Below, piece by piece: positions 1 to 64,000 of a stretch of 64,000 bases of DNA. The notes below the pieces were generated by a model that saw only the letters and a program-made list of their open reading frames with translations, was not told the origin of the DNA and made no database searches. Source of the DNA: Antedon mediterranea (taxonomy: Eukaryota > Animalia > Echinodermata). The translations under genes were made by a program, and so were the position numbers. Position 1 is the first letter of the stretch. Each line of letters opens with the position of its first letter. The stretch covers positions 28,520,001-28,584,000 of the forward strand of contig NC_092674.1 in assembly GCF_964355755.1 (NCBI RefSeq), written 5' to 3'.

Positions 1-17
1 TTTCAAAATATAAAGTT

Positions 18-147
18 GGTAGTAAATACCGGAATGGTGTCCGGCGGGGGATAGTTTATTACCATTAGTTAAGGTCCTATGTAAAGCACCTATAGGGGTC
101 AGTGATCCATTAGGCGCTATATAAATACTGTTTATTATTATTATTAC
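18..147 (+). mobile_element. 3' tail of an L2-clade LINE or its SINE
   Basis: TGTAAAGCAC...GCGCTATATAAATAC followed by (TTA)n, the usual L2-type 3' end. Confidence 0.5.
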
Positions 148-3100
148 TACTAGCCTAGCTAGGCTAGCTTGACTATTGGGATACTATGTTGGTCCTGACC
201 TCCCTGTCTGGATTGGGATGGAATCATCAATAACATTAAAATTAGCTTATCTCTACTAGAGTACTAGGCCTATCCTAGTAGTAGTAGATTGTATAAATAA
301 TAGGCCTAATTTATCCTACCTCACCTGTACCACTGTCTGTAGACTAGGCCTACCCTAGACTCTATTTAACCTCATTACAAAAAAAAATCTATTTATGAGT
401 ATACGTGGTATTTCCGGTATATTCTTACCTGAAACAATGAACTAGATTTGCATGGTAGGTAGGCCTACGAGAACAGTCCAATTGCTCCTACGGGTACACA
501 CCGTGCTAAAAAAAACAAGACCGGTGAAGTAGGAAGTAAATGCACCAGAGTGTGTCCGCCTAGCCTAGCCCAGCTAGGACAGAGCTGGGAGTTTATCGAG
601 GAACAAAACAACGTAAAAAGGAGCATGAACAAATCAACTAATATCTCACGTCATTGTAGCTCACAACGAATGATGAACTGTTGTTTAATGTAATTAAGTT
701 ATCGGTCAATATGAAATAATTACCATAACAAAAGTTTATCCCATGTGCTTCTGTTGATATAGTGAGAGCAGCAGCAGCAGTCAACAGAGCTGCAATTCTT
801 CTCGCCAAGAGTCAAAAGTATTTTTGGATATAGAGGGCGCTAAAGGATTCATAACTTTTATCAAAAGTTACAAGTATTACATTTTTTTATGGTAAATATA
901 CTGTAGTCTTGATTTGATAGGACGGTATAATACTTCAGAGGTGGAAGGATCAGTCCCCCGACTCACTCTCTCAAATCTTGAAAGATTCAATGCAAAAAAT
1001 AGAACGTTAGTTTAAGTTCAGCATTCAATTTTACCCGAAACAAATTTAAGCACAAAGTAAAACACCGATTAAGTATGTCTTAACAGTTTTTAATAAATAA
1101 AGAAAAGGCAAATAAAATCTGGTCAGATATGAACCGTAACAATTTAGCAAGGTATAAAATTAACGTTTATAAAATTGATATTTAGGTAAAGTAAAATATA
1201 AATATTTTTCTGATTGCCTGAAAGAGATAAAAAGAGTTATAAAACAAAAGAACTCTGTGCTAAATTATACACACGTAGATTGAAGATTGAACACTGGGCA
1301 TAGTGCATCAGGTTTACTTACTTGATGCACTAACTGTACTGTAAAATTGTATAAAATAGAGAAAAATTATTTTTGTTTTCTTCTTTCCTTACTATTATAT
1401 ATATGGTAGGAGTGAGATATAAGAGGTATTTATTGAAAGTTATTTAATGTCAGTTGTATTTGTATTGTAATATTATATTAATCAAGTGCAATGCATTGTT
1501 GTAAACGAACATTTTATTGATGAAGAAAAAAAGTGGGTCGAATCCTACAAGTATGTCTTAACATGGAATTTTAACCATCGTCGAGTGTATAATAAGCCTT
1601 CTTTCTTTACACAGTTTTAACCATGAAGGTACAGTATATCTAATTTTGCACCTCCATGGTTTTAACCATAGAGATATTCTCTATGTTTTTCAACATCGGC
1701 GGCTAGAGGGGTACAATATATAATCTTTCATTCAATTTATTAAATAAAAGCCTTTAGAACACAAACCTTAAACCGAGCATTATAGTATGACATGCTACCC
1801 ACTTAATTTTTAACTATTTTTTAGTCTCGTGGCAACTGTGGAAATCTCGGTGGCTAGACAAGAATAATTTGTTCCTAGTTACGTAATAGCGCGACAATAA
1901 TCTTTCATCTGTCAGAAATCTTTTATGAATGTTATTTCGCGCTAAGCACAGGCTTATTCGAAGACGATCCCCAATCCCATCACCATTGACCTCACAGAGA
2001 GCGACACGGACAAAATTACACTGTACTGGTATTTCCTTCGAGCGAGGAAGTATCCCATAATAATTCATGTTTACTTTTAAATATTTGTGTTGATTATAAT
2101 TTATAAACCAGTTTAGTTAGCTACATACTTTCTTTGGTAGTCAATCACGTGACGTGACCAGATGTCGCTAATTTAACGTAAGTACAATCTTAATTCTTTC
2201 CGTTTCTTCTAAGTCATCGTCACCCGAACAGGTTTGAGTTACAGCTATGATTTGTAGCCTGAGGCAAAACGACTTCATCAAGCCTGCGACTGCAGTTAAT
2301 GTATTTCTAAAACAAAACATATACATTTGTATGTCTATCCATAGAGAAATAATCATAATTTATTTCTCCCATGGGGAGGTAAACATTTTTACCTGCATGT
2401 TTCTCTAGCAGGGTCTATCTACTATAAGTTTACGTTCTAGTATTTGTTATTAGGCATACTTAATCTTAGTGTTAGTGTATTATAAGTAAGACTAACTTTG
2501 CTACACGGTAGGCCTACAACATCTTTGTGAAAAATAAACAAGCAAGACAGGAATGGACTTATTTTAGTAGGCTACTTTCAACCATGTTTCAACAGAAATT
2601 ATTCAAATTATAATGGGTATTTTTCGAATGATAATCGTAGATTAAAATACAACTGCACACTTCTCTACCTGGTGATGTTTCATAAAATTAATAGGCCTCG
2701 CATACACGCGTGTAACACGCGAGAGAACGCAGGCAATGGTATGTTAATCCGTGATCATTCCCATTGTACGGCAGGTATTCAGATCACATACAAACAATCT
2801 ATAGGTAGTGCAAAGCAAATATACTAGTGAATTAACATCGATTGACCAGCACTTTGCTGATCAAAATAATAATAATATTATAATGTTCCGACTACTACGT
2901 CTGACACACTTGTGAAAATTATATATAGATTATTAGATACGGTTGCTATACATAGCATACGTTCATTGGAATAAACACATTGGAATCACTGTAGTTTACT
3001 GAGACTGCTGTATTTATGTTATACCTTCAGGAATCTTCATCTGTGATCAGCTGGCTGTGATTTGATTATTTATTATAATGCCTAGTACACCTTTCTGACA

Positions 3101-3252
3101 GAAAATAATCTTGATTTATAATAGGTAGGTAGGTAATAATAATTATATATAGCTATAGGTTCACGTATGTATATGTTTTTCAATCACAGACGCAGTTTTA
3201 TGGAATGAGTTATGGTGTGACCGTGGTTCTAAATTTTAAACACTATACTTTA

Positions 3253-3498
3253 AGGCCAATTTACACAAGCGAGCGGTAACGGTAATAAAAATATAGAATC
3301 TTTGTTATTGCGTATGACCATTACGCACACTTTACGAGCGGTAAAAACGGAAGCGGAAAACCGCGTAGCTTGTCCCACGTAGAATCTGTATCTATCCTGA
3401 GAGGGCAAACCGGCCTTAAAGGCCCAGGTTCGTGTAATGGTCATAAGGAATAACATATATTTTTATTACCGTTACCACTCGTCTGTGTAAATTGGAAT
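3253..3498. mobile_element. short Harbinger-like MITE
   Basis: AGGCCAATTTACACAAGCGAGCGGTAACGGTAA ... TTACCGTTACCACTCGTCTGTGTAAATTGG; second copy at 8576-8750. Confidence 0.65.
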
Positions 3499-3845
3499 TA
3501 ACGCTTAAAAGATTTTTAATCCGGACTCAGTATGGACGTAGCTTACATACATTAATAATGATTATAATGATGATGCTTTGGTATGCAGTGTGGATGAATG
3601 TGATGATTGGTCAGATGCTGTTGAATATGATAATTAAACGATGATAATGATTAATGATTGTGGTACAGATTCGTCTCAACTACCGTAGCCATTATGTGAT
3701 CATTTGAGATATTGGTAATTCATTAGCCGATTCGCGAGTATCTATAATTTTCCATCATGAGTAAATTCTGTCACGTGTGACACCTGTATCTCAGTTCATA
3801 TCATTATGTGAAAACTGTTTTAGAGATTCTGGACATATTACTATA

Positions 3846-4573
3846 CCGTAAAACCTCGAAAAGAAGCCCATGGGCTTCTTTTTTTTTAGTGCTCTTGGGT
3901 GGGCTTCTTTTCGAGATGGGCTTCTTTTCGAGATGGGCATCTTTTCGAGAGTACTTTTGCAAACTGTAGAGGGGGGCTTCTTTTCGAAATGCATGCTGTA
4001 AATTTTATGAATTTCTACTTAAATAATATGACTTTTGAGACATTTTTTCAATCATGAAACTATGTTAAATATACCAATTAAAAACAATATAAAAGCAAAA
4101 AAAAACAGTCCTATGATTCACTGTCAAATACAATCATTTGTGAAAATTCCCTGCCGATTTTACATATTTTCCAACGAAGCAGACAAGAAAAAGATACAAG
4201 ATCGATCAAAGCACCATTTGGACGACAATAAACTGTAAAATAAATGTATGATAAACTCGATCATACATATGAATTATTATCATCAGTCTGCATCACAAGT
4301 ATCTGGCATTAAATTATCCTACTACAGTAACTCTTAATCACGTGTTTGTATTGTTTATTTCTGTTCCTTTGACGTTCAGTTGATAAACCTACATTCTTAA
4401 TACAGTATAGTAGTCTATTTCGAAAAGAAGCCCATACTATCTTGAAAAGAAGCCCAGGGGGCTTCATTTCGAGATGGGCTTCTTTTCGAGAGTACTTTTG
4501 CAAACTGTAGAGGGGGGGGGGGGGGCTTCTTTTCGAGGTTTAAGCCCATGGGCTTCTTTTCGAGGTTTTACGG
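3846..4573. mobile_element. Tc1/mariner-superfamily (Tc2/pogo-like) MITE
   Basis: ~32-bp TIR CCGTAAAACCTCGAAAAGAAGCCCATGGGCTT and its reverse complement, TA target duplication on both sides, internal reiterated GGGCTTCTTTTCGAG motifs. Confidence 0.8.
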
Positions 4574-4702
4574 TATGTAGAGAGACAGTACAGAGAACGC
4601 GACAGCGATGACATAATGATAATCTTTAAAGATAAAAATAATAATAATAATTTCAATTTTAAATAGATTAATGTGTCTTTGAGGAACATCCCATCCGGCG
4701 TT

Positions 4703-4808
4703 ATGAAAATTAAAGGAGATTTCCTAGGAATATTAATCACATCCGTTGTGATGGTTTTCTTGTTCTGGAGAAGTGTTCCAAGGTCTACTGTCAACTCAAC
4801 CAAATCCG
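4703..4808 (+). CDS. sulfotransferase coding exon 1 (type II membrane signal-anchor)
   Basis: ATG at 4703 reads MKIKGDFLGILITSVVMVFLFWRSVPRSTVNSTKS; donor GTAGTA at 4809 (phase 1); possible acceptor TAG at 4664-4666. Confidence 0.7.
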
Positions 4809-6373
4809 GTAGTAAAGAATTAATTCTTATTAATTGCTAGTTCTTATATCTATCATCATCCACGTTGTCATCGTAATCATGACGTAATTATCGCCTACCA
4901 TCATCGTCTTATCTCCTTCAGCATCAACCATCATCATTTGTATTATAGGCGTCTCCATCATGATCAATAATCATTATTAACATCATCTCTTATATCAGGG
5001 TCCTAGCCAACATGAGGCAGACGAGACGCTCGCCTCGTCTGACATTTTCAATTTTTACCACCCACTCCAATTCCCAAAGCACATATCGTAATAGCCTCTT
5101 CTGTTTTTAACCTCTCGTTACGGCCTTGGCTCTAGTCGTTGTTCGTTATCGTCATAACTTGTAGGCTTACCTTATCGTTATCAATCATTGTCATTCGCCC
5201 CTCCCGCACCCCGCAATTTGTAACAAATGATTAACTTTATTTCGCTCTTTTGTTTCAGTTATACCAAAAGCCAAGTCTATTACAGTTAATGAAAAGGTAA
5301 AATTACTGTTCGATGTATAATTTAGATTAATTTTATAGCGTGACCATGGAATTACGTTTTAATTTTGGTTTCAAACGTCAAAATGTTATCCGCAAAAATA
5401 TTGAATACCATTTTTGCTTCGGTGCATAATTTTTCTTTTTGGTTACACCCTTTCATGAAATAATAAAGATTGTTTTCATCAACAGCAAAGAGATTTCCTA
5501 ACTCGAATGCGTAACATCCAGTATGGTCGCAAGCAGACGATTAAAGAGGCGTGCCGGAAGTACAAGAATGACATTGGAGATGTCGACGTCTTCAAAAAAC
5601 CACCTTGGAATATAGCCGTGAATGATGAATACAGGTTTATATACTGTTTCACACCAAAAGTAGCAAGCACCAGTTGGAAACGCATCTTGCTGGTGTTAAA
5701 CGGGTTTATGAACGACACGGGCGATCAGCCGCAGTATGTTGTAAATCGCGCGGGAATGAGCTCATTCCACTACCTTGATGAACGGTCACCCAAAGACATT
5801 AAATATATACTGGATTCCTATACTAAATTTATGTTTACAAGAAATCCGTTTTCAAGAGTCCTGTCAGCGTTTCGTAACAAACTCGCCCCAGATACAAATT
5901 ACAGTCAGTCCGATGTATGGCGGAAAAAACTTGGGTATTATATTTCTACGCTGTATAACAAGAACAACGAACCGGTAGTAGATAAAGACACAAGTTACGA
6001 CTTAACTTTTAAAGATTTTGTGCGATTTTTGATAGATGAAAATCAGACGAATCATAAACATTGGGAAAATATACATTGGGGTTATCAGTACGATCGATGT
6101 CGCCCTTGTGAGATCAAATATGATATTATAGGTAACTTTGAAACTCTTCAAGACGATTCTAAATACATTATGAAAATTACAGGTACGTCGGATGTGACGT
6201 CATTTCCATCGTCGAATGGCAGTAACCCGACAAATAGTTCTAGTAAGACCAGTCTGCAGTCGTACTTTTCAGGTTTGCCGCTCGAGTACGTTCGATCGCT
6301 GTATGAACGGTTTAAAATTGACTTTGAAATGTTCGGGTACAAGAGACCAACGTTAAATATTCCATATAAATGA
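4703..6373 (+). CDS. Golgi carbohydrate sulfotransferase, HNK-1ST/CHST8-14 family (CHST11-like); join(4703..4808,5259..5296,5486..6373), 343 aa
   Basis: Sulfotransfer_2 motifs 5'-PSB YCFTPKVASTSWKR and 3'-PB RNPFSRVLSAFRNK, plus HW, CRPC..KYDIIGNFETLQDD and C-terminal LYERFKIDFEMFGY. Upstream exons add an N-terminal membrane anchor (FLGILITSVVMVFLFW). Splice phases 1 and 0 are compatible. The exact paralogue cannot be assigned. Confidence 0.88.
5259..5296 (+). CDS. sulfotransferase 38-nt micro-exon (stem region)
   Basis: Polypyrimidine acceptor tttgtttcag, donor AG|gtaaaa; phase 1 in, phase 0 out; reads (V)IPKAKSITVNEK and bridges the flanking exons in frame. Confidence 0.72.
5486..6373 (+). 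CDS. sulfotransferase catalytic exon
   Basis: Acceptor ttttcatcaacag ending at 5485; in frame with ORF 5507..6373; TGA stop at 6371-6373. Confidence 0.92.
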   Translation, partial: QRDFLTRMRNIQYGRKQTIKEACRKYKNDIGDVDVFKKPPWNIAVNDEYRFIYCFTPKVASTSWKRILLVLNGFMNDTGDQPQYVVNRAGMSSFHYLDERSPKDIKYILDSYTKFMFTRNPFSRVLSAFRNKLAPDTNYSQSDVWRKKLGYYISTLYNKNNEPVVDKDTSYDLTFKDFVRFLIDENQTNHKHWENIHWGYQYDRCRPCEIKYDIIGNFETLQDDSKYIMKITGTSDVTSFPSSNGSNPTNSSSKTSLQSYFSGLPLEYVRSLYERFKIDFEMFGYKRPTLNIPYK

Positions 6374-6746
6374 TGATTAAATTATGTGTTATTAGTTGTA
6401 AAGTTCCGTATTTATTCCGAGATTCCCGCCAATTCGTAAGGATAGTCTGAACGTATTCGTTCACAGACTTTTTCTTTCGGAGCTGGAGTATCGTTTTTTT
6501 TGTAGCTGATTGTGTACAAAAGTGAGTGTATATGCATACAGTAATTCCCTGGCGGAGGTAACTGGTTGAATGTGTCGACAAAACAATCGTTTGGTTGTGG
6601 TCGTAAAATGTCCATTTGCTGAATTTAAGTACAGATAAGAAAAAATCCGAAAGGAGATCCAAAACACGCATTCACACTGTTTCGAAGAATCATTCAAAAT
6701 TTCTGTAGACCTACTTATGTGTATAATTCTGTGTTTCCTTTTCCTA

Positions 6747-6937
6747 AAGCTTGGTTCCAACTAGCGACGCAACGTCAGAAAATGCCCTTCCTTATAATTG
6801 TGTTTTCCACCGCCTGCGTGAAATCAAACCTGCTATGTTTGCAGTATTGTTGCATCGTTGGTTCTCACTTGTGATTACGCAATAATACAGCACTTTGTGT
6901 CGATACGTCGCTGCGTTGTAGTGTGAACCACGCTTTA
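6747..6937. mobile_element. short MITE (AAGCTTGGTTCC family)
   Basis: Reverse-complement copy at 36568-36789; shorter relatives at 6970-7090, 21392-21540 and 61552-61620. Confidence 0.6.
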
Positions 6938-7796
6938 AGAAGTACGTATTTTTTCCGTGCCGGGTAGATAAAGCTGGTTTCCACTTGGACGCAACGCAAC
7001 GATTAAGCACAACGGGAAGGACCAATAATCACAAGCGACAATTCGGACGATGCGTCGTGATTGGTCAAATTATGGTAGGATTGCTATACTACTGTAGTGG
7101 GGACAGCTTAGTTGGTGCTATAAAAACGCTCTGTCCTGTAATTCATAAAAAATAAAATCTAAAAATATTAAAACATATATATTGTACTTATTTCTGTCAC
7201 TAATTTACACCAGCATTCAATTCAAATATTCATATTTTTTCTAAGCATATTTATTATCGGCATCATCTACCAAAATGTAAATGTTCTTTAATACACAAAG
7301 TCCTATTTAAAAACCCATTGTGACGTAACCCGTCACTTAAACTCCGGTCCCGCCCCTCTGGAACGTATATAAAGGAGTTGTTCCATCAAACACTGTAAAT
7401 GACACCTTAAGTTTACAAAAATACACATTTAACACAATACCACATCAGTTTATGGGTAAAAATTGGAAAATCTGTACAATCTCTTACGAACATTATCTCC
7501 AGTTTTTCTTCCAACGGACGCACTAATTTTTTTCAACAATTCTATTTCACAATTTCAAATTCTTTTATAAACATTAATAAAATTAATAAATAGCTTTATA
7601 AAAATCTAACAAGATTAAATAATCGATTTAATTTAATTATTGAAAAATTAACGATTGAAATGTAATATATATTGGGGATTATGGAAATTTGGTCATAATA
7701 ATATAATTAAAATTAAAGATTTCGTAAACTTCTTTAATTTATAGCCTTAATTTAGAACTTAAATTTACACACATTAAAATATATAATAAATATTTA

Positions 7797-7937
7797 AAGC
7801 TCTGTCTACACTATCAAAAATGTATGCGACAAAAAAAATAATGTCATATCACTATACCATATTTGGGCATATCACTAGCATTTGGGCACATCACACTTTT
7901 TTGTCAAACTAGTTTGAATGATAGTGTAGACAGAACG
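7797..7937. mobile_element. short MITE (AGCTCTGTCTACAC family)
   Basis: AAAGCTCTGTCTACACTATCA ... TGATAGTGTAGACAGAAC. Confidence 0.65.
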
Positions 7938-8575
7938 TTAAAGGAGAACCTCTATTACATGAGTCCTGGTTAAGGGTTGGTCGTAGTGGTAAAAACATAT
8001 CTCCCCCCTCTAAGAAAGTGTCCTTAATAATAATTGTGTATGTTCTCTGATCTGAATAGTCTTCGGCAAAGTGGGTTTCGGCAAAATGACGTGATACTGT
8101 TTCAAAGGAGGGTTCTCCTACTGTATATTTAAATAAACAATGCACTGTAGTTGGATAGAAAATATTCTTGCCAAATAAATTATTATTATTATGAGAGATC
8201 AGCACAAACTATTTAAGATATCCGAAGATTTTAAGGATACCAGCCTTTTTCTCATAATCCTCTCCCCTTCCGAGACGAGTAAAAAATAGAGGTTCCGTCC
8301 GATATAGGTTTATTAACAGACCGTGGATCTGTAGGTCAACTGGATCGATTGCCCACATCACCAATTTGTTCAGAAAGTCCTAGTTAAAATAATGAATATA
8401 AATACGTACTGTAAATTATTAAATAAGTACAGTCTGGTATAAAACTATAATTAAATTATTAAAATACTACAGGATGGATACAGGTCAAGGTCATAGTTCA
8501 AAAATGAACAAGGTGAATGCACTAAAAGGTGTTTAACATGAATACGCCAATGTTTTGAACTAATTTAGATAGTTA

Positions 8576-8750
8576 AGGCCAATTTACACAGACGAGCGGC
8601 GACGGTAAATATAAAATAATATAGAATCTATGTTATAATTCCTTATGACTATTTACACACAACGTGGAACGGACGGGCGGTTTTCTCTCAGGATACAGAT
8701 TCTACGTGGTTTTCCGCTTACCGTTACCGCTCGTCTGTGTAAATTTACCT
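8576..8750. mobile_element. short Harbinger-like MITE (same family as 3253)
   Basis: AGGCCAATTTACACAGACGAGCGG ... CCGCTCGTCTGTGTAAATTTACCT. Confidence 0.65.
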
Positions 8751-8861
8751 TTATGCATAATAGGCCTACTTGATCATTGATATAATAGGTTCTCTACAAA
8801 ATATCTGAAGGAAGAGATATTACCGATAATACTGAAGTTACTGCAAATGTAAAAACCCGCA

Positions 8862-8935
8862 CCCACTCCCTACCGCGCGTCGCCCACTATCTACCGCGCG
8901 GCGTCCACTCCCTACCGCGCAGCGCCCACTGCCTA
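8862..8935. repeat. GC-rich 21-bp minisatellite
   Basis: CCCACTCCCTACCGCGCG units, ~3.5 copies. Confidence 0.75.
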
Positions 8936-9703
8936 ATTAAGGACTTCTGTTCCTTTCTTTTAGAAGAATTTAGAAAGGGAAATCCTAAACCAAATAGTTA
9001 CGAGTTATACAGTTTGTTACTGTTGTTGGTGTGTAATTATCTCTCTTTTTTTTCATTGAATATTCATGATTTCCCAGCCTCTTCACTTTAAACTTATTGC
9101 CAACAGAAATGTGCATATATTATTTCATAATACCTCTTTAAAAACATAATTTCTGTAAAATAAATATTAATGTTGATGTACAAATAACATTAACTACAAA
9201 TGAATAAGATAAATATTTTCGAAATATCTCTATTAAAATAATATGTTAAACAAAAACTGCAAAATTGGATATATTAATTTCAATTGCCCTTTTAAAAGCA
9301 CACAATATTATTATACAGCACATCCTATATAAAGTATATGTTTATTATTCAAATATAGTATATTATTATTTAGTGAAAATATATAAATGTTAATTTATTT
9401 ATCAATAGACTAGTATAATGCAAATGGGATGGTTCAAACTTAAAATTACAGACTGTTATTTAAGCAGCACACTATCAAATGCGATGTAAGTCACAATTGG
9501 AAGACATAAGCAATCATAATTATGTCATACTTATGTGACGTCACAGACTTGGCAAGATCCGTGGTAATGCGATAGAGGGCAGTAGCACAGTTTAACAAAA
9601 TATTAAAATGATAACAGAATTAATAATTCTGTATGTCAGCCAGCACTAGACTAGACATAAGTTTAGTTTTACATGTGAAATATAGATAGAGCAAGGCAAT
9701 CTT

Positions 9704-9863
9704 AAGCTCTGTCTACACCATCAAACTTGAAACTTTATGTGAAAAAAGTTATGTGTCCATATATAGCCATGATGATGTCATATCACTACCATATTTGTGC
9801 ATATCACCACCACATTTAGTCACATCACATTTGTCAAACTAGTTGGATAGTGTACACAGAGCT
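9704..9863. mobile_element. short MITE (AGCTCTGTCTACAC family)
   Basis: AAGCTCTGTCTACACC ... ATAGTGTACACAGAGCT with 21-bp internal units. Confidence 0.65.
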
Positions 9864-10529
9864 GAAACAACTATCTTGGATAGAGTCTCAAGTCTGTCAA
9901 AAAATTCATAATAAAATTATCTAATATCTGTATCGGCCACAATACGCTCATCTTTACAAATTCATACAGATAATATTGTTTATACAATCTTTGATGAATA
10001 CAAATCTGTATCATAAAATAAATTCTTTCTCATACTGATATTTTATGTAAAAACAAGGATTCATCAATTCAATTTATTACTTTCTAGCGATAGAAATGTT
10101 TTATTATCTACAGTATTTATTTATTGAACAAAAGTACAAATTTCTAGATAGAGTACAGGAAATTGAGTGTAAAATGAGATGCTAACTAAATATTTTATGT
10201 AAAACACAGTTGTATATGTGTCATACTCCATGATATGTGTACGCACTGCTATATAAAGTCAAAATTATTTTACTTTAGTTACTGCAGTAACTATATTTAT
10301 AAGCAGGATAATCATACACATTGTTTACACTCATAAATTTCATGTCGAAACAAAATAAAAACATACTGTATTGCAGTAAAAATTGTTGTTTCTGCAGTAA
10401 CTGCAGTAAAATAATTTTCTCATGATCTTTTTAATACGAAAATTATTTTTGTCTTATTTATAATATAATATATTTTCACAGCTGCGTGTTTATATATAAA
10501 TATATAATATTGTATATAGCTTTATTACT

Positions 10530-10984
10530 TTAAACTTGCCAGAGTAAAAGATGGTTCGTGCTGTCCTCCTTGCCAGCCGACTCGTTCGGAGACGTCAACC
10601 CAAAGTCTTCGTACCCGTCACCGCCGCTAATCACCATCATGTTCGACATAATACTACCCGCGCTCGACACCGGACGATGAGTTTTATTATTTACTATCTT
10701 ATTCTTACTTTCTGGAACCTGCACGCTGATTTTTCTCGTGTTTATAGGCTTTGGTGAAGGTATATCGACAGCAGCTAAGAAGCGCACGTGGCCCGTATGA
10801 CCCTGGGCTGATCCGGTTACTGTTGGTAGTTCTTCGATACCGGTCGTGGTGGATGTGATTTTTGGGAGGGGTACAGTGAGAATGACCCCTGCACTTGTTC
10901 CAACCCAAAGTAGATCTTTGCATATTAGTAAAGAGGTGATGCGTAAACATGCAGCTTTGTGCTGACGAATAATCGCATCAGAAC
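10530..10984 (-). CDS. ARHGEF17: ARHGEF17 terminal coding exon
   Basis: GSDAIIRQHKAACLRITSLLICKDLLWVGTSAGV...GHTGHVRFL...ISGGDGYEDF...DSTNHLLLWQV*; TAA stop at 10532-10530. Confidence 0.93.
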
Positions 10985-13900
10985 CTATAAACGAAAAAGA
11001 AAATAATAATATTACTATCCTATCAAAACTAAAGCTCTGTCTACACTATTAAACTTTATGTGACAAAAATAATGTGATGTGTCCATATATATACATGATG
11101 ATGTCATCCAACTACCATATTTGGGCATATCACTACCATATTTGGAACCATCACACTTTTTTGTCACATAATGCTTTAACAATGGTAAAGACTACTAAAG
11201 CCTTACTTTACACTGAACATCACAGCACAACATACCTTTATAAAAACTGTAAATTTTAGTAAAAAATTAATAAAACAAAGTATTTCAAACGATAAAAGGA
11301 AATAGAGAAATAATCAAAATTAAGAAAAATTTAAGTTTACCTAATTAACAGTCTCTTCATAGTCTACTATTTTCAATAGATCTCTTGGTCTTTTTTGAAG
11401 AAATTAATTTTACACTTACAATTTTTACACAAAAATGTATTCACAACCAAAATATAGACACATACATTACATGCTAAACCCACTCTTCACCCAAATTTCG
11501 AAAATGATTACAAATTACAATGCAAAAGATAGAGTAGATACAGTTTTAACTTTAACACTTCATTATACAATTTTCAATAGGCCCTAAATCAAAATCCTGG
11601 ATCCGCCACCGATAGCATTACCTGCAAGCATTTTGTGAACAGTTTGTGTAACGTCTACTTCACAGAGGCTCTGATAGGTGATGGCGTGGTACAATCGCAC
11701 CACCGCGCTACTCTGCAACGACACCCACACGCTCCATCCGCTACTAACCATTGCATAAACAGCTCGTTGGGAATCATCGCTAACAGTAAACTGATGCTGA
11801 AATACAAATAAATTTAAACTTATTTTCCTTTTTGTTAAACAATTGAAAGTTAGAATGAAAATGAAGTCCAATGAAAACTAAGGAAAATGCACAACAAAAA
11901 CAAGAAGAGACAATGGAAACAAAGAACTAGATAATATTTACAATAATAGAACTCATATATATTAATATATGATTACTCACTTCAACTGCAAGAGTGTGAG
12001 GGTCGACGATAAGTACACTATTATGACATCCACACCATATTTTCGAGCTAACAGCAACCATACAATTGATGGGCGTGTTACTGCTACCAATCGTAAGTGA
12101 TATTGGGTTGCAGGTGTCCCAAGATTTACCTGTAATAATAAAAAAAATATATAATAACTACATAAGTATTCCAAGACACAACTTTGCGCTGATTACTAGC
12201 TGCATTTGGGAGAATGTTTCCATTCCATTCAATGTTTGATCCAAAAAAACATCAAGTGCTTTTAAATCCAGGATATTATTATATTATCATTAATAGGGAG
12301 GTTTTGCAATCTTACGAATACGATAACGAAAACGGATACGTCATACATTTGTGAAACTTTTGAGCTGATCCCCATTTCATATTCGTAAAGCGTATTCGTG
12401 TTGACGAATATCACCAGTCATATTCGTAACTACAAAACGAGTATAGTTTTTGATCTATTTGCACATTTTGCATTTGAATCAGGAATGATTCATGATTATA
12501 ATATAATTATAGATTTATTGAAAGTAATTTACTAAAGTAATTTACTAAAATGCCAAGTCAATTTTGATAAATAGCAGTTTTTAAAGTCCTCACTCGCTTT
12601 GATGTTACGCTAGGCCTAGGCAGCCAAGCACCAAGCAACACGTACCTGCGCTTCGCTCAAATTTACCGCAGTCATATTTTGGACGCGCCTCAATATTTCG
12701 TTGCCATGCGAAACAGATTTTTTTATGGCTTATGAAAACGAATACGTGTGCGTGACGTATCCGTTTTCGTTATCGTATTCGTAAGGTTGCGAAACCTCCC
12801 TATTATAAACAGCACGTAGCTTTTATTCACACTAAAAAGGGGTCAGAAACCTATTTCCCATCACTTCCAATCCTTTTCTTTAGTTTGAAGAGGGCACTCC
12901 AGCAAAAAGAGCATTCAAACAGGCTTACAAAAAAAGTGTGATGTGCCCAAATATGGTAGTGATGTGCACAAACATAGTAGTGATATGACATCATCATGCC
13001 CATTACATTTTTTGTCACATTAAGTTTGATAGTGTAGACAGAGCTTTACAGAAAATAGTGTACCATTGAACAAATAGTAACCGCCTCTAAATTAAAGCCA
13101 CCAGAAAGACATACCTTGTTCCCGTTTGTATACCGTGAGGTCACCGTTAGCCAATGAGATGAAGACTTTGTTGTCGATATACAAGATGCAATGAACCGAA
13201 GCAGGGTGCCGAATCTTAGCCCTACTTTTTCGTTTTGTGCTGATGTTGTCTCCACATTGGTAAACATGAATACTGGAAAAAAAAACCACAAAAGATAAAT
13301 GAAAATGGAATGTTTCTTATTTTTATATCTATCTAACTGATTCCACTTCGGAAAAATTAACCGATAATTAATAAAAAAAAAATAAAGATTAATAAAATCA
13401 GATTTTGAATAGGCCATTTTGCAGTTTTAATAAAGTTATTCACTTCTGTAGGAAAAAAAGATAAATGAAAATGGAATGTTTCTTCTTTTTATAATTAAAT
13501 TACCCTGTGGAAACAGGGTCTAACTGATTCCCCTTAAATTAACCGATAATTATCTCATTCAAATCGGATAAATTTTAACCTTTGACCTGAAGGATAAATC
13601 ATTGTGTTGTGATTGGGTCCTTGGTTGTTTGGTAATGTCTGATTATGTGCACTTTATTTTTGTATTACTTATCTAACGGGTTGAAAAATTAACTGATAAT
13701 TTTGTTATGGCTGCGAAAAACACGGCCATAGTATCTAACTAAACAAAAAAGAAATAATATGCTTTCTGTACGATTATAACTATAATAAACGCCCCACCCC
13801 TAATAAACACCCCGCCCATAATAAATGCCCCGCCCCTAATAAACGCACGCCCCCCCCCCCCTAATAAACGCCCCGCCCCCTGATAAACGCCCCTCTGAGA

Positions 13901-16900
13901 TTTTTTCAATATTGTAGTTAGTGTTCAAATAAAATTGCATGTGTATCCAGTCCATATAGGAGGAGCCTTGGATTGGTATTAAAGAGAAATATATTTATTT
14001 CACCCACTAGCGGTAAACGTGATTATGTATTATGTTAATTCAGTGTGTGTAAATTACCTCAGTATGTGTAATTTATTCCAGTGTGTGTAAATTACCTCAG
14101 TATGTGTAATTTATTCTAGTGTGTGTAAATTACCTCAGTATGTGTCATTTATTCCAGTGTGTGTAAATTACCTCAGTATATGTAATTTATTCCAGTGTGT
14201 GTAAGTTACCTCAGTATGTGTAATTTATTTCAATATATATGTAACAATAAACTGTAAAGCAATTAATTCTGTAGCTGCTATTTTCAATCGGATAGCAATT
14301 AAGAAACATAAGATTTATGTATGCAGGTTCACGACTGTTTCAAACTTCAATGTTTATTTTCTATTAAGCTACATTGATAGACTGCTTGCAACGAACGAAC
14401 AAACGACTGCGTGTAATACGACAGATTGACCTATTCACAATACCCGTTGGCATCAGTTACTGATCTAAGCACATAGCATTAACGTTAAGGATTATTACAT
14501 CAAGCTACCTATTAGATTATCAATCTCAAACTAAACATAATCTGTCTGGATATGTTTTGAAATGTAATGTCTGTATTATTTATTGAAATACGTATTAAAA
14601 TAATTTCTTAATGTTCTCAGCACAACCTGAATATTATTATAGAGCATTGTTATTGTATTTTTAGTGGCACTGTAGTTTGGTGCTTATATGCATGCTTATC
14701 AATCCCACATTCCTGGGGCCAAATCCTTTTGCAAGATTTTGAATAAGTACTATAAGGTAAGCATAATTTAATACAGTAATTATAATTAATAAATATAATT
14801 ATATATAATAATCAAGATGTATTGTCCTCATGAAAAATGAAGATTAATACAAATAAAAAAAAATCCACAAAATAAACCGTTAAATTCAACCAAAACCCGA
14901 TGGACTTCCAGTCAACTTGAATATTTTAAAATTATAGTTTTGTCAAGTAAATCATTTTAATTTCTCGATTCAATTTTTGGTCAAAGTGAATAACTATAAT
15001 GGCATACTATAAAAAAAAACATTTAACAATTTTTTTGTTCTTTAACTGTGAAAAGTGTGTTTGATCTTTCCGTGCCTCCTTTTATAATTGTTTTGTCTTC
15101 TTTGTTATGTATATGGCAGAAATTGAATAAATAAAAAGAAAATAAATTAAAAAAAATAAAAAGTGTAGATATGCCTAGTTTTTATTTATAGTGTAAATGT
15201 GCAACTTTAATAATATTTTTTTGTTTTGACAATTGAAAAAAAAAATGTTTGATGGAAGGCAGCATGTGATTTGGTTCATTTATTGCTTGCTGAACCGTGA
15301 CCAAGTGATCTGAATGCAAGTAGACTTACCATCCGTCCTCTGTACCCAGCCACATGGTAGGCTGCGCTGCTTCAAGACAATCTTTGAATTGTCTGTTGCC
15401 AGAACGAAGCCGTTCAACATCGTCATCTATCACAAAGAAGAGATTAGGATTATTAAACACAAACAAAAATCTTTTATTATGCATAATTATATCTTGTGAT
15501 CACTATTAGAAAGTTTCTTTTGCCAACGTTAAAAAGCGAGGCATATTTTATTTATTTATTCTTTCTTTTGACTGGATTGCATTTTCAGTAATGTAGTACT
15601 GCTTTTCAAAATGGTCCAGTTACAAGGTTTAAAAGTTATAACATATATACAGAAAAATAAAAGCATACATAGGCTTAATTTGAAAGGTATATACAGACAA
15701 GTTAAAAACAAAGTTTCTTTTGTATAAAAGACATATATACATATAAAGAAAAATAAAAAGTAGAAAAAAAACACATATATTTTGATATAATGCATGTTGG
15801 GAACAGCCATAGCTTCATTCTTTACTGGGTAACAATAACAGTGATTTAAAATGCTTTAACAATTCATACAAGCAAAATAAAAAGACAAAAATACCAGAGC
15901 TTGCTTCATCCATTGCGGATTCCTCAACAAACAGTGGACCTTGTTGACCAATCACAGGTGACATGATATCCTCATCCAGTTCGCTGTCGTCCGAGTCAAA
16001 CGCCATGATATCAGCTGCCTTGTTGCTAAGGTTCATTGCAGGAGTTGAATTCATAACAAAACTTGATTTGTTAGCATTCTGGTGGACAACTTTCGGGGTT
16101 GGGGACACGGGTGATGAATTGTTCGGAGGTAAATTCTCCACAGGACGAGGGCGTGGTCTTCTTTTCATTGATGACCTACATAAAATTAAACAATTTAAAA
16201 AAAACATTTATACTTATACTATAAAAGCTTCCTATTGCTAATATTTGTGTGAAAGTAATAGGTTCAAAACCTCACAGAATCAATATTTTTTATGTTGCCC
16301 TGATGGAATTTATTGGTTGCCAAAACATATGGCAGCTAAAATGATCAAACATCTGATCAAGACTGGACTACTTCAACTTAATTTTACTTGGTTGCCCATC
16401 GGGACAAACCCTTTTAATTTCTAGTTGCCCTACGTCAATTTTTAGTTGCCGTATGTCAATTTTTGGTTGCCCGACGTCAATTCTTGGTTGCCCAACGTCA
16501 ATTTTTGGTTGCCTGTCGTCAATTTTTGGTTGCCCCAGAACCAAAGACAACTGCCTCTGCAAGCCCAGCGTAAGTAAAATTCTTGTTTACCTATTGGAAT
16601 GATCTGGTCCAGCTGGCACGGACATGACGCATAAGATCCTGGTGGAGCATACGGATATGCACGACACGACATTTGGATCTGGCGTCATGCTCAACAGACA
16701 CACCTGACCGACGTAGCCATCGCTGTTACACACCCACACATCTCGTAAACTGTTACTCATCGTGCCCAAGCTGGGCGCCGCACACGTGAACTGCATCCCG
16801 CTGCGTGTCTTTGAGATTGGGATTGGGTAAAGAAAAACAGGAGGGAAGTAATCTTTGGAATAGGAACCTGGAGAAAAAAAATTTAAATGTTATCATTATA

Positions 16901-19900
16901 AAATAAATTCAAATTTATTATTTTACAAATTTGAATGTTATTTGGACTAAAATTATTATAAAAAAAAAAAGATTTTGTTTGTTTCATTTGGTACTAACAA
17001 AACATACAAGCTTTTTATTTATCCATCTTCTACTTTTATATTTTATATTTCTATGTTTTGTAAAGTTTATCACGTCTATTTCCAAAATGATTTTTTAAAA
17101 AATGATTAAATATAAAATGTTTTAAAGGCATAAAAACATTAAATGACGAGTATAAATGAAAATGTTAATTTATACTCATTTAATGTTTTTTTTACTAAAA
17201 AAAGCTCTCTATATACTTAGCTTTTAACTTGTTTTTACAAGCATTAAAACTTCATTATTGAATAATCCTAAAATATACAGTTTAATTCTTAAATCCCTGC
17301 TTTGTCAATCAATGATTAAATTGACTTGTTGATTTGGTTTAAGTATGTGAACAATAAATTGTGTTTAATTCCAAGGTACTATAATAGTATTACCTCCAAT
17401 TACAATGAAAGTTTAAAAGCAATTTAAAGGAATAAATACTCACTAAGTTTTAACTTCGCTTCCGTAAACTTGCTTTCAAAATTCATTTTCAAATCTACAT
17501 TGTTAAATACCAGAGTCATCGTTTCTGTTCCTTCCCTATATGAACACAAAACGGACAAAATGTTAATAGGGAGGTTTCGCAACCTTACGAATACGATAAT
17601 GAAAACCGGATACGTCACACACACATATTCGTTTTCGTAAGCCAGTAAAAATCTGTTTTGCATGGCAACGAATATTGAGGCCGCCGTCCAAAATATGACA
17701 GCGGTAAAATTGAACAAGCGCAGGTGGTACGTGTTGCTTGGCTGCCTAGGCCTAGCGTAATGTCAAAGCGAGGGAGGACTTTAAAAACTGCTAATTATCA
17801 AAATTTACCTGGCATTTTAGTAAATTAATTTAGTAAATTACTTTCAATAAATCTATAATTATATTATAATCATGAATAATTGCTGATTCAAATGCAAAAT
17901 GTGCAAAATAGATCAAAAACTATACTCGTTTTGTAGTTACGAATATGACTGATGATATTCGTAAACACGAAAACGCTTTACGAATATGAAATGGGGCTCA
18001 GCTCAAAAGTTTCACAAATGTGTGACATATCCGTTTTTCGTTATCGTATTCGTAAGGTTGCGAAACCTCCCTAATATCTACATAGTAATTAATTATCAAG
18101 GAAAATAGTAGATGGTGCAGCTGGTAGTACCAGTCCTTTGACCACAAGGTTGACAGTTCATATCTAACATCAATCATTTTTGTGTGTGTGTTTTTTTACA
18201 TTGTAAGTAGATTAAAGCTGGTTCATACTAGGATATTAGTGAGCTTTTGATATGCGACAACCAATGACCAAAATATGTCATGTTAGTTTATTGTGCGCAT
18301 GCAGAAATATTGGGATGCGTGTCCTCACCACCTCGACACAGGTTTGATGGTTATTAGGTCCAGGAAACGACTGACGACACATCGATTGACCTGACCTATG
18401 GTTATCTTTCGCAAATCGAAAGATCCCTATTAACTAATAACCATAAATATCCACATACATTTTTCATACAGAAAATAAAAGAATTTATTTTTTTTCAACA
18501 TAAAATTATGGAATAACCATTTATTGTCTTCAAAGAAAAGAATTTTGCACAAATCCAATAAAATGACGTCATGATAAATAAGAACAAAAACATCATTTAT
18601 GTATATTTATCGTCATTCGTTATATTTTTGTCCTAATATGAGTCTTTCAAATAAAATAAAAATGTTTAAACACCCACATCAGTGAATTAGTGGTCTGATT
18701 AGATTCTTAGAAGCAACAAATGTTATTAAGTAACTAATTAACTTCAATTCTCCAATTTCAAAAGTTGACATTTAAGTACAAAATACATCAATATACATTG
18801 ATATTAATTATATTGATTGTAGTTTTTGTATAACCAACACATTACTTCTTGAGGCATCTCATTTCAAATAGACATTAAGAAAAGAAATGCATGAGTAGCC
18901 TAATAGAAATTGACCTCAGTAATTAACTCTGCTTGTTTATGTGCATTGTATATATACAAACAAATGCATAGTAGCTCTTAATCTTCAATACATCATTTAG
19001 TTCCATTATACTAGAAACTGAACTAGACGACAGAAAACAAGGTATGGACTTAACATGGCCGCCCTCTATTAATAATAACCTCAAATAATATGAAGCATTG
19101 TAATACAAACACATGCATAGTAGCTCTTAATCTTCAATACATCATTTAGTTCCATCATAGAGATATTAATATCTCTATGGTTCCATAGAGATACTAGAAA
19201 AGTACTAGAGAGTGAACTAGACGACAGAAAACAAGGTATGGACTTAACATGCTGCCTTCTATAAAAAATAACTTCGAATAATATGAAGAATCATATAAAC
19301 CTACAGTTATATAAAATTAACAAATTGTTAATGGCAAAACATTAACATTTTCATAATATCATAGTAGTATTGCAGTACTTCAACATTCCCCTTAGTCACG
19401 AAAAGTGGTGCAGTGGTAACAAGAAAAGTGAACAATCTCCTGTAGGCCACATGGTTGTCAAAGACCACTGGGAAAAAGTGGTCAGGTTGAAACCATACCT
19501 TACTGGTGGCTATGGCCCTGTTAAAAATGGCACACAGCGAGTCTACAGTTGAAATTAAGGTTCTAAATTTCAAGGATTTTTAATGGCAATGGTCCTTTAT
19601 GTGGTTGTTAATTAGAGATAGGTTTTAATTACAATAGATTTCCTTCCAAAATGCAAATTACTACAGCCAGTTCATTAACTGTTAATATCATATTACTTAC
19701 TCCTACTTCATGGTGTTGTCCATTTAAGATATTCAAGACGTGTATGGTTAACCAAGCATGAATGATGTGACTTATTAAGAAAACCATCTTTATATAGCCA
19801 ATATAGTGTGTAGTGGCACTTTAGTTTGCTTGCCTACAAATCTCAAAGTCCTGGGTTCAAATCAGGTCTGATATCTGATATTGATATTTATTTTATTTCA

Positions 19901-20447
19901 TTTCAAGCACGACACAATAAAGTAAAATTGTAAAACAAAGAAATGAAACAGGCGGATAACCACAAAACAAGCAAAACAGCTTTTACAACTAGTGGTGCCC
20001 TATTAAAGAAACTACTAAACTACAATTTTTCTTATAAATTCTTATTACATTAGCCCCAAATGAAACTCCAAATAAGACATAGTGTTATTACGTGTCAAAA
20101 ACAAAAAGTATTATTTGCACAAACACAACATAATACATTTTTAATTATATAATGTATTGCGAAATGTCATGAACTTACGGAGTTGTCGCTAATAATTCGA
20201 CCTTGTTCATCAGCGCTGGTGGCACGACACGGAGTGTTTGGCGATCAGATATTTTACGATGTATGCCATCCATTAATTCTTTGATTACATCATTCAAAGC
20301 CTTGATAAAATCGTAAACATAAGAAACAATTATTTTATGTAATACCCAAGTGTCGTTTTTGACATTTTAGAATGTATATGACCAAATTAATAACATCAGG
20401 TGACATTACAAAACAAAGGTGTTAAATTTCTTTATGTGTATTGGAAC

Positions 20448-20487
<40 letters not shown>

Positions 20488-23400
20488 ACAGTAAGTTTAT
20501 GTAATGTAGGTACATAAGATCATAAGGTAAATTAACTGGACGTGCCTAACAATAAAGTAGTTCCAGTTGCTATATACCTTATATCTTATGTAACAATAAG
20601 ATTACTATATTTTATTTTGTCTATAATTTGGACTTTTCAGTACCTAGCGGAGGACAGACCTAAATATTTAGGGGTGGTTCCTTGATTTTTTTAGTTTTTA
20701 AAATTGTATATTTAATTTATATACAATACATTTATTTTTATATAAACACATCAGGCACAGAGACATTTTTACTTTTATATTGCAATATTATATAATATTA
20801 TTTAAGAATTTGTTTTGTCTGGAGTTACAGAAACACATCTGGGGTCATTGGCAATTTCTTTCCTTCCTCTATAATTAATAATAATTTTAAGAACCGATTA
20901 GGAGATTAGCCAATAATAATGATGAAAAACAATAATTATTGTAAGCTGATGTAATCCATCTCCCTCTCTTGTTAATTGCCCCATGATGGATGAAAAAATA
21001 TATATATATTGATACTGATAATATTTTGTAAACAAAACAAACCTGATGAGAGCAAGCCAAAGAGTCTGCAAGACCACTAATCTGGTTTAATCTGGTGAGA
21101 TCTTCTTCCAGCTTGCTGATCGTCTGGTCGTAGGCAATCCGTTTCGGTGTATGAGCTGGCTTCACAATCTCCATATCTTCAAGTTGGTACTTCCAGTTGA
21201 GTTTATACTTACTGGCGTCAATTGGTAATGAGGCTTGACTTAATCTAAAATTATTTAAAGAGCATTTTTGTATCAGTATAATATGGTAATATTTTGTTCA
21301 ACGTTTTGTAAATTGTATACACATCCAACAGCAAGTAACTCATTAATTACAGTATAAACTATATCATAGTTTACCTGGTTTCATAAGAGGCTAAAGCATG
21401 GTTCCCACTTTAGACACAACTCAAGGACTTAGATGAATCGCAAGCAAGTTGACCCATGACAAGTGACAGTTTGAATAATCCATCGCTTGTCATTGGTCAA
21501 ATCAGTTTACTTTGCGCTTAGGTCTTTGTGTTGCGTCTACTACTTTAAGGAGTGGGGTAGAAATAACCGTCAGTGAAATCAAAGTCAGGATTGAACCCTG
21601 AACATTGGGATTGGATGGTAACCTAATAACTACCAATGATACAGCTCCGCTATCTACCAAACTTCACTATATTATTAAGTGGGATGAGGTAAAGAGTGGA
21701 CCAATGTGGACTGCACACTGTGGGTTGACATAAACGCTAATATTATACTTACACACTAAAAGACTGCCTCCTTCCAGGACCAGAGCGTCGCTTTACTGAA
21801 GCACAGACTAATAAATCAGAAAACAGGAAAAGGCATCGATCTTTTTTTGCTACTTTCTGTTGAAGATAAAGAGAGTTTGTAAGTGGGAAGATGAATATAA
21901 AAAAATTACTATTATGCACAACACTGTGTAATTCCTTGCTAATTAAATCTGAAAGTGTGCTACTTAAGCCCTGTTTACACTATCAAACAAGTTTGATGTG
22001 CCCAAATATGGTAGTGATATTCCCAAATACAGTAGTGATATGACATTATCATATCCATATATGGGCACATCACATTTTTGTCACATAAAGTTTGATAGTG
22101 TAGACAGAGCTTTAGACAGGTCAGCTGAAGACTTTCTAACAAGCTTTTTCATTTACTTCAATTTTATGTACAGTGCATTTATAACAGCCTACTTATATGT
22201 GCTATACAGTATACGATTTGAATATTACTCTTCTTTCTTACCAGTTCACTGAACGGATACTGGCGGATGAACCTCCGGTTTGGCGCGGCAAGCTCAATGT
22301 TGCCATCTATTAAATTCTCCAGCTCTCGAAGCATGGCAATATCCAACATGGCTTGATCAGCTTCATTCTTCTTATCATCGATTGCACGTGCCAGAGTTCG
22401 AATCTTACTCAATGCCACTTCAAGGTTCTCATGATCTGGATGATCTTCTGGTGTATTGTCTAAGAAATCCTGCAAAAGACAAGATAGTTTAAAGCTCTGT
22501 CTACACTTTATGTGAACTAGTCATACATGTCATCACTACCATATTTAGGCATATCACTACCATATTTAGGCATATCACTACCATATCTAGGCATATCACT
22601 ACCATATTTAGGCATATCACTACCATATTTGGGCACATCCAAACTTTTTTCTCAAACTAGTTTGATAGTGTAGATAGAGATTTTGTTATCAATTTTAACT
22701 AGTAGCATATTTAAGAATGGATACTCTGTATGTCAATATCTCTCACTGTGAAATTGCAAATACAGTATTACGTTGTCTAAAAAAAACCTGAAATACATAT
22801 GCGTATGGAGTTGCCTTTTCTGGTAAAACTTATTATGTATTGGACTACTGTATATGTACTCTAATGTAGATAACTTTACAGGTATGTAGCCACCAGTAAG
22901 TTGGTAAGGTTTCAACCTGACCACTTTTTCAGAGGCCTTTGACAACTCAGTGACTTTAACAGAGACTGTTCCCTTTCCTTGCGAAAACTGCACATCTTTA
23001 TTTCTTATAATGGCTACATCTCACTGCTTTACTGTTAGTAAAATACTGTACTCCTCAATATGAATTAAATATAAACCACATTTGTGTGCCATGCCAGCAA
23101 CCAAATTCCACAGGATATCAATATCTGTGGTTTTATTCTGACTTAACCTTTTTTTGTAATTGTGGTATAAAATTAACCCTAATATGTCATATTATCATGT
23201 CTCTCATGTAAAGAATCTTTGGTTTATTTTATCCTGTGGCCAAATGTGATATAATATCAATTGCTATGCAATAAGACTACACATTATACATAAAGCAATT
23301 AATATTTGTCACGTTTTTAAAGTTCTTTCTACAATATACTGTAACCTCTATCTTTAAATGAATAGGCTTATAGGAGATGTCAGATAAATAGGGGTTATAG

Positions 23401-26400
23401 TGGTTGAAACATAAATTTCCCCCATGTTTGTTTTACGGAATGTGTTCCCTGATTAGGGGTGTCCTCTAATATAGTGATATCCCAAAAGTGGTTCTACTTT
23501 ATATCCTATATATGTGGTTTTAGGCAAAAGGGGCAAGACAACACTAGGCTGGTGGAGGGTGTTATGTGACCATTATGATAAGGCATGTGTGGCGGCACAT
23601 ATGTGGTCAAAGTTCATTTAGACCATGCTGTTCTGTATGTTGTTGTTCACGAGTGTTACAGTATTAAATGGATATACATGAACATCATTGTTGTGCCTCA
23701 TTGTTATAGCCTAGTATTGTTACAGTAAACATGATACATGGTGGCAGCGGTAAACGAGTATGAGTACCCGGATTAAAATTGGAATAGCGATGCAGAGGGG
23801 TTAGTTAGCAATGGGAGGGAGGATTTTAAAATGGATAAATAAAACAATTTAAAAAAAGAAAAAATATCATCATCCGTGGCAAGTATGTATTAAATCATGC
23901 CAGTGATCTTTATTATGCTAATATTGTGGATGTCAGGGTATTCCCCCTCTAATCTGTGAAAACAAAATCTTTTTTAAGGAACTAATGAATTTACACCCAC
24001 AAAAACCCCTTCACTAGGCATGCATAAAGCCAGTAATAAAGTCTTGAGATTGCTTGTGTAATTTAAGCATCGAAAAGCATCCATGGTTCAACACACACAG
24101 AATATCCAATCCATCATTTATAGCCAACTGAGCTTAATTCTAGTATTTCTCAACAAGTTCAATGCCATTACAGTATTCCTAATAATAATTTATCTAACAC
24201 TTTCTGTATCCATCCAAGGTCAGGTTATTGCCATTTTATGTCAAGATGCATAATATGTGTATTATTAATTTAATATGCTTATATTCTAAATGTAAATTTT
24301 TTGTGTATAGGGTACAGTAGCTTTGCATCAGGGAGCTAAGTACTCAAAAAGCTTGAATCCACCCCTAGCCATCAGCGGCAAGCTCGGTGGGCTAGAGGTA
24401 TGAACAACATGCTAGTAGTGAGTCCATGACTGTTTATACAACACGCCAATGTTGATGCTTGTTGATTTAGTGTGATTGTATAAACGGGCCCTAACAAAAT
24501 TACATTAAATCAATAAAAAAGCAAGTATGGTCTCTAATGCAAAGATTCTTATAAAGATCTGTCTACACTATCAAACTTGTTTGTGATGTGCTCAAATATA
24601 AGATGACATCATCGTGTCCATATATGGACACATCACATTTTGTTGTCACATAAAGTTTGATAGAAAGTGTAGACAGAACTTAATTGAGATCTGAAAAAAA
24701 ATACCAGAACATAGCAATGGAAGTTTAGGCCTAGCACGTCGCAAATTCCTTTGCAGAATTATCAAACTTTATTCAAGAGGAAATGTTATTTTATAATTGA
24801 CAGCTATTTTTGACAGCTCTGTTGTTGGGATGACAACAATTAAGCTAAAAAAAGATAAAGCGATCAACTCAAAGTTTAATTGACATCAATTAAGAAGCTA
24901 CGTATTTACAAATAGTGTCATTTTAGGAGAAGAAACATAATTGTCGCAAAATTTCTATTCTCTTAACAGAATTCTATCTTTAGAAATTTTGGAACCGTTC
25001 TTAACGATCATTTTACGACTTTGTTTGTGAACCATTTTTAGAATTGGATATGAAAAGATTCAATACTTAGGCGATGTTTTTACGTAATAAGTATAGAGCT
25101 CGTTGAGTCATACAGAGAAAAATCAGATTGCGCTATCAGCTATAAGACTAAAAACAAAACAGCACATGTTTTTAAAAGATGAGCCAAATAAATTGATTGA
25201 TTTGAGTTATCAACCAGAGTTACACAGCACATACATACTGTATGTACAAACCATGAGCAAAACACTTAAACTATGTGGACAACCCGACACGTTAATCACC
25301 ATTTTATAGTTATACATTATGATTTATTCAAATTTTTTTTTTCTTTAAAAGAAAATCTCATCAGACTTTATAATGTAATAATTTTAATTCTAAAATGAAA
25401 AAAATAAATGTTTATTTGAATTGAAATAATTCTATTGGGGTTCTGAACACAGGAATCGAGAAAAATATGGGTTTTTCAGAAGCTGTACCCAGAAATTCTT
25501 GAGACAACTTCCAAATTACAAATTTATTCTTTGCTTTAGCACAGCTGGTAACTTGTGTTGTTGGCCAATATCCAAAATCTTAATTGCTAATATATTATAT
25601 TATACATTCTTTACCTGTTTAAAGGTAAATGTTTTAGAACATTTTTTATATAAACAAAATAACTGACTTGGCCCTAATAGGGTAGAATACTTTGAAAATG
25701 GGGAATCTGTTATCAAAAGGTGTTGGCATAGAATAAGGAAAACTGGTGATGATGTGCAGAGATTGAGATTCCTATAGTAGCTTTTCAGTGGTAACACAAA
25801 TAAATACAGAAGTTGTTTTCTACAACACCATCTGCAAAGACACAACAATAATAAATAGGTCACAGAAGAAATAACATCGGCAAAATAACGGTTGTTCGAT
25901 CCAGTTTCGATGTTCACACTAGTTGATAGACAATAAATAAAACATTCCAAAATATAAATATTATGACGTTGTTTTAAATGTTTCACATTTGGTTCACCCT
26001 GAAGAACATTGCCATAAAAAACGGTTATTAATAGCACAAACGCAATCCGTCATTACAGTTTTAAATTTCTGTCTACACTATCAAACTCTACAGTATGTGA
26101 CAACAAAATGTGATGTGCCCATATATCACTACCATATTTGGGCATATCACTACCATATTTGGGCATATCACTACCATATTTGGGCACATCACACTAGTTT
26201 GATAGTGTAGACAGCTTAACAACCATATTACAACAATCTATTTCAAATGGTTGGTTTTATTGTGAACGACAGGTATACTTTATCATTAGCACTTTTTCTT
26301 CGAAACTACGTTCAGACAAACAAGTTTAATAGACATCATTAACATCTAAAAATATACTGTTTGAATCATCCTTAATTTAAAATGTTAAAAATATATTGTC

Positions 26401-29400
26401 CCCCAAAGAAATAAAGATGAATAAAAGGCCATTTTGTAGTTTTAATCGAGTAATTCACTTTCGCCAACATAAAACGAGAAAAAAACAATTGCACTTTTTC
26501 TCTTTTCAAATCTATTTTTATAGTTGAGATAATATATTTATATATATATATATTTATTTTATTTAAGCGAATAAACTGCCCGGGACGTTTATTGTTAAGG
26601 GGGTTTTATGTGGGGTGGGACGTTTATTTTTTTGGGTGTAATAAACATGTATAATCAAATAAAAAATACCGCCTAGATTGGAAAAAATATAACACAATTA
26701 ATATTAAGAAGTGATAAAATACATTAAAAATTGTATCAAAATTCTTTGTAAATTGTAGATCATGTCAATCAATGAATTCTACTATAAATAGTTATGTGTT
26801 ATGTGTATAATGCATGTAGCATGGTGTTTATTTGAGGAAATAAATAATTTATTCGAGGGGTGTTTATTGAAAATTATGTTCTATGGGGGAGCCTTTATTC
26901 GCGGGAGGCATTTATTCAAAGCGGGGTGTTTATTCTAATAACGGACCAGTAATGAAAGAAAGTTCCTCACCAACTACTTTACAATACCAAGATTAATTTT
27001 TCTTGGAAGACCCAAATATGTAAATGGGTTGTTATGTATTTGATAGATAATTCTACCTTATGCTACAATTAGTTTGGGATAAATTCTCACTTTGGTCAAG
27101 ATTTCATTTGATGTGCTGAATTATACACGAACACGCTTCTATAAATCATGATTCAGTGCCTTCTCAATTGTGACATACTTAAAACAAATTTGGCACCACC
27201 TTCATAACATCAATTAGACACAAAAACAGGTAACATGAAAATACACTTATGTTTTGATACAATTACAGAAATCGAATAAAAAAAGCAAGAAATGCTGGCG
27301 ATAATATAGCAAGTAGGTCGAGTAATTCAACTTTGGCTCAGTGGGGTGTTCCTCCACTACACCCCCACCTGCCCCAACTATAACAAAACTGAAAATGTTC
27401 CCAATATTATATAATACAGTACAAATTTGAGAGGTATTTAAACTATTTGTATAATGTTCAATCCTTAATATCAGTATCACTGGAGTTCACTTTGGCATTT
27501 ATAGGGAAACATGTTTAGTGAGTAAACAAATAATTCAAGATAAACAACATTTTTTTCATTCATTCAATTATGTTTGAGCCTAATACTTTTATATTATTTC
27601 AATTAAATGGATAAAAGAATTATCTGCCAGTCAAAATATTTTAAAAAACTTCGCCCCTGTCCCTGTTATGTTTCCCCTTTTCTTCTCCCCTCCAAAAAAA
27701 ATTGCAAAAAGATCTGCACTTTCCTTGCTCTTAAAAATTCAAGAAATGCTTTATTTTTATGTTAGAACTGCTTTAATTCAATGTGATTATATATTTTTTT
27801 AATAATTTAAAACCAACTTTTTGTGTTTATTAATCATATTTAATTAGTTTAATTGCAACAAAATAAAAAGAGAAAACGAATATCAACAATATATGTGCAT
27901 AATTTATGCTTAACGACAAATCTTTGATTAAAAAAAACCTCTCTTATCTGTATTTGATGAATCATGTTATGAGCTACTTAAAGTATAACATGCAGATAAT
28001 ATATAACCAGAGGCAGTGTTAGGCACAAGACATCATTTGAAATTGAATATTATGCAAGAGACAATTTACCATTAGGATAACTATTTTATTTTCTCTGTGA
28101 ACTATTAAATAAGAAATAAATACTGTATCCTCTGGTATAATCCGCACCTCTTTAGAACACGAAATTGGGCCAACTGTTGGGGTAGGACTATATTAAAAGG
28201 GAAAGCCCCGGTTCAGAAAAAAATTGATTGGTATAAAGCATTTCTTGTAAAAACTCATCTGAACTGACTAGAGAGAGGCCTACATCCAGACCAAAAGTCA
28301 ATACTGGGACTATAACTGGGATATGATCAGACATAAAGTTAGGGATGGGATTATAACCAAGAATATACAGTAATAAAAAATACAATTTAAAATGATATAC
28401 CACAGTAAATGTCAAAATTATTCTCCTGCAGTAACTGCATTCAGTTTGCTATTTATACATGCAATTATAGCCAGTTTTCTGGGTATACTACACACCGTTT
28501 ATTGCAGTCTGTCTCATAAACTTATGCAGTATAACGTGTATACCTCATTTCAGCAGAAGCAGACATTTATTTTTCATTCCTCAATCAGATTTATAAAAAC
28601 CAACAGGCCAACAATAGATCTTGCAGCCAAATTAAAAACCAGGGCAAAATTTACCAATGTAGACATCCTTGCAATACAACAAGGGGGGTTTCCTACACAC
28701 CATGAAACATCCGCTTTGCTCATAGCCTTTGGTTTGGTTTAGCAGTTAGATTATTGCATATTCATTGGTCTGCATTAATCTTGGGCCCAGTTGTCTTAAA
28801 GAGCAGTTCGTTCATTATATATTGATTATGCCACTGTTACAATTAATTCTATTTTAAGTATTTACACAAAGACTTCAATATGCTAATATACTTTTAAGTA
28901 CTAGAATTCATTACCAAATCTAATTATACCAGCAGAAAATGAGAATACACAGTTTCACAAACAATGTATTTAAATTGCAGAATATTTATAGTTGATAATT
29001 GCTCAACTATTACTATAACCAATGGTCAGCTCCAGAGATCAAAGGGTTTACCTGTGGCTGCGACACGATCAGTTCCACACCCCCTGACAGACACTGTGCG
29101 CTATGGAGAATATGTACATAGTACAGTACTGTTTTGTTGCAGCCAGACATAATACCAATGGACTGTTCCTATCTTAGCCAGACGAGCTCAGTGTCCTGTT
29201 GTTAGATTGCTTTGGTGTAACAGATTATATGCAAACAATTGAATAGAAATGCATTTAGACCTTGCTGTAGCAATCACAAAATCAATTTGTTTTTCCTACG
29301 ACAAACTACACTACCACGTTTTAAATCATATCAGTGATTATTAAGTCCCAAAAACCCCAGCATTGTAATCCATACACGACTATGGTTTGTGATCGAACCA

Positions 29401-32400
29401 GAACTCATTTCTTTGGGTTATGTAATCAGAATCAACCGATTTATTTAGTAATCCATTTTACCTGTTTCAAACTAAAAATAGTTGATACAGAAATTGGAAC
29501 ATTCCAATATGATACACATTTGGACAAAAATTTGGTATTGAAAGATTGAAATCAATAACAATTTAATCCAGTAATGATTAAAATTCAATCCAATTATCTG
29601 ATGATTAATCCCAAGAAGCTTATTTACAGTGATGTAGCCACAAGAAATTTAAAAAAGGGAACAATCTCTGTTCAAGCCATAGGATTGTCAAAGACCGTTG
29701 TGAAAAAAAGGTCAGGTTGAAACCTTACCAACTGTACTGGTGGCTACGGCCCTTATTTGTGATAGTGTTCTTTTTTCATTAATAACTATATACACTTACC
29801 TTAATAATAAGCTCATAACGTGGAATTCGTTGAACAGGTTTTATGATAAGGTCATCAACACTCAGTTTTTCTTTATTCTCTCTCATACGATCCTAAAAAA
29901 GTGTTACATATACAATTTATAATAGATACTAACACCAGTAATTGCAAAACCATATTAAACACTTTTATATAGATATCTTTATAATGCAAAAGTGTCTGCA
30001 TCACAGGGAGATTGTAAATAAGTCTGCAAAGGGCAAAATATACTTTATAAAGTATTTTGTCATCTTGTTTAGTAAATTGTTTAAATGCATTTTTGATATT
30101 ATATCATTAGGTAGCATTCAACAGTAAATACTAATACAAAAGTACAAGATGATCTTTTGGGCTGATGTGGAACCCATAAGACCATATATGGAAAAGTTTG
30201 GAACAAATATGGAAAAGTTACGACCATATATGAAAAAGTTATGACCATAAATGTAAATGTGTATGTTTCTTGCTAGTTTTAACATAAAGCAAGGCACTTT
30301 TTCTTTGCTCTATGGTTATACCAAGTTTACTTACATCAAGAAACTTGTTGAATGCTGGTTTGGCCGATGCTTTTGATATAAGTTCTTTTGCTCGACTAAA
30401 GTTATTGATAAACGAAGTGTAAGTATCCAATAAGCTTTGCTTCGTAAACTGTAAAAAGAAAGAAAGAAGATAATTAGATAATCAATAGATCAAATATAAT
30501 TTCAATTGTTGTTATCGGTTTCAACTTAGATGAATTCTCCCATTGAAATGTTTATTCCGAAATGTATTATGATTATTAATATTGTTATAAAATCAACAAT
30601 CGATAAAAATGAAAAACGATTTTAAAATTTGTCACCCAAGTATGTCATAAACAATATTATATAACACCTAAATAAATTCCTGCCACTTGATTGGACGATT
30701 GTGGATCACATGGCGTGCAATAGTACACACTTATTAAACGATCGTTTAATAGTACTTTTTTTCATGTATGAAAAAAAAACTTTTTGCTTTTGGAATATAT
30801 ATTTTTTATACTATTTCTTTTTGGATATAACACAGTATGCAAGTTTCAGTTGCTGCAGTAACTGTTCAACAATACTGCAGAAACAGACCAATTTTGCCAA
30901 GATCTCTCGGCATACGCCTTGTGTAGCCTACGCCTTTCGTGTGAACTAGGCATTGGGGTTTCGCATCTCCACGCCACATCCTTGAGGTTATTAACGACCG
31001 CTACATACCCCAACTTAACTATGCAGCCTCTGATGTAGATTGGAGAGGCGTTACCATGGAGATGTGACTGAATGTAGGTCACCTTATTTATTTCCTTTAT
31101 TGCAATGATCTCATTAAAAATCTCATAAATGCCAAGTTGGGATTTGCCAATCAGATATGTGATACTTTTCAATGTGTTGCACACAAATATACATAAGCAA
31201 TTTCCTAAGACATTGTTTGGAAGATCTATAATTCCAACTAATTAAAAAAAAAATTAATATTATATTCAAAATGATTTAAACAATGCTATTTTATTACCAT
31301 ATCTGACAGGAGAATAGTCCCCGGTTATTAGACTAAGGGTAACAATTTATGGGGTGGGATTATACACGGACCACATTGAATTTACTAACTACTACTAATT
31401 TTTATCTATTCTGCCCAGTGAGAACCATGCCATTGTTTTAGCTTTCGACACACCAGTTCCATCCAATTTCCCTTATATTCCTGCATTCTCACTCCAGAGG
31501 ACGATAAAGCATATTGATCGAAATGTCGAGAAACTCAACAGTTCTTTTCAGAACTATAATGTGGTTTACTACAAACTTTTTTATCAACATATTGATTTTT
31601 CCATGTAAACCTTCAAAGGACATATTACTACTATTTTACCAAATTTTCTCATTTTTTTGATATAATATCCAAACACTGAGGGTTAAAGTAAATTAATGTA
31701 TTATCATATATCACAGTATATGTGTATTTAATGTATACACTGGGAGGGATACATTAATAATAGTTAGCTTCATAATAAATTGTATCATTAAATTTTTTTT
31801 TCTGCCGGCATTATAAAAATGTCTTAATAACGCTGATAATTCTAATTTATGATGAAGCTAAATATTATTAATTTATATCCTGCATTATATTAATATTAAT
31901 AACGATTACTGAAACTGAACTGTAGAATTAATTTCTCCCGTACTTTGACAAATGCTGACTATACAGATTTCAGAAGATTACTACTATATTATACTCAGAT
32001 ACTCAGGTGGACCTCATATGAAAATGATGATGGGTTTTTTATAAATAATAACTACGGTATGGTAAACTCAAAACTCATCTCTTCAGAGAAGCATAATCAC
32101 ACGCTACTACTTGCACAGATCTTGGAAAACACAGCGCTTTGAAACCTTTGTCTCTTGCGCTTTATAAATGTTATTAGTTATCCGCAACGAAGTTGCAGGA
32201 TAACTCCTTGTGATTGTACGAAATCATCATCATCTTTTTTTTCTTTATCTTCTTTCTTTCTGTAAATTTTGTGTCACCCGTATCTGTAAAACTTGCAAAC
32301 ATAACATTTCGTAACTTTCTCAACATATCTTCATTCATATGAAGTTGTGCAGCGAAGCTTTTCAGGATGTTTACAATTGCGCAACGTGACTTACGCGCGA

Positions 32401-35400
32401 TTTAACGATTTTCTCGTATTTAACATAGGTCAAAAACCAAATAACATTTTAAATTGAAACTTTTCAAAAGTTTAATTTATATCATGCGCTAACTTTCTGT
32501 TGAAAAAAAATTGCGTGTTTTACACAAAGTTACGCGCGCACGCGCATTTAAAATTTCAAAATGCGCAAAATTAATTTATAATCAACTTTCTACGCGTTTC
32601 ATGTCATTTTAAGCATGTCAAAAATTCCCACGCGTGCGCAAATTTTAACGTGTGCGGTGCGCACGTAGCGTGGAAAACATATTTTTTTCGCGTGATTTAT
32701 GTTTTTCCAGCCTTTTCTAGTAATTTTACCAACTTTTAAACAATTTCGACTTAAAGTTACGTCATACGAGCACGTCGAATTGGACAATTTGCGCGCGTTT
32801 TTGATGAAAAAGTTCAAAAATTCGTCAAAATTATGCCTTTTTTTAAACAGTCGTAATTTCTAAACTGCACGGTCAACTTTGAATGACAATGAAAAAATGA
32901 CATTTTCTGGAAGTTGATGAGTTGCAGATATCGGATCATGTATTAATATGGCTAACCGGACATTGTGACGTCATCGTGTGGCCACGCGAATATACAATTT
33001 AGGATTTTTGTATCTTTCTTCATAGCTCATCACATTTAATAGAGCGCTTCTCCACTTATTCGTTTATCATTTTCACCCCGATTTTAATATTGTGTAGGTC
33101 AATCAACTATCTTTCGCATGAATTAACTTTTTTTTAATTTTTGTGACGTCATCATGCCTAAAAATTTAAATTACGTGTGGCATTAATTTCATCTTTACAG
33201 TAAATTTTAATCTGTTATAGCTCGTAAGAATAAAATCTGATAATCACGATTAAAGCGTTTTCTAGAAGCTATTTGATTGCACATAGGAAATCATGTGAAA
33301 ATTTTGCCAATCGGATGTTGTGACGTCATCATATGGCCAGTTAAATAAAAAAAGTCGTATTTTCATCTTTTGCGTCATAATTCATTACATTTAAAAGAGC
33401 GCGCATCAATATTTTACGTATTTTAATTTCTTCTACACATTAATATGTTGTTGCCGAGATAATTTCCTTCCGAAATTGCTACCTTAGTGTTTCATTTTGA
33501 TACCGTCTCCATGTTAAAAATTGAAATAAATGGCGGGTCCCGTAATTTCACCTATTCTACACTGTATATAATATATATACAGATTATACTGTTTGTACTA
33601 TATACTATATGACACAAAATTGACAGAATTCAGCACTAACAACTATTATCATATTCATCAGTTCAGGTCATAATGCCATAATGGTTTTCTGTGTGGAATA
33701 TTCCAACGTATGACGTGCACGTGGCGTTTGTCGTGCGGATAACTAACTCGTCAAAGTGACGAGTTACATGTCTAGTTTATTATTATTATTATTATTATTA
33801 TATGATACACACATCTAAAAAATACCCCTTTTTTATTATTTACAAAAATAGTAGTAATATATTGTTTAAAGGTTTGCATGGCGAAATCAATATTAATGTT
33901 AATATATAAAAGTTTAATTTAATAGCCTTTCTTTTCCATAGCTAATATATGAAAAAAGTAATATATGAAAGATAGTACAGTAGATAATAGTAATACTGGG
34001 CTCTCTGCATGCAGCACCCTTAGCCAGCATCTGTGCCCCATAAATTAGCATTGCATATAAAGGTATTGGCAGTCTTTTCACCATACCATTCCGAAGCTAA
34101 AGCTGTAAAAGCAATTTTTAAGTAGGCCAGACTTATTTCCTCTTTTTGCTGAAGAACTAAAAAGAAGGTGTATCTTATATAATAATAACTTGCACTGATG
34201 AAGAGCTAACTCTGCTAATTTTTCTGGCTGTTTTACTTTTTGGTTATCCGCAACGAAGTTGCAGGATAACCTCTTGTGATTGTACGAAATCATCATCATC
34301 ATCATCATCATCATCAACAACTTTTTATTCTTCTTCTTTCTTTCTGTATGATTTTTGTGTAACGCTTTTCTCTGAAACTTGCAAACATAACATTTTGTTA
34401 ACTATGTTAACATTTTGACATTTATGTAACGTCGTCAAGCGAAGCTTTTCATGATGTTTACAATTGCGCAACGTGACGTACGCGCGATTTAACGATTTTC
34501 TCGTATTTAACATATGTCGAAAACCAAATAACATTTTAAAGTGAAACTTTGCAAAAGTTTAATTTATATCATGCGCTAACTTTCTGTTGAAAAAAAATTG
34601 CGTGTTTTACATAAAGTTACGCGCGCACGCGCATTTAAAATTTCAAAATGCGCGAAATTAATTTATAATCAACTTTCTACGCGTTTCATGTCGTTTTAAG
34701 CATGTCAAAAATTCCCACGCGTGCGCACATTTTTACGTGTGCAGTGCGCACGTAGCATTGAAAACGTATTTTTTTCGCGTGATTTATGTTTTTCCAGCCT
34801 TTTCATGTAATTTTACCAAATTTTTAACAATTTCGACTTAAAGATACGTCATACGAGCACGTCGAATTGGACAATTTGCGCGCGTTTTTTATGAAAAGGT
34901 TAAAAAATTCGTTTAAAATATGCCTTTTTTTAAACAGTCGTAATTTCTAAACTAGACGGTCAACTTTTTGTGGATGGCATATTCTGGAAGTAGATGAGTT
35001 GTAGATATCGGATCAGGTATTAATATGGCTAACCGGACATTGTGACGTCATCGTATGGCCACGCGAATATAAAATTTAGGATTTTTGTATCTTTCGTCAT
35101 AGCTCATCACATTGAATAGAGCGCATCTCCACTTATCCGTTTTCCATTTTCACCCCGATTTTGATATTGTCTAGGTCAATCAACTATCTTTCGCATGAGT
35201 GAAAAATATTTTAATTTTTATGACGTCATCATGCCTAAAAATTGAAATCACGTGTGGCATCAATTTCATCTTTACAGTAAATTTTAATCTGTTATAGCTC
35301 GTAAGAATAAAATGTGATAATCACGATTAAAACTTTTTCTGGAAGCTATTGGATTGTAGATACGAAATTATGTTAAAATGTTGCCAATCGGATGTTGTGA

Positions 35401-38400
35401 CGTCATCATATGGCCAGTTAAATAAAAAAGGTCGTATTTTCATCTTTTGCGTCATAATTCATTACATTTAAAAGAGCGCGCATCAATATTTCACGTATTC
35501 AAATTTCTTCTACACGCTAATACGTTGTTGCTGAGATAATTTCCTTTCGGAATTGCTACCTTCGCGTTTCATTTTAAAACCGTCAACATGTTAAAAATTG
35601 CAATAAATAGCGGGTCCCGTAAGTTCACATATTCTACACTGTATGTGATATGGATACAGATTATACTGTGTATACTATATATGAATTTATATATAGATAA
35701 AATTCAGCAATAACAACATATCATATTCTTCAGTTCAGGTCATAATGCCAACGTGAACACTTCCTTTTGTCCTCAACCTATCCCCTTAATGTTAATGTTG
35801 CACCACTTGCGCGGCGGATAACCAAACTCGTCAAAGTGACGAGTTACATGTCTAGTATCGTTTTGATTTAGTTCTTTGCTTTTATTTGTATCTCCATTGA
35901 GATCCAGCCACTGCTACACACATTTATATAATAGAAAATATAAGGAAAATACAACTTTTTTCTGTTTCTCTAATTAAAGTAATTTCTATATAAGGAAAAT
36001 ATAACTTCAGTAATTTTATTTCTTTTAAATTTTGTAAAATAATATTTTTAAAATGGTGGTAAACAAGGTTTTTTAAAGGCAAAGGCCTAGCAGTCAGTAG
36101 TCGACAAAATTAAAACACAATAATAGCCTGGATTCATAATATAAAGTGCCTAATGTTGTAAAACCTCTATTAGGCACTATACATATTATTATCCGGGACC
36201 GCTTCTTCCTTGGCTGTTTTGAAATTAATATTCCTAAAAATTGAATTATCTATACTGTACACTTTGTCATAAAAGATACCGTTTACATAAAAATAACCAA
36301 TAAACTAGATGTGCATAATTATCATTATTCTAAACTGCTGTCTAATATCACAATACCCTAAATGTATGTATGGGTGTGTCTCGTATTACTCATACAAAGC
36401 CAAGTATGTTTGAATATAAATATTCATATTCCTAATTTCTATAATAATTGCTATCATAGTATGGAATGAAATTTGCTCAACAACTGATGTTGCAATCATA
36501 TAAATATATTATCATATTAATATATTATTACATGCTGGAAGTATACAGTTTATTATATAACAGCATTAAGCGTGGTTCCCACTAGCGACTCAATGTAACG
36601 CAACGCAGCGACGTATCGACACAAAGTGCTGTATTGCGTAATCACAAGTGAGAACCGACGACGCAACAATGCTGCAAATATCGCAGGTTTGATTTCACGC
36701 AGACGGGGCAAACACAGTTATTGGAAGGCCATTTTCTGACGTTGCGTAGATTTGTGTTCTGTTGCGTCGATAGTGAGGAACCAAGCTTTGCAATGAGATA
36801 TACGCCAGATACTCTAAATTGTCTATTAATTAGCAGATTTAATGGTTTATGTACTGTATGTACTATACATTGATGGAGTGTTTGAAACAAAATCATTTAA
36901 CTCTGACACGATTTGAACCAAGCAGTGCCACAACCAAGTAAACCGTAAAAATGTAATTGAGACAGTATTTGTAGAAATGTTTAAATGTTGTTATACTGCT
37001 CCTTTAAATTTTATGATTAAAAAAAATAGATAGCATATCGTAACTGCGATAAAAGAAAATTACTGATCATTTTTTTTAATGAAAATAAAAATTTAACAAT
37101 TTGTAAAGATTGTGTGTGACAAGGTCAGCAGACTACTTTGCCTCGACAAAACTTGATTTAACATAAATACTCCTATGGGACAAGGGATGCATTAGCATTA
37201 ACAATTACTGACAGAATAGTCATACCTTTAGTGTAGATTTGTAAAGCCTACAAAAGCCTTTATTTGTTTAATCATATGTACTGAAATTTATCTAAACCAA
37301 ACATTTCTAAATTAGTAAATCAGTTTAGATTTATTAATTAAAAAACTCTTCCTTCGTTATTATGTAGTCATGACATAAGTCATTTAATTCCTAAGGGACC
37401 ATATCAAAATTATTATACTGCAGTAATTAAATTTTTACTGCAATAATGTATGATGTTGGATTGTTTATGGTGTGTGTGTTTAGGATTACCCACAAAATAC
37501 TTGCTAAATATTAAAAATAATATTTATTAAAACCTAATCCAATGATGCTATGATTAATAAAAACACTAAAATCGTTTTAAAATCGTATTGTCATGATATA
37601 TTGTTGCTCTCAATCTCTCAACCAATAGGATGAAAACTTGTTAGATTTCTTTTGTTTAATATGTACAGTATGAAAAATGCATATTATCTATTTATCTTCG
37701 GTCGTTTCATCCTAGTGTAAATGCAGTAACCACAGTAGAATAATTTGATATGGTCCCTAACAGTATGTTTATTACCTTTAACAACAACATTGTGGGGATT
37801 GATTGGAAATTCCTCTTTTATTACCATTCAACCTATGTGTTCATCCTAAGCCGGGATTCATTTGGAATGAGTTGCTAGTGTGAACAGTCATTAACAAAGT
37901 TTTACCCATACTAAAATACTTGGTCTGTGTGAACAAAGCTTTTTTTTTTTGTATCTCCATTGAGATCCAGCCACTGATACCCACAGCATTGTCAATTTTG
38001 TATCTCCATTAAGATCCAGCCACTGATACCCACAGCATTGTCATTTTGTATCTCCATTGAGATCCAGCCACTGATACCCACAGCATTGTCAATTTTTCAG
38101 TAATTTGCCTTTGGATTTATTAATTATACAGTGTTATTAATTATCTAATGTAAATATTGCAATCTTTTAAAAATTAATTAAAAACTTGTAAAAAATATAT
38201 ATAAATATTAATTTCATACTCATCCAACAGCGAGTACAAACTCCCCCATTACAGAATGAGGTAAACTAAATTAATAGTTTATCGTGCTTATATAAAAACT
38301 AAGTCTCATTTTAAAATACAGTATAACAGTTTAGCCAAAACAGGCTATACAACTAACACTAGCACTAGCGTACATTAACCCATTGTAGACCAGTTTCATG

Positions 38401-41400
38401 CTAAGTTTAAGTATCAATAAAATGTATGAATAAATTAATCGAACAAACTTAATGAGAATCTTGGAAGAATTACAATCAAAAGACAAATTGAATTTCAAGT
38501 CACGATACATCGTTGGTGTTTAAGAGCAAGGCAACGTGTCTTATCAATCAATTATCGGCAGCCAATCAGGATAAATTGTTAGTTTCTCAATTGCCAATAG
38601 TAACGAGATAATTTAATAGGAGGTTGTTCAGGTTTATTGATTCTGAACTAACTGTACTTTTTGTAACATAAAACCAATGAAAAAAGGAAAATTCCGAGAT
38701 GCTGACTAATATTTTTATCAATATCCAATCTTTTTTTTAGTTGACTGAAAAGGGACTGAAGAGAATTAGGGCTTAAATTCACTTACAGTATAAAAACACA
38801 ATCTTAGTACCTGAAAAAGAACTACAGTAGTGGAACATAAAACCATTGAAATGAAAAAAGAAAAATTCCGAGATGCTGACTAATATTTTTATCAATATCC
38901 AATCATACATTTTTTTAGTTGACAGAGGAAAAAGGGACTGAAGAGAAATAGGGCTTAAATTCACTTGTGAAAACACAACCTGAACAGTACCTGAAAAAGA
39001 ACTACAGCAGGTCGCATTTTAGTTCTTTCAGTAAAGGTTTTCAACTTTGACCTATCCAACAACAAGTAATTTGACCAATCATGATGCAATGTATCATCCA
39101 GAACTGTGATTGATCAACTCAGTGTTTATGCCTACGTTATTGTGTTGTATCTAAGTATGAACCAAGCTTTAACTGGCTGACTTAGGCTACATTTCACACT
39201 GTTGAATTCCTACTATTCACCTACTGTATTATCATCTACCGTATTATAAATACTACCAGAGCATACAAATCTCTGGTCTAAAGACACTACCACCACATTT
39301 ATATTATGTGCATTTAAAAATATATAAAAATTTGTGTATTATAATTAGGGCAGTAACATAAAAAAAAACTTACCGAAGATGTAAAAATATCTCCAATCTT
39401 TTGAATTTCATTCCACTCTTTCACACGTGGTTGAAGCTGTCGTAGAAACAGCCGATGGTTATGCAATATTTCTGGAACTTTGTAAAACATGATGTCAACG
39501 ATGCTTGGATCACATATTCCGCTGTTTTCAGGACTTTTCAGCGGTTCATAATAATTCTAAGAAAACAAATGTTTTACTTTTAAAAGATAATAATGAAGTA
39601 TAAGTTTTTTTGGAAAAACCTCACTGTACATAAATGCTACTGTACCTACAAAAATTGTACTGTATGCTCTGGCGTATCATTATTGATAATACTACTTGTA
39701 ACCTTATCAAGATAATGGATTCTTTTGTACAGAGGCACGCAATATCATCATCCGGACATTTTTATTCTTGATCGTTTTACAAGAGTCTTTTGTAATTAAT
39801 ACTACTTGTAACCTTATCAAGATAATGGATTCTTTTGTACAGAGGCACGCAATATCATCATCCGGACATTTTTATTCTTGATCGTTTTACAAGAGTCTTT
39901 TGTAAAACGACTACTTATACAACAACAAAATAACTGTAGATAACAAACGATTCATTTTTTTAAAGAAATTAATTTCTTAACCTTGGTTTAGTAAAGATGT
40001 ATAAACAAGTATTTCATCAAGTACAGAGGCATAGAATATCATCATACGGACATTTCTTTATTGCTGATCGACATTTCATAAAACAAACGATTCCTTTTTA
40101 AGAAATTATTTTTTTCAACCCTGGTTTAGTAAAGATGTATAAACAAGTATTTCATCAAGTACAGAGGCATAGAATATCATCATACGGACATTTCTTTATT
40201 GCTGATCGACATTTCATAAAACAAACGATTCCTTTTTAAGAAATTAATTGTTTCAACCCTGGTTTAGTAAAGATGTATAAACAAGTATTTCATCAAGTAC
40301 AGAGGCATAGAATATCATCATACGGACATTTCTTTAATTGCTGATCGACATTTCATAAAACAAACGATTCCTTTTTAAGAAATAAATTTTTTCAACCCTG
40401 GTTTAGTAAGATGTATAAACAAGTATTTCATCAAGTACAGAGGCATAGAATATCATCATACGGACATTTCTTTAATTGCTGATCGACATTTCATAAAACA
40501 AACGATTCCTTTTTAAGAAATTAATTTTTTCAACCCTGGTTTAGTAAGATGTATAAACAAGTATTTCATCAAGTACCAGATGGAAATTCATTACCGTTCA
40601 AACATATTAATTGAGTATTACTCATACCACAATGGGTGTGGTTAGTTATCATTGCTTTAACAAAGACTCTATTGTATAATTTAATGTCGATTTCTCCTAT
40701 TAATTTCTTTCTTCATACAGTATTCAAATATAGTCGGATATAAAACAAAATAAAGGAGAGAAACAGTGTACAGTATCCGATCATTTTGTAATTAAAAAAA
40801 TTGAAAAATTGATTGACTTTTTATAATTAAAAAATATATTGTCCTGAAAAAAAAATTTTTTTACACATTTTTTTGTTAAATATGCAATTTTTATGTCACA
40901 AAATAGTTATTCACTTTGACCAAAAATTGGATTGGCAACAAAATTATTTACCTGAAAAAACTGTAATTTAAAGGCAAAAAACAGTCAAATTGTCTGACAA
41001 TGGGATTTTGATTAAATTTAAGTTTTATTTTTTTTTTCATTTTTTTTAAATGGAGTTGAATAACTACAAAATGGCCTATTGAAAGTCCGATTTTATAAAT
41101 CTTTATTTTTCATGATTTTGCGGGTCAATACATCTTTAAATTTAGTACATACATTATGTTATTAATCTATATTTCATTTCAATAATTTGTCTGCTTTTTT
41201 GTTCAATTCTAAGAAATTTATTTTCTACAAAACAGCATTACAACGAAGAGTTAACCCTAACATAAAGTCCTATAATAAATAACGCCTTATGCGGATTTCA
41301 GTTGCTTTTTACAGATTATAACTGTAATTTTCATTGAGTTCTCAATGATCTCCCAAGACAAATTACATACTGCTTTTCAACTAAACAGTTTCTTCGTATT

Positions 41401-44400
41401 TCTATTCATCTTTTAAGGTCATTTAGCGCTGAAATAATTGTGTTCACCTTATAACAAAGTGTACTAAAAGTCACCTTCAGTTTTCTTGAAACATTGTTCA
41501 CAATATAATGACACTGCTGCCCAAAGTCATTTATGATTTACAGTACTAAGGTTTTAATTTTGGCAGGTTTTTTTTTATACTGCTCTGCTCAAAGTCGTTT
41601 ATAATTTTACCATGTTCTTTTTAACCGAAATGATTTGTAAATGTCAACAAACCAGAATCATTTTACCACAATCTTAATAGTGGGGATGGGGGGGGGGGTG
41701 ATGTCGTGTAGGATGGTGAGGGGGAAAGAGGCAAATCCAGGACTTTGAAGTAGGATTGGGAGTTGGGACCAGGTCCTTAAATGGCAAAGCAAACTATTTT
41801 GCATTATAATTTTCAAAATATCCCACCCTTTTGTATCTGCATATGGGGAGGAGGAAGTAAAATGATTTATTATGGGAGAAATTGTGTCTAAATTATGTCT
41901 TCTTGCTTACCAAGTTCGATAAAGCTTAATGACACTAAAAATATATGGTTTCATAACAATTTTGGAATTTCTTTAGATTTAATTATTCAACAAAATTAAG
42001 ATAAGAATGCAATGGGAATAATTGAGTTATTACAAAACAATTGAGTTTATTACAGAACATCTCTGATAGTACTATAATGATTACATGACGATATTATGTA
42101 TACAATATTGCTATACAATTTGCAACAGTCCCTCATTGTAGTTCATACTGTGTTATACTGTAGTATATGAGCCATGATTCACAAAAATTAAATTACCCAT
42201 TAAAACGAGTGTTTTGATTTCTTTATTTACCTGTGATGGAATGGAATAACCTTGACCTATTTTGAAAAGTCACAATAAGATCACATGCTGGTTTACTTTG
42301 AGGAGGTCATAAGAGCCTGAAAATCCTAGGCCTAAACTTAAGCATGGTTTATGCGCAATTCCATGTCATTGTTTAAATCCAAGTTAAGCCCGACCACGAG
42401 GGACGGTAATTCCAAAAACGAGCTGTTTGTGAACAGTGAATTATATACGTCATCAGAGAGGTTTTAATGTAGGCCTATACTGCAGTAAACCATGAGACCC
42501 TCTTAAAATGACAAAACATTTGAGCTCTTTACACCAACCCCTAAAAATAGTAATATCGATACCTACCAATTATACATGGTAGGCTAGTACAAAAATATTT
42601 GTGTTTATTGGTTATCCGCAACGAAGTTGCAGGATAACCTCTTGTGATTGTACGAAATCATCATCATTGGTTATCCGCAACGAAGTTGCAGGATAACCTC
42701 TTGTGATTGTACGAAATCATCATCATCATCATCATCAACTTTTTATTAGTTATCCGCACTATGGCGGATAACTCCTTGTAACTGTCCTGTTTCATCATCT
42801 TTTTTTTTTTCTGTATTATTCTTCTTTCTTTCTGTCATTTTTGTGCAGAGCGTATCTCTAAAACGTGTAAAGTTAACATTTTATAACTTTGTCAACATAT
42901 GGGCAATCACGTGAAGTTGTGCTTTCCTATAATTGAATGACGTCAGAGTTGCGCAACATGACTTACGCGCGTTTTTATGAATTTCGCGTATTTAACATAG
43001 ATCAAAAACCATATAATAATTTAAATTGAAACTTAGCAAAAGTCTAATTTATATCGTGCGCTAACTTTTTGTGCACTAAAAATGGCATGTTTTACACAAA
43101 GTTACGCGCGCACGCGCGTTTAAAATTTTCCAATGCGAAAAATCAATTTCTAATCAACTTTATACGCGTTTCATGTCATTTTGAGCATGTCAAAAATTCC
43201 CACACGTGCGCAAATTTTTACGCGCGTGGTGCACACGTAGCGTTAAAAACGTCATTTTTTCGAGTGATTTATGTTTTTCCAGCCTTTTCTAGTAATTTTA
43301 CCAACTTTTGAATAATTTCGACTTCAAATTACGTCATACGAGCACGTAGAAAATGATAATTTGCGAGCTTTTTTGATGAAAAACTTCAAAAATTCGTCAA
43401 AATTAAGCCTTTTTTTAAACAATCGTAATTTCTAAACTAAACGGTAAAAATTATTTTTATTACATATTCTGGAAGTTGATGAGTTGTAGATATCAGATCA
43501 TGCATTAATATGGCTAACCGGACATTGTGACGTCATCGTATGGCCACGCGAATATGAAATTTAGGATTTTTGTATCTTTTGTCATAACTCCTCACATTTA
43601 ATAGAGGGCATCTCCACTTATCCGTTTTCCATTTTCACCCCGATTTTGATATTGTCTAGGTCAATGAACTATCTTTAGCATGAGTTGAAAATATTTTAAT
43701 TTTTATGACGTCATCATGCCTAAAAATTTAAATTACGTGTGGCATTAATTTCATCTTTACAGTAAATTTCAATCTGTTATAGCTAGTAAGAATAAAATGT
43801 GATAATCACGATTAAAACGTTTTCTTGAAGCTATTGGATTGTAGATACAAAATCATGTGAACATTTTGCCAATCGGATGTGGTGACGTCATCATATGGCC
43901 AGTTAAATAAAAAAAGTCGTATTTTCATCTTTTGCGTCATAGTTCATTACATTTAAAAGAGCGCGCATTAATATTTCACGTATTCAAATTTCTTCTACAC
44001 GTTAATATGTTGTTGCTGAGATAATTTCCTTCCAAAATTGCTACCTTCGCGTTTCATTTTAAAACCATCAACATGTTAAAAATTGCAATAAATAGCGGGT
44101 CCCGTAATTTCCCCTATTCTACACTGTATGTGATATGTATACAGATTACACTGTGTATACTATATATGAATCAAAATAATAGAATTCAGCAGCAATAACA
44201 ACATATCATAGTCTTCAGTTCAGGTCATAATGCCATAATCTTTTTCCGTGTGCAATATTCCAACGTATGGCGTGGACGTGGCGTTTGTCGTGCGGATAAC
44301 TAACTCGTCAAAGTGACGAGTTTCATGTCTAGTTCTTCTTCTTTCTTTCTGTATGATTTTTGTGTAACGCTTTTCTCTAAAACTCGCAAACATAACATTT

Positions 44401-47400
44401 TGTTAACTATGTTAACATTTTGACATTTATGTAACGTCGTCAAGCGAAGCTTTTCATGATGTTTACAATTGCGCAACGTGACGTACGCGCGATTTAACGA
44501 TTTTATCGTATTTAACATATGTCGAAAACCAAATAACATTTTAAAGTGAAACTTTTCAAAAGTTTAATTTATATCATGCGCTAAATTTCTGTTGAAAAAA
44601 AATTGCGTGTTTTACACAAAGTTACGCGCGCACGCACATTTAAAATTTCAAAATGCGCAAAATTAATTTATAATCAACTTTCTACGCGTTTCATGTCGTT
44701 TTAAGCATGTCAAAAATTCCCACGCGTGCGCACATTTCTACGTGTGCGGTGCGCACGTAGCATTGAAAACGTATTTTTTTCGCGTGATTTATGTTTTTCC
44801 AGCCTTTTCTAGTAATTTTACCAAATTTTAAACAATTTCGACTTAAAGATACGTCATACGAGCACGTCGAATTGGACAATTTGCGCGCGTTTTTTATAAA
44901 AAGGTTAAAAAATTCGTTTCAAATATGCCTTTTTTTAAACAGTCGTAATTTCTAAACTAGACGGTCAAATTTTTGTGGATGACATATTCTGGAAGTAGAT
45001 GAGTTGTAGATATCGGATCAAGTATTAATATGGCTAACCGGACATTGTGACGTCATCGTATGGCCACGCGAATATAAAATTTAGTATTTTTATATCTTTC
45101 GTCATAGCTCATCACATTGAATAGAGCGCATCTCCACTTATCCGTTTTCCATTTTCACCCCGATTTTGATATTGTCTAGGTCAATCAACTATCTTTCGCA
45201 TGAGTTAAAAATATTTTAATTTTTTTGACGTCATCATGCCTAAAAATTTAAATCACGTGTGGCATCAATTTCATCTTTACAGTAAATTTTAATCTGTTAT
45301 AGCTCGTAAGAATAAAATGTGATAATCACGATTAAAACTTTTTCTGGAAGCTATTAGATTGTAGATATGAAATTATGTAAAAATGTTGCCAATCGGATGT
45401 TGTGACGTCATCATATGGCCAGTTAAATAAAAAAAGTCGTATTTTCATCTTTTTCGTCATAATTCATTACATTTAAAAGAGCGCGCATCAATATTTAACG
45501 TATTCAAATTTCTTCTACACGCTAATACGTTGTTGCTGAGATAATTTGCTTTCGGAATTGCTAACTTCGCTTTTCATTTTAAAACCATCAACATGTTAAA
45601 AATTGCAATAAATAGTGGGTCCCGTAATTTCACCTATTCTACACTGTATGTGATATGGATACAGATTATACTGTGTATACTATATATGAATTTAAATAAT
45701 AAAATTCAGCAATAACAACAGATCATATTCTTCAGTTCAGGTCATAATGCCAACGTGAACACTTCCTTTTGTCCTCAACCTATCCCCTTAATGTTAATGT
45801 TGCACCACTTGCGCGGCGGATAACCAAACTCGTCAAAGTGACGAGTTACATGTCTAGTCATTGGTTATCCGCAACGAAGTTGCAGGATAACCTCTTGTGA
45901 TTGTACGAAATCATCATCATCTTTTTAGTTATCCGCATTCAGCGGATAACTCCTTGTAACTGTCCTGTTACTTTTTTAGTTATCCGCAATGAGCGGATAA
46001 CTCCTTGTAACTGTCCTGTTACTTTTTAGTTATCCGCTTAGTAGCGGATAACTCCTTGTAACTGTATGAAATCATCTTTTTTTTTTTTTTTTTCTGTATT
46101 ATTCTTTCTTTCTGTCAATTTTGTGTCTCGCGTATCTCAAAAACTTGTAAACAAAACATTTTATAACTTTGTCAACATGTGGGCATCCACGTGAAATTGT
46201 GCACCTCCTATTGTGAATGACGTCAAAATTGCGCAACGTGATTTACGCGCGTTTTAACGAATTTCGCGTATTTAACATAGATCGAAAACCATAGAGCAAT
46301 TTAAATTGAAACTTAACAAAAGTTTAATTTATATCTTGCGCTAACTGACTGTGGAAAAAAAATGGCATGTTTCACACGAAGTTACGCGCGCACGGGCGTT
46401 TAAAATTTCAAAATGCGAAAAATCAATTTCTAATCAACTTTCTACGCGTTTCATGTCATTTTGAGCATGTCAAAAATTCCCACGCGCGCGTATATTTTTG
46501 CTCGCACGGTGCGCACGTAGCGTTGAAAATAAATTTTTTCCTCGTGATTCATGTTTTTCCAGCCTTTTCTAGTAATTTTACCAACTTTTGAACAATTTTG
46601 ACCTAAAATTACGTCATACGGGCACATCCAATTGGATAATTTCCGTGCGTTTTTGATGAAAAAGTTCAAAAATTTGTCAAAATTCGTCAAAATTTTGCCT
46701 TTTTTTAAACATTCATAGATTCTAAACTACGAGGTGAACTTTTTTTAAATTATATATTCTGGAAGTTGATGAGTTGTAGATATGGAATCATGCATTAATA
46801 AAGCTAATCGGACATTATAACGTCATCGTATGGCCACGCGAATATAAAATATAGGATTTTTATATCTTTCGTCATAGCGCATCACATTTAATAGAGCGCA
46901 TCTCCAATTATCTGTTTTCCATTTTTACCCCGATTTTTATATTATCTAGGTCAATCAACTATCTTTCGTATGAGTTAAAAATAATTTAATTTTTATGACG
47001 TCATCATGTCTAAAAATGTAAATAACGTGGGGCACTTATTTTCGTCTTTACAGTAAATTTCAATCTGTTATAGCTCGTCAGAATAAAACGTGATAATCAT
47101 GATTAAAACGTTTTCTGGAAGCTATTGGATTGTAGATACGAATTTATGTAAACATTTTCCCAATCGGATGTTGTGACGTCATCATATGACCAGTTAAATA
47201 AAAAAAGTCGTATTTTCATCTTTTGCGTCATAATTCATCACATTTAAAAGAACGCGCATCAATATTTTACGTATTTAAATTTCTTCTACACATTAATATG
47301 TTGTTGCCGAGATAATTTCCTTCCGAAATTGCTATCTTAGTGTTTCATTTTGATACCGTCGCTATGTTAAAAATTGGAATAAATGGCGGGTCCTGTCATT

Positions 47401-50400
47401 TCACCTATTCTACACTGTATGTAATATGTATACAGATTATATTGTATATATAATATGACACAAAATAACAGAATTCAGCAATAACAACATATCATATTCT
47501 TCAGTTCAGGTCATATTGCCATAATCTTTTTCTGTGTGCAATATTCTAACGTATGACGTCTACGTGGCCTTTGTCGTGCGGATAACTAACTCGTCAAAGT
47601 GACGAGTTACATGTCTAGTTTTTTTTCTTTCCTTCTCCCCCATTTTTGTGTCTCACGTATCTCAAAAACTTGTAAACATAACATGTTATAACTTTGTCAG
47701 CATGAGGGCATTCACGTGAAGTTGTGCACCTCCTATTTTTGAATTATGTCAGAGTTGCGCAACATGACTTACGCACGATTTTATGAATTTCACATATTTA
47801 ACATAGGTCAAAAACCAAATAACATTTTAAATTGAAACTTTGCAAAAGTTTAATTTATATCATGCGCTAACTTTTTGTTGAAAAAAAAATGCGTGTTTTA
47901 CAAAAAGTTACGCGCGTACGCGCATTTAAATTTTCAAAATGCGCAAAATTAATTTCTAATCAACTTTCTACGCGTTTCATGTCATTTTGAGAATGTCAAA
48001 AATTCCCAGGCGCGCGCAAATTTTTACGCGCGTGGAACACACGTACCGTTAAAAACAGATTTTTTCGCGTGATTTATGTTTTTTCAGCCTTTTCTAGTAA
48101 TTTTACCAACTTTTAAACAATTTCGACTTCAAATTACGTCATACGGGCACGTCGAATTGGATAATTTATGTGCGTTTTTGATGAAAAAGTTCAAAAATTT
48201 GTCAAAATTTGTCAAAATTATACATTTTTTTAAACAGTCGTAGTTTCTAAACTAAACGGTAAAAGTTATTTTTATTACGTATTTTGGAAGATGATGAGTT
48301 GGAGATCATGTATCATGCATCAATACGGCTTACCGGACATTGTGACGTCATCGTATGGCCATGCGAATATAAAAAATAGAATTTTTGTATCTTTCATCAT
48401 AGCTCATCACATTTAATAGAGCGCATCTCCAATTATCTGTTTTCCATTTTCACCCCGATTTTTATATTATCTAGGTCAATCAACTATCTTTCGCATGAGT
48501 TAAAATATTTTAATTTTTATGACGTCATCATGTCTAAAAATGAAAATAACGTGGGTCACTTATTTTCATCTTTACAGTAAATTTCAATCTGTTATAGCTC
48601 GTCAGAATAAAACGTGATAATCATGATTAAAACGTTTTCTGGAAGCTATTGGATTGTAGATACGAATTCATGTAAACATTTTGCCAATCGGATGTTGTAA
48701 CGTCATCATATGGCCAGTTGAATAAAAAAAGTCGTATTTTCATATTTTGCGTAATAGTTCATCACATTTAAAAGGGCGCGCATCTATATTTTACGTATTC
48801 AAATTTCTTCCACACGTTAATATGTTGTTGCTGAGATAATTTCCTTCCGAAATTGCTATCTTAGTGTTTCATTTTGATACCAAAGCCGTGTTAAAAATAA
48901 GTATAAACGGGGGGACCCGTAATTTCACCTATTCTACACTGTATGTAACATGTATACAGATTATACCGTTTGCACTGTATATACTATATGACACAAAATT
49001 GACAGAATTCAGCACTAACAGCATATGATATTCTTCAGTTCAGGTCATAATGTCATAATCTTTTTCCGTGTGCAAAATTCCAACGTATGACGTGCGCGTG
49101 GCGTTTGTCGTGCGGATAACTAACTCGTCAAAGTGACGAGTTTCATGTCTAGTTTTTAGTTATCCGCATTGAGCGGATAACTCCTTGTAACCGTCCTGGA
49201 TCATTTTTTTCTTTATATTATTCTTCTTTCTTTCTCCTTCATTTTTGTGTCTCGCGTATCTCAAAAACTTGTAAACGTAATATTTCATAAATTTGTCATC
49301 ATATGGACATTTACGTGAAGTTGTGCACCTCCTATTTTTGAATGACGTCAGAGTTGCGCAACGTGACTTACGCGCGATTTTATAAATTACAATGATTTAT
49401 CATACGATAAAAACTAAAAGTGATTATTAATTGAAACTTGGTGTAAGGTTAATTCTTATCAAGGGTCAACTTTTTGTGTACTAAAAATGGCATGTTTTAC
49501 AAGAAGTTACGCGCGCACGCGCATTTCTCCTCCATATTTGTGTCTCGCGTATCTCAAAAACTTGTAAACAAAACATTTCATAACTTTGGCAACATATGGG
49601 CATTCACGTGAAGTTGTGCACCTCCTATTGTGAATGACGTCAGAAATGCGCAACGTGACTTACGCGCGATTCTATGAATTTCGCGTATTTAACATAGATT
49701 GAAAACCATATAACAATTTAAATTGAAACTTAGCAAAAGTTTAATTTATATCTTGCGCTAACTTTTTGTGCACTAAAAATGACATGTTTTACACGAAGTT
49801 ACGCGCGTTTAAAATTTTGAAATGCGAAAAATCAATTTCTAATCAACTTTGTACGCGTTTCTTGTCATTTTGAGCATATCAAAAATTCCCACGTGCGCGC
49901 AAATTTTTATACGCGCTGTTCGCACGTATCGTTAAAAACATACTTTTTTGCATGATTTATGTTTTTCTAGCCTTTTCTAGTAATTTTTTAAATTTAAAAA
50001 AGTTCAAAAATTCGTCAAAATTATGCCTTTTTTTAAACAGTCGTAGTTTCTGAACTAAACGGTTAAAATTATTTTTTTTACATATTCTGTAAGTAGATAA
50101 GTTGATATTAAGATATTTTAATTAATTTATGTTAATTTCCACTTAATTTGACCTCAAATGACCCCTTCGGAGGGTCATTTTTTCTGTGACTAATGACATA
50201 GAGTAGAATCCAAAAACGTTGAAAAACCTTTTTACGCAATTATTTCTAGGTTAAACGTTATTTTCCATCCACTAATTTTACATTTTCAAATTTCTTCTAC
50301 ACGCTAATATGTTCTTGCTGATATCATTTCATTCCGAATTTGCTATCTTAGTGTTTCATTTTGAAACCGTCGCCATGTTAAAAATTGGAATAAATAGCGG

Positions 50401-53400
50401 GTCCCGTAATTTAACCTATTCTACACTGTATGTGATATGTATACAGATTATACTGTGTATACTATATGACACAAAATAACAGAATTCAGCAATAAAAACA
50501 TATCATATTCTTCAGTTCAGGTCATAACGCCATAATCTTTTTTCTGTGTGCGTGCACGTGGCGTTTGTCGTGCGGATAACTAACTCGTCAAAGTGACGAG
50601 TTTCATGTCTAGTTTTCTTCTTTCTTTCTCCTCTATTTTTGTGTCTCGCGTATCTCAAAAACGTGTAAACATAACATGTTATAACTTTGTCAGCATGAGG
50701 GCATTCAGGTGAAGTTGTGCACCTCCTATTTTTGAATAACGTCAGAGTTGCGCAACATGACTTACGCGCGTTTTTACGAATTTCGCATTTTTAACATAGA
50801 TTGAAAACCATATAGCAATTTAAATTGAAACTTAACGAAAGTTTAATTGATATCTTGCGCTAACAGAATGTGAAAAAAAAATGGCATGTTTCACAGGAAG
50901 TTACGCGCGCACGCGCGTTTAAAATTTCAAAATGCGAAAAATCAATTTCTAATCAACTTTCTACGCGTTTCATGTCATTTTGAGCATGTAAAAAATTCCC
51001 ACGTACGCGCATTTTTTTACGCGTGCGGTGCGCACGTAGCGTAGAAAACCATTTTTTTCGCGTGATTTATGTTCTTCCAGCCTTTTCTAGTAATTTTACC
51101 AACTTTTGAACAATTTAGACTTAAAATTACGTCATACGGGCACGTCGAATTGGATAATTTACGTGCATTTTTGATGAAAAAGTTCAAAAAGTCGTCAAAA
51201 TTTGTCAAAATTATGCCCTTTTTTAAACAGTTATAGTTCCTAAACTAAACGGTGAAAGTTATTTTTATTGCATATTCTGAAAGGTGATGAGTTGTAGATT
51301 TTGAATCATGCATTAATATGGCTAACCGGACATTGTGACGTCACCGTATGCCCACGCGAATATAAAATATAGGATTTTTGTATCTTTCATCATAGCGCAT
51401 GACATTTAATAGAGCGCATCTCCAATTATCTGTTTTCCATTTTTACCCCGATTTTTATATTATCTAGGTCAATCAACTATCTTTCGTATGAGTTAAAAAT
51501 ATTTTAATATTTATGACGTCATCATGTCTAAAAATGTAAATAACGTGGGTCACTTATTTTCGTCCTTACAGTAAATTTCAATCTGTTATAGCTCGTCAGA
51601 ATAAAACGTGATAATCATGATTAAAACGTTTTCTGGAAGCTATTGGATTGTAGATACGAATTTATGTAAACATTTTCCCAATCGGATCTTGTGACGTCAT
51701 CATATGGCCAGTTGAATAAAAAAAGTCGTATTTTCATATTTTGCGTAATAGTTCATTATATTTAAAAGGGTGCGCATCTATATTTTACGTATTCAAATTT
51801 CTTCTACACGTTAATATGTTGTTCCTGAGATAATTTCCTTCTGAAATTGCTATCCAAGTGTTTCATTTTGATACCGTCGCCATGTTAAAAATTGGAATAA
51901 ATGGCGGGTCCCGTAATTTCACCTATTCTACACTGTATGTAATATGTATACAGATTATACTGTTTGCATGTACATACTATATGACACAAAATTGACAGAA
52001 TTCAGCACTAACAGCATATCATATTCTTCAGTTCTTGTCATAATGCCATAATCTTTATCTGTGTGCAATATTCCAACGTATGACGTGCACGTGGCGTTTG
52101 TCGTGGTGCGGATAACTAACTCGTCAATGTGACGAGTTTCATGTCTAGTTTGTCATCTTCTTTCTTTCTGTATGATTTTTGTGTAACGCTTTTCTCTAAA
52201 ACTTGCAAACATAACATTTTGTTAACTATGTTAACATTTTGACATTCACGTAACGTCGTCAAGCGAAGCTTTTCATGATGTTTACAATTGCGCAACGCGA
52301 CGTACGCGCGATTTAACGATTTTCTCGTATTTAACATATGTCGAAAACCAAATAATATTTTAAAGTGAAACTTTGCAAAAGTTTAATTTATATCATGCGC
52401 TAACTGTCTGTTGAAAAAAAATTGCGTGTTTTACACAAAGTTACGCGCGCACGCGCATTTAAAATTTCAAAATGCGCAAAATTAATTTCTAATCAACTTT
52501 CTACGCGTTTCATGTCGTTTTAAGCATGTAAAAAATTCCCACGCGTGCGCACATTTTTACGTGTGCGGTGCGCACGTAGCATTGAAAACGTATTTTTTCG
52601 CGTGATTTATGTTTTTCCAGCTTTTTCTAGTAATTTTACCAAATTTTAAACAATTTCGACCTAAAGATACGTCATACGAGCACGTCCAATTGGACAATTT
52701 GCGCGCGTTTTTTATGAAAAGGTTAAAAAATTCGTTTAAAATATGCCTTTTTTTAAACAGTCGTAATTTCTAAACTAGACGGTCAAATTTTTGTGGATGA
52801 CATATTCTGAAAGTAGATGAGTTTTAGATATCGGATCAGGTATTAATATGGCTAACCGGACATTGTGACGTCATCGTATGGCCACGCGAACATAAAATTT
52901 AGGATTTTTGTATCTTTCGTCATAGCTCATCACATTGAATAGAGCGCATCTCCACTTATCCGTTTTCCATTTTAACCCCGATTTTGATATTGTCTAGGTC
53001 AATCAAGTGTCTTTCGCATGAGTTAAAAATATTTTAATTTTTTTAACGTCATCATGCCTAAAAATTTAAATGACGTGTGGCATTAATTTCATCTTTACAG
53101 TAAATTTTAATCTGTTATAGCTCGTAAGAAAAAAATGTGATAATCACGATTAAAACTTTTTCTGGAAGCTATTGGATTGTAGATACGAAATTATGTAAAA
53201 ATGTTGCCAATCGGATGTTGTGACGTCATCATATGGCCAGTTAAATGAAAAAGATCGTATTTTCATCTTTTGCGTCATAATTCATTACATTTAAAAGAGC
53301 GCGCATCAATATTTCACGTATACAAATTTCTTCTACACGTTAATACGTTGTTGCTGAGATAATTTCCTTTCGGAATTGCTACCTTCGCGTTTCATTTTAA

Positions 53401-56400
53401 AACCGTCAACATGTTAAAAATTGCAATAAATAGCGGGTCCCGTAATTTCACCTATTCTACACTGTATGTGATATGGATACAGATTATACTGTGTATACTA
53501 TGTATGAATTTAAATAATAAAATTCAGCAATAACAACATATCATATTCTTCAGTTCAGGTCATAATGCCAACGTGAACACTTCCTTTTGTCCTCAACCTA
53601 TCCCCTTAATGTTAATGTTGCACCACTTGCGCGGCGGATAACCAAACTCGTCAAAGTGACGAGTTACATGTCTAGTCTTTTTCTTAATCTTCTTTCTTTC
53701 TGTATGATTTTTGTGTAACGCTTTTCTCTAAAACTTGCAACTATAACATTTTGTTAACTATGTTAACATTTTGACATTTATGTAACGTCGTCAAGCGAAG
53801 CTTTTCATGATGTTTACAATCGCGCAACGTGACGTACGCGCGATTTAACGATTTTCTCGTATTTAACATATGTCGAAAACCAAATAACATTTTAAAGTGA
53901 AACTTTGCAAAAGTTTAATTTATATCATGCGCTAACCTTCTGTTGAAAAAAAATTGCGTGTTTTACACAAAGTTACGCGCGCACGCGCATTTAAAATTTC
54001 AAAATGCGCAAAATTAATTTCTAATCAACTTTCTACGCGTTTCATGTCGGTTTAAGCATGTCAAAAATTCCCACGCATGCGCACATTTTTACGTGTGCGG
54101 AGCGCACGTAGCATTGAAAACGTATTTTTTTCGCGTGATTTATGTTTTTCCAGCCTTTTCTAGTAATTTTACCAAATTTTAAACAATTTTGACTTAAAGA
54201 TACGTCATACGAGCACGTCGAATTGGACAATTTGCGCGCGTTTTTTATGAAAACGTTAAAAAATTCGTTTAAAATATGCCTTTTTTAAAACAGTCGTAAT
54301 TTCTAAACTAAACGGTCAACTTTTTGTGGATGGCATTTTCTGGAAGTAGATGAGTTGTAGATATTGGATCAGGTATTAATATGGCTAACCGGACATTGTG
54401 ATGTCATCGTATGGCCACGCAAATATAAAATTTAGGATTTTGTATCTTTCGTCATAGCTCATCACATTGAATAGAGCGCATCTCCACTTATCCGTTTTCC
54501 ATTTTCACCCCGATTTTGATATTGTCTAGGTCAATCAACTATCTTTCGCATGAGTTAAAAATATTTTAATTTTTTTTACGTCATCGTGCTTAAAAATTTA
54601 AATCACGTGTGGCATTAATTTCATCTTTACAGTAAATTTTAATCTGTTATAGCTCGTAAGAATAAAATGTGATAATCACGATTAAAACTTTTTCTGGAAG
54701 CTATTGGACTGTAGATACGAAATTATGTAAAAATGTTGCCAATCGGATGTTGTGACGTCATCATATGGCCAGTTAAATAAAAAAGGTCGTATTTTCATCT
54801 TTTGCGTCATAATTCATTACATTTAAACGAGCGCGCATCAATATTTCACGTATTCAAATTTCTTCTACATGCTAATACGTTGTTGCTGAGATAATTTCCT
54901 TTCGGAATTGCTACCTTCGCGTTTCATTTTAAAACCGTCAACATGTTAAAAATTGCAATAAATAGCGGGTCCCGTAATTTCACCTATTCTACACTGTATG
55001 TGATATGGATACAGATTATACTGTGTATACTACAGTATATATGAATTTAAACAATAAATTTCAGCAATAACAACATATCATATTCTTCAGTTCAGGTCAT
55101 AATGCCAACGTGAACACTTCCTTTTGTCCTCAACCTATCCCCTTAATGTTAATGTTGCACCACTTGCGCGGCGGATAACCAAACTCGTCAAAGTGACGAG
55201 TTACATGTCTAGTCTTTATTTTTCTGTCCATGATAAAGTTTTATATACTTTTGATTTGTAGATTTCTTTGTACTATTTTTACTGTTTCAAATAAATATGA
55301 ATATAAAATATCTACCATTCCTATATAACTTTTTCTTTAGCATCTTTCTACCTCTGCATACATTTTTAAAATGCATCAATTAAAAATTAAAAAAAATAAA
55401 AAAATCATGCAAAATTTAAAATTAAAAAATCATTTGTTGGAAGAGGTAAAAAACCAAATAAATAGGTATATATAATTTTTTTAAATATGTTTTCTTGGAA
55501 TGGTCTATAATTACAAAGATCTGTTTATACCACTTTTTTTGACAAAATGAGCTAATCATAAAACCCTTCAACAAAATCTATATTATAAAGTCATTGTACT
55601 TTAAACAATCCATTACAATACATCATTGTCAGATCAAATCCTGCTCCTCCTTCCTATCAAATTAATTCCAAATAGAGTCTGATTGATAAAATAGAATCTA
55701 TCTAATCTACTGAATTTAACCATTTTTTTCAATATCAGAATTTATACGAGAATTTACAAGCATGGATTCCATGCGGATTGGTGGTGAAAATCATGTCAAA
55801 CTTATTCTACTGCAGTTACTGCAGTAAAAAAAACTACATTTTGTATGTACCTTTAAACCTTGTTTTTTGCCATTTGCCATACAGTACCATACAAGGTTTT
55901 TTTCTACAGTACTGTATTTAACCATTTTTTCAATATCAGAATTTATAGGAGAATTTACAAGAATGGATTCCTGGGGGAAATAGTGAGAATCATGTAAAAA
56001 TTATTTTACTGCAGTTACTGCAGTAAAAAAAACATTTTTCTTTAACCTTGTTTCCATACCAAGTTTTTTTTGTACTGTTATTGCAGTAGTGCCTGATAAA
56101 CTTTAATAAATCATACGTTATTATATAGTTGTAAAAAAAGTTTTTACTGCAGTAACTGCAGTAGAATAATTTTTACCCTATAGTACACTTAAAAGCAGAA
56201 AAATGGAAAATAACAAATATTTCTATAGAGATATCATGTCAAAATTATTCATTTTTGCTTCTTTTATTTTATGGTATAAAGTACTGTACGTTATATAGTT
56301 TTAAATAAGTTTTTACTGCAGTTACTGCAGTAGAATAGTTTTTACCCTTACCCTACCCTTAAAAGTAGAAAAGAGAAAAAAGCAAAAATAACAAACAAGT

Positions 56401-56641
56401 ATAGAAAGATGACATGATCAGATTCCGCATGTAATGTATAGCTGTAAAGGTCATCGACTATTAAAGTAATCAAAATGCACTGTACATACAGCCTTACAGG
56501 CATGGCCAACTTGAAGCAAAACAATAGTTTGGGCCAAAATGACAACGATTTGTTAAAACTCACCTTAACAAGAGTTTCAAGACTCTGTACATAGGATTGT
56601 TCAGTGTGAAGCATACTATTAGCAACCTGCAGTCGTATATC
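10530..56641 (-). CDS. ARHGEF17: Rho guanine nucleotide exchange factor 17-like (ARHGEF17/TEM4); last 16 coding exons (~935 aa), 5' exons outside the window
   Basis: Spliced frame has DH-domain motifs (TEQSYVQSLETL; LIIKPVQRIPRYELIIK; DFLDNTPEDHPDH), a PH-like region (DRCLFLFSDLLVC) and ARHGEF17-type propeller motifs (MQFTCAAP, VWVCNSDGYVGQVCLLS, MWLGTEDGCIHVYQ, SDAIIRQHKAACLRIT, ISGGDGYEDF, DSTNHLLLWQV). All 15 introns are GT-AG with matching phases. Confidence 0.92.
11622..11796 (-). CDS. ARHGEF17: ARHGEF17 exon
   Basis: HQFTVSDDSQRAV...VRLYHAITYQSLCEVDVTQTVHKMLA; CAG/GTAAT, phase 0/1. Confidence 0.9.
11981..12129 (-). CDS. ARHGEF17: ARHGEF17 exon
   Basis: KSWDTCNPISLTIGSSNTPINCMVAVSSKIWCGCHNSVLIVDPHTLAVE; CAG/GTGAG, phase 1/0. 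Confidence 0.9.
12296..12800. mobile_element. ~505-bp MITE with ~50-bp TIRs (copy 1)
   Basis: GGGAGGTTTTGCAATCTTACGAATACGATAACGAAAACGGATACGTCA ... TGACGTATCCGTTTTCGTTATCGTATTCGTAAGGTTGCGAAACCTCCC; flanked by TA; near-identical inverted copy at 17569-18071. Confidence 0.82.
13115..13272 (-). CDS. ARHGEF17: ARHGEF17 exon
   Basis: IHVYQCGDNISTKRK...VFISLANGDLTVYKREQ; CAG/GTATG, phase 2/1. Confidence 0.9.
13783..13895. repeat. TAATAAACGCCCC(GCCCC) reiterated motif, probable MITE remnant
   Basis: About 6 direct units; inverted relatives near 26575-26630 and 26845-26945. Confidence 0.65.
14041..14232. repeat. minisatellite, 38-bp unit x5 (dimer of 19-mers)
   Basis: CAGTGTGTGTAAATTACCT-CAGTATGTGTAATTTATTC repeated. 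Confidence 0.9.
15330..15426 (-). CDS. ARHGEF17: ARHGEF17 exon
   Basis: DDVERLRSGNRQFKDCLEAAQPTMWLGTEDG; TAG/GTAAG, phase 1/2. Confidence 0.88.
15895..16175 (-). CDS. ARHGEF17: ARHGEF17 exon (low-complexity/acidic insertion)
   Basis: SSMKRRPRPRP...AFDSDDSELDEDIMSP...DEASS; TAG/GTATT, phase 2/1. Confidence 0.85.
16420..16536. repeat. 21-bp minisatellite
   Basis: AATTTTTGGTTGCCCGACGTC-like units, about 5-6 copies. Confidence 0.85.
16591..16867 (-). CDS. ARHGEF17: ARHGEF17 exon (start of beta-propeller region)
   Basis: PPVFLYPIPISKTRSGMQFTCAAP...VWVCNSDGYVGQVCLLS; CAG/GTAAA, phase 1/2. Confidence 0.92.
17444..17535 (-). CDS. ARHGEF17: ARHGEF17 exon
   Basis: EGTETMTLVFNNVDLKMNFESKFTEAKLKL; TAG/GTGAG, phase 2/1. 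Confidence 0.85.
17569..18071. mobile_element. ~505-bp MITE (copy 2, opposite orientation)
   Basis: Same TIRs; internal sequence is the reverse complement of 12296-12800; TSD can be read as TA, or as AAT if the termini extend by 1 bp. Confidence 0.82.
18964..19290. repeat. ~150-bp imperfect tandem duplication
   Basis: ATGCATAGTAGCTCTTAATCTTCAATACATC...GACTTAACATG occurs twice; the second copy carries small insertions. Confidence 0.85.
20179..20300 (-). CDS. ARHGEF17: ARHGEF17 exon
   Basis: ALNDVIKELMDGIHRKISDRQTLRVVPPALMNKVELLATT; AAG/GTAAG, phase 0/2. Confidence 0.82.
21043..21244 (-). CDS. ARHGEF17: ARHGEF17 exon
   Basis: LSQASLPIDASKYKLNWKYQLEDMEIVK...LACSHQ; TAG/GTTTG, phase 2/0. Confidence 0.88.
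21753..21856 (-). CDS. ARHGEF17: ARHGEF17 exon (PH-like region)
   Basis: KVAKKDRCLFLFSDLLVCASVKRRSGPGRRQSFS; CAG/GTAAG, phase 0/2. Confidence 0.9.
21966..22113. mobile_element. short MITE (AGCTCTGTCTACAC family), reverse orientation
   Basis: AAGCCCTGTTTACACTATCAAAC ... GTTTGATAGTGTAGACAGAGCTTT. Confidence 0.68.
22242..22469 (-). CDS. ARHGEF17: ARHGEF17 exon (end of DH domain)
   Basis: DFLDNTPEDHPDHENLEVAL...NRRFIRQYPFSEL; CAG/GTAAG, phase 0/0. Confidence 0.92.
22491..22682. mobile_element. short MITE with internal 21-bp minisatellite (AGCTCTGTCTACACTATCAAACT family)
   Basis: Inverted termini AAAGCTCTGTCTACAC / GTGTAGA(C/T)AGAG; internal (GGCATATCACTACCATATTTR)n; other copies at about 7797, 9704, 11031, 12930, 21966, 24555 and 26066. 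Confidence 0.72.
26066..26218. mobile_element. short MITE (AGCTCTGTCTACAC family)
   Basis: CTGTCTACACTATCAAACT ... AGTTTGATAGTGTAGACAG with three 21-bp units. Confidence 0.68.
29800..29892 (-). CDS. ARHGEF17: ARHGEF17 exon (DH domain)
   Basis: DRMRENKEKLSVDDLIIKPVQRIPRYELIIK; TAG/GTAAG, phase 0/0. Confidence 0.92.
30335..30448 (-). CDS. ARHGEF17: ARHGEF17 exon (DH domain)
   Basis: FTKQSLLDTYTSFINNFSRAKELISKASAKPAFNKFLD; CAG/GTAAG, phase 0/0. Confidence 0.9.
32174..33775 (+). mobile_element. solo HINE-like element (hybrid A/B ends)
   Basis: 5' TTAGTTATCCGCA subTIR with partial inverted repeat, TCA microsatellite, ~1.5-kb body, 3' TGCGGATAACTAA plus stem-loop plus CTAG; inserted at A^T. Confidence 0.88.
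34240..35855 (+). mobile_element. solo HINE-like element, subfamily A
   Basis: 5' TTGGTTATCCGC, (TCA)n, body near-identical to 44333-45857, 52149-53675 and 53676-55212; 3' GCGGATAACCAA plus hairpin plus CTAG; T^T target. Confidence 0.88.
36568..36789. mobile_element. short MITE (AAGCTTGGTTCC family)
   Basis: AAGCGTGGTTCCCACTAGCGAC ... GTCGATAGTGAGGAACCAAGCTT inverted termini; homologous to 6747-6937. Confidence 0.62.
37395..37757. mobile_element. Harbinger-type MITE (ACTGCAGT family)
   Basis: TIR GGGACCATATCAAA(A)TTATT / AATAATTTGATATGGTCCC with TAA TSD on both sides; decayed relatives near 10260-10420, 28400-28445, 55790-56340, 58610-58650 and 62485-62617. Confidence 0.72.
37948..38096. 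repeat. ~48-bp tandem repeat x3
   Basis: TTTGTATCTCCATTGAGATCCAGCCACTGATACCCACAGCATTGTCA; a single related unit at ~35885-35920. Confidence 0.88.
38665..39008. repeat. ~175-bp imperfect tandem duplication
   Basis: AACATAAAACCA...GAGATGCTGACTAATATTTTTATCAATATCCAATC...GTACCTGAAAAAGAACTACAG occurs twice. Confidence 0.85.
39374..39556 (-). CDS. ARHGEF17: ARHGEF17 exon (DH domain)
   Basis: NYYEPLKSPENSGICDPSIVDIMFYKVPEILHNHRLFLRQLQPRVKEWNEIQKIGDIFTSS; AG/GTAAG, phase 0/0; absent from the ORF track. Confidence 0.9.
39687..39905. repeat. 110-bp tandem duplication
   Basis: Units starting at 39691 and 39801 are identical. Confidence 0.9.
39943..40577. repeat. 138-bp tandem array, ~4.5 copies
   Basis: GTACAGAGGC recurs at 40021, 40159, 40297 and 40435, and partially at 40573. 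Confidence 0.9.
42667..45857 (+). mobile_element. nested HINE, subfamily A (interrupted by the copy at 42746-44332)
   Basis: Removing 42746-44332 restores ctttttattcttcttc, as seen in the intact copy at 34240. Confidence 0.85.
42746..44332 (+). mobile_element. nested intact HINE, subfamily B
   Basis: TTAGTTATCCGC-ACTATG-GCGGATAAC ... TGCGGATAACTAA, hairpin, CTAG. Confidence 0.85.
45976..49152 (+). mobile_element. nested HINE, subfamily B (hosts the copy at 46026)
   Basis: B left end (loop AATGA); body resumes at 47619; B right end at 49152. Confidence 0.8.
46026..47618 (+). mobile_element. innermost intact HINE, subfamily B (nesting depth 5)
   Basis: B left end (loop TTAGTA), contiguous body and B right end. 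Confidence 0.85.
49156..50612 (+). mobile_element. nested HINE, subfamily B, internally rearranged
   Basis: B ends intact; the start of the body is duplicated (restart near 49526) and the central part is replaced by non-matching sequence at ~50105-50285. Confidence 0.8.
56564..56641 (-). CDS. ARHGEF17: ARHGEF17 exon (start of DH domain)
   Basis: DIRLQVANSMLHTEQSYVQSLETLVK; TAG acceptor, GTGAG donor, phase 0/0. Confidence 0.9.
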
Positions 56642-58772
56642 CTATGGAAACAAAAAAAAAGGCATTACTTTACTTGTATAAAATTTTTCAAAAAAATGCT
56701 GGTTTTAATACTTTGAGGTGGTCATAAGAGCATGAAAATTCTAAGCATAGTTTATGCATAATTCCATGGTAAAATATAAAACAAAAATTATTAGTATTTT
56801 CTATACTATAGTGTAGTAGACACATACTTCTATTTGCATTGTGTTATTGCATGGAGTAATTATTATTACTCCATGATTATTGTAGCAAAATAAACAATGT
56901 TTTTTTAGCATTTTGGATATCAAGTTTGTTACAAGCTGTACTGAACTCTTTTTTAACATCCCTTCATTTTTGTTTTTACGTAAATATCTTATTTATATGA
57001 TGAATGAATAAAGTAGGAATTGAATTAATTTGTTAATTCTCTACCTGACACTTGGGTTCAAATCAAGACTAGGTTTATTATAATGACAACACATACTCCA
57101 TTATAAACATTAATTGTTCATTTCATGAATATAACATCTTAAACATGTAACTTGATTAAATCATATTTGTATCTCTGGTGGTACTGTTATTGTTGTACCC
57201 ATCCTTGAAAAACAAAAGGTGACTGTCTAAGCACAGGTCGAAAAATGGTATTGATAAACACCCTCCTCTCCCTTTCTCACTTGCGATGTCACCTAAAACA
57301 TCCCTACCCCTCCACCAACCATACCCTCCCGCAACAACCACCCAGCCGATCAGATGATATTTGACACAATATGCAAATCTTTCATCAAACACAATAAATC
57401 ATGTTTTTTATCAGCATGTTTGTAGTTGTTATGATTCATGTACTACTATTAATTTATTTAATTGTTTTGGCATTTTGTTATGTGGATAATGTTTTAGGAA
57501 TGCTGAGAGGTTCATTGTAACAGGTGTTCGGCTGTTATTATAATAATTTAAGAATGGTATGTTCTCAATTATTCCCAAAGTACTTGCCTAAGTATGGTTC
57601 AACAATTGTCTTTTATGATGGGAGGTTGTAGTTGGTCTTTTTTAGGGAGCTTTAAATTTGTGAACTAGTTATGTGTGTTAATTCATTGTGCATATGAAGG
57701 GCCATTTGGAACATACTTTCTTGCTCGACTCAAAACTAGTTTTGGTGGATTCTAGTTGCCATGAGATATGCTCAACGAACAAACGACACACTATATATGC
57801 ATAGGTCATAGAAAAACAATTATGCTCATTGGCGAATCCAGGAATGTGAAATTTAGGAGGTGCCCGGGCCGAGTGGGCCCCCTTTAATCTGCCCCTGATG
57901 CTCAATAATTGTCAAATGAAAAGCACACCAGTCAACATATCAGGTGCTTTTGAAAGCGAAAGAGATAAAGTTCATATTATGAAATTATCGAGAAAAAAAA
58001 GCATAGAAAACATAGATCTACTGTAGAATTTTACTTTCAGAATCATTCAAGCGTGAATTCAGAATCACTCAAGCATGCGATTCAGAACAACTCATGCATG
58101 CAATTAACCTTAATATTTTCCTTCTTACAAAACAGTTTCAGCGATGACGGTGATTTAAGTAATCGGAAGGAAAATTCTATTCATAATTTATTGATATAAG
58201 ATTACAATATTAGATATTAAATGTCATTGAATATTTTAGATAATAAACAATATAGACAATTAAATAAAATATTTATCAATTAAATTAATTCGCTTGTATT
58301 CAAAATAAATCATTCTATCTTGACAACAGTTTGTAATATGAAATTCCTATCTACATTGTCAGACATGTCACATAGTTAAACTCATATTTCTAAAAAAGTC
58401 AGTTGAGCAATTTATACATTTTTTCTTGGTATCAAAAGCATTTTGATTTTTTACTTATTCAAATTTCTGACTAATGTTGTACAAAACAGATATACAAGAC
58501 ATTGAAAGAAAAAAAAAGGGTATTTATGTGTTTATAACAGACAAAGAAATAAATCAAATCAATAAAAACACAACTCCAATAACATATGTCGTTATTGCAG
58601 TTTTAAAGAAGTAGTTACTGCAGTAACTGCAGTAGAATTATTTTGACATGATTACTTGAATCAAGAGGACGTGCAATTTATCCTAATGACAAACTTTGGA
58701 TTGATTTGATTTTAATTTATTAGAAAAATCACTATAAAAAAAAACATACAAAGTGATAACATAAATTTCTAA

Positions 58773-59056
58773 CTGGCTCACACAACATAAAGATAATTTA
58801 TTAAATTGTCATTAAAATCTGTTGACAATCTTCCAGGAAATTGGTGTATATAAATTTATTTTCTTTTAAACAACAAGTAATTCTTGTCATTTTTATGTAA
58901 CAGATCATAAAACCTCAATCAATTGGCTCACACAACATAAGATAATTTATTAAATTGTCATTAAAATCTGGTGACAATCTTCCAGGAAATTGGTCATAGA
59001 TAAATTTATTTTCTTTATACAACTAGTAAATTCTTATCATTCTAATGTAACAGATC
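58773..59056. repeat. ~150-bp tandem duplication
   Basis: TGGCTCACACAACATAAGATAATTTATTAAATTGTC...ATGTAACAGATC occurs twice. Confidence 0.85.
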
Positions 59057-59441
59057 TTATATACTATTGGTCAATTCCAAAAAAGTATAAAATTGTTTTC
59101 ACAAATCTGATATATAGCAGTTAGCAAACATTCTTGGAATTCCTGATGGCTAACTTTGACATTCTTGGACATAAATGAATTAAATTTTGTTTAAAAAAAT
59201 GTATAATTCATTTTTTATAGGTTTGCTTGGTGAATGTACTATACAAATTGAACGAAAAATTTCAAAATGTTTAGGATGTATGGGCAGTGTCACCCACATG
59301 ATGTTGATGCTCATATGGGTGAGCTGCTTTGAAGGGGTTTTTGTTTTGAGTTACAATTACTCCTCTGGGAGGATAAAGGCCTATTGTAAGTTTATCCAGG
59401 TAAAAGTATGACATAAAATGAAAAAAAATCCTTCAGTCATA

Positions 59442-60259
59442 GGGCCTGTTTCTGCTGCAACTGCTCAAAATACTGTATAAAATACGGTATTTTTTATACC
59501 GTATTTTTTAGTACCCCGTTTCTGCTAACAATACTTCTTGGGTGGTCGTGTTAAATTTCATCTTTTTTACCCAAATTGCCATTCATTTATTTGATCGATA
59601 ATTAAAAGTCGCAATAAAGGAAGTTTTAAGTCTCACTTTCAACAGCCTAGCCCTAGTGATTGAGATATTGTGAGAGCACAGAAAACATCGTAATGGGGAC
59701 AATTAATTTGTTCCTTCCCCGGCCCCGAGTTATTGTATTTTGCAATGTTGTACTGCTTTCGCAGGCTCTTCAGCTTTGAGTTTACTTGCTTTGGAGACAA
59801 GTCTATTCCATACTCCTGCTTCATTTTTTTTTAGAAATGTCTTTATAAATGTGGTTGTCCCTTTTATTACCTTTTAGTTGGCCAGACATTTTAGCTTCCC
59901 CACACACATTTATTTAGTAAAACTGTGACGTCTTCGTTCCACATTTTCGCCGAATATATCTATACACGGTGTGTAAAGCAGCTGACAGCGACAGAAAATA
60001 AAAACACGAATGTTGACCTTTTGTCATGTAAAAAAAAATACGGTATTTTTTATTGGCAGCAGAAACGGGTACAAAAAATACGGTATAAATTTGTAAATAC
60101 CGTATTTTATCCACAAATTTTGTGGGGAAAATACGGTATACAAAATACAGTATATTTTTTATGAGCGCAGTTTCTGCTGCCAAAAATATACCGTATATAT
60201 ACGGTATTCAAAAAATACCGTATAATATACGGTATTTAGTTGGCAGCAGAAACAGGGCC
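59442..60259 (-). mobile_element. internally deleted PIF/Harbinger transposon
   Basis: TIRs GGGCCTGTTTCTGCTGCAAC / GTTGGCAGCAGAAACAGGGCC, 3-bp TSD ATA, many subterminal AATACGGTAT/ATACCGTATT motifs, and a Myb/SANT-like coding remnant. Confidence 0.75.
59639..59944 (-). pseudogene. frameshifted Myb/SANT-like (trihelix) DNA-binding protein gene of a Harbinger element
   Basis: Correcting two frameshifts gives MWNEDVTVLL/INVCGEAKMSGQLKGNKRDNHIYKDISKK/MKQEYGIDLSPKQVNSKLKSLRKQY...CPHYD, the pattern of Myb_DNA-bind_4-type domains. Confidence 0.7.
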
Positions 60260-61622
60260 ATACATGCGATAACACAATATAAAAATAGTGGAAAAACTTG
60301 TTTATTATTGAATAATTTAAAACAAAATATTTTATTCATCTTTTCATTTTAGGTTTGTGCAAATTCAATTAATAATTAATAATTTAAGTCAACGCTATTT
60401 TATTTTTTTTTACATTTTATAAATGTCAAAGTGTTAATTTGTGAATAATTAAAAGCAGAAATATATTTTTTATTAACGTATTTTATTCAGCAATTTTTAG
60501 GCTTATTAATCGCAATTTGTCTGCAACTATTAAATATACACGTGCTATTTATATTTTTTTTTTTATTTGGTTTAAATTATTATGTTTAATACATTTTATT
60601 TTACTAATTTGCAACAGTTTTATTAAACTCGTTCCTATTAAAATAATATTCCAGCTATATTTTATATTATGCTGTGAAACTTTAAGTTTACATAAACTTC
60701 AGGAATTTCCAAATTCCTCATTTCATGTCATTTGAAAATGTAAGGAATTTTAAATATCTACTTCAACAATTCTTTTATCAGTGTTTGTATTTTGCTAAAA
60801 TTAATATACCTCCTAATTATAGATATTTTGATCTATATTTAGCAAGTTTGTAACCAGATCTTCAAGAAGTAGTTTAACCTTAGGCCGCAATACCATATTT
60901 GTCATTATGTTGGACTCATTTTTTAACCACCTGTTATGGTACACTGCTGGAACCATCTCACAGCCTTCACTAAGTGCAGCATCTCCTGCAGGGCTAACTT
61001 TCCTCTAGGCCTGCAATGTTATACAACACCGCCATGATTTTACAATGGAGAATTTGAAAAGAAACCAAACTTTGGTGCAATATCTTTATGGAATGTTTGG
61101 CATTGCAAAATGGTAGCATGCCATGCTTCACTGGCACGCTATTGAGATCTGGGGAAGATACTGATATTTTAGATCCATTAAAGTTCAATAGCATTTAATA
61201 TCAATAACATTAAAATCTAATAAAAAAAAAAAAACATGTTATTTAATTATTGTGGGGAAACATATACAGTACTTCATTCATGTGGTCATTTTATCTCATT
61301 ATCAGCCCCTATGATTTTAGTAGTACTGTACACCCAAGATGGCCATTTGGGATTGAACTACATGTTTCCTATCTCTTTAATTTCTCATAACAGCATACAT
61401 GACATAACATCAACATTTTTGGCACACATATAACTGCGCTTGTTGCTGTCGCGACAACTTGAAATGAATGAAATGTTAGGATTTTAATTAGTAGATTGAG
61501 CACTTAAACTTCACTCTATAAAGAGTAAAACTTCAGAAATAGACCCCCTATTAAAGCTTGGTTCCCACTTTGATACAACAAAGTACTGTAGGTGCAACTC
61601 AAGTGAGTTGGCCAATCACAAG

Positions 61623-61925
61623 AATAATAATAATAATAATAATAATAGTTCATTCTTACAGTATATAGCGCTCTACAAGCAAGCTTCTCTAAGCGAGAAC
61701 ATTATTACCGCAGTCATTTTTTGGATCAAACACGTATAGAAACTTCTATAATGCAGCTAGTAATCAGCGCAAAGTTGTGTCTTGATCTACCCATTTATAC
61801 ACCTGGGTGGAGAGAGGCAAACGTAAGTAAAGTATCTTGCCTTAGGATACAAGCAATGCGGCAAGAGTTGGATTCGAACCTCGGTCTCACGATCAGTAGT
61901 CCAACACCCTGCGCCACACGCCCTC
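61623..61925 (-). mobile_element. tRNA-derived SINE with L2-type tail
   Basis: On the - strand: A-box-like TGGCGCAGGG, B-box GGTTCGAATCC, central CCTCTCTCCACCCAGGTGTATAAATGGGTA segment, 3' GCGCTATATA and a (TTA)n tail. Confidence 0.68.
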
Positions 61926-64000
61926 ACTAGAGACAGTACAGTTGACCTTCTCATTTACGTACCCCTTGGTCTGAGTGAGAGGTTTTTGTAAATGAAAAGT
62001 AAATGAGAATATTCGGGAAAAAAAGGCCCCTCTATAAAAATCTTTGGTCACCGTAAAAACATGCCCAAACTACAAAGGCCCTATGATGATCAAATTGATC
62101 AATGGTCATATAAATTTGAATTTTAATAGTTTTAGTCTATTCACTATTACCCACGTAAATAAACCTGAACCATAAAATATTAATTACTACACTACTCTTG
62201 TAAGTACAGTAAATATTTGATGAGCAAGAGTGCCAAGACTTAAGTGATGATAGTAGAAAATATAAGCTTTCTCCGGGGATCCGACCTAATACTGCTGCTT
62301 TATGGCACTGTGTATAAAGTTAAAGAATTTAAAGTTATATAGATGTGTGATATAAGAAAATAAACAAGGTTTTAAGCCTATATAATGAGGATACTGTATC
62401 TTCCATTCCTGACTTTAGAAAACTAGATAGAAATGGTGTACTGTAGTAATATTATTGTAATATTCAATATTGTACAGTATATTAGGGTTGGATCATTTCA
62501 AAATTATTCTATCACAGTTTACTGTAGTAAAACTACATTTGTTTACTTTATTTAAAGAGTAAACAGAATGTATTTACTGCAGTAAACTGCAATAGAATAA
62601 TTTGGACATGGTCCCTTACAGGTATTACTGCCTATAAACCTGTATATAAATTAGCCTGAATCTATCTGGTAGCTAATTTTTAACTAGGCAACTTTTTATA
62701 CAAAGCTAAATCATTTTTTATTTTTATTTTTAACATCAAAGGGTACAGTATACATTTAACAAGCCAACATACTGTACACAACATTGGTATTTGGGACTCG
62801 AGCAGTAATATACAGTAGTATATCTATCTAGTATTTATTAAAAGAGGTTGAAAACTCAACAAGGATTTATTCTTATGTCTACTGTATCTCTACTAGATTT
62901 AGCTCAGTGAGGCACCGTTTTTCTCGAAAAATAAATTTGTTTTTAGCACATAGTAAAACAACCTACAATATATCTTTAATTATTTATAATTCTACGAGAC
63001 AAACATGTAGTTCGCATAAACATACACACATTACTCTCCTCAAGAAGACTAAATCTATCAACTAAACGTGATAATTCATACAGCTTTGAATTCCTTGATG
63101 ACCTTAAAAAGAATTTGTTAATAAAAATAAAGTCAAATATTTTTAGTAACACTGTCAATGTACAGTAGGCTACTGTATTTAAGTATAAAATGAATTATTT
63201 ATCATTTAAATATTTACTTCTAAATCATGTCAAAATGAATTAAATGCAAATTCTTTTAGAATAGAAATTTCAATGCAATATTCAATGACACAGTTTTCGT
63301 CTTATGTTTTACAATGACATGAGATGGTATCAGAGATAACAGTAATTACAGAATATACAGTACATGTATGTTGAGAAGTATGAAAATAATTTTCAGTGGC
63401 AATAACACCTGAGATTGAGAAGCAATAGTTTCAGTAATACATGAGATTTTTTTTCAAGAGAGGTGGGAAGAGGGATATAAGTGATGTACTGAAGATTCAA
63501 GAACATTTTATTTGATATAAAACAAAATAAACATTTTATCATTACTTATTAAGATCCTGTCCAAATTATTCTCTTGCAGTTTGTACAGTTTGTTACTCTA
63601 AAACTATGCAAAAGCATAGAATAGCAAGTCTTTTTGTCTTAGGTCAGACAATGGGGTTTTGGTTAATTTTTAACTTCTTTAATTTTGTCTTTTTATAGTA
63701 AGTGAAATCATCATTTTTGTTCATTTATTTTTCTACTAATAATATTGCTATAAAATACTTTATTGAAAGTAAAATTTGATTTGATTTTATTCAGGTTTCA
63801 ACATAAAATTACAAGACAAAGATAAAAAATACAAATAGAAACATGCAAAGTATTGCCCAGTGTACACAAGAAATCTAGGATAGCCCATAAAGTCGAAAAA
63901 AAAGTTATTTGCAATGGGGTCCTAACTAAAAAATATGGCCTAATTAGAAGTTTGATTTTATTCCTCTTTATTTTTTGGGGAACAACACATCTTTAAAAGA

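Follow-up and report, generated by a model that had tools for sequence, protein, structure and literature searches.

We observed that eight copies of one family of mobile elements are nested inside one another, five levels deep, within a single intron of Antedon mediterranea (Echinodermata), and that all seven inner copies lie just behind their host's predicted 5′ hairpin. It is somewhat probable that the nest was built up in seven separate events, in each of which a member of the family inserted into the T/pyrimidine tract located there, and that the proximity of a resident terminus boosted the rate. The DNA analysed, 64,000 nt long (GCF_964355755.1, NC_092674.1, positions 28,520,001–28,584,000, forward strand), is hereafter called the window, and all coordinates are positions within it.

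The eight left ends of the nest lie at 42608, 42667, 42746, 45861, 45925, 45976, 46026 and 49156, and the eight right ends at 44332, 45857, 47618, 49152, 50612, 52148, 53675 and 55212. These ends parse, last in first out, as N1(N2(N3)N4(N5(N6(N7)N8))). The initial annotation had proposed such an eight-element, five-level balanced nest; all 16 ends were found where it had placed them, and the same tree and insertion offsets were recovered. All copies lie on the + strand of the window. The outermost, A-type N1 (42608–55212; own segments 42608–42666, 45858–45860 and 53676–55212; 1599 bp), holds two further A-type copies: N2 at offset 59 (42667–45857; segments 42667–42745 and 44333–45857; 1604 bp) and N4 at offset 62 (45861–53675; segments 45861–45924 and 52149–53675; 1591 bp). 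The remaining copies are B-type. N2 carries the uninterrupted N3 at offset 79 (42746–44332; 1587 bp), while N4 carries N5 at offset 64 (45925–52148; segments 45925–45975, 49153–49155 and 50613–52148; 1590 bp). N5 in turn contains N6 at offset 51 (45976–49152; segments 45976–46025 and 47619–49152; 1584 bp) and N8 at offset 54 (49156–50612; 1457 bp), and N6 contains at offset 50 the uninterrupted N7 of the fifth level (46026–47618; 1593 bp).

After computational excision of the inner copies, seven elements measured 1584–1604 bp. N8 is rearranged, having a 292-bp internal duplication, deletions and ∼170 bp of unrelated insert at 50105–50274. All seven inner copies are on the same strand as their hosts, 50–79 bp inside the host's front end, and none lies within a host body, as had been claimed. 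Both right-to-left joins within the nest carry 3-base spacers. We conclude that the nest is real.

Two solo copies lie outside the nest on the + strand: an uninterrupted A-type copy at 34240–35855 (1616 bp) and a second one at 32174–33775 (1602 bp), whose termini are B-type and whose hairpin loop is A-like. The latter, inserted in an ATT microsatellite, was missing from the initial annotation.

The nest occupies a phase-0 GT-AG intron of a RhoGEF gene (39557–56563, − strand), the flanking exons of which match positions 1–21 and 23–80 of the Pfam RhoGEF domain. Pfam domains of the host gene are RhoGEF, PH_19 and WD40_2; a PDB search with the gene matched BCR, FGD6 and ECT2-like entries only, and did not help to name it. 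ARHGEF17, the name used in the initial annotation, is a candidate alongside ARHGEF10. The estimate that the nest takes up 12.6 of the intron's ∼17 kb held on measurement (12,605 of 17,007 bp, 74%).

The pairing of ends is borne out by the termini. Within each of the eight parsed copies, the two 12-bp repeats, 5′ and 3′, are exact reverse complements of each other (1/56 by random pairing), the terminal repeats being of two types, TTGG/CCAA and TTAG/CTAA. Likewise, the five orphan heads all match their resumed headless bodies by subfamily (chance expectation, 1 in 10). The relationships among the four A copies are star-like, with 22, 22, 22 and 14 private changes and 4 shared, which rules out the duplication of an inner copy from its own host. 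B pairs are 87–91% identical when N8 is left aside. Judged from these sequence differences, the inner copies are distinct members of the family and did not arise by duplication of the copies that hold them. The B copies show 25–40 private changes, against 11–13 in the A copies holding them, and contain mosaic blocks at 95–98% identity; N8, being rearranged, was not among the sequences aligned for sliding identity and for counting private changes. Dating by CpG decay gave 0–6 private events per copy and was uninformative.

We compared the structure of the elements with that of known rolling-circle transposons. The 12-bp 5′ inverted repeat starts at base 1 in all eight nest copies and both solos; in N1, for example, it forms with a partial inverted repeat a predicted hairpin at 42608–42638 (+). 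Hairpin energies predicted for the initial 50 bases range from −9.9 to −12.7 kcal/mol across the ten copies. The 3′ repeat ends 29–30 bp from the element end, upstream of a stem-loop, in all eight nest copies; in N1 the 3′ end at 55171–55212 (+) comprises the 12-bp repeat, a 9–10-bp stem-loop and a terminal CTAG. Both hairpins are predicted in 10 of 10 copies, using DNA parameters and without shuffle control. A TCA repeat and/or T-pyrimidine run begins at offsets 34–78 in every copy. Coding capacity is absent, the longest stop-free stretch being 66–97 aa across the ten copies. A search of the nest against Rfam returned no match, on which basis an RNA gene was rejected as the identity of its elements, and the 30-base terminal motif had no match among metagenome contigs. 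Internal repeats consist of one 143-bp duplicate at ∼71%, besides the duplication in N8.

The elements start with TT and have inverted repeats, and thus differ from canonical Helitron1/HLE1 (5′ TC, no terminal inverted repeats), with which they have only the 3′ hairpin and the final CTAG in common. The repeats fall within the HLE2 limits of 8–15 bp for the length of the 5′ repeat, 0–2 bp for its distance from the 5′ end and ∼20–30 bp for the distance of the 3′ repeat from the 3′ end. The positions of the 5′ and 3′ repeats, the hairpins and the T-rich target are those of HLE2, for which the portions of PMC3627910 and PMC11417382 available to us describe 12-bp asymmetric inverted repeats (the 5′ one terminal and in a hairpin, the 3′ one 29–30 bp from the end before a stem-loop), a 5′ T and a T-rich target. 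However, the nest elements end in CTAG, as described in this partly available literature for HLE1 and proto-Helentron, and half of the present sites are A^T as drawn, whereas the HLE2 sites reported there are generally T^T or T^T/C. The HINE/DINE-1 elements of mites, flies and oyster are similarly non-coding, with subterminal inverted repeats, a partial inverted repeat, a microsatellite after the 5′ repeat, a 3′ stem-loop and T-rich targets without target site duplication (TSD), according to the accessible parts of PMC4067079, PMC2374699 and PMC7492417. Unlike the elements described there, the present ones have TCA plus a T/pyrimidine run as the microsatellite instead of GTCY, and show no regular central tandem array, central repeats being a variable feature of the class. 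These accessible parts describe no insertion into the element's own microsatellite. Together, the termini, hairpins, microsatellite and absence of coding capacity support the assignment of these copies to non-autonomous, non-coding Helitron2/HLE2-type elements (HINEs), in agreement with the Helentron/HINE-like class suggested initially.

Rejoining the site of N3 in N2 gave 40 bases identical to the uninterrupted solo at 34240–35855, so that strictly no TSD exists there. The other six inner junctions sit in TCA or T runs, and a 1–3-base TSD could therefore be hidden at each of them; the general absence of TSD asserted by the initial annotation is thus strict at one of seven inner junctions. Its description of the junctions as A^T or T^T stands as drawn (5 and 5 of all ten sites), with boundaries ambiguous by one base. 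All ten sites have at least five T among the next eight bases. The distances from the hairpin arm to the insertion were 24, 25, 28, 28, 31, 33 and 48 bp; they track the tract and do not indicate a fixed ruler from the hairpin.

No copy has a long pyrimidine tract other than the landing zone, which is also its strongest run of pyrimidines. As anticipated, the element carries its own landing pad, which holds all seven inner insertions. Each of the ten copies has a single 30-bp tract this strong, and the 48 kb of other DNA has five, none of which holds an insertion. With uniform insertion into a 1.6-kb host, the probability of all seven falling within a single 30-bp stretch is 3e-10. Under nulls satisfied by all ten sites, at least seven of nine later insertions fell in zones with P = 7.7e-14, 1.5e-9 and 2.3e-8, and a model trained on the three outside sites gave products of 1e-7 to 1e-11. 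These statistics rest on one chosen locus and n = 10 insertions, a size at which chi-square p-values are rough. It is likely that the insertions lie at 50–79 bp because every copy carries there the preferred T-rich stretch of the family. The locus is one of serial self-insertion, but "homing-like", as it had been called, is too strong a term, as three of the ten copies in the window occupy ordinary T-rich DNA.

Much of the clustering is due to the tract's own sequence, and conceivably all of it, although we regard this as rather unlikely: the transposase would favour long T/pyrimidine runs and the element would happen to carry one of the best, with no role for the hairpin. Without any zone term, pyrimidine count alone predicts 2.8 of the seven zone hits and four features predict 4.0; a strict rule (≥18/20 pyrimidines) erases the excess (P = 0.16), being satisfied by 6 of 10 sites. 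N3 inserted beyond a longer TCA stretch, in a T run 48 bp away from the hairpin arm, and a poly-T target chosen by an endonuclease has been hypothesised in the part of PMC4067079 at hand. However, none of the three outside sites satisfies the strict rule, having merely 14–16/20 pyrimidines; N2 lies in a TCA repeat where only 3 of the 10 flanking bases are T; and the five comparable tracts of the window are empty. When graded pyrimidine content was fitted on the ten sites, a zone term added 19–24-fold (p 5.7e-4 to 3.1e-3), and it was significant in all four feature sets.

Other origins of the nest fare worse. It is improbable that part of it, such as the 6.2-kb B block N5–N8, was built earlier elsewhere and moved by read-through of inner right ends. 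The available portions of PMC5148889 (Fusarium) and PMC3288121 (maize) propose that nested copies can transpose as composites, and the B copies seem more diverged than their A hosts, a difference that the mosaic blocks soften but do not remove. However, moving N5 in this way would require reading past three intact right ends of its own type, stopping at the first right end would leave surplus left ends where here the ends are 8:8 and type-matched, and each junction would still demand self-insertion somewhere. Rolling-circle concatemers, or a circular copy recombining with a resident one, are very improbable and were rejected for the wrong order of ends. They predict identical units, joined directly in the order left-body-right-left-body-right, whereas the nest shows stacked left ends, headless bodies, 3-base spacers and distinct units. 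Read contigs were compared with the solo outside the repeat tract (15 of 108 joints listed, most from T-rich flanks). A contig of run X2 reads as a cyclic unit, its right end fused directly to its left end, so circles or head-to-tail arrays exist somewhere. Among the joints listed for run X8 is a right-end-to-left-end joint with a short TCA/T spacer, absent from the window, which suggests a double insertion elsewhere, at a different locus or on a different allele. We give least credence to an assembly artefact of a 1.5-kb tandem array. In the assembled sequence, from which the nest was read, the units are 3–17% or more apart, no two copies share an exact match longer than 160 bp, a mis-join would be unlikely to yield type-matched nesting in 8 of 8, and the window, nest included, contains no N. 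A simple tandem array was likewise rejected, the units being distinct and the heads stacked.

In the insertion series that we favour, a RepHel transposase encoded elsewhere would peel off a copy, likely as a circle with joined ends, and paste it into a T-rich strand without target duplication, as known HLE2 biology suggests. The strand bias of the tract would set the orientation. The residual excess suggests that a neighbouring resident 5′ terminus raises insertion further, likely ∼20-fold over composition, perhaps through transposase binding of the resident subterminal repeat. Recruitment of RepHel by the resident 5′ hairpin, which the initial annotation considered probable, is a hypothesis that goes beyond the present results. 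Every new copy would add a fresh tract and leave the host's two termini intact, so that nests can deepen. A stronger form, which is possible but doubtful, is that HLE2 transposase, bound to the resident 5′ subterminal repeat, actively catches incoming circles and directs them into the adjoining tract, at least a tenth of all insertions going into relatives. If so, the tract would be a selected safe haven, keeping host termini intact and sparing new genic sites, and heterogeneous 1.5-kb pseudo-satellites would arise by insertion and not by unequal crossover.

Self-insertion near the 5′ end has already been proposed in print for Fusarium Helitron2, and Helitron self-insertion is known in fungi and maize. 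FoHeli1 of Fusarium oxysporum, a Helitron2, carries as many as five short 5′ ends stacked in one copy (lengths 31, 65, 73 and 85 bp), which have been attributed to self-insertion close to the 5′ terminus (PMC5148889 and PMC13342296, as far as their available text goes). There, self-insertion is inferred because the stacks mostly share one 3′ end and travel as chimeras, whereas here a body and a right end can be assigned to each head, two subfamilies are interleaved and the landing sequence is readable. In maize, too, Helitrons favour sites within or close to other Helitrons, which results in multiple termini, but those elements are canonical HLE1, and the accessible part of PMC3288121 gives no constant position near the 5′ end for their insertion. 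The available portions of the Xenopus (PMC12001565) and Calliphora (PMC3630058) papers describe no self-insertion into the 5′ end.

The balanced nest thus offers direct anatomical support for the self-insertion model inferred in Fusarium from stacked 5′ ends. Target choice by Helitron2/Helentron elements is biochemically untested according to the part of PMC4067079 at hand; as the nest names the landing sequence, the question of tract versus hairpin becomes testable. Nests of this kind pass for tandem arrays and confuse repeat annotation, and they record the order of subfamily activity, besides supplying here most of one intron. Finally, a branching estimate, assuming 10,000–100,000 root copies, indicated that a nest of eight is expected only at an average of ∼0.1–0.2 inner insertions per copy, a rate that would make self-insertion one of this family's major routes.

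Motif scans of both strands of the window identified ten left and ten right ends of one Helitron-type family. Eight of each were found within 42608–55212, and the remaining two pairs delimit solo copies at 32174–33775 and 34240–35855. A last-in-first-out parse of the ends returned the five-level tree proposed in the initial annotation, N1(N2(N3)N4(N5(N6(N7)N8))), where N1–N8 are the nested copies, and all of its inner offsets (59, 79, 62, 64, 51, 50 and 54 bp). The computational excision suggested there was also performed; it restored the host elements at 1584–1604 bp, and these aligned end to end with the solos. We observed that the terminal 12-bp repeat occurs in two types, and that the two terminal repeats of a parsed copy are exact reverse complements of each other in 8/8 cases (1/56 at random). 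Three copies are unsplit, and the informative part of this test consists of five orphan heads and five headless bodies, whose subfamily type agreed in 5/5 cases (1 in 10 at random). The agreement of these marks provides an independent check of the parse. All ten copies in 32174–55212, including the three that are not inside another copy (N1 and the two solos), lie on the plus strand, antisense to the host gene. The nest is real, cleanly resolved and made of a known kind of element. N8 is 1457 bp long after excision and is rearranged; it carries a 292-bp internal duplication (49231–49807), and ∼170 bp at 50105–50274, having no match elsewhere in the window, replace part of its body.

Each element begins with a 12-bp inverted repeat from base 1 that folds into a predicted 5′ hairpin, followed by a TCA and/or T-pyrimidine tract and a non-coding body, in which the longest stop-free stretch is 66–97 amino acids. 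At the 3′ end, the partner repeat is located 29–30 bp before the end, with a 9–10-bp stem-loop and a terminal CTAG. An Rfam search of the nest gave no match. This set of features is that given for Helitron2 in the accessible text of PMC3627910, and for HINE/DINE-1 in the accessible parts of PMC4067079, PMC2374699 and PMC7492417. Judged by this structure, the family probably belongs to Helitron2 and its non-autonomous Helentron (HINE) relatives. The element at 34240–35855 is CpG-rich (observed/expected 1.81 versus 0.71 in the non-element DNA of the window).

The copies are independent of one another. The A-type copies N1, N2, N4 and the 34240–35855 solo are mutually 96.5–97.3% identical. Their tree is star-like (22, 22, 22 and 14 private changes, and 4 that are shared), so neither N2 nor N4 was duplicated from its host. 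The B-type pairs are 87–91% identical, N8 excepted, and are mosaic: in a nine-copy alignment omitting N8, 150-column blocks match differing partners at 95–98%. These patchworks (42746–52148) suggest recombination between co-active sublineages. The solo at 32174–33775 combines B-type termini with an A-like hairpin loop and a mosaic body, and sits at an ATT microsatellite. As judged from the assembly alone, the nest is unlikely to be a misassembly or an ordinary tandem array, since the copies are distinct and the longest exact stretch common to any two is 160 bases. The nest might instead have arrived as chimeras with surplus heads; against this, left and right ends balance 8:8, which argues for serial insertion in place. 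At the rejoined N3-in-N2 site, 40 bases across the junction are identical to an uninterrupted solo, which shows clean insertion. The claimed absence of target-site duplication thus holds at this site; the six other inner sites lie in TCA/T runs, where 1–3 bases may have been duplicated.

Next, we asked whether the clustering of inner sites exceeds chance. Under uniform insertion, P = 3e-10, and within the host, allowing for short-range T-rich targets, P = 1.8e-5 to 2.4e-9. At the window level, the count took in every eligible site on either strand of the ten copies and of the remaining 48 kb. Three rules that cover 10/10 sites gave P = 7.7e-14, 1.5e-9 and 2.3e-8. When 16 or more of the following 20 bases had to be pyrimidines (8/10 sites), P was 9.8e-5, and with 18 or more (6/10 sites, 0/3 outside sites) it was 0.16; these two rules count against clustering beyond sequence preference. 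A graded composition model with pyrimidine count, fitted on all ten sites, predicted 2.8–4.0 zone insertions versus 7 seen. The zone term on top of composition was 19–24-fold (p 5.7e-4 to 3.1e-3), and 144-fold when T count alone was used. Every copy contains a single 30-bp tract of landing-zone strength, and the remaining 48 kb contain five. The tract accounts for a large part of the clustering, and something beyond it likely contributes, on the evidence of ten events at a locus picked as striking. In a rough look-elsewhere branching model assuming 10,000–100,000 root copies, one nest of eight is expected only at ∼0.1–0.2 inner insertions per copy.

From known Helitron2 biology, RepHel would move copies in trans, likely via a joined-end circle, and insert them into T-rich DNA without duplication. 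Such a circle is reported for FoHeli1 in the accessible text of PMC5148889. A neighbouring resident terminus may add an extra boost to insertion. Recruitment by the resident hairpin, as initially proposed, appears doubtful to us. The common orientation follows from the strand bias of the tract, for which the hairpin is not needed; the three outside copies likewise face the T-rich strand. Six copies landed 24–33 bp from the hairpin arm; the seventh, whose host has the longest TCA run, landed at 48 bp. Such spacing is more in line with a site set by the tract than with a fixed distance, although the TCA run may have lengthened later.

We also compared read contigs with a solo copy. Matches numbered 6,763 contigs in run X6 and 23,381 in run X8, indicating a large and varied family. 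Among the 15 listed of 108 joints, all outside the tract itself, X8 has a right-end-to-left-end joint with a short TCA/T spacer, at a depth of 530 versus ∼280 in unique flanks. The two right-to-left joins of the window have 3-base spacers that differ from it, which suggests that the X8 joint comes from a different locus or allele where a single tract received two sibling copies. Run X2, whose label names another organism, contains a 1594-bp contig whose body shares ∼98% identity with the solo. It passes from body to right end, directly into a left end and again into the body start; its overlap fits a cyclic 31-mer contig, and its 5′ tract is ∼49 bases shorter. By its sequence, it would represent either a circle or copies arrayed head to tail, and may be trace host DNA. 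Run X3, labelled organism B, gave 469 contigs on the element and none on the first bins of the flanks, consistent with either a relative having the same family or trace host DNA.

In the accessible text of PMC5148889, self-insertion is given as the explanation for Fusarium Helitron2 copies that repeat their first 31, 65, 73 or 85 bases. The available portions of PMC13342296 report up to five 5′ termini per copy, and those of PMC3288121 describe insertion of maize Helitrons into or close to one another. The accessible parts of PMC11417382, PMC13085455, PMC3630058 and PMC12001565 describe no balanced nest of copies in the 5′ tract. For animal HINEs, a literature search covering few subscription journals found no account of a nest of this kind, and supplements of two Fusarium papers may hold closer cases. 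The kind of element was known, and self-insertion near the 5′ end was already proposed for the fungal relatives, but here every copy is complete and the landing sequence is readable.

The nest occupies 12,605 bp of a 17,007-bp phase-0 GT-AG intron on the minus strand (39557–56563), in accordance with the 12.6 of 17 kb estimated initially. The exons on either side of it match Pfam RhoGEF at consecutive positions, and matches to PH_19 and WD40_2 come from other exons (seven pieces scanned: three RhoGEF, one PH_19, one WD40_2), an architecture that we take to be that of the ARHGEF10/17 group. The same intron holds tandem arrays of 110 bp × 2 (39687–39905) and 138 bp × 4.6 (39942–40576), both with 96–100% matches. 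A 304-codon open frame on the plus strand (5459–6373; Pfam Sulfotransfer_2, E 2e-51) converges on the RhoGEF gene. Elsewhere, a 515-bp MITE-like element with ∼55-bp terminal inverted repeats is present in two copies (12291–12805 and 17563–18077) that are 91% identical and in opposite orientation. Dispersed 110–170-bp repeats built on a 21-bp unit occur in both orientations at 7793–7934, 9698–9866, 11026–11166, 12912–13048, 21963–22116, 22527–22679, 24572–24683 and 26060–26219.
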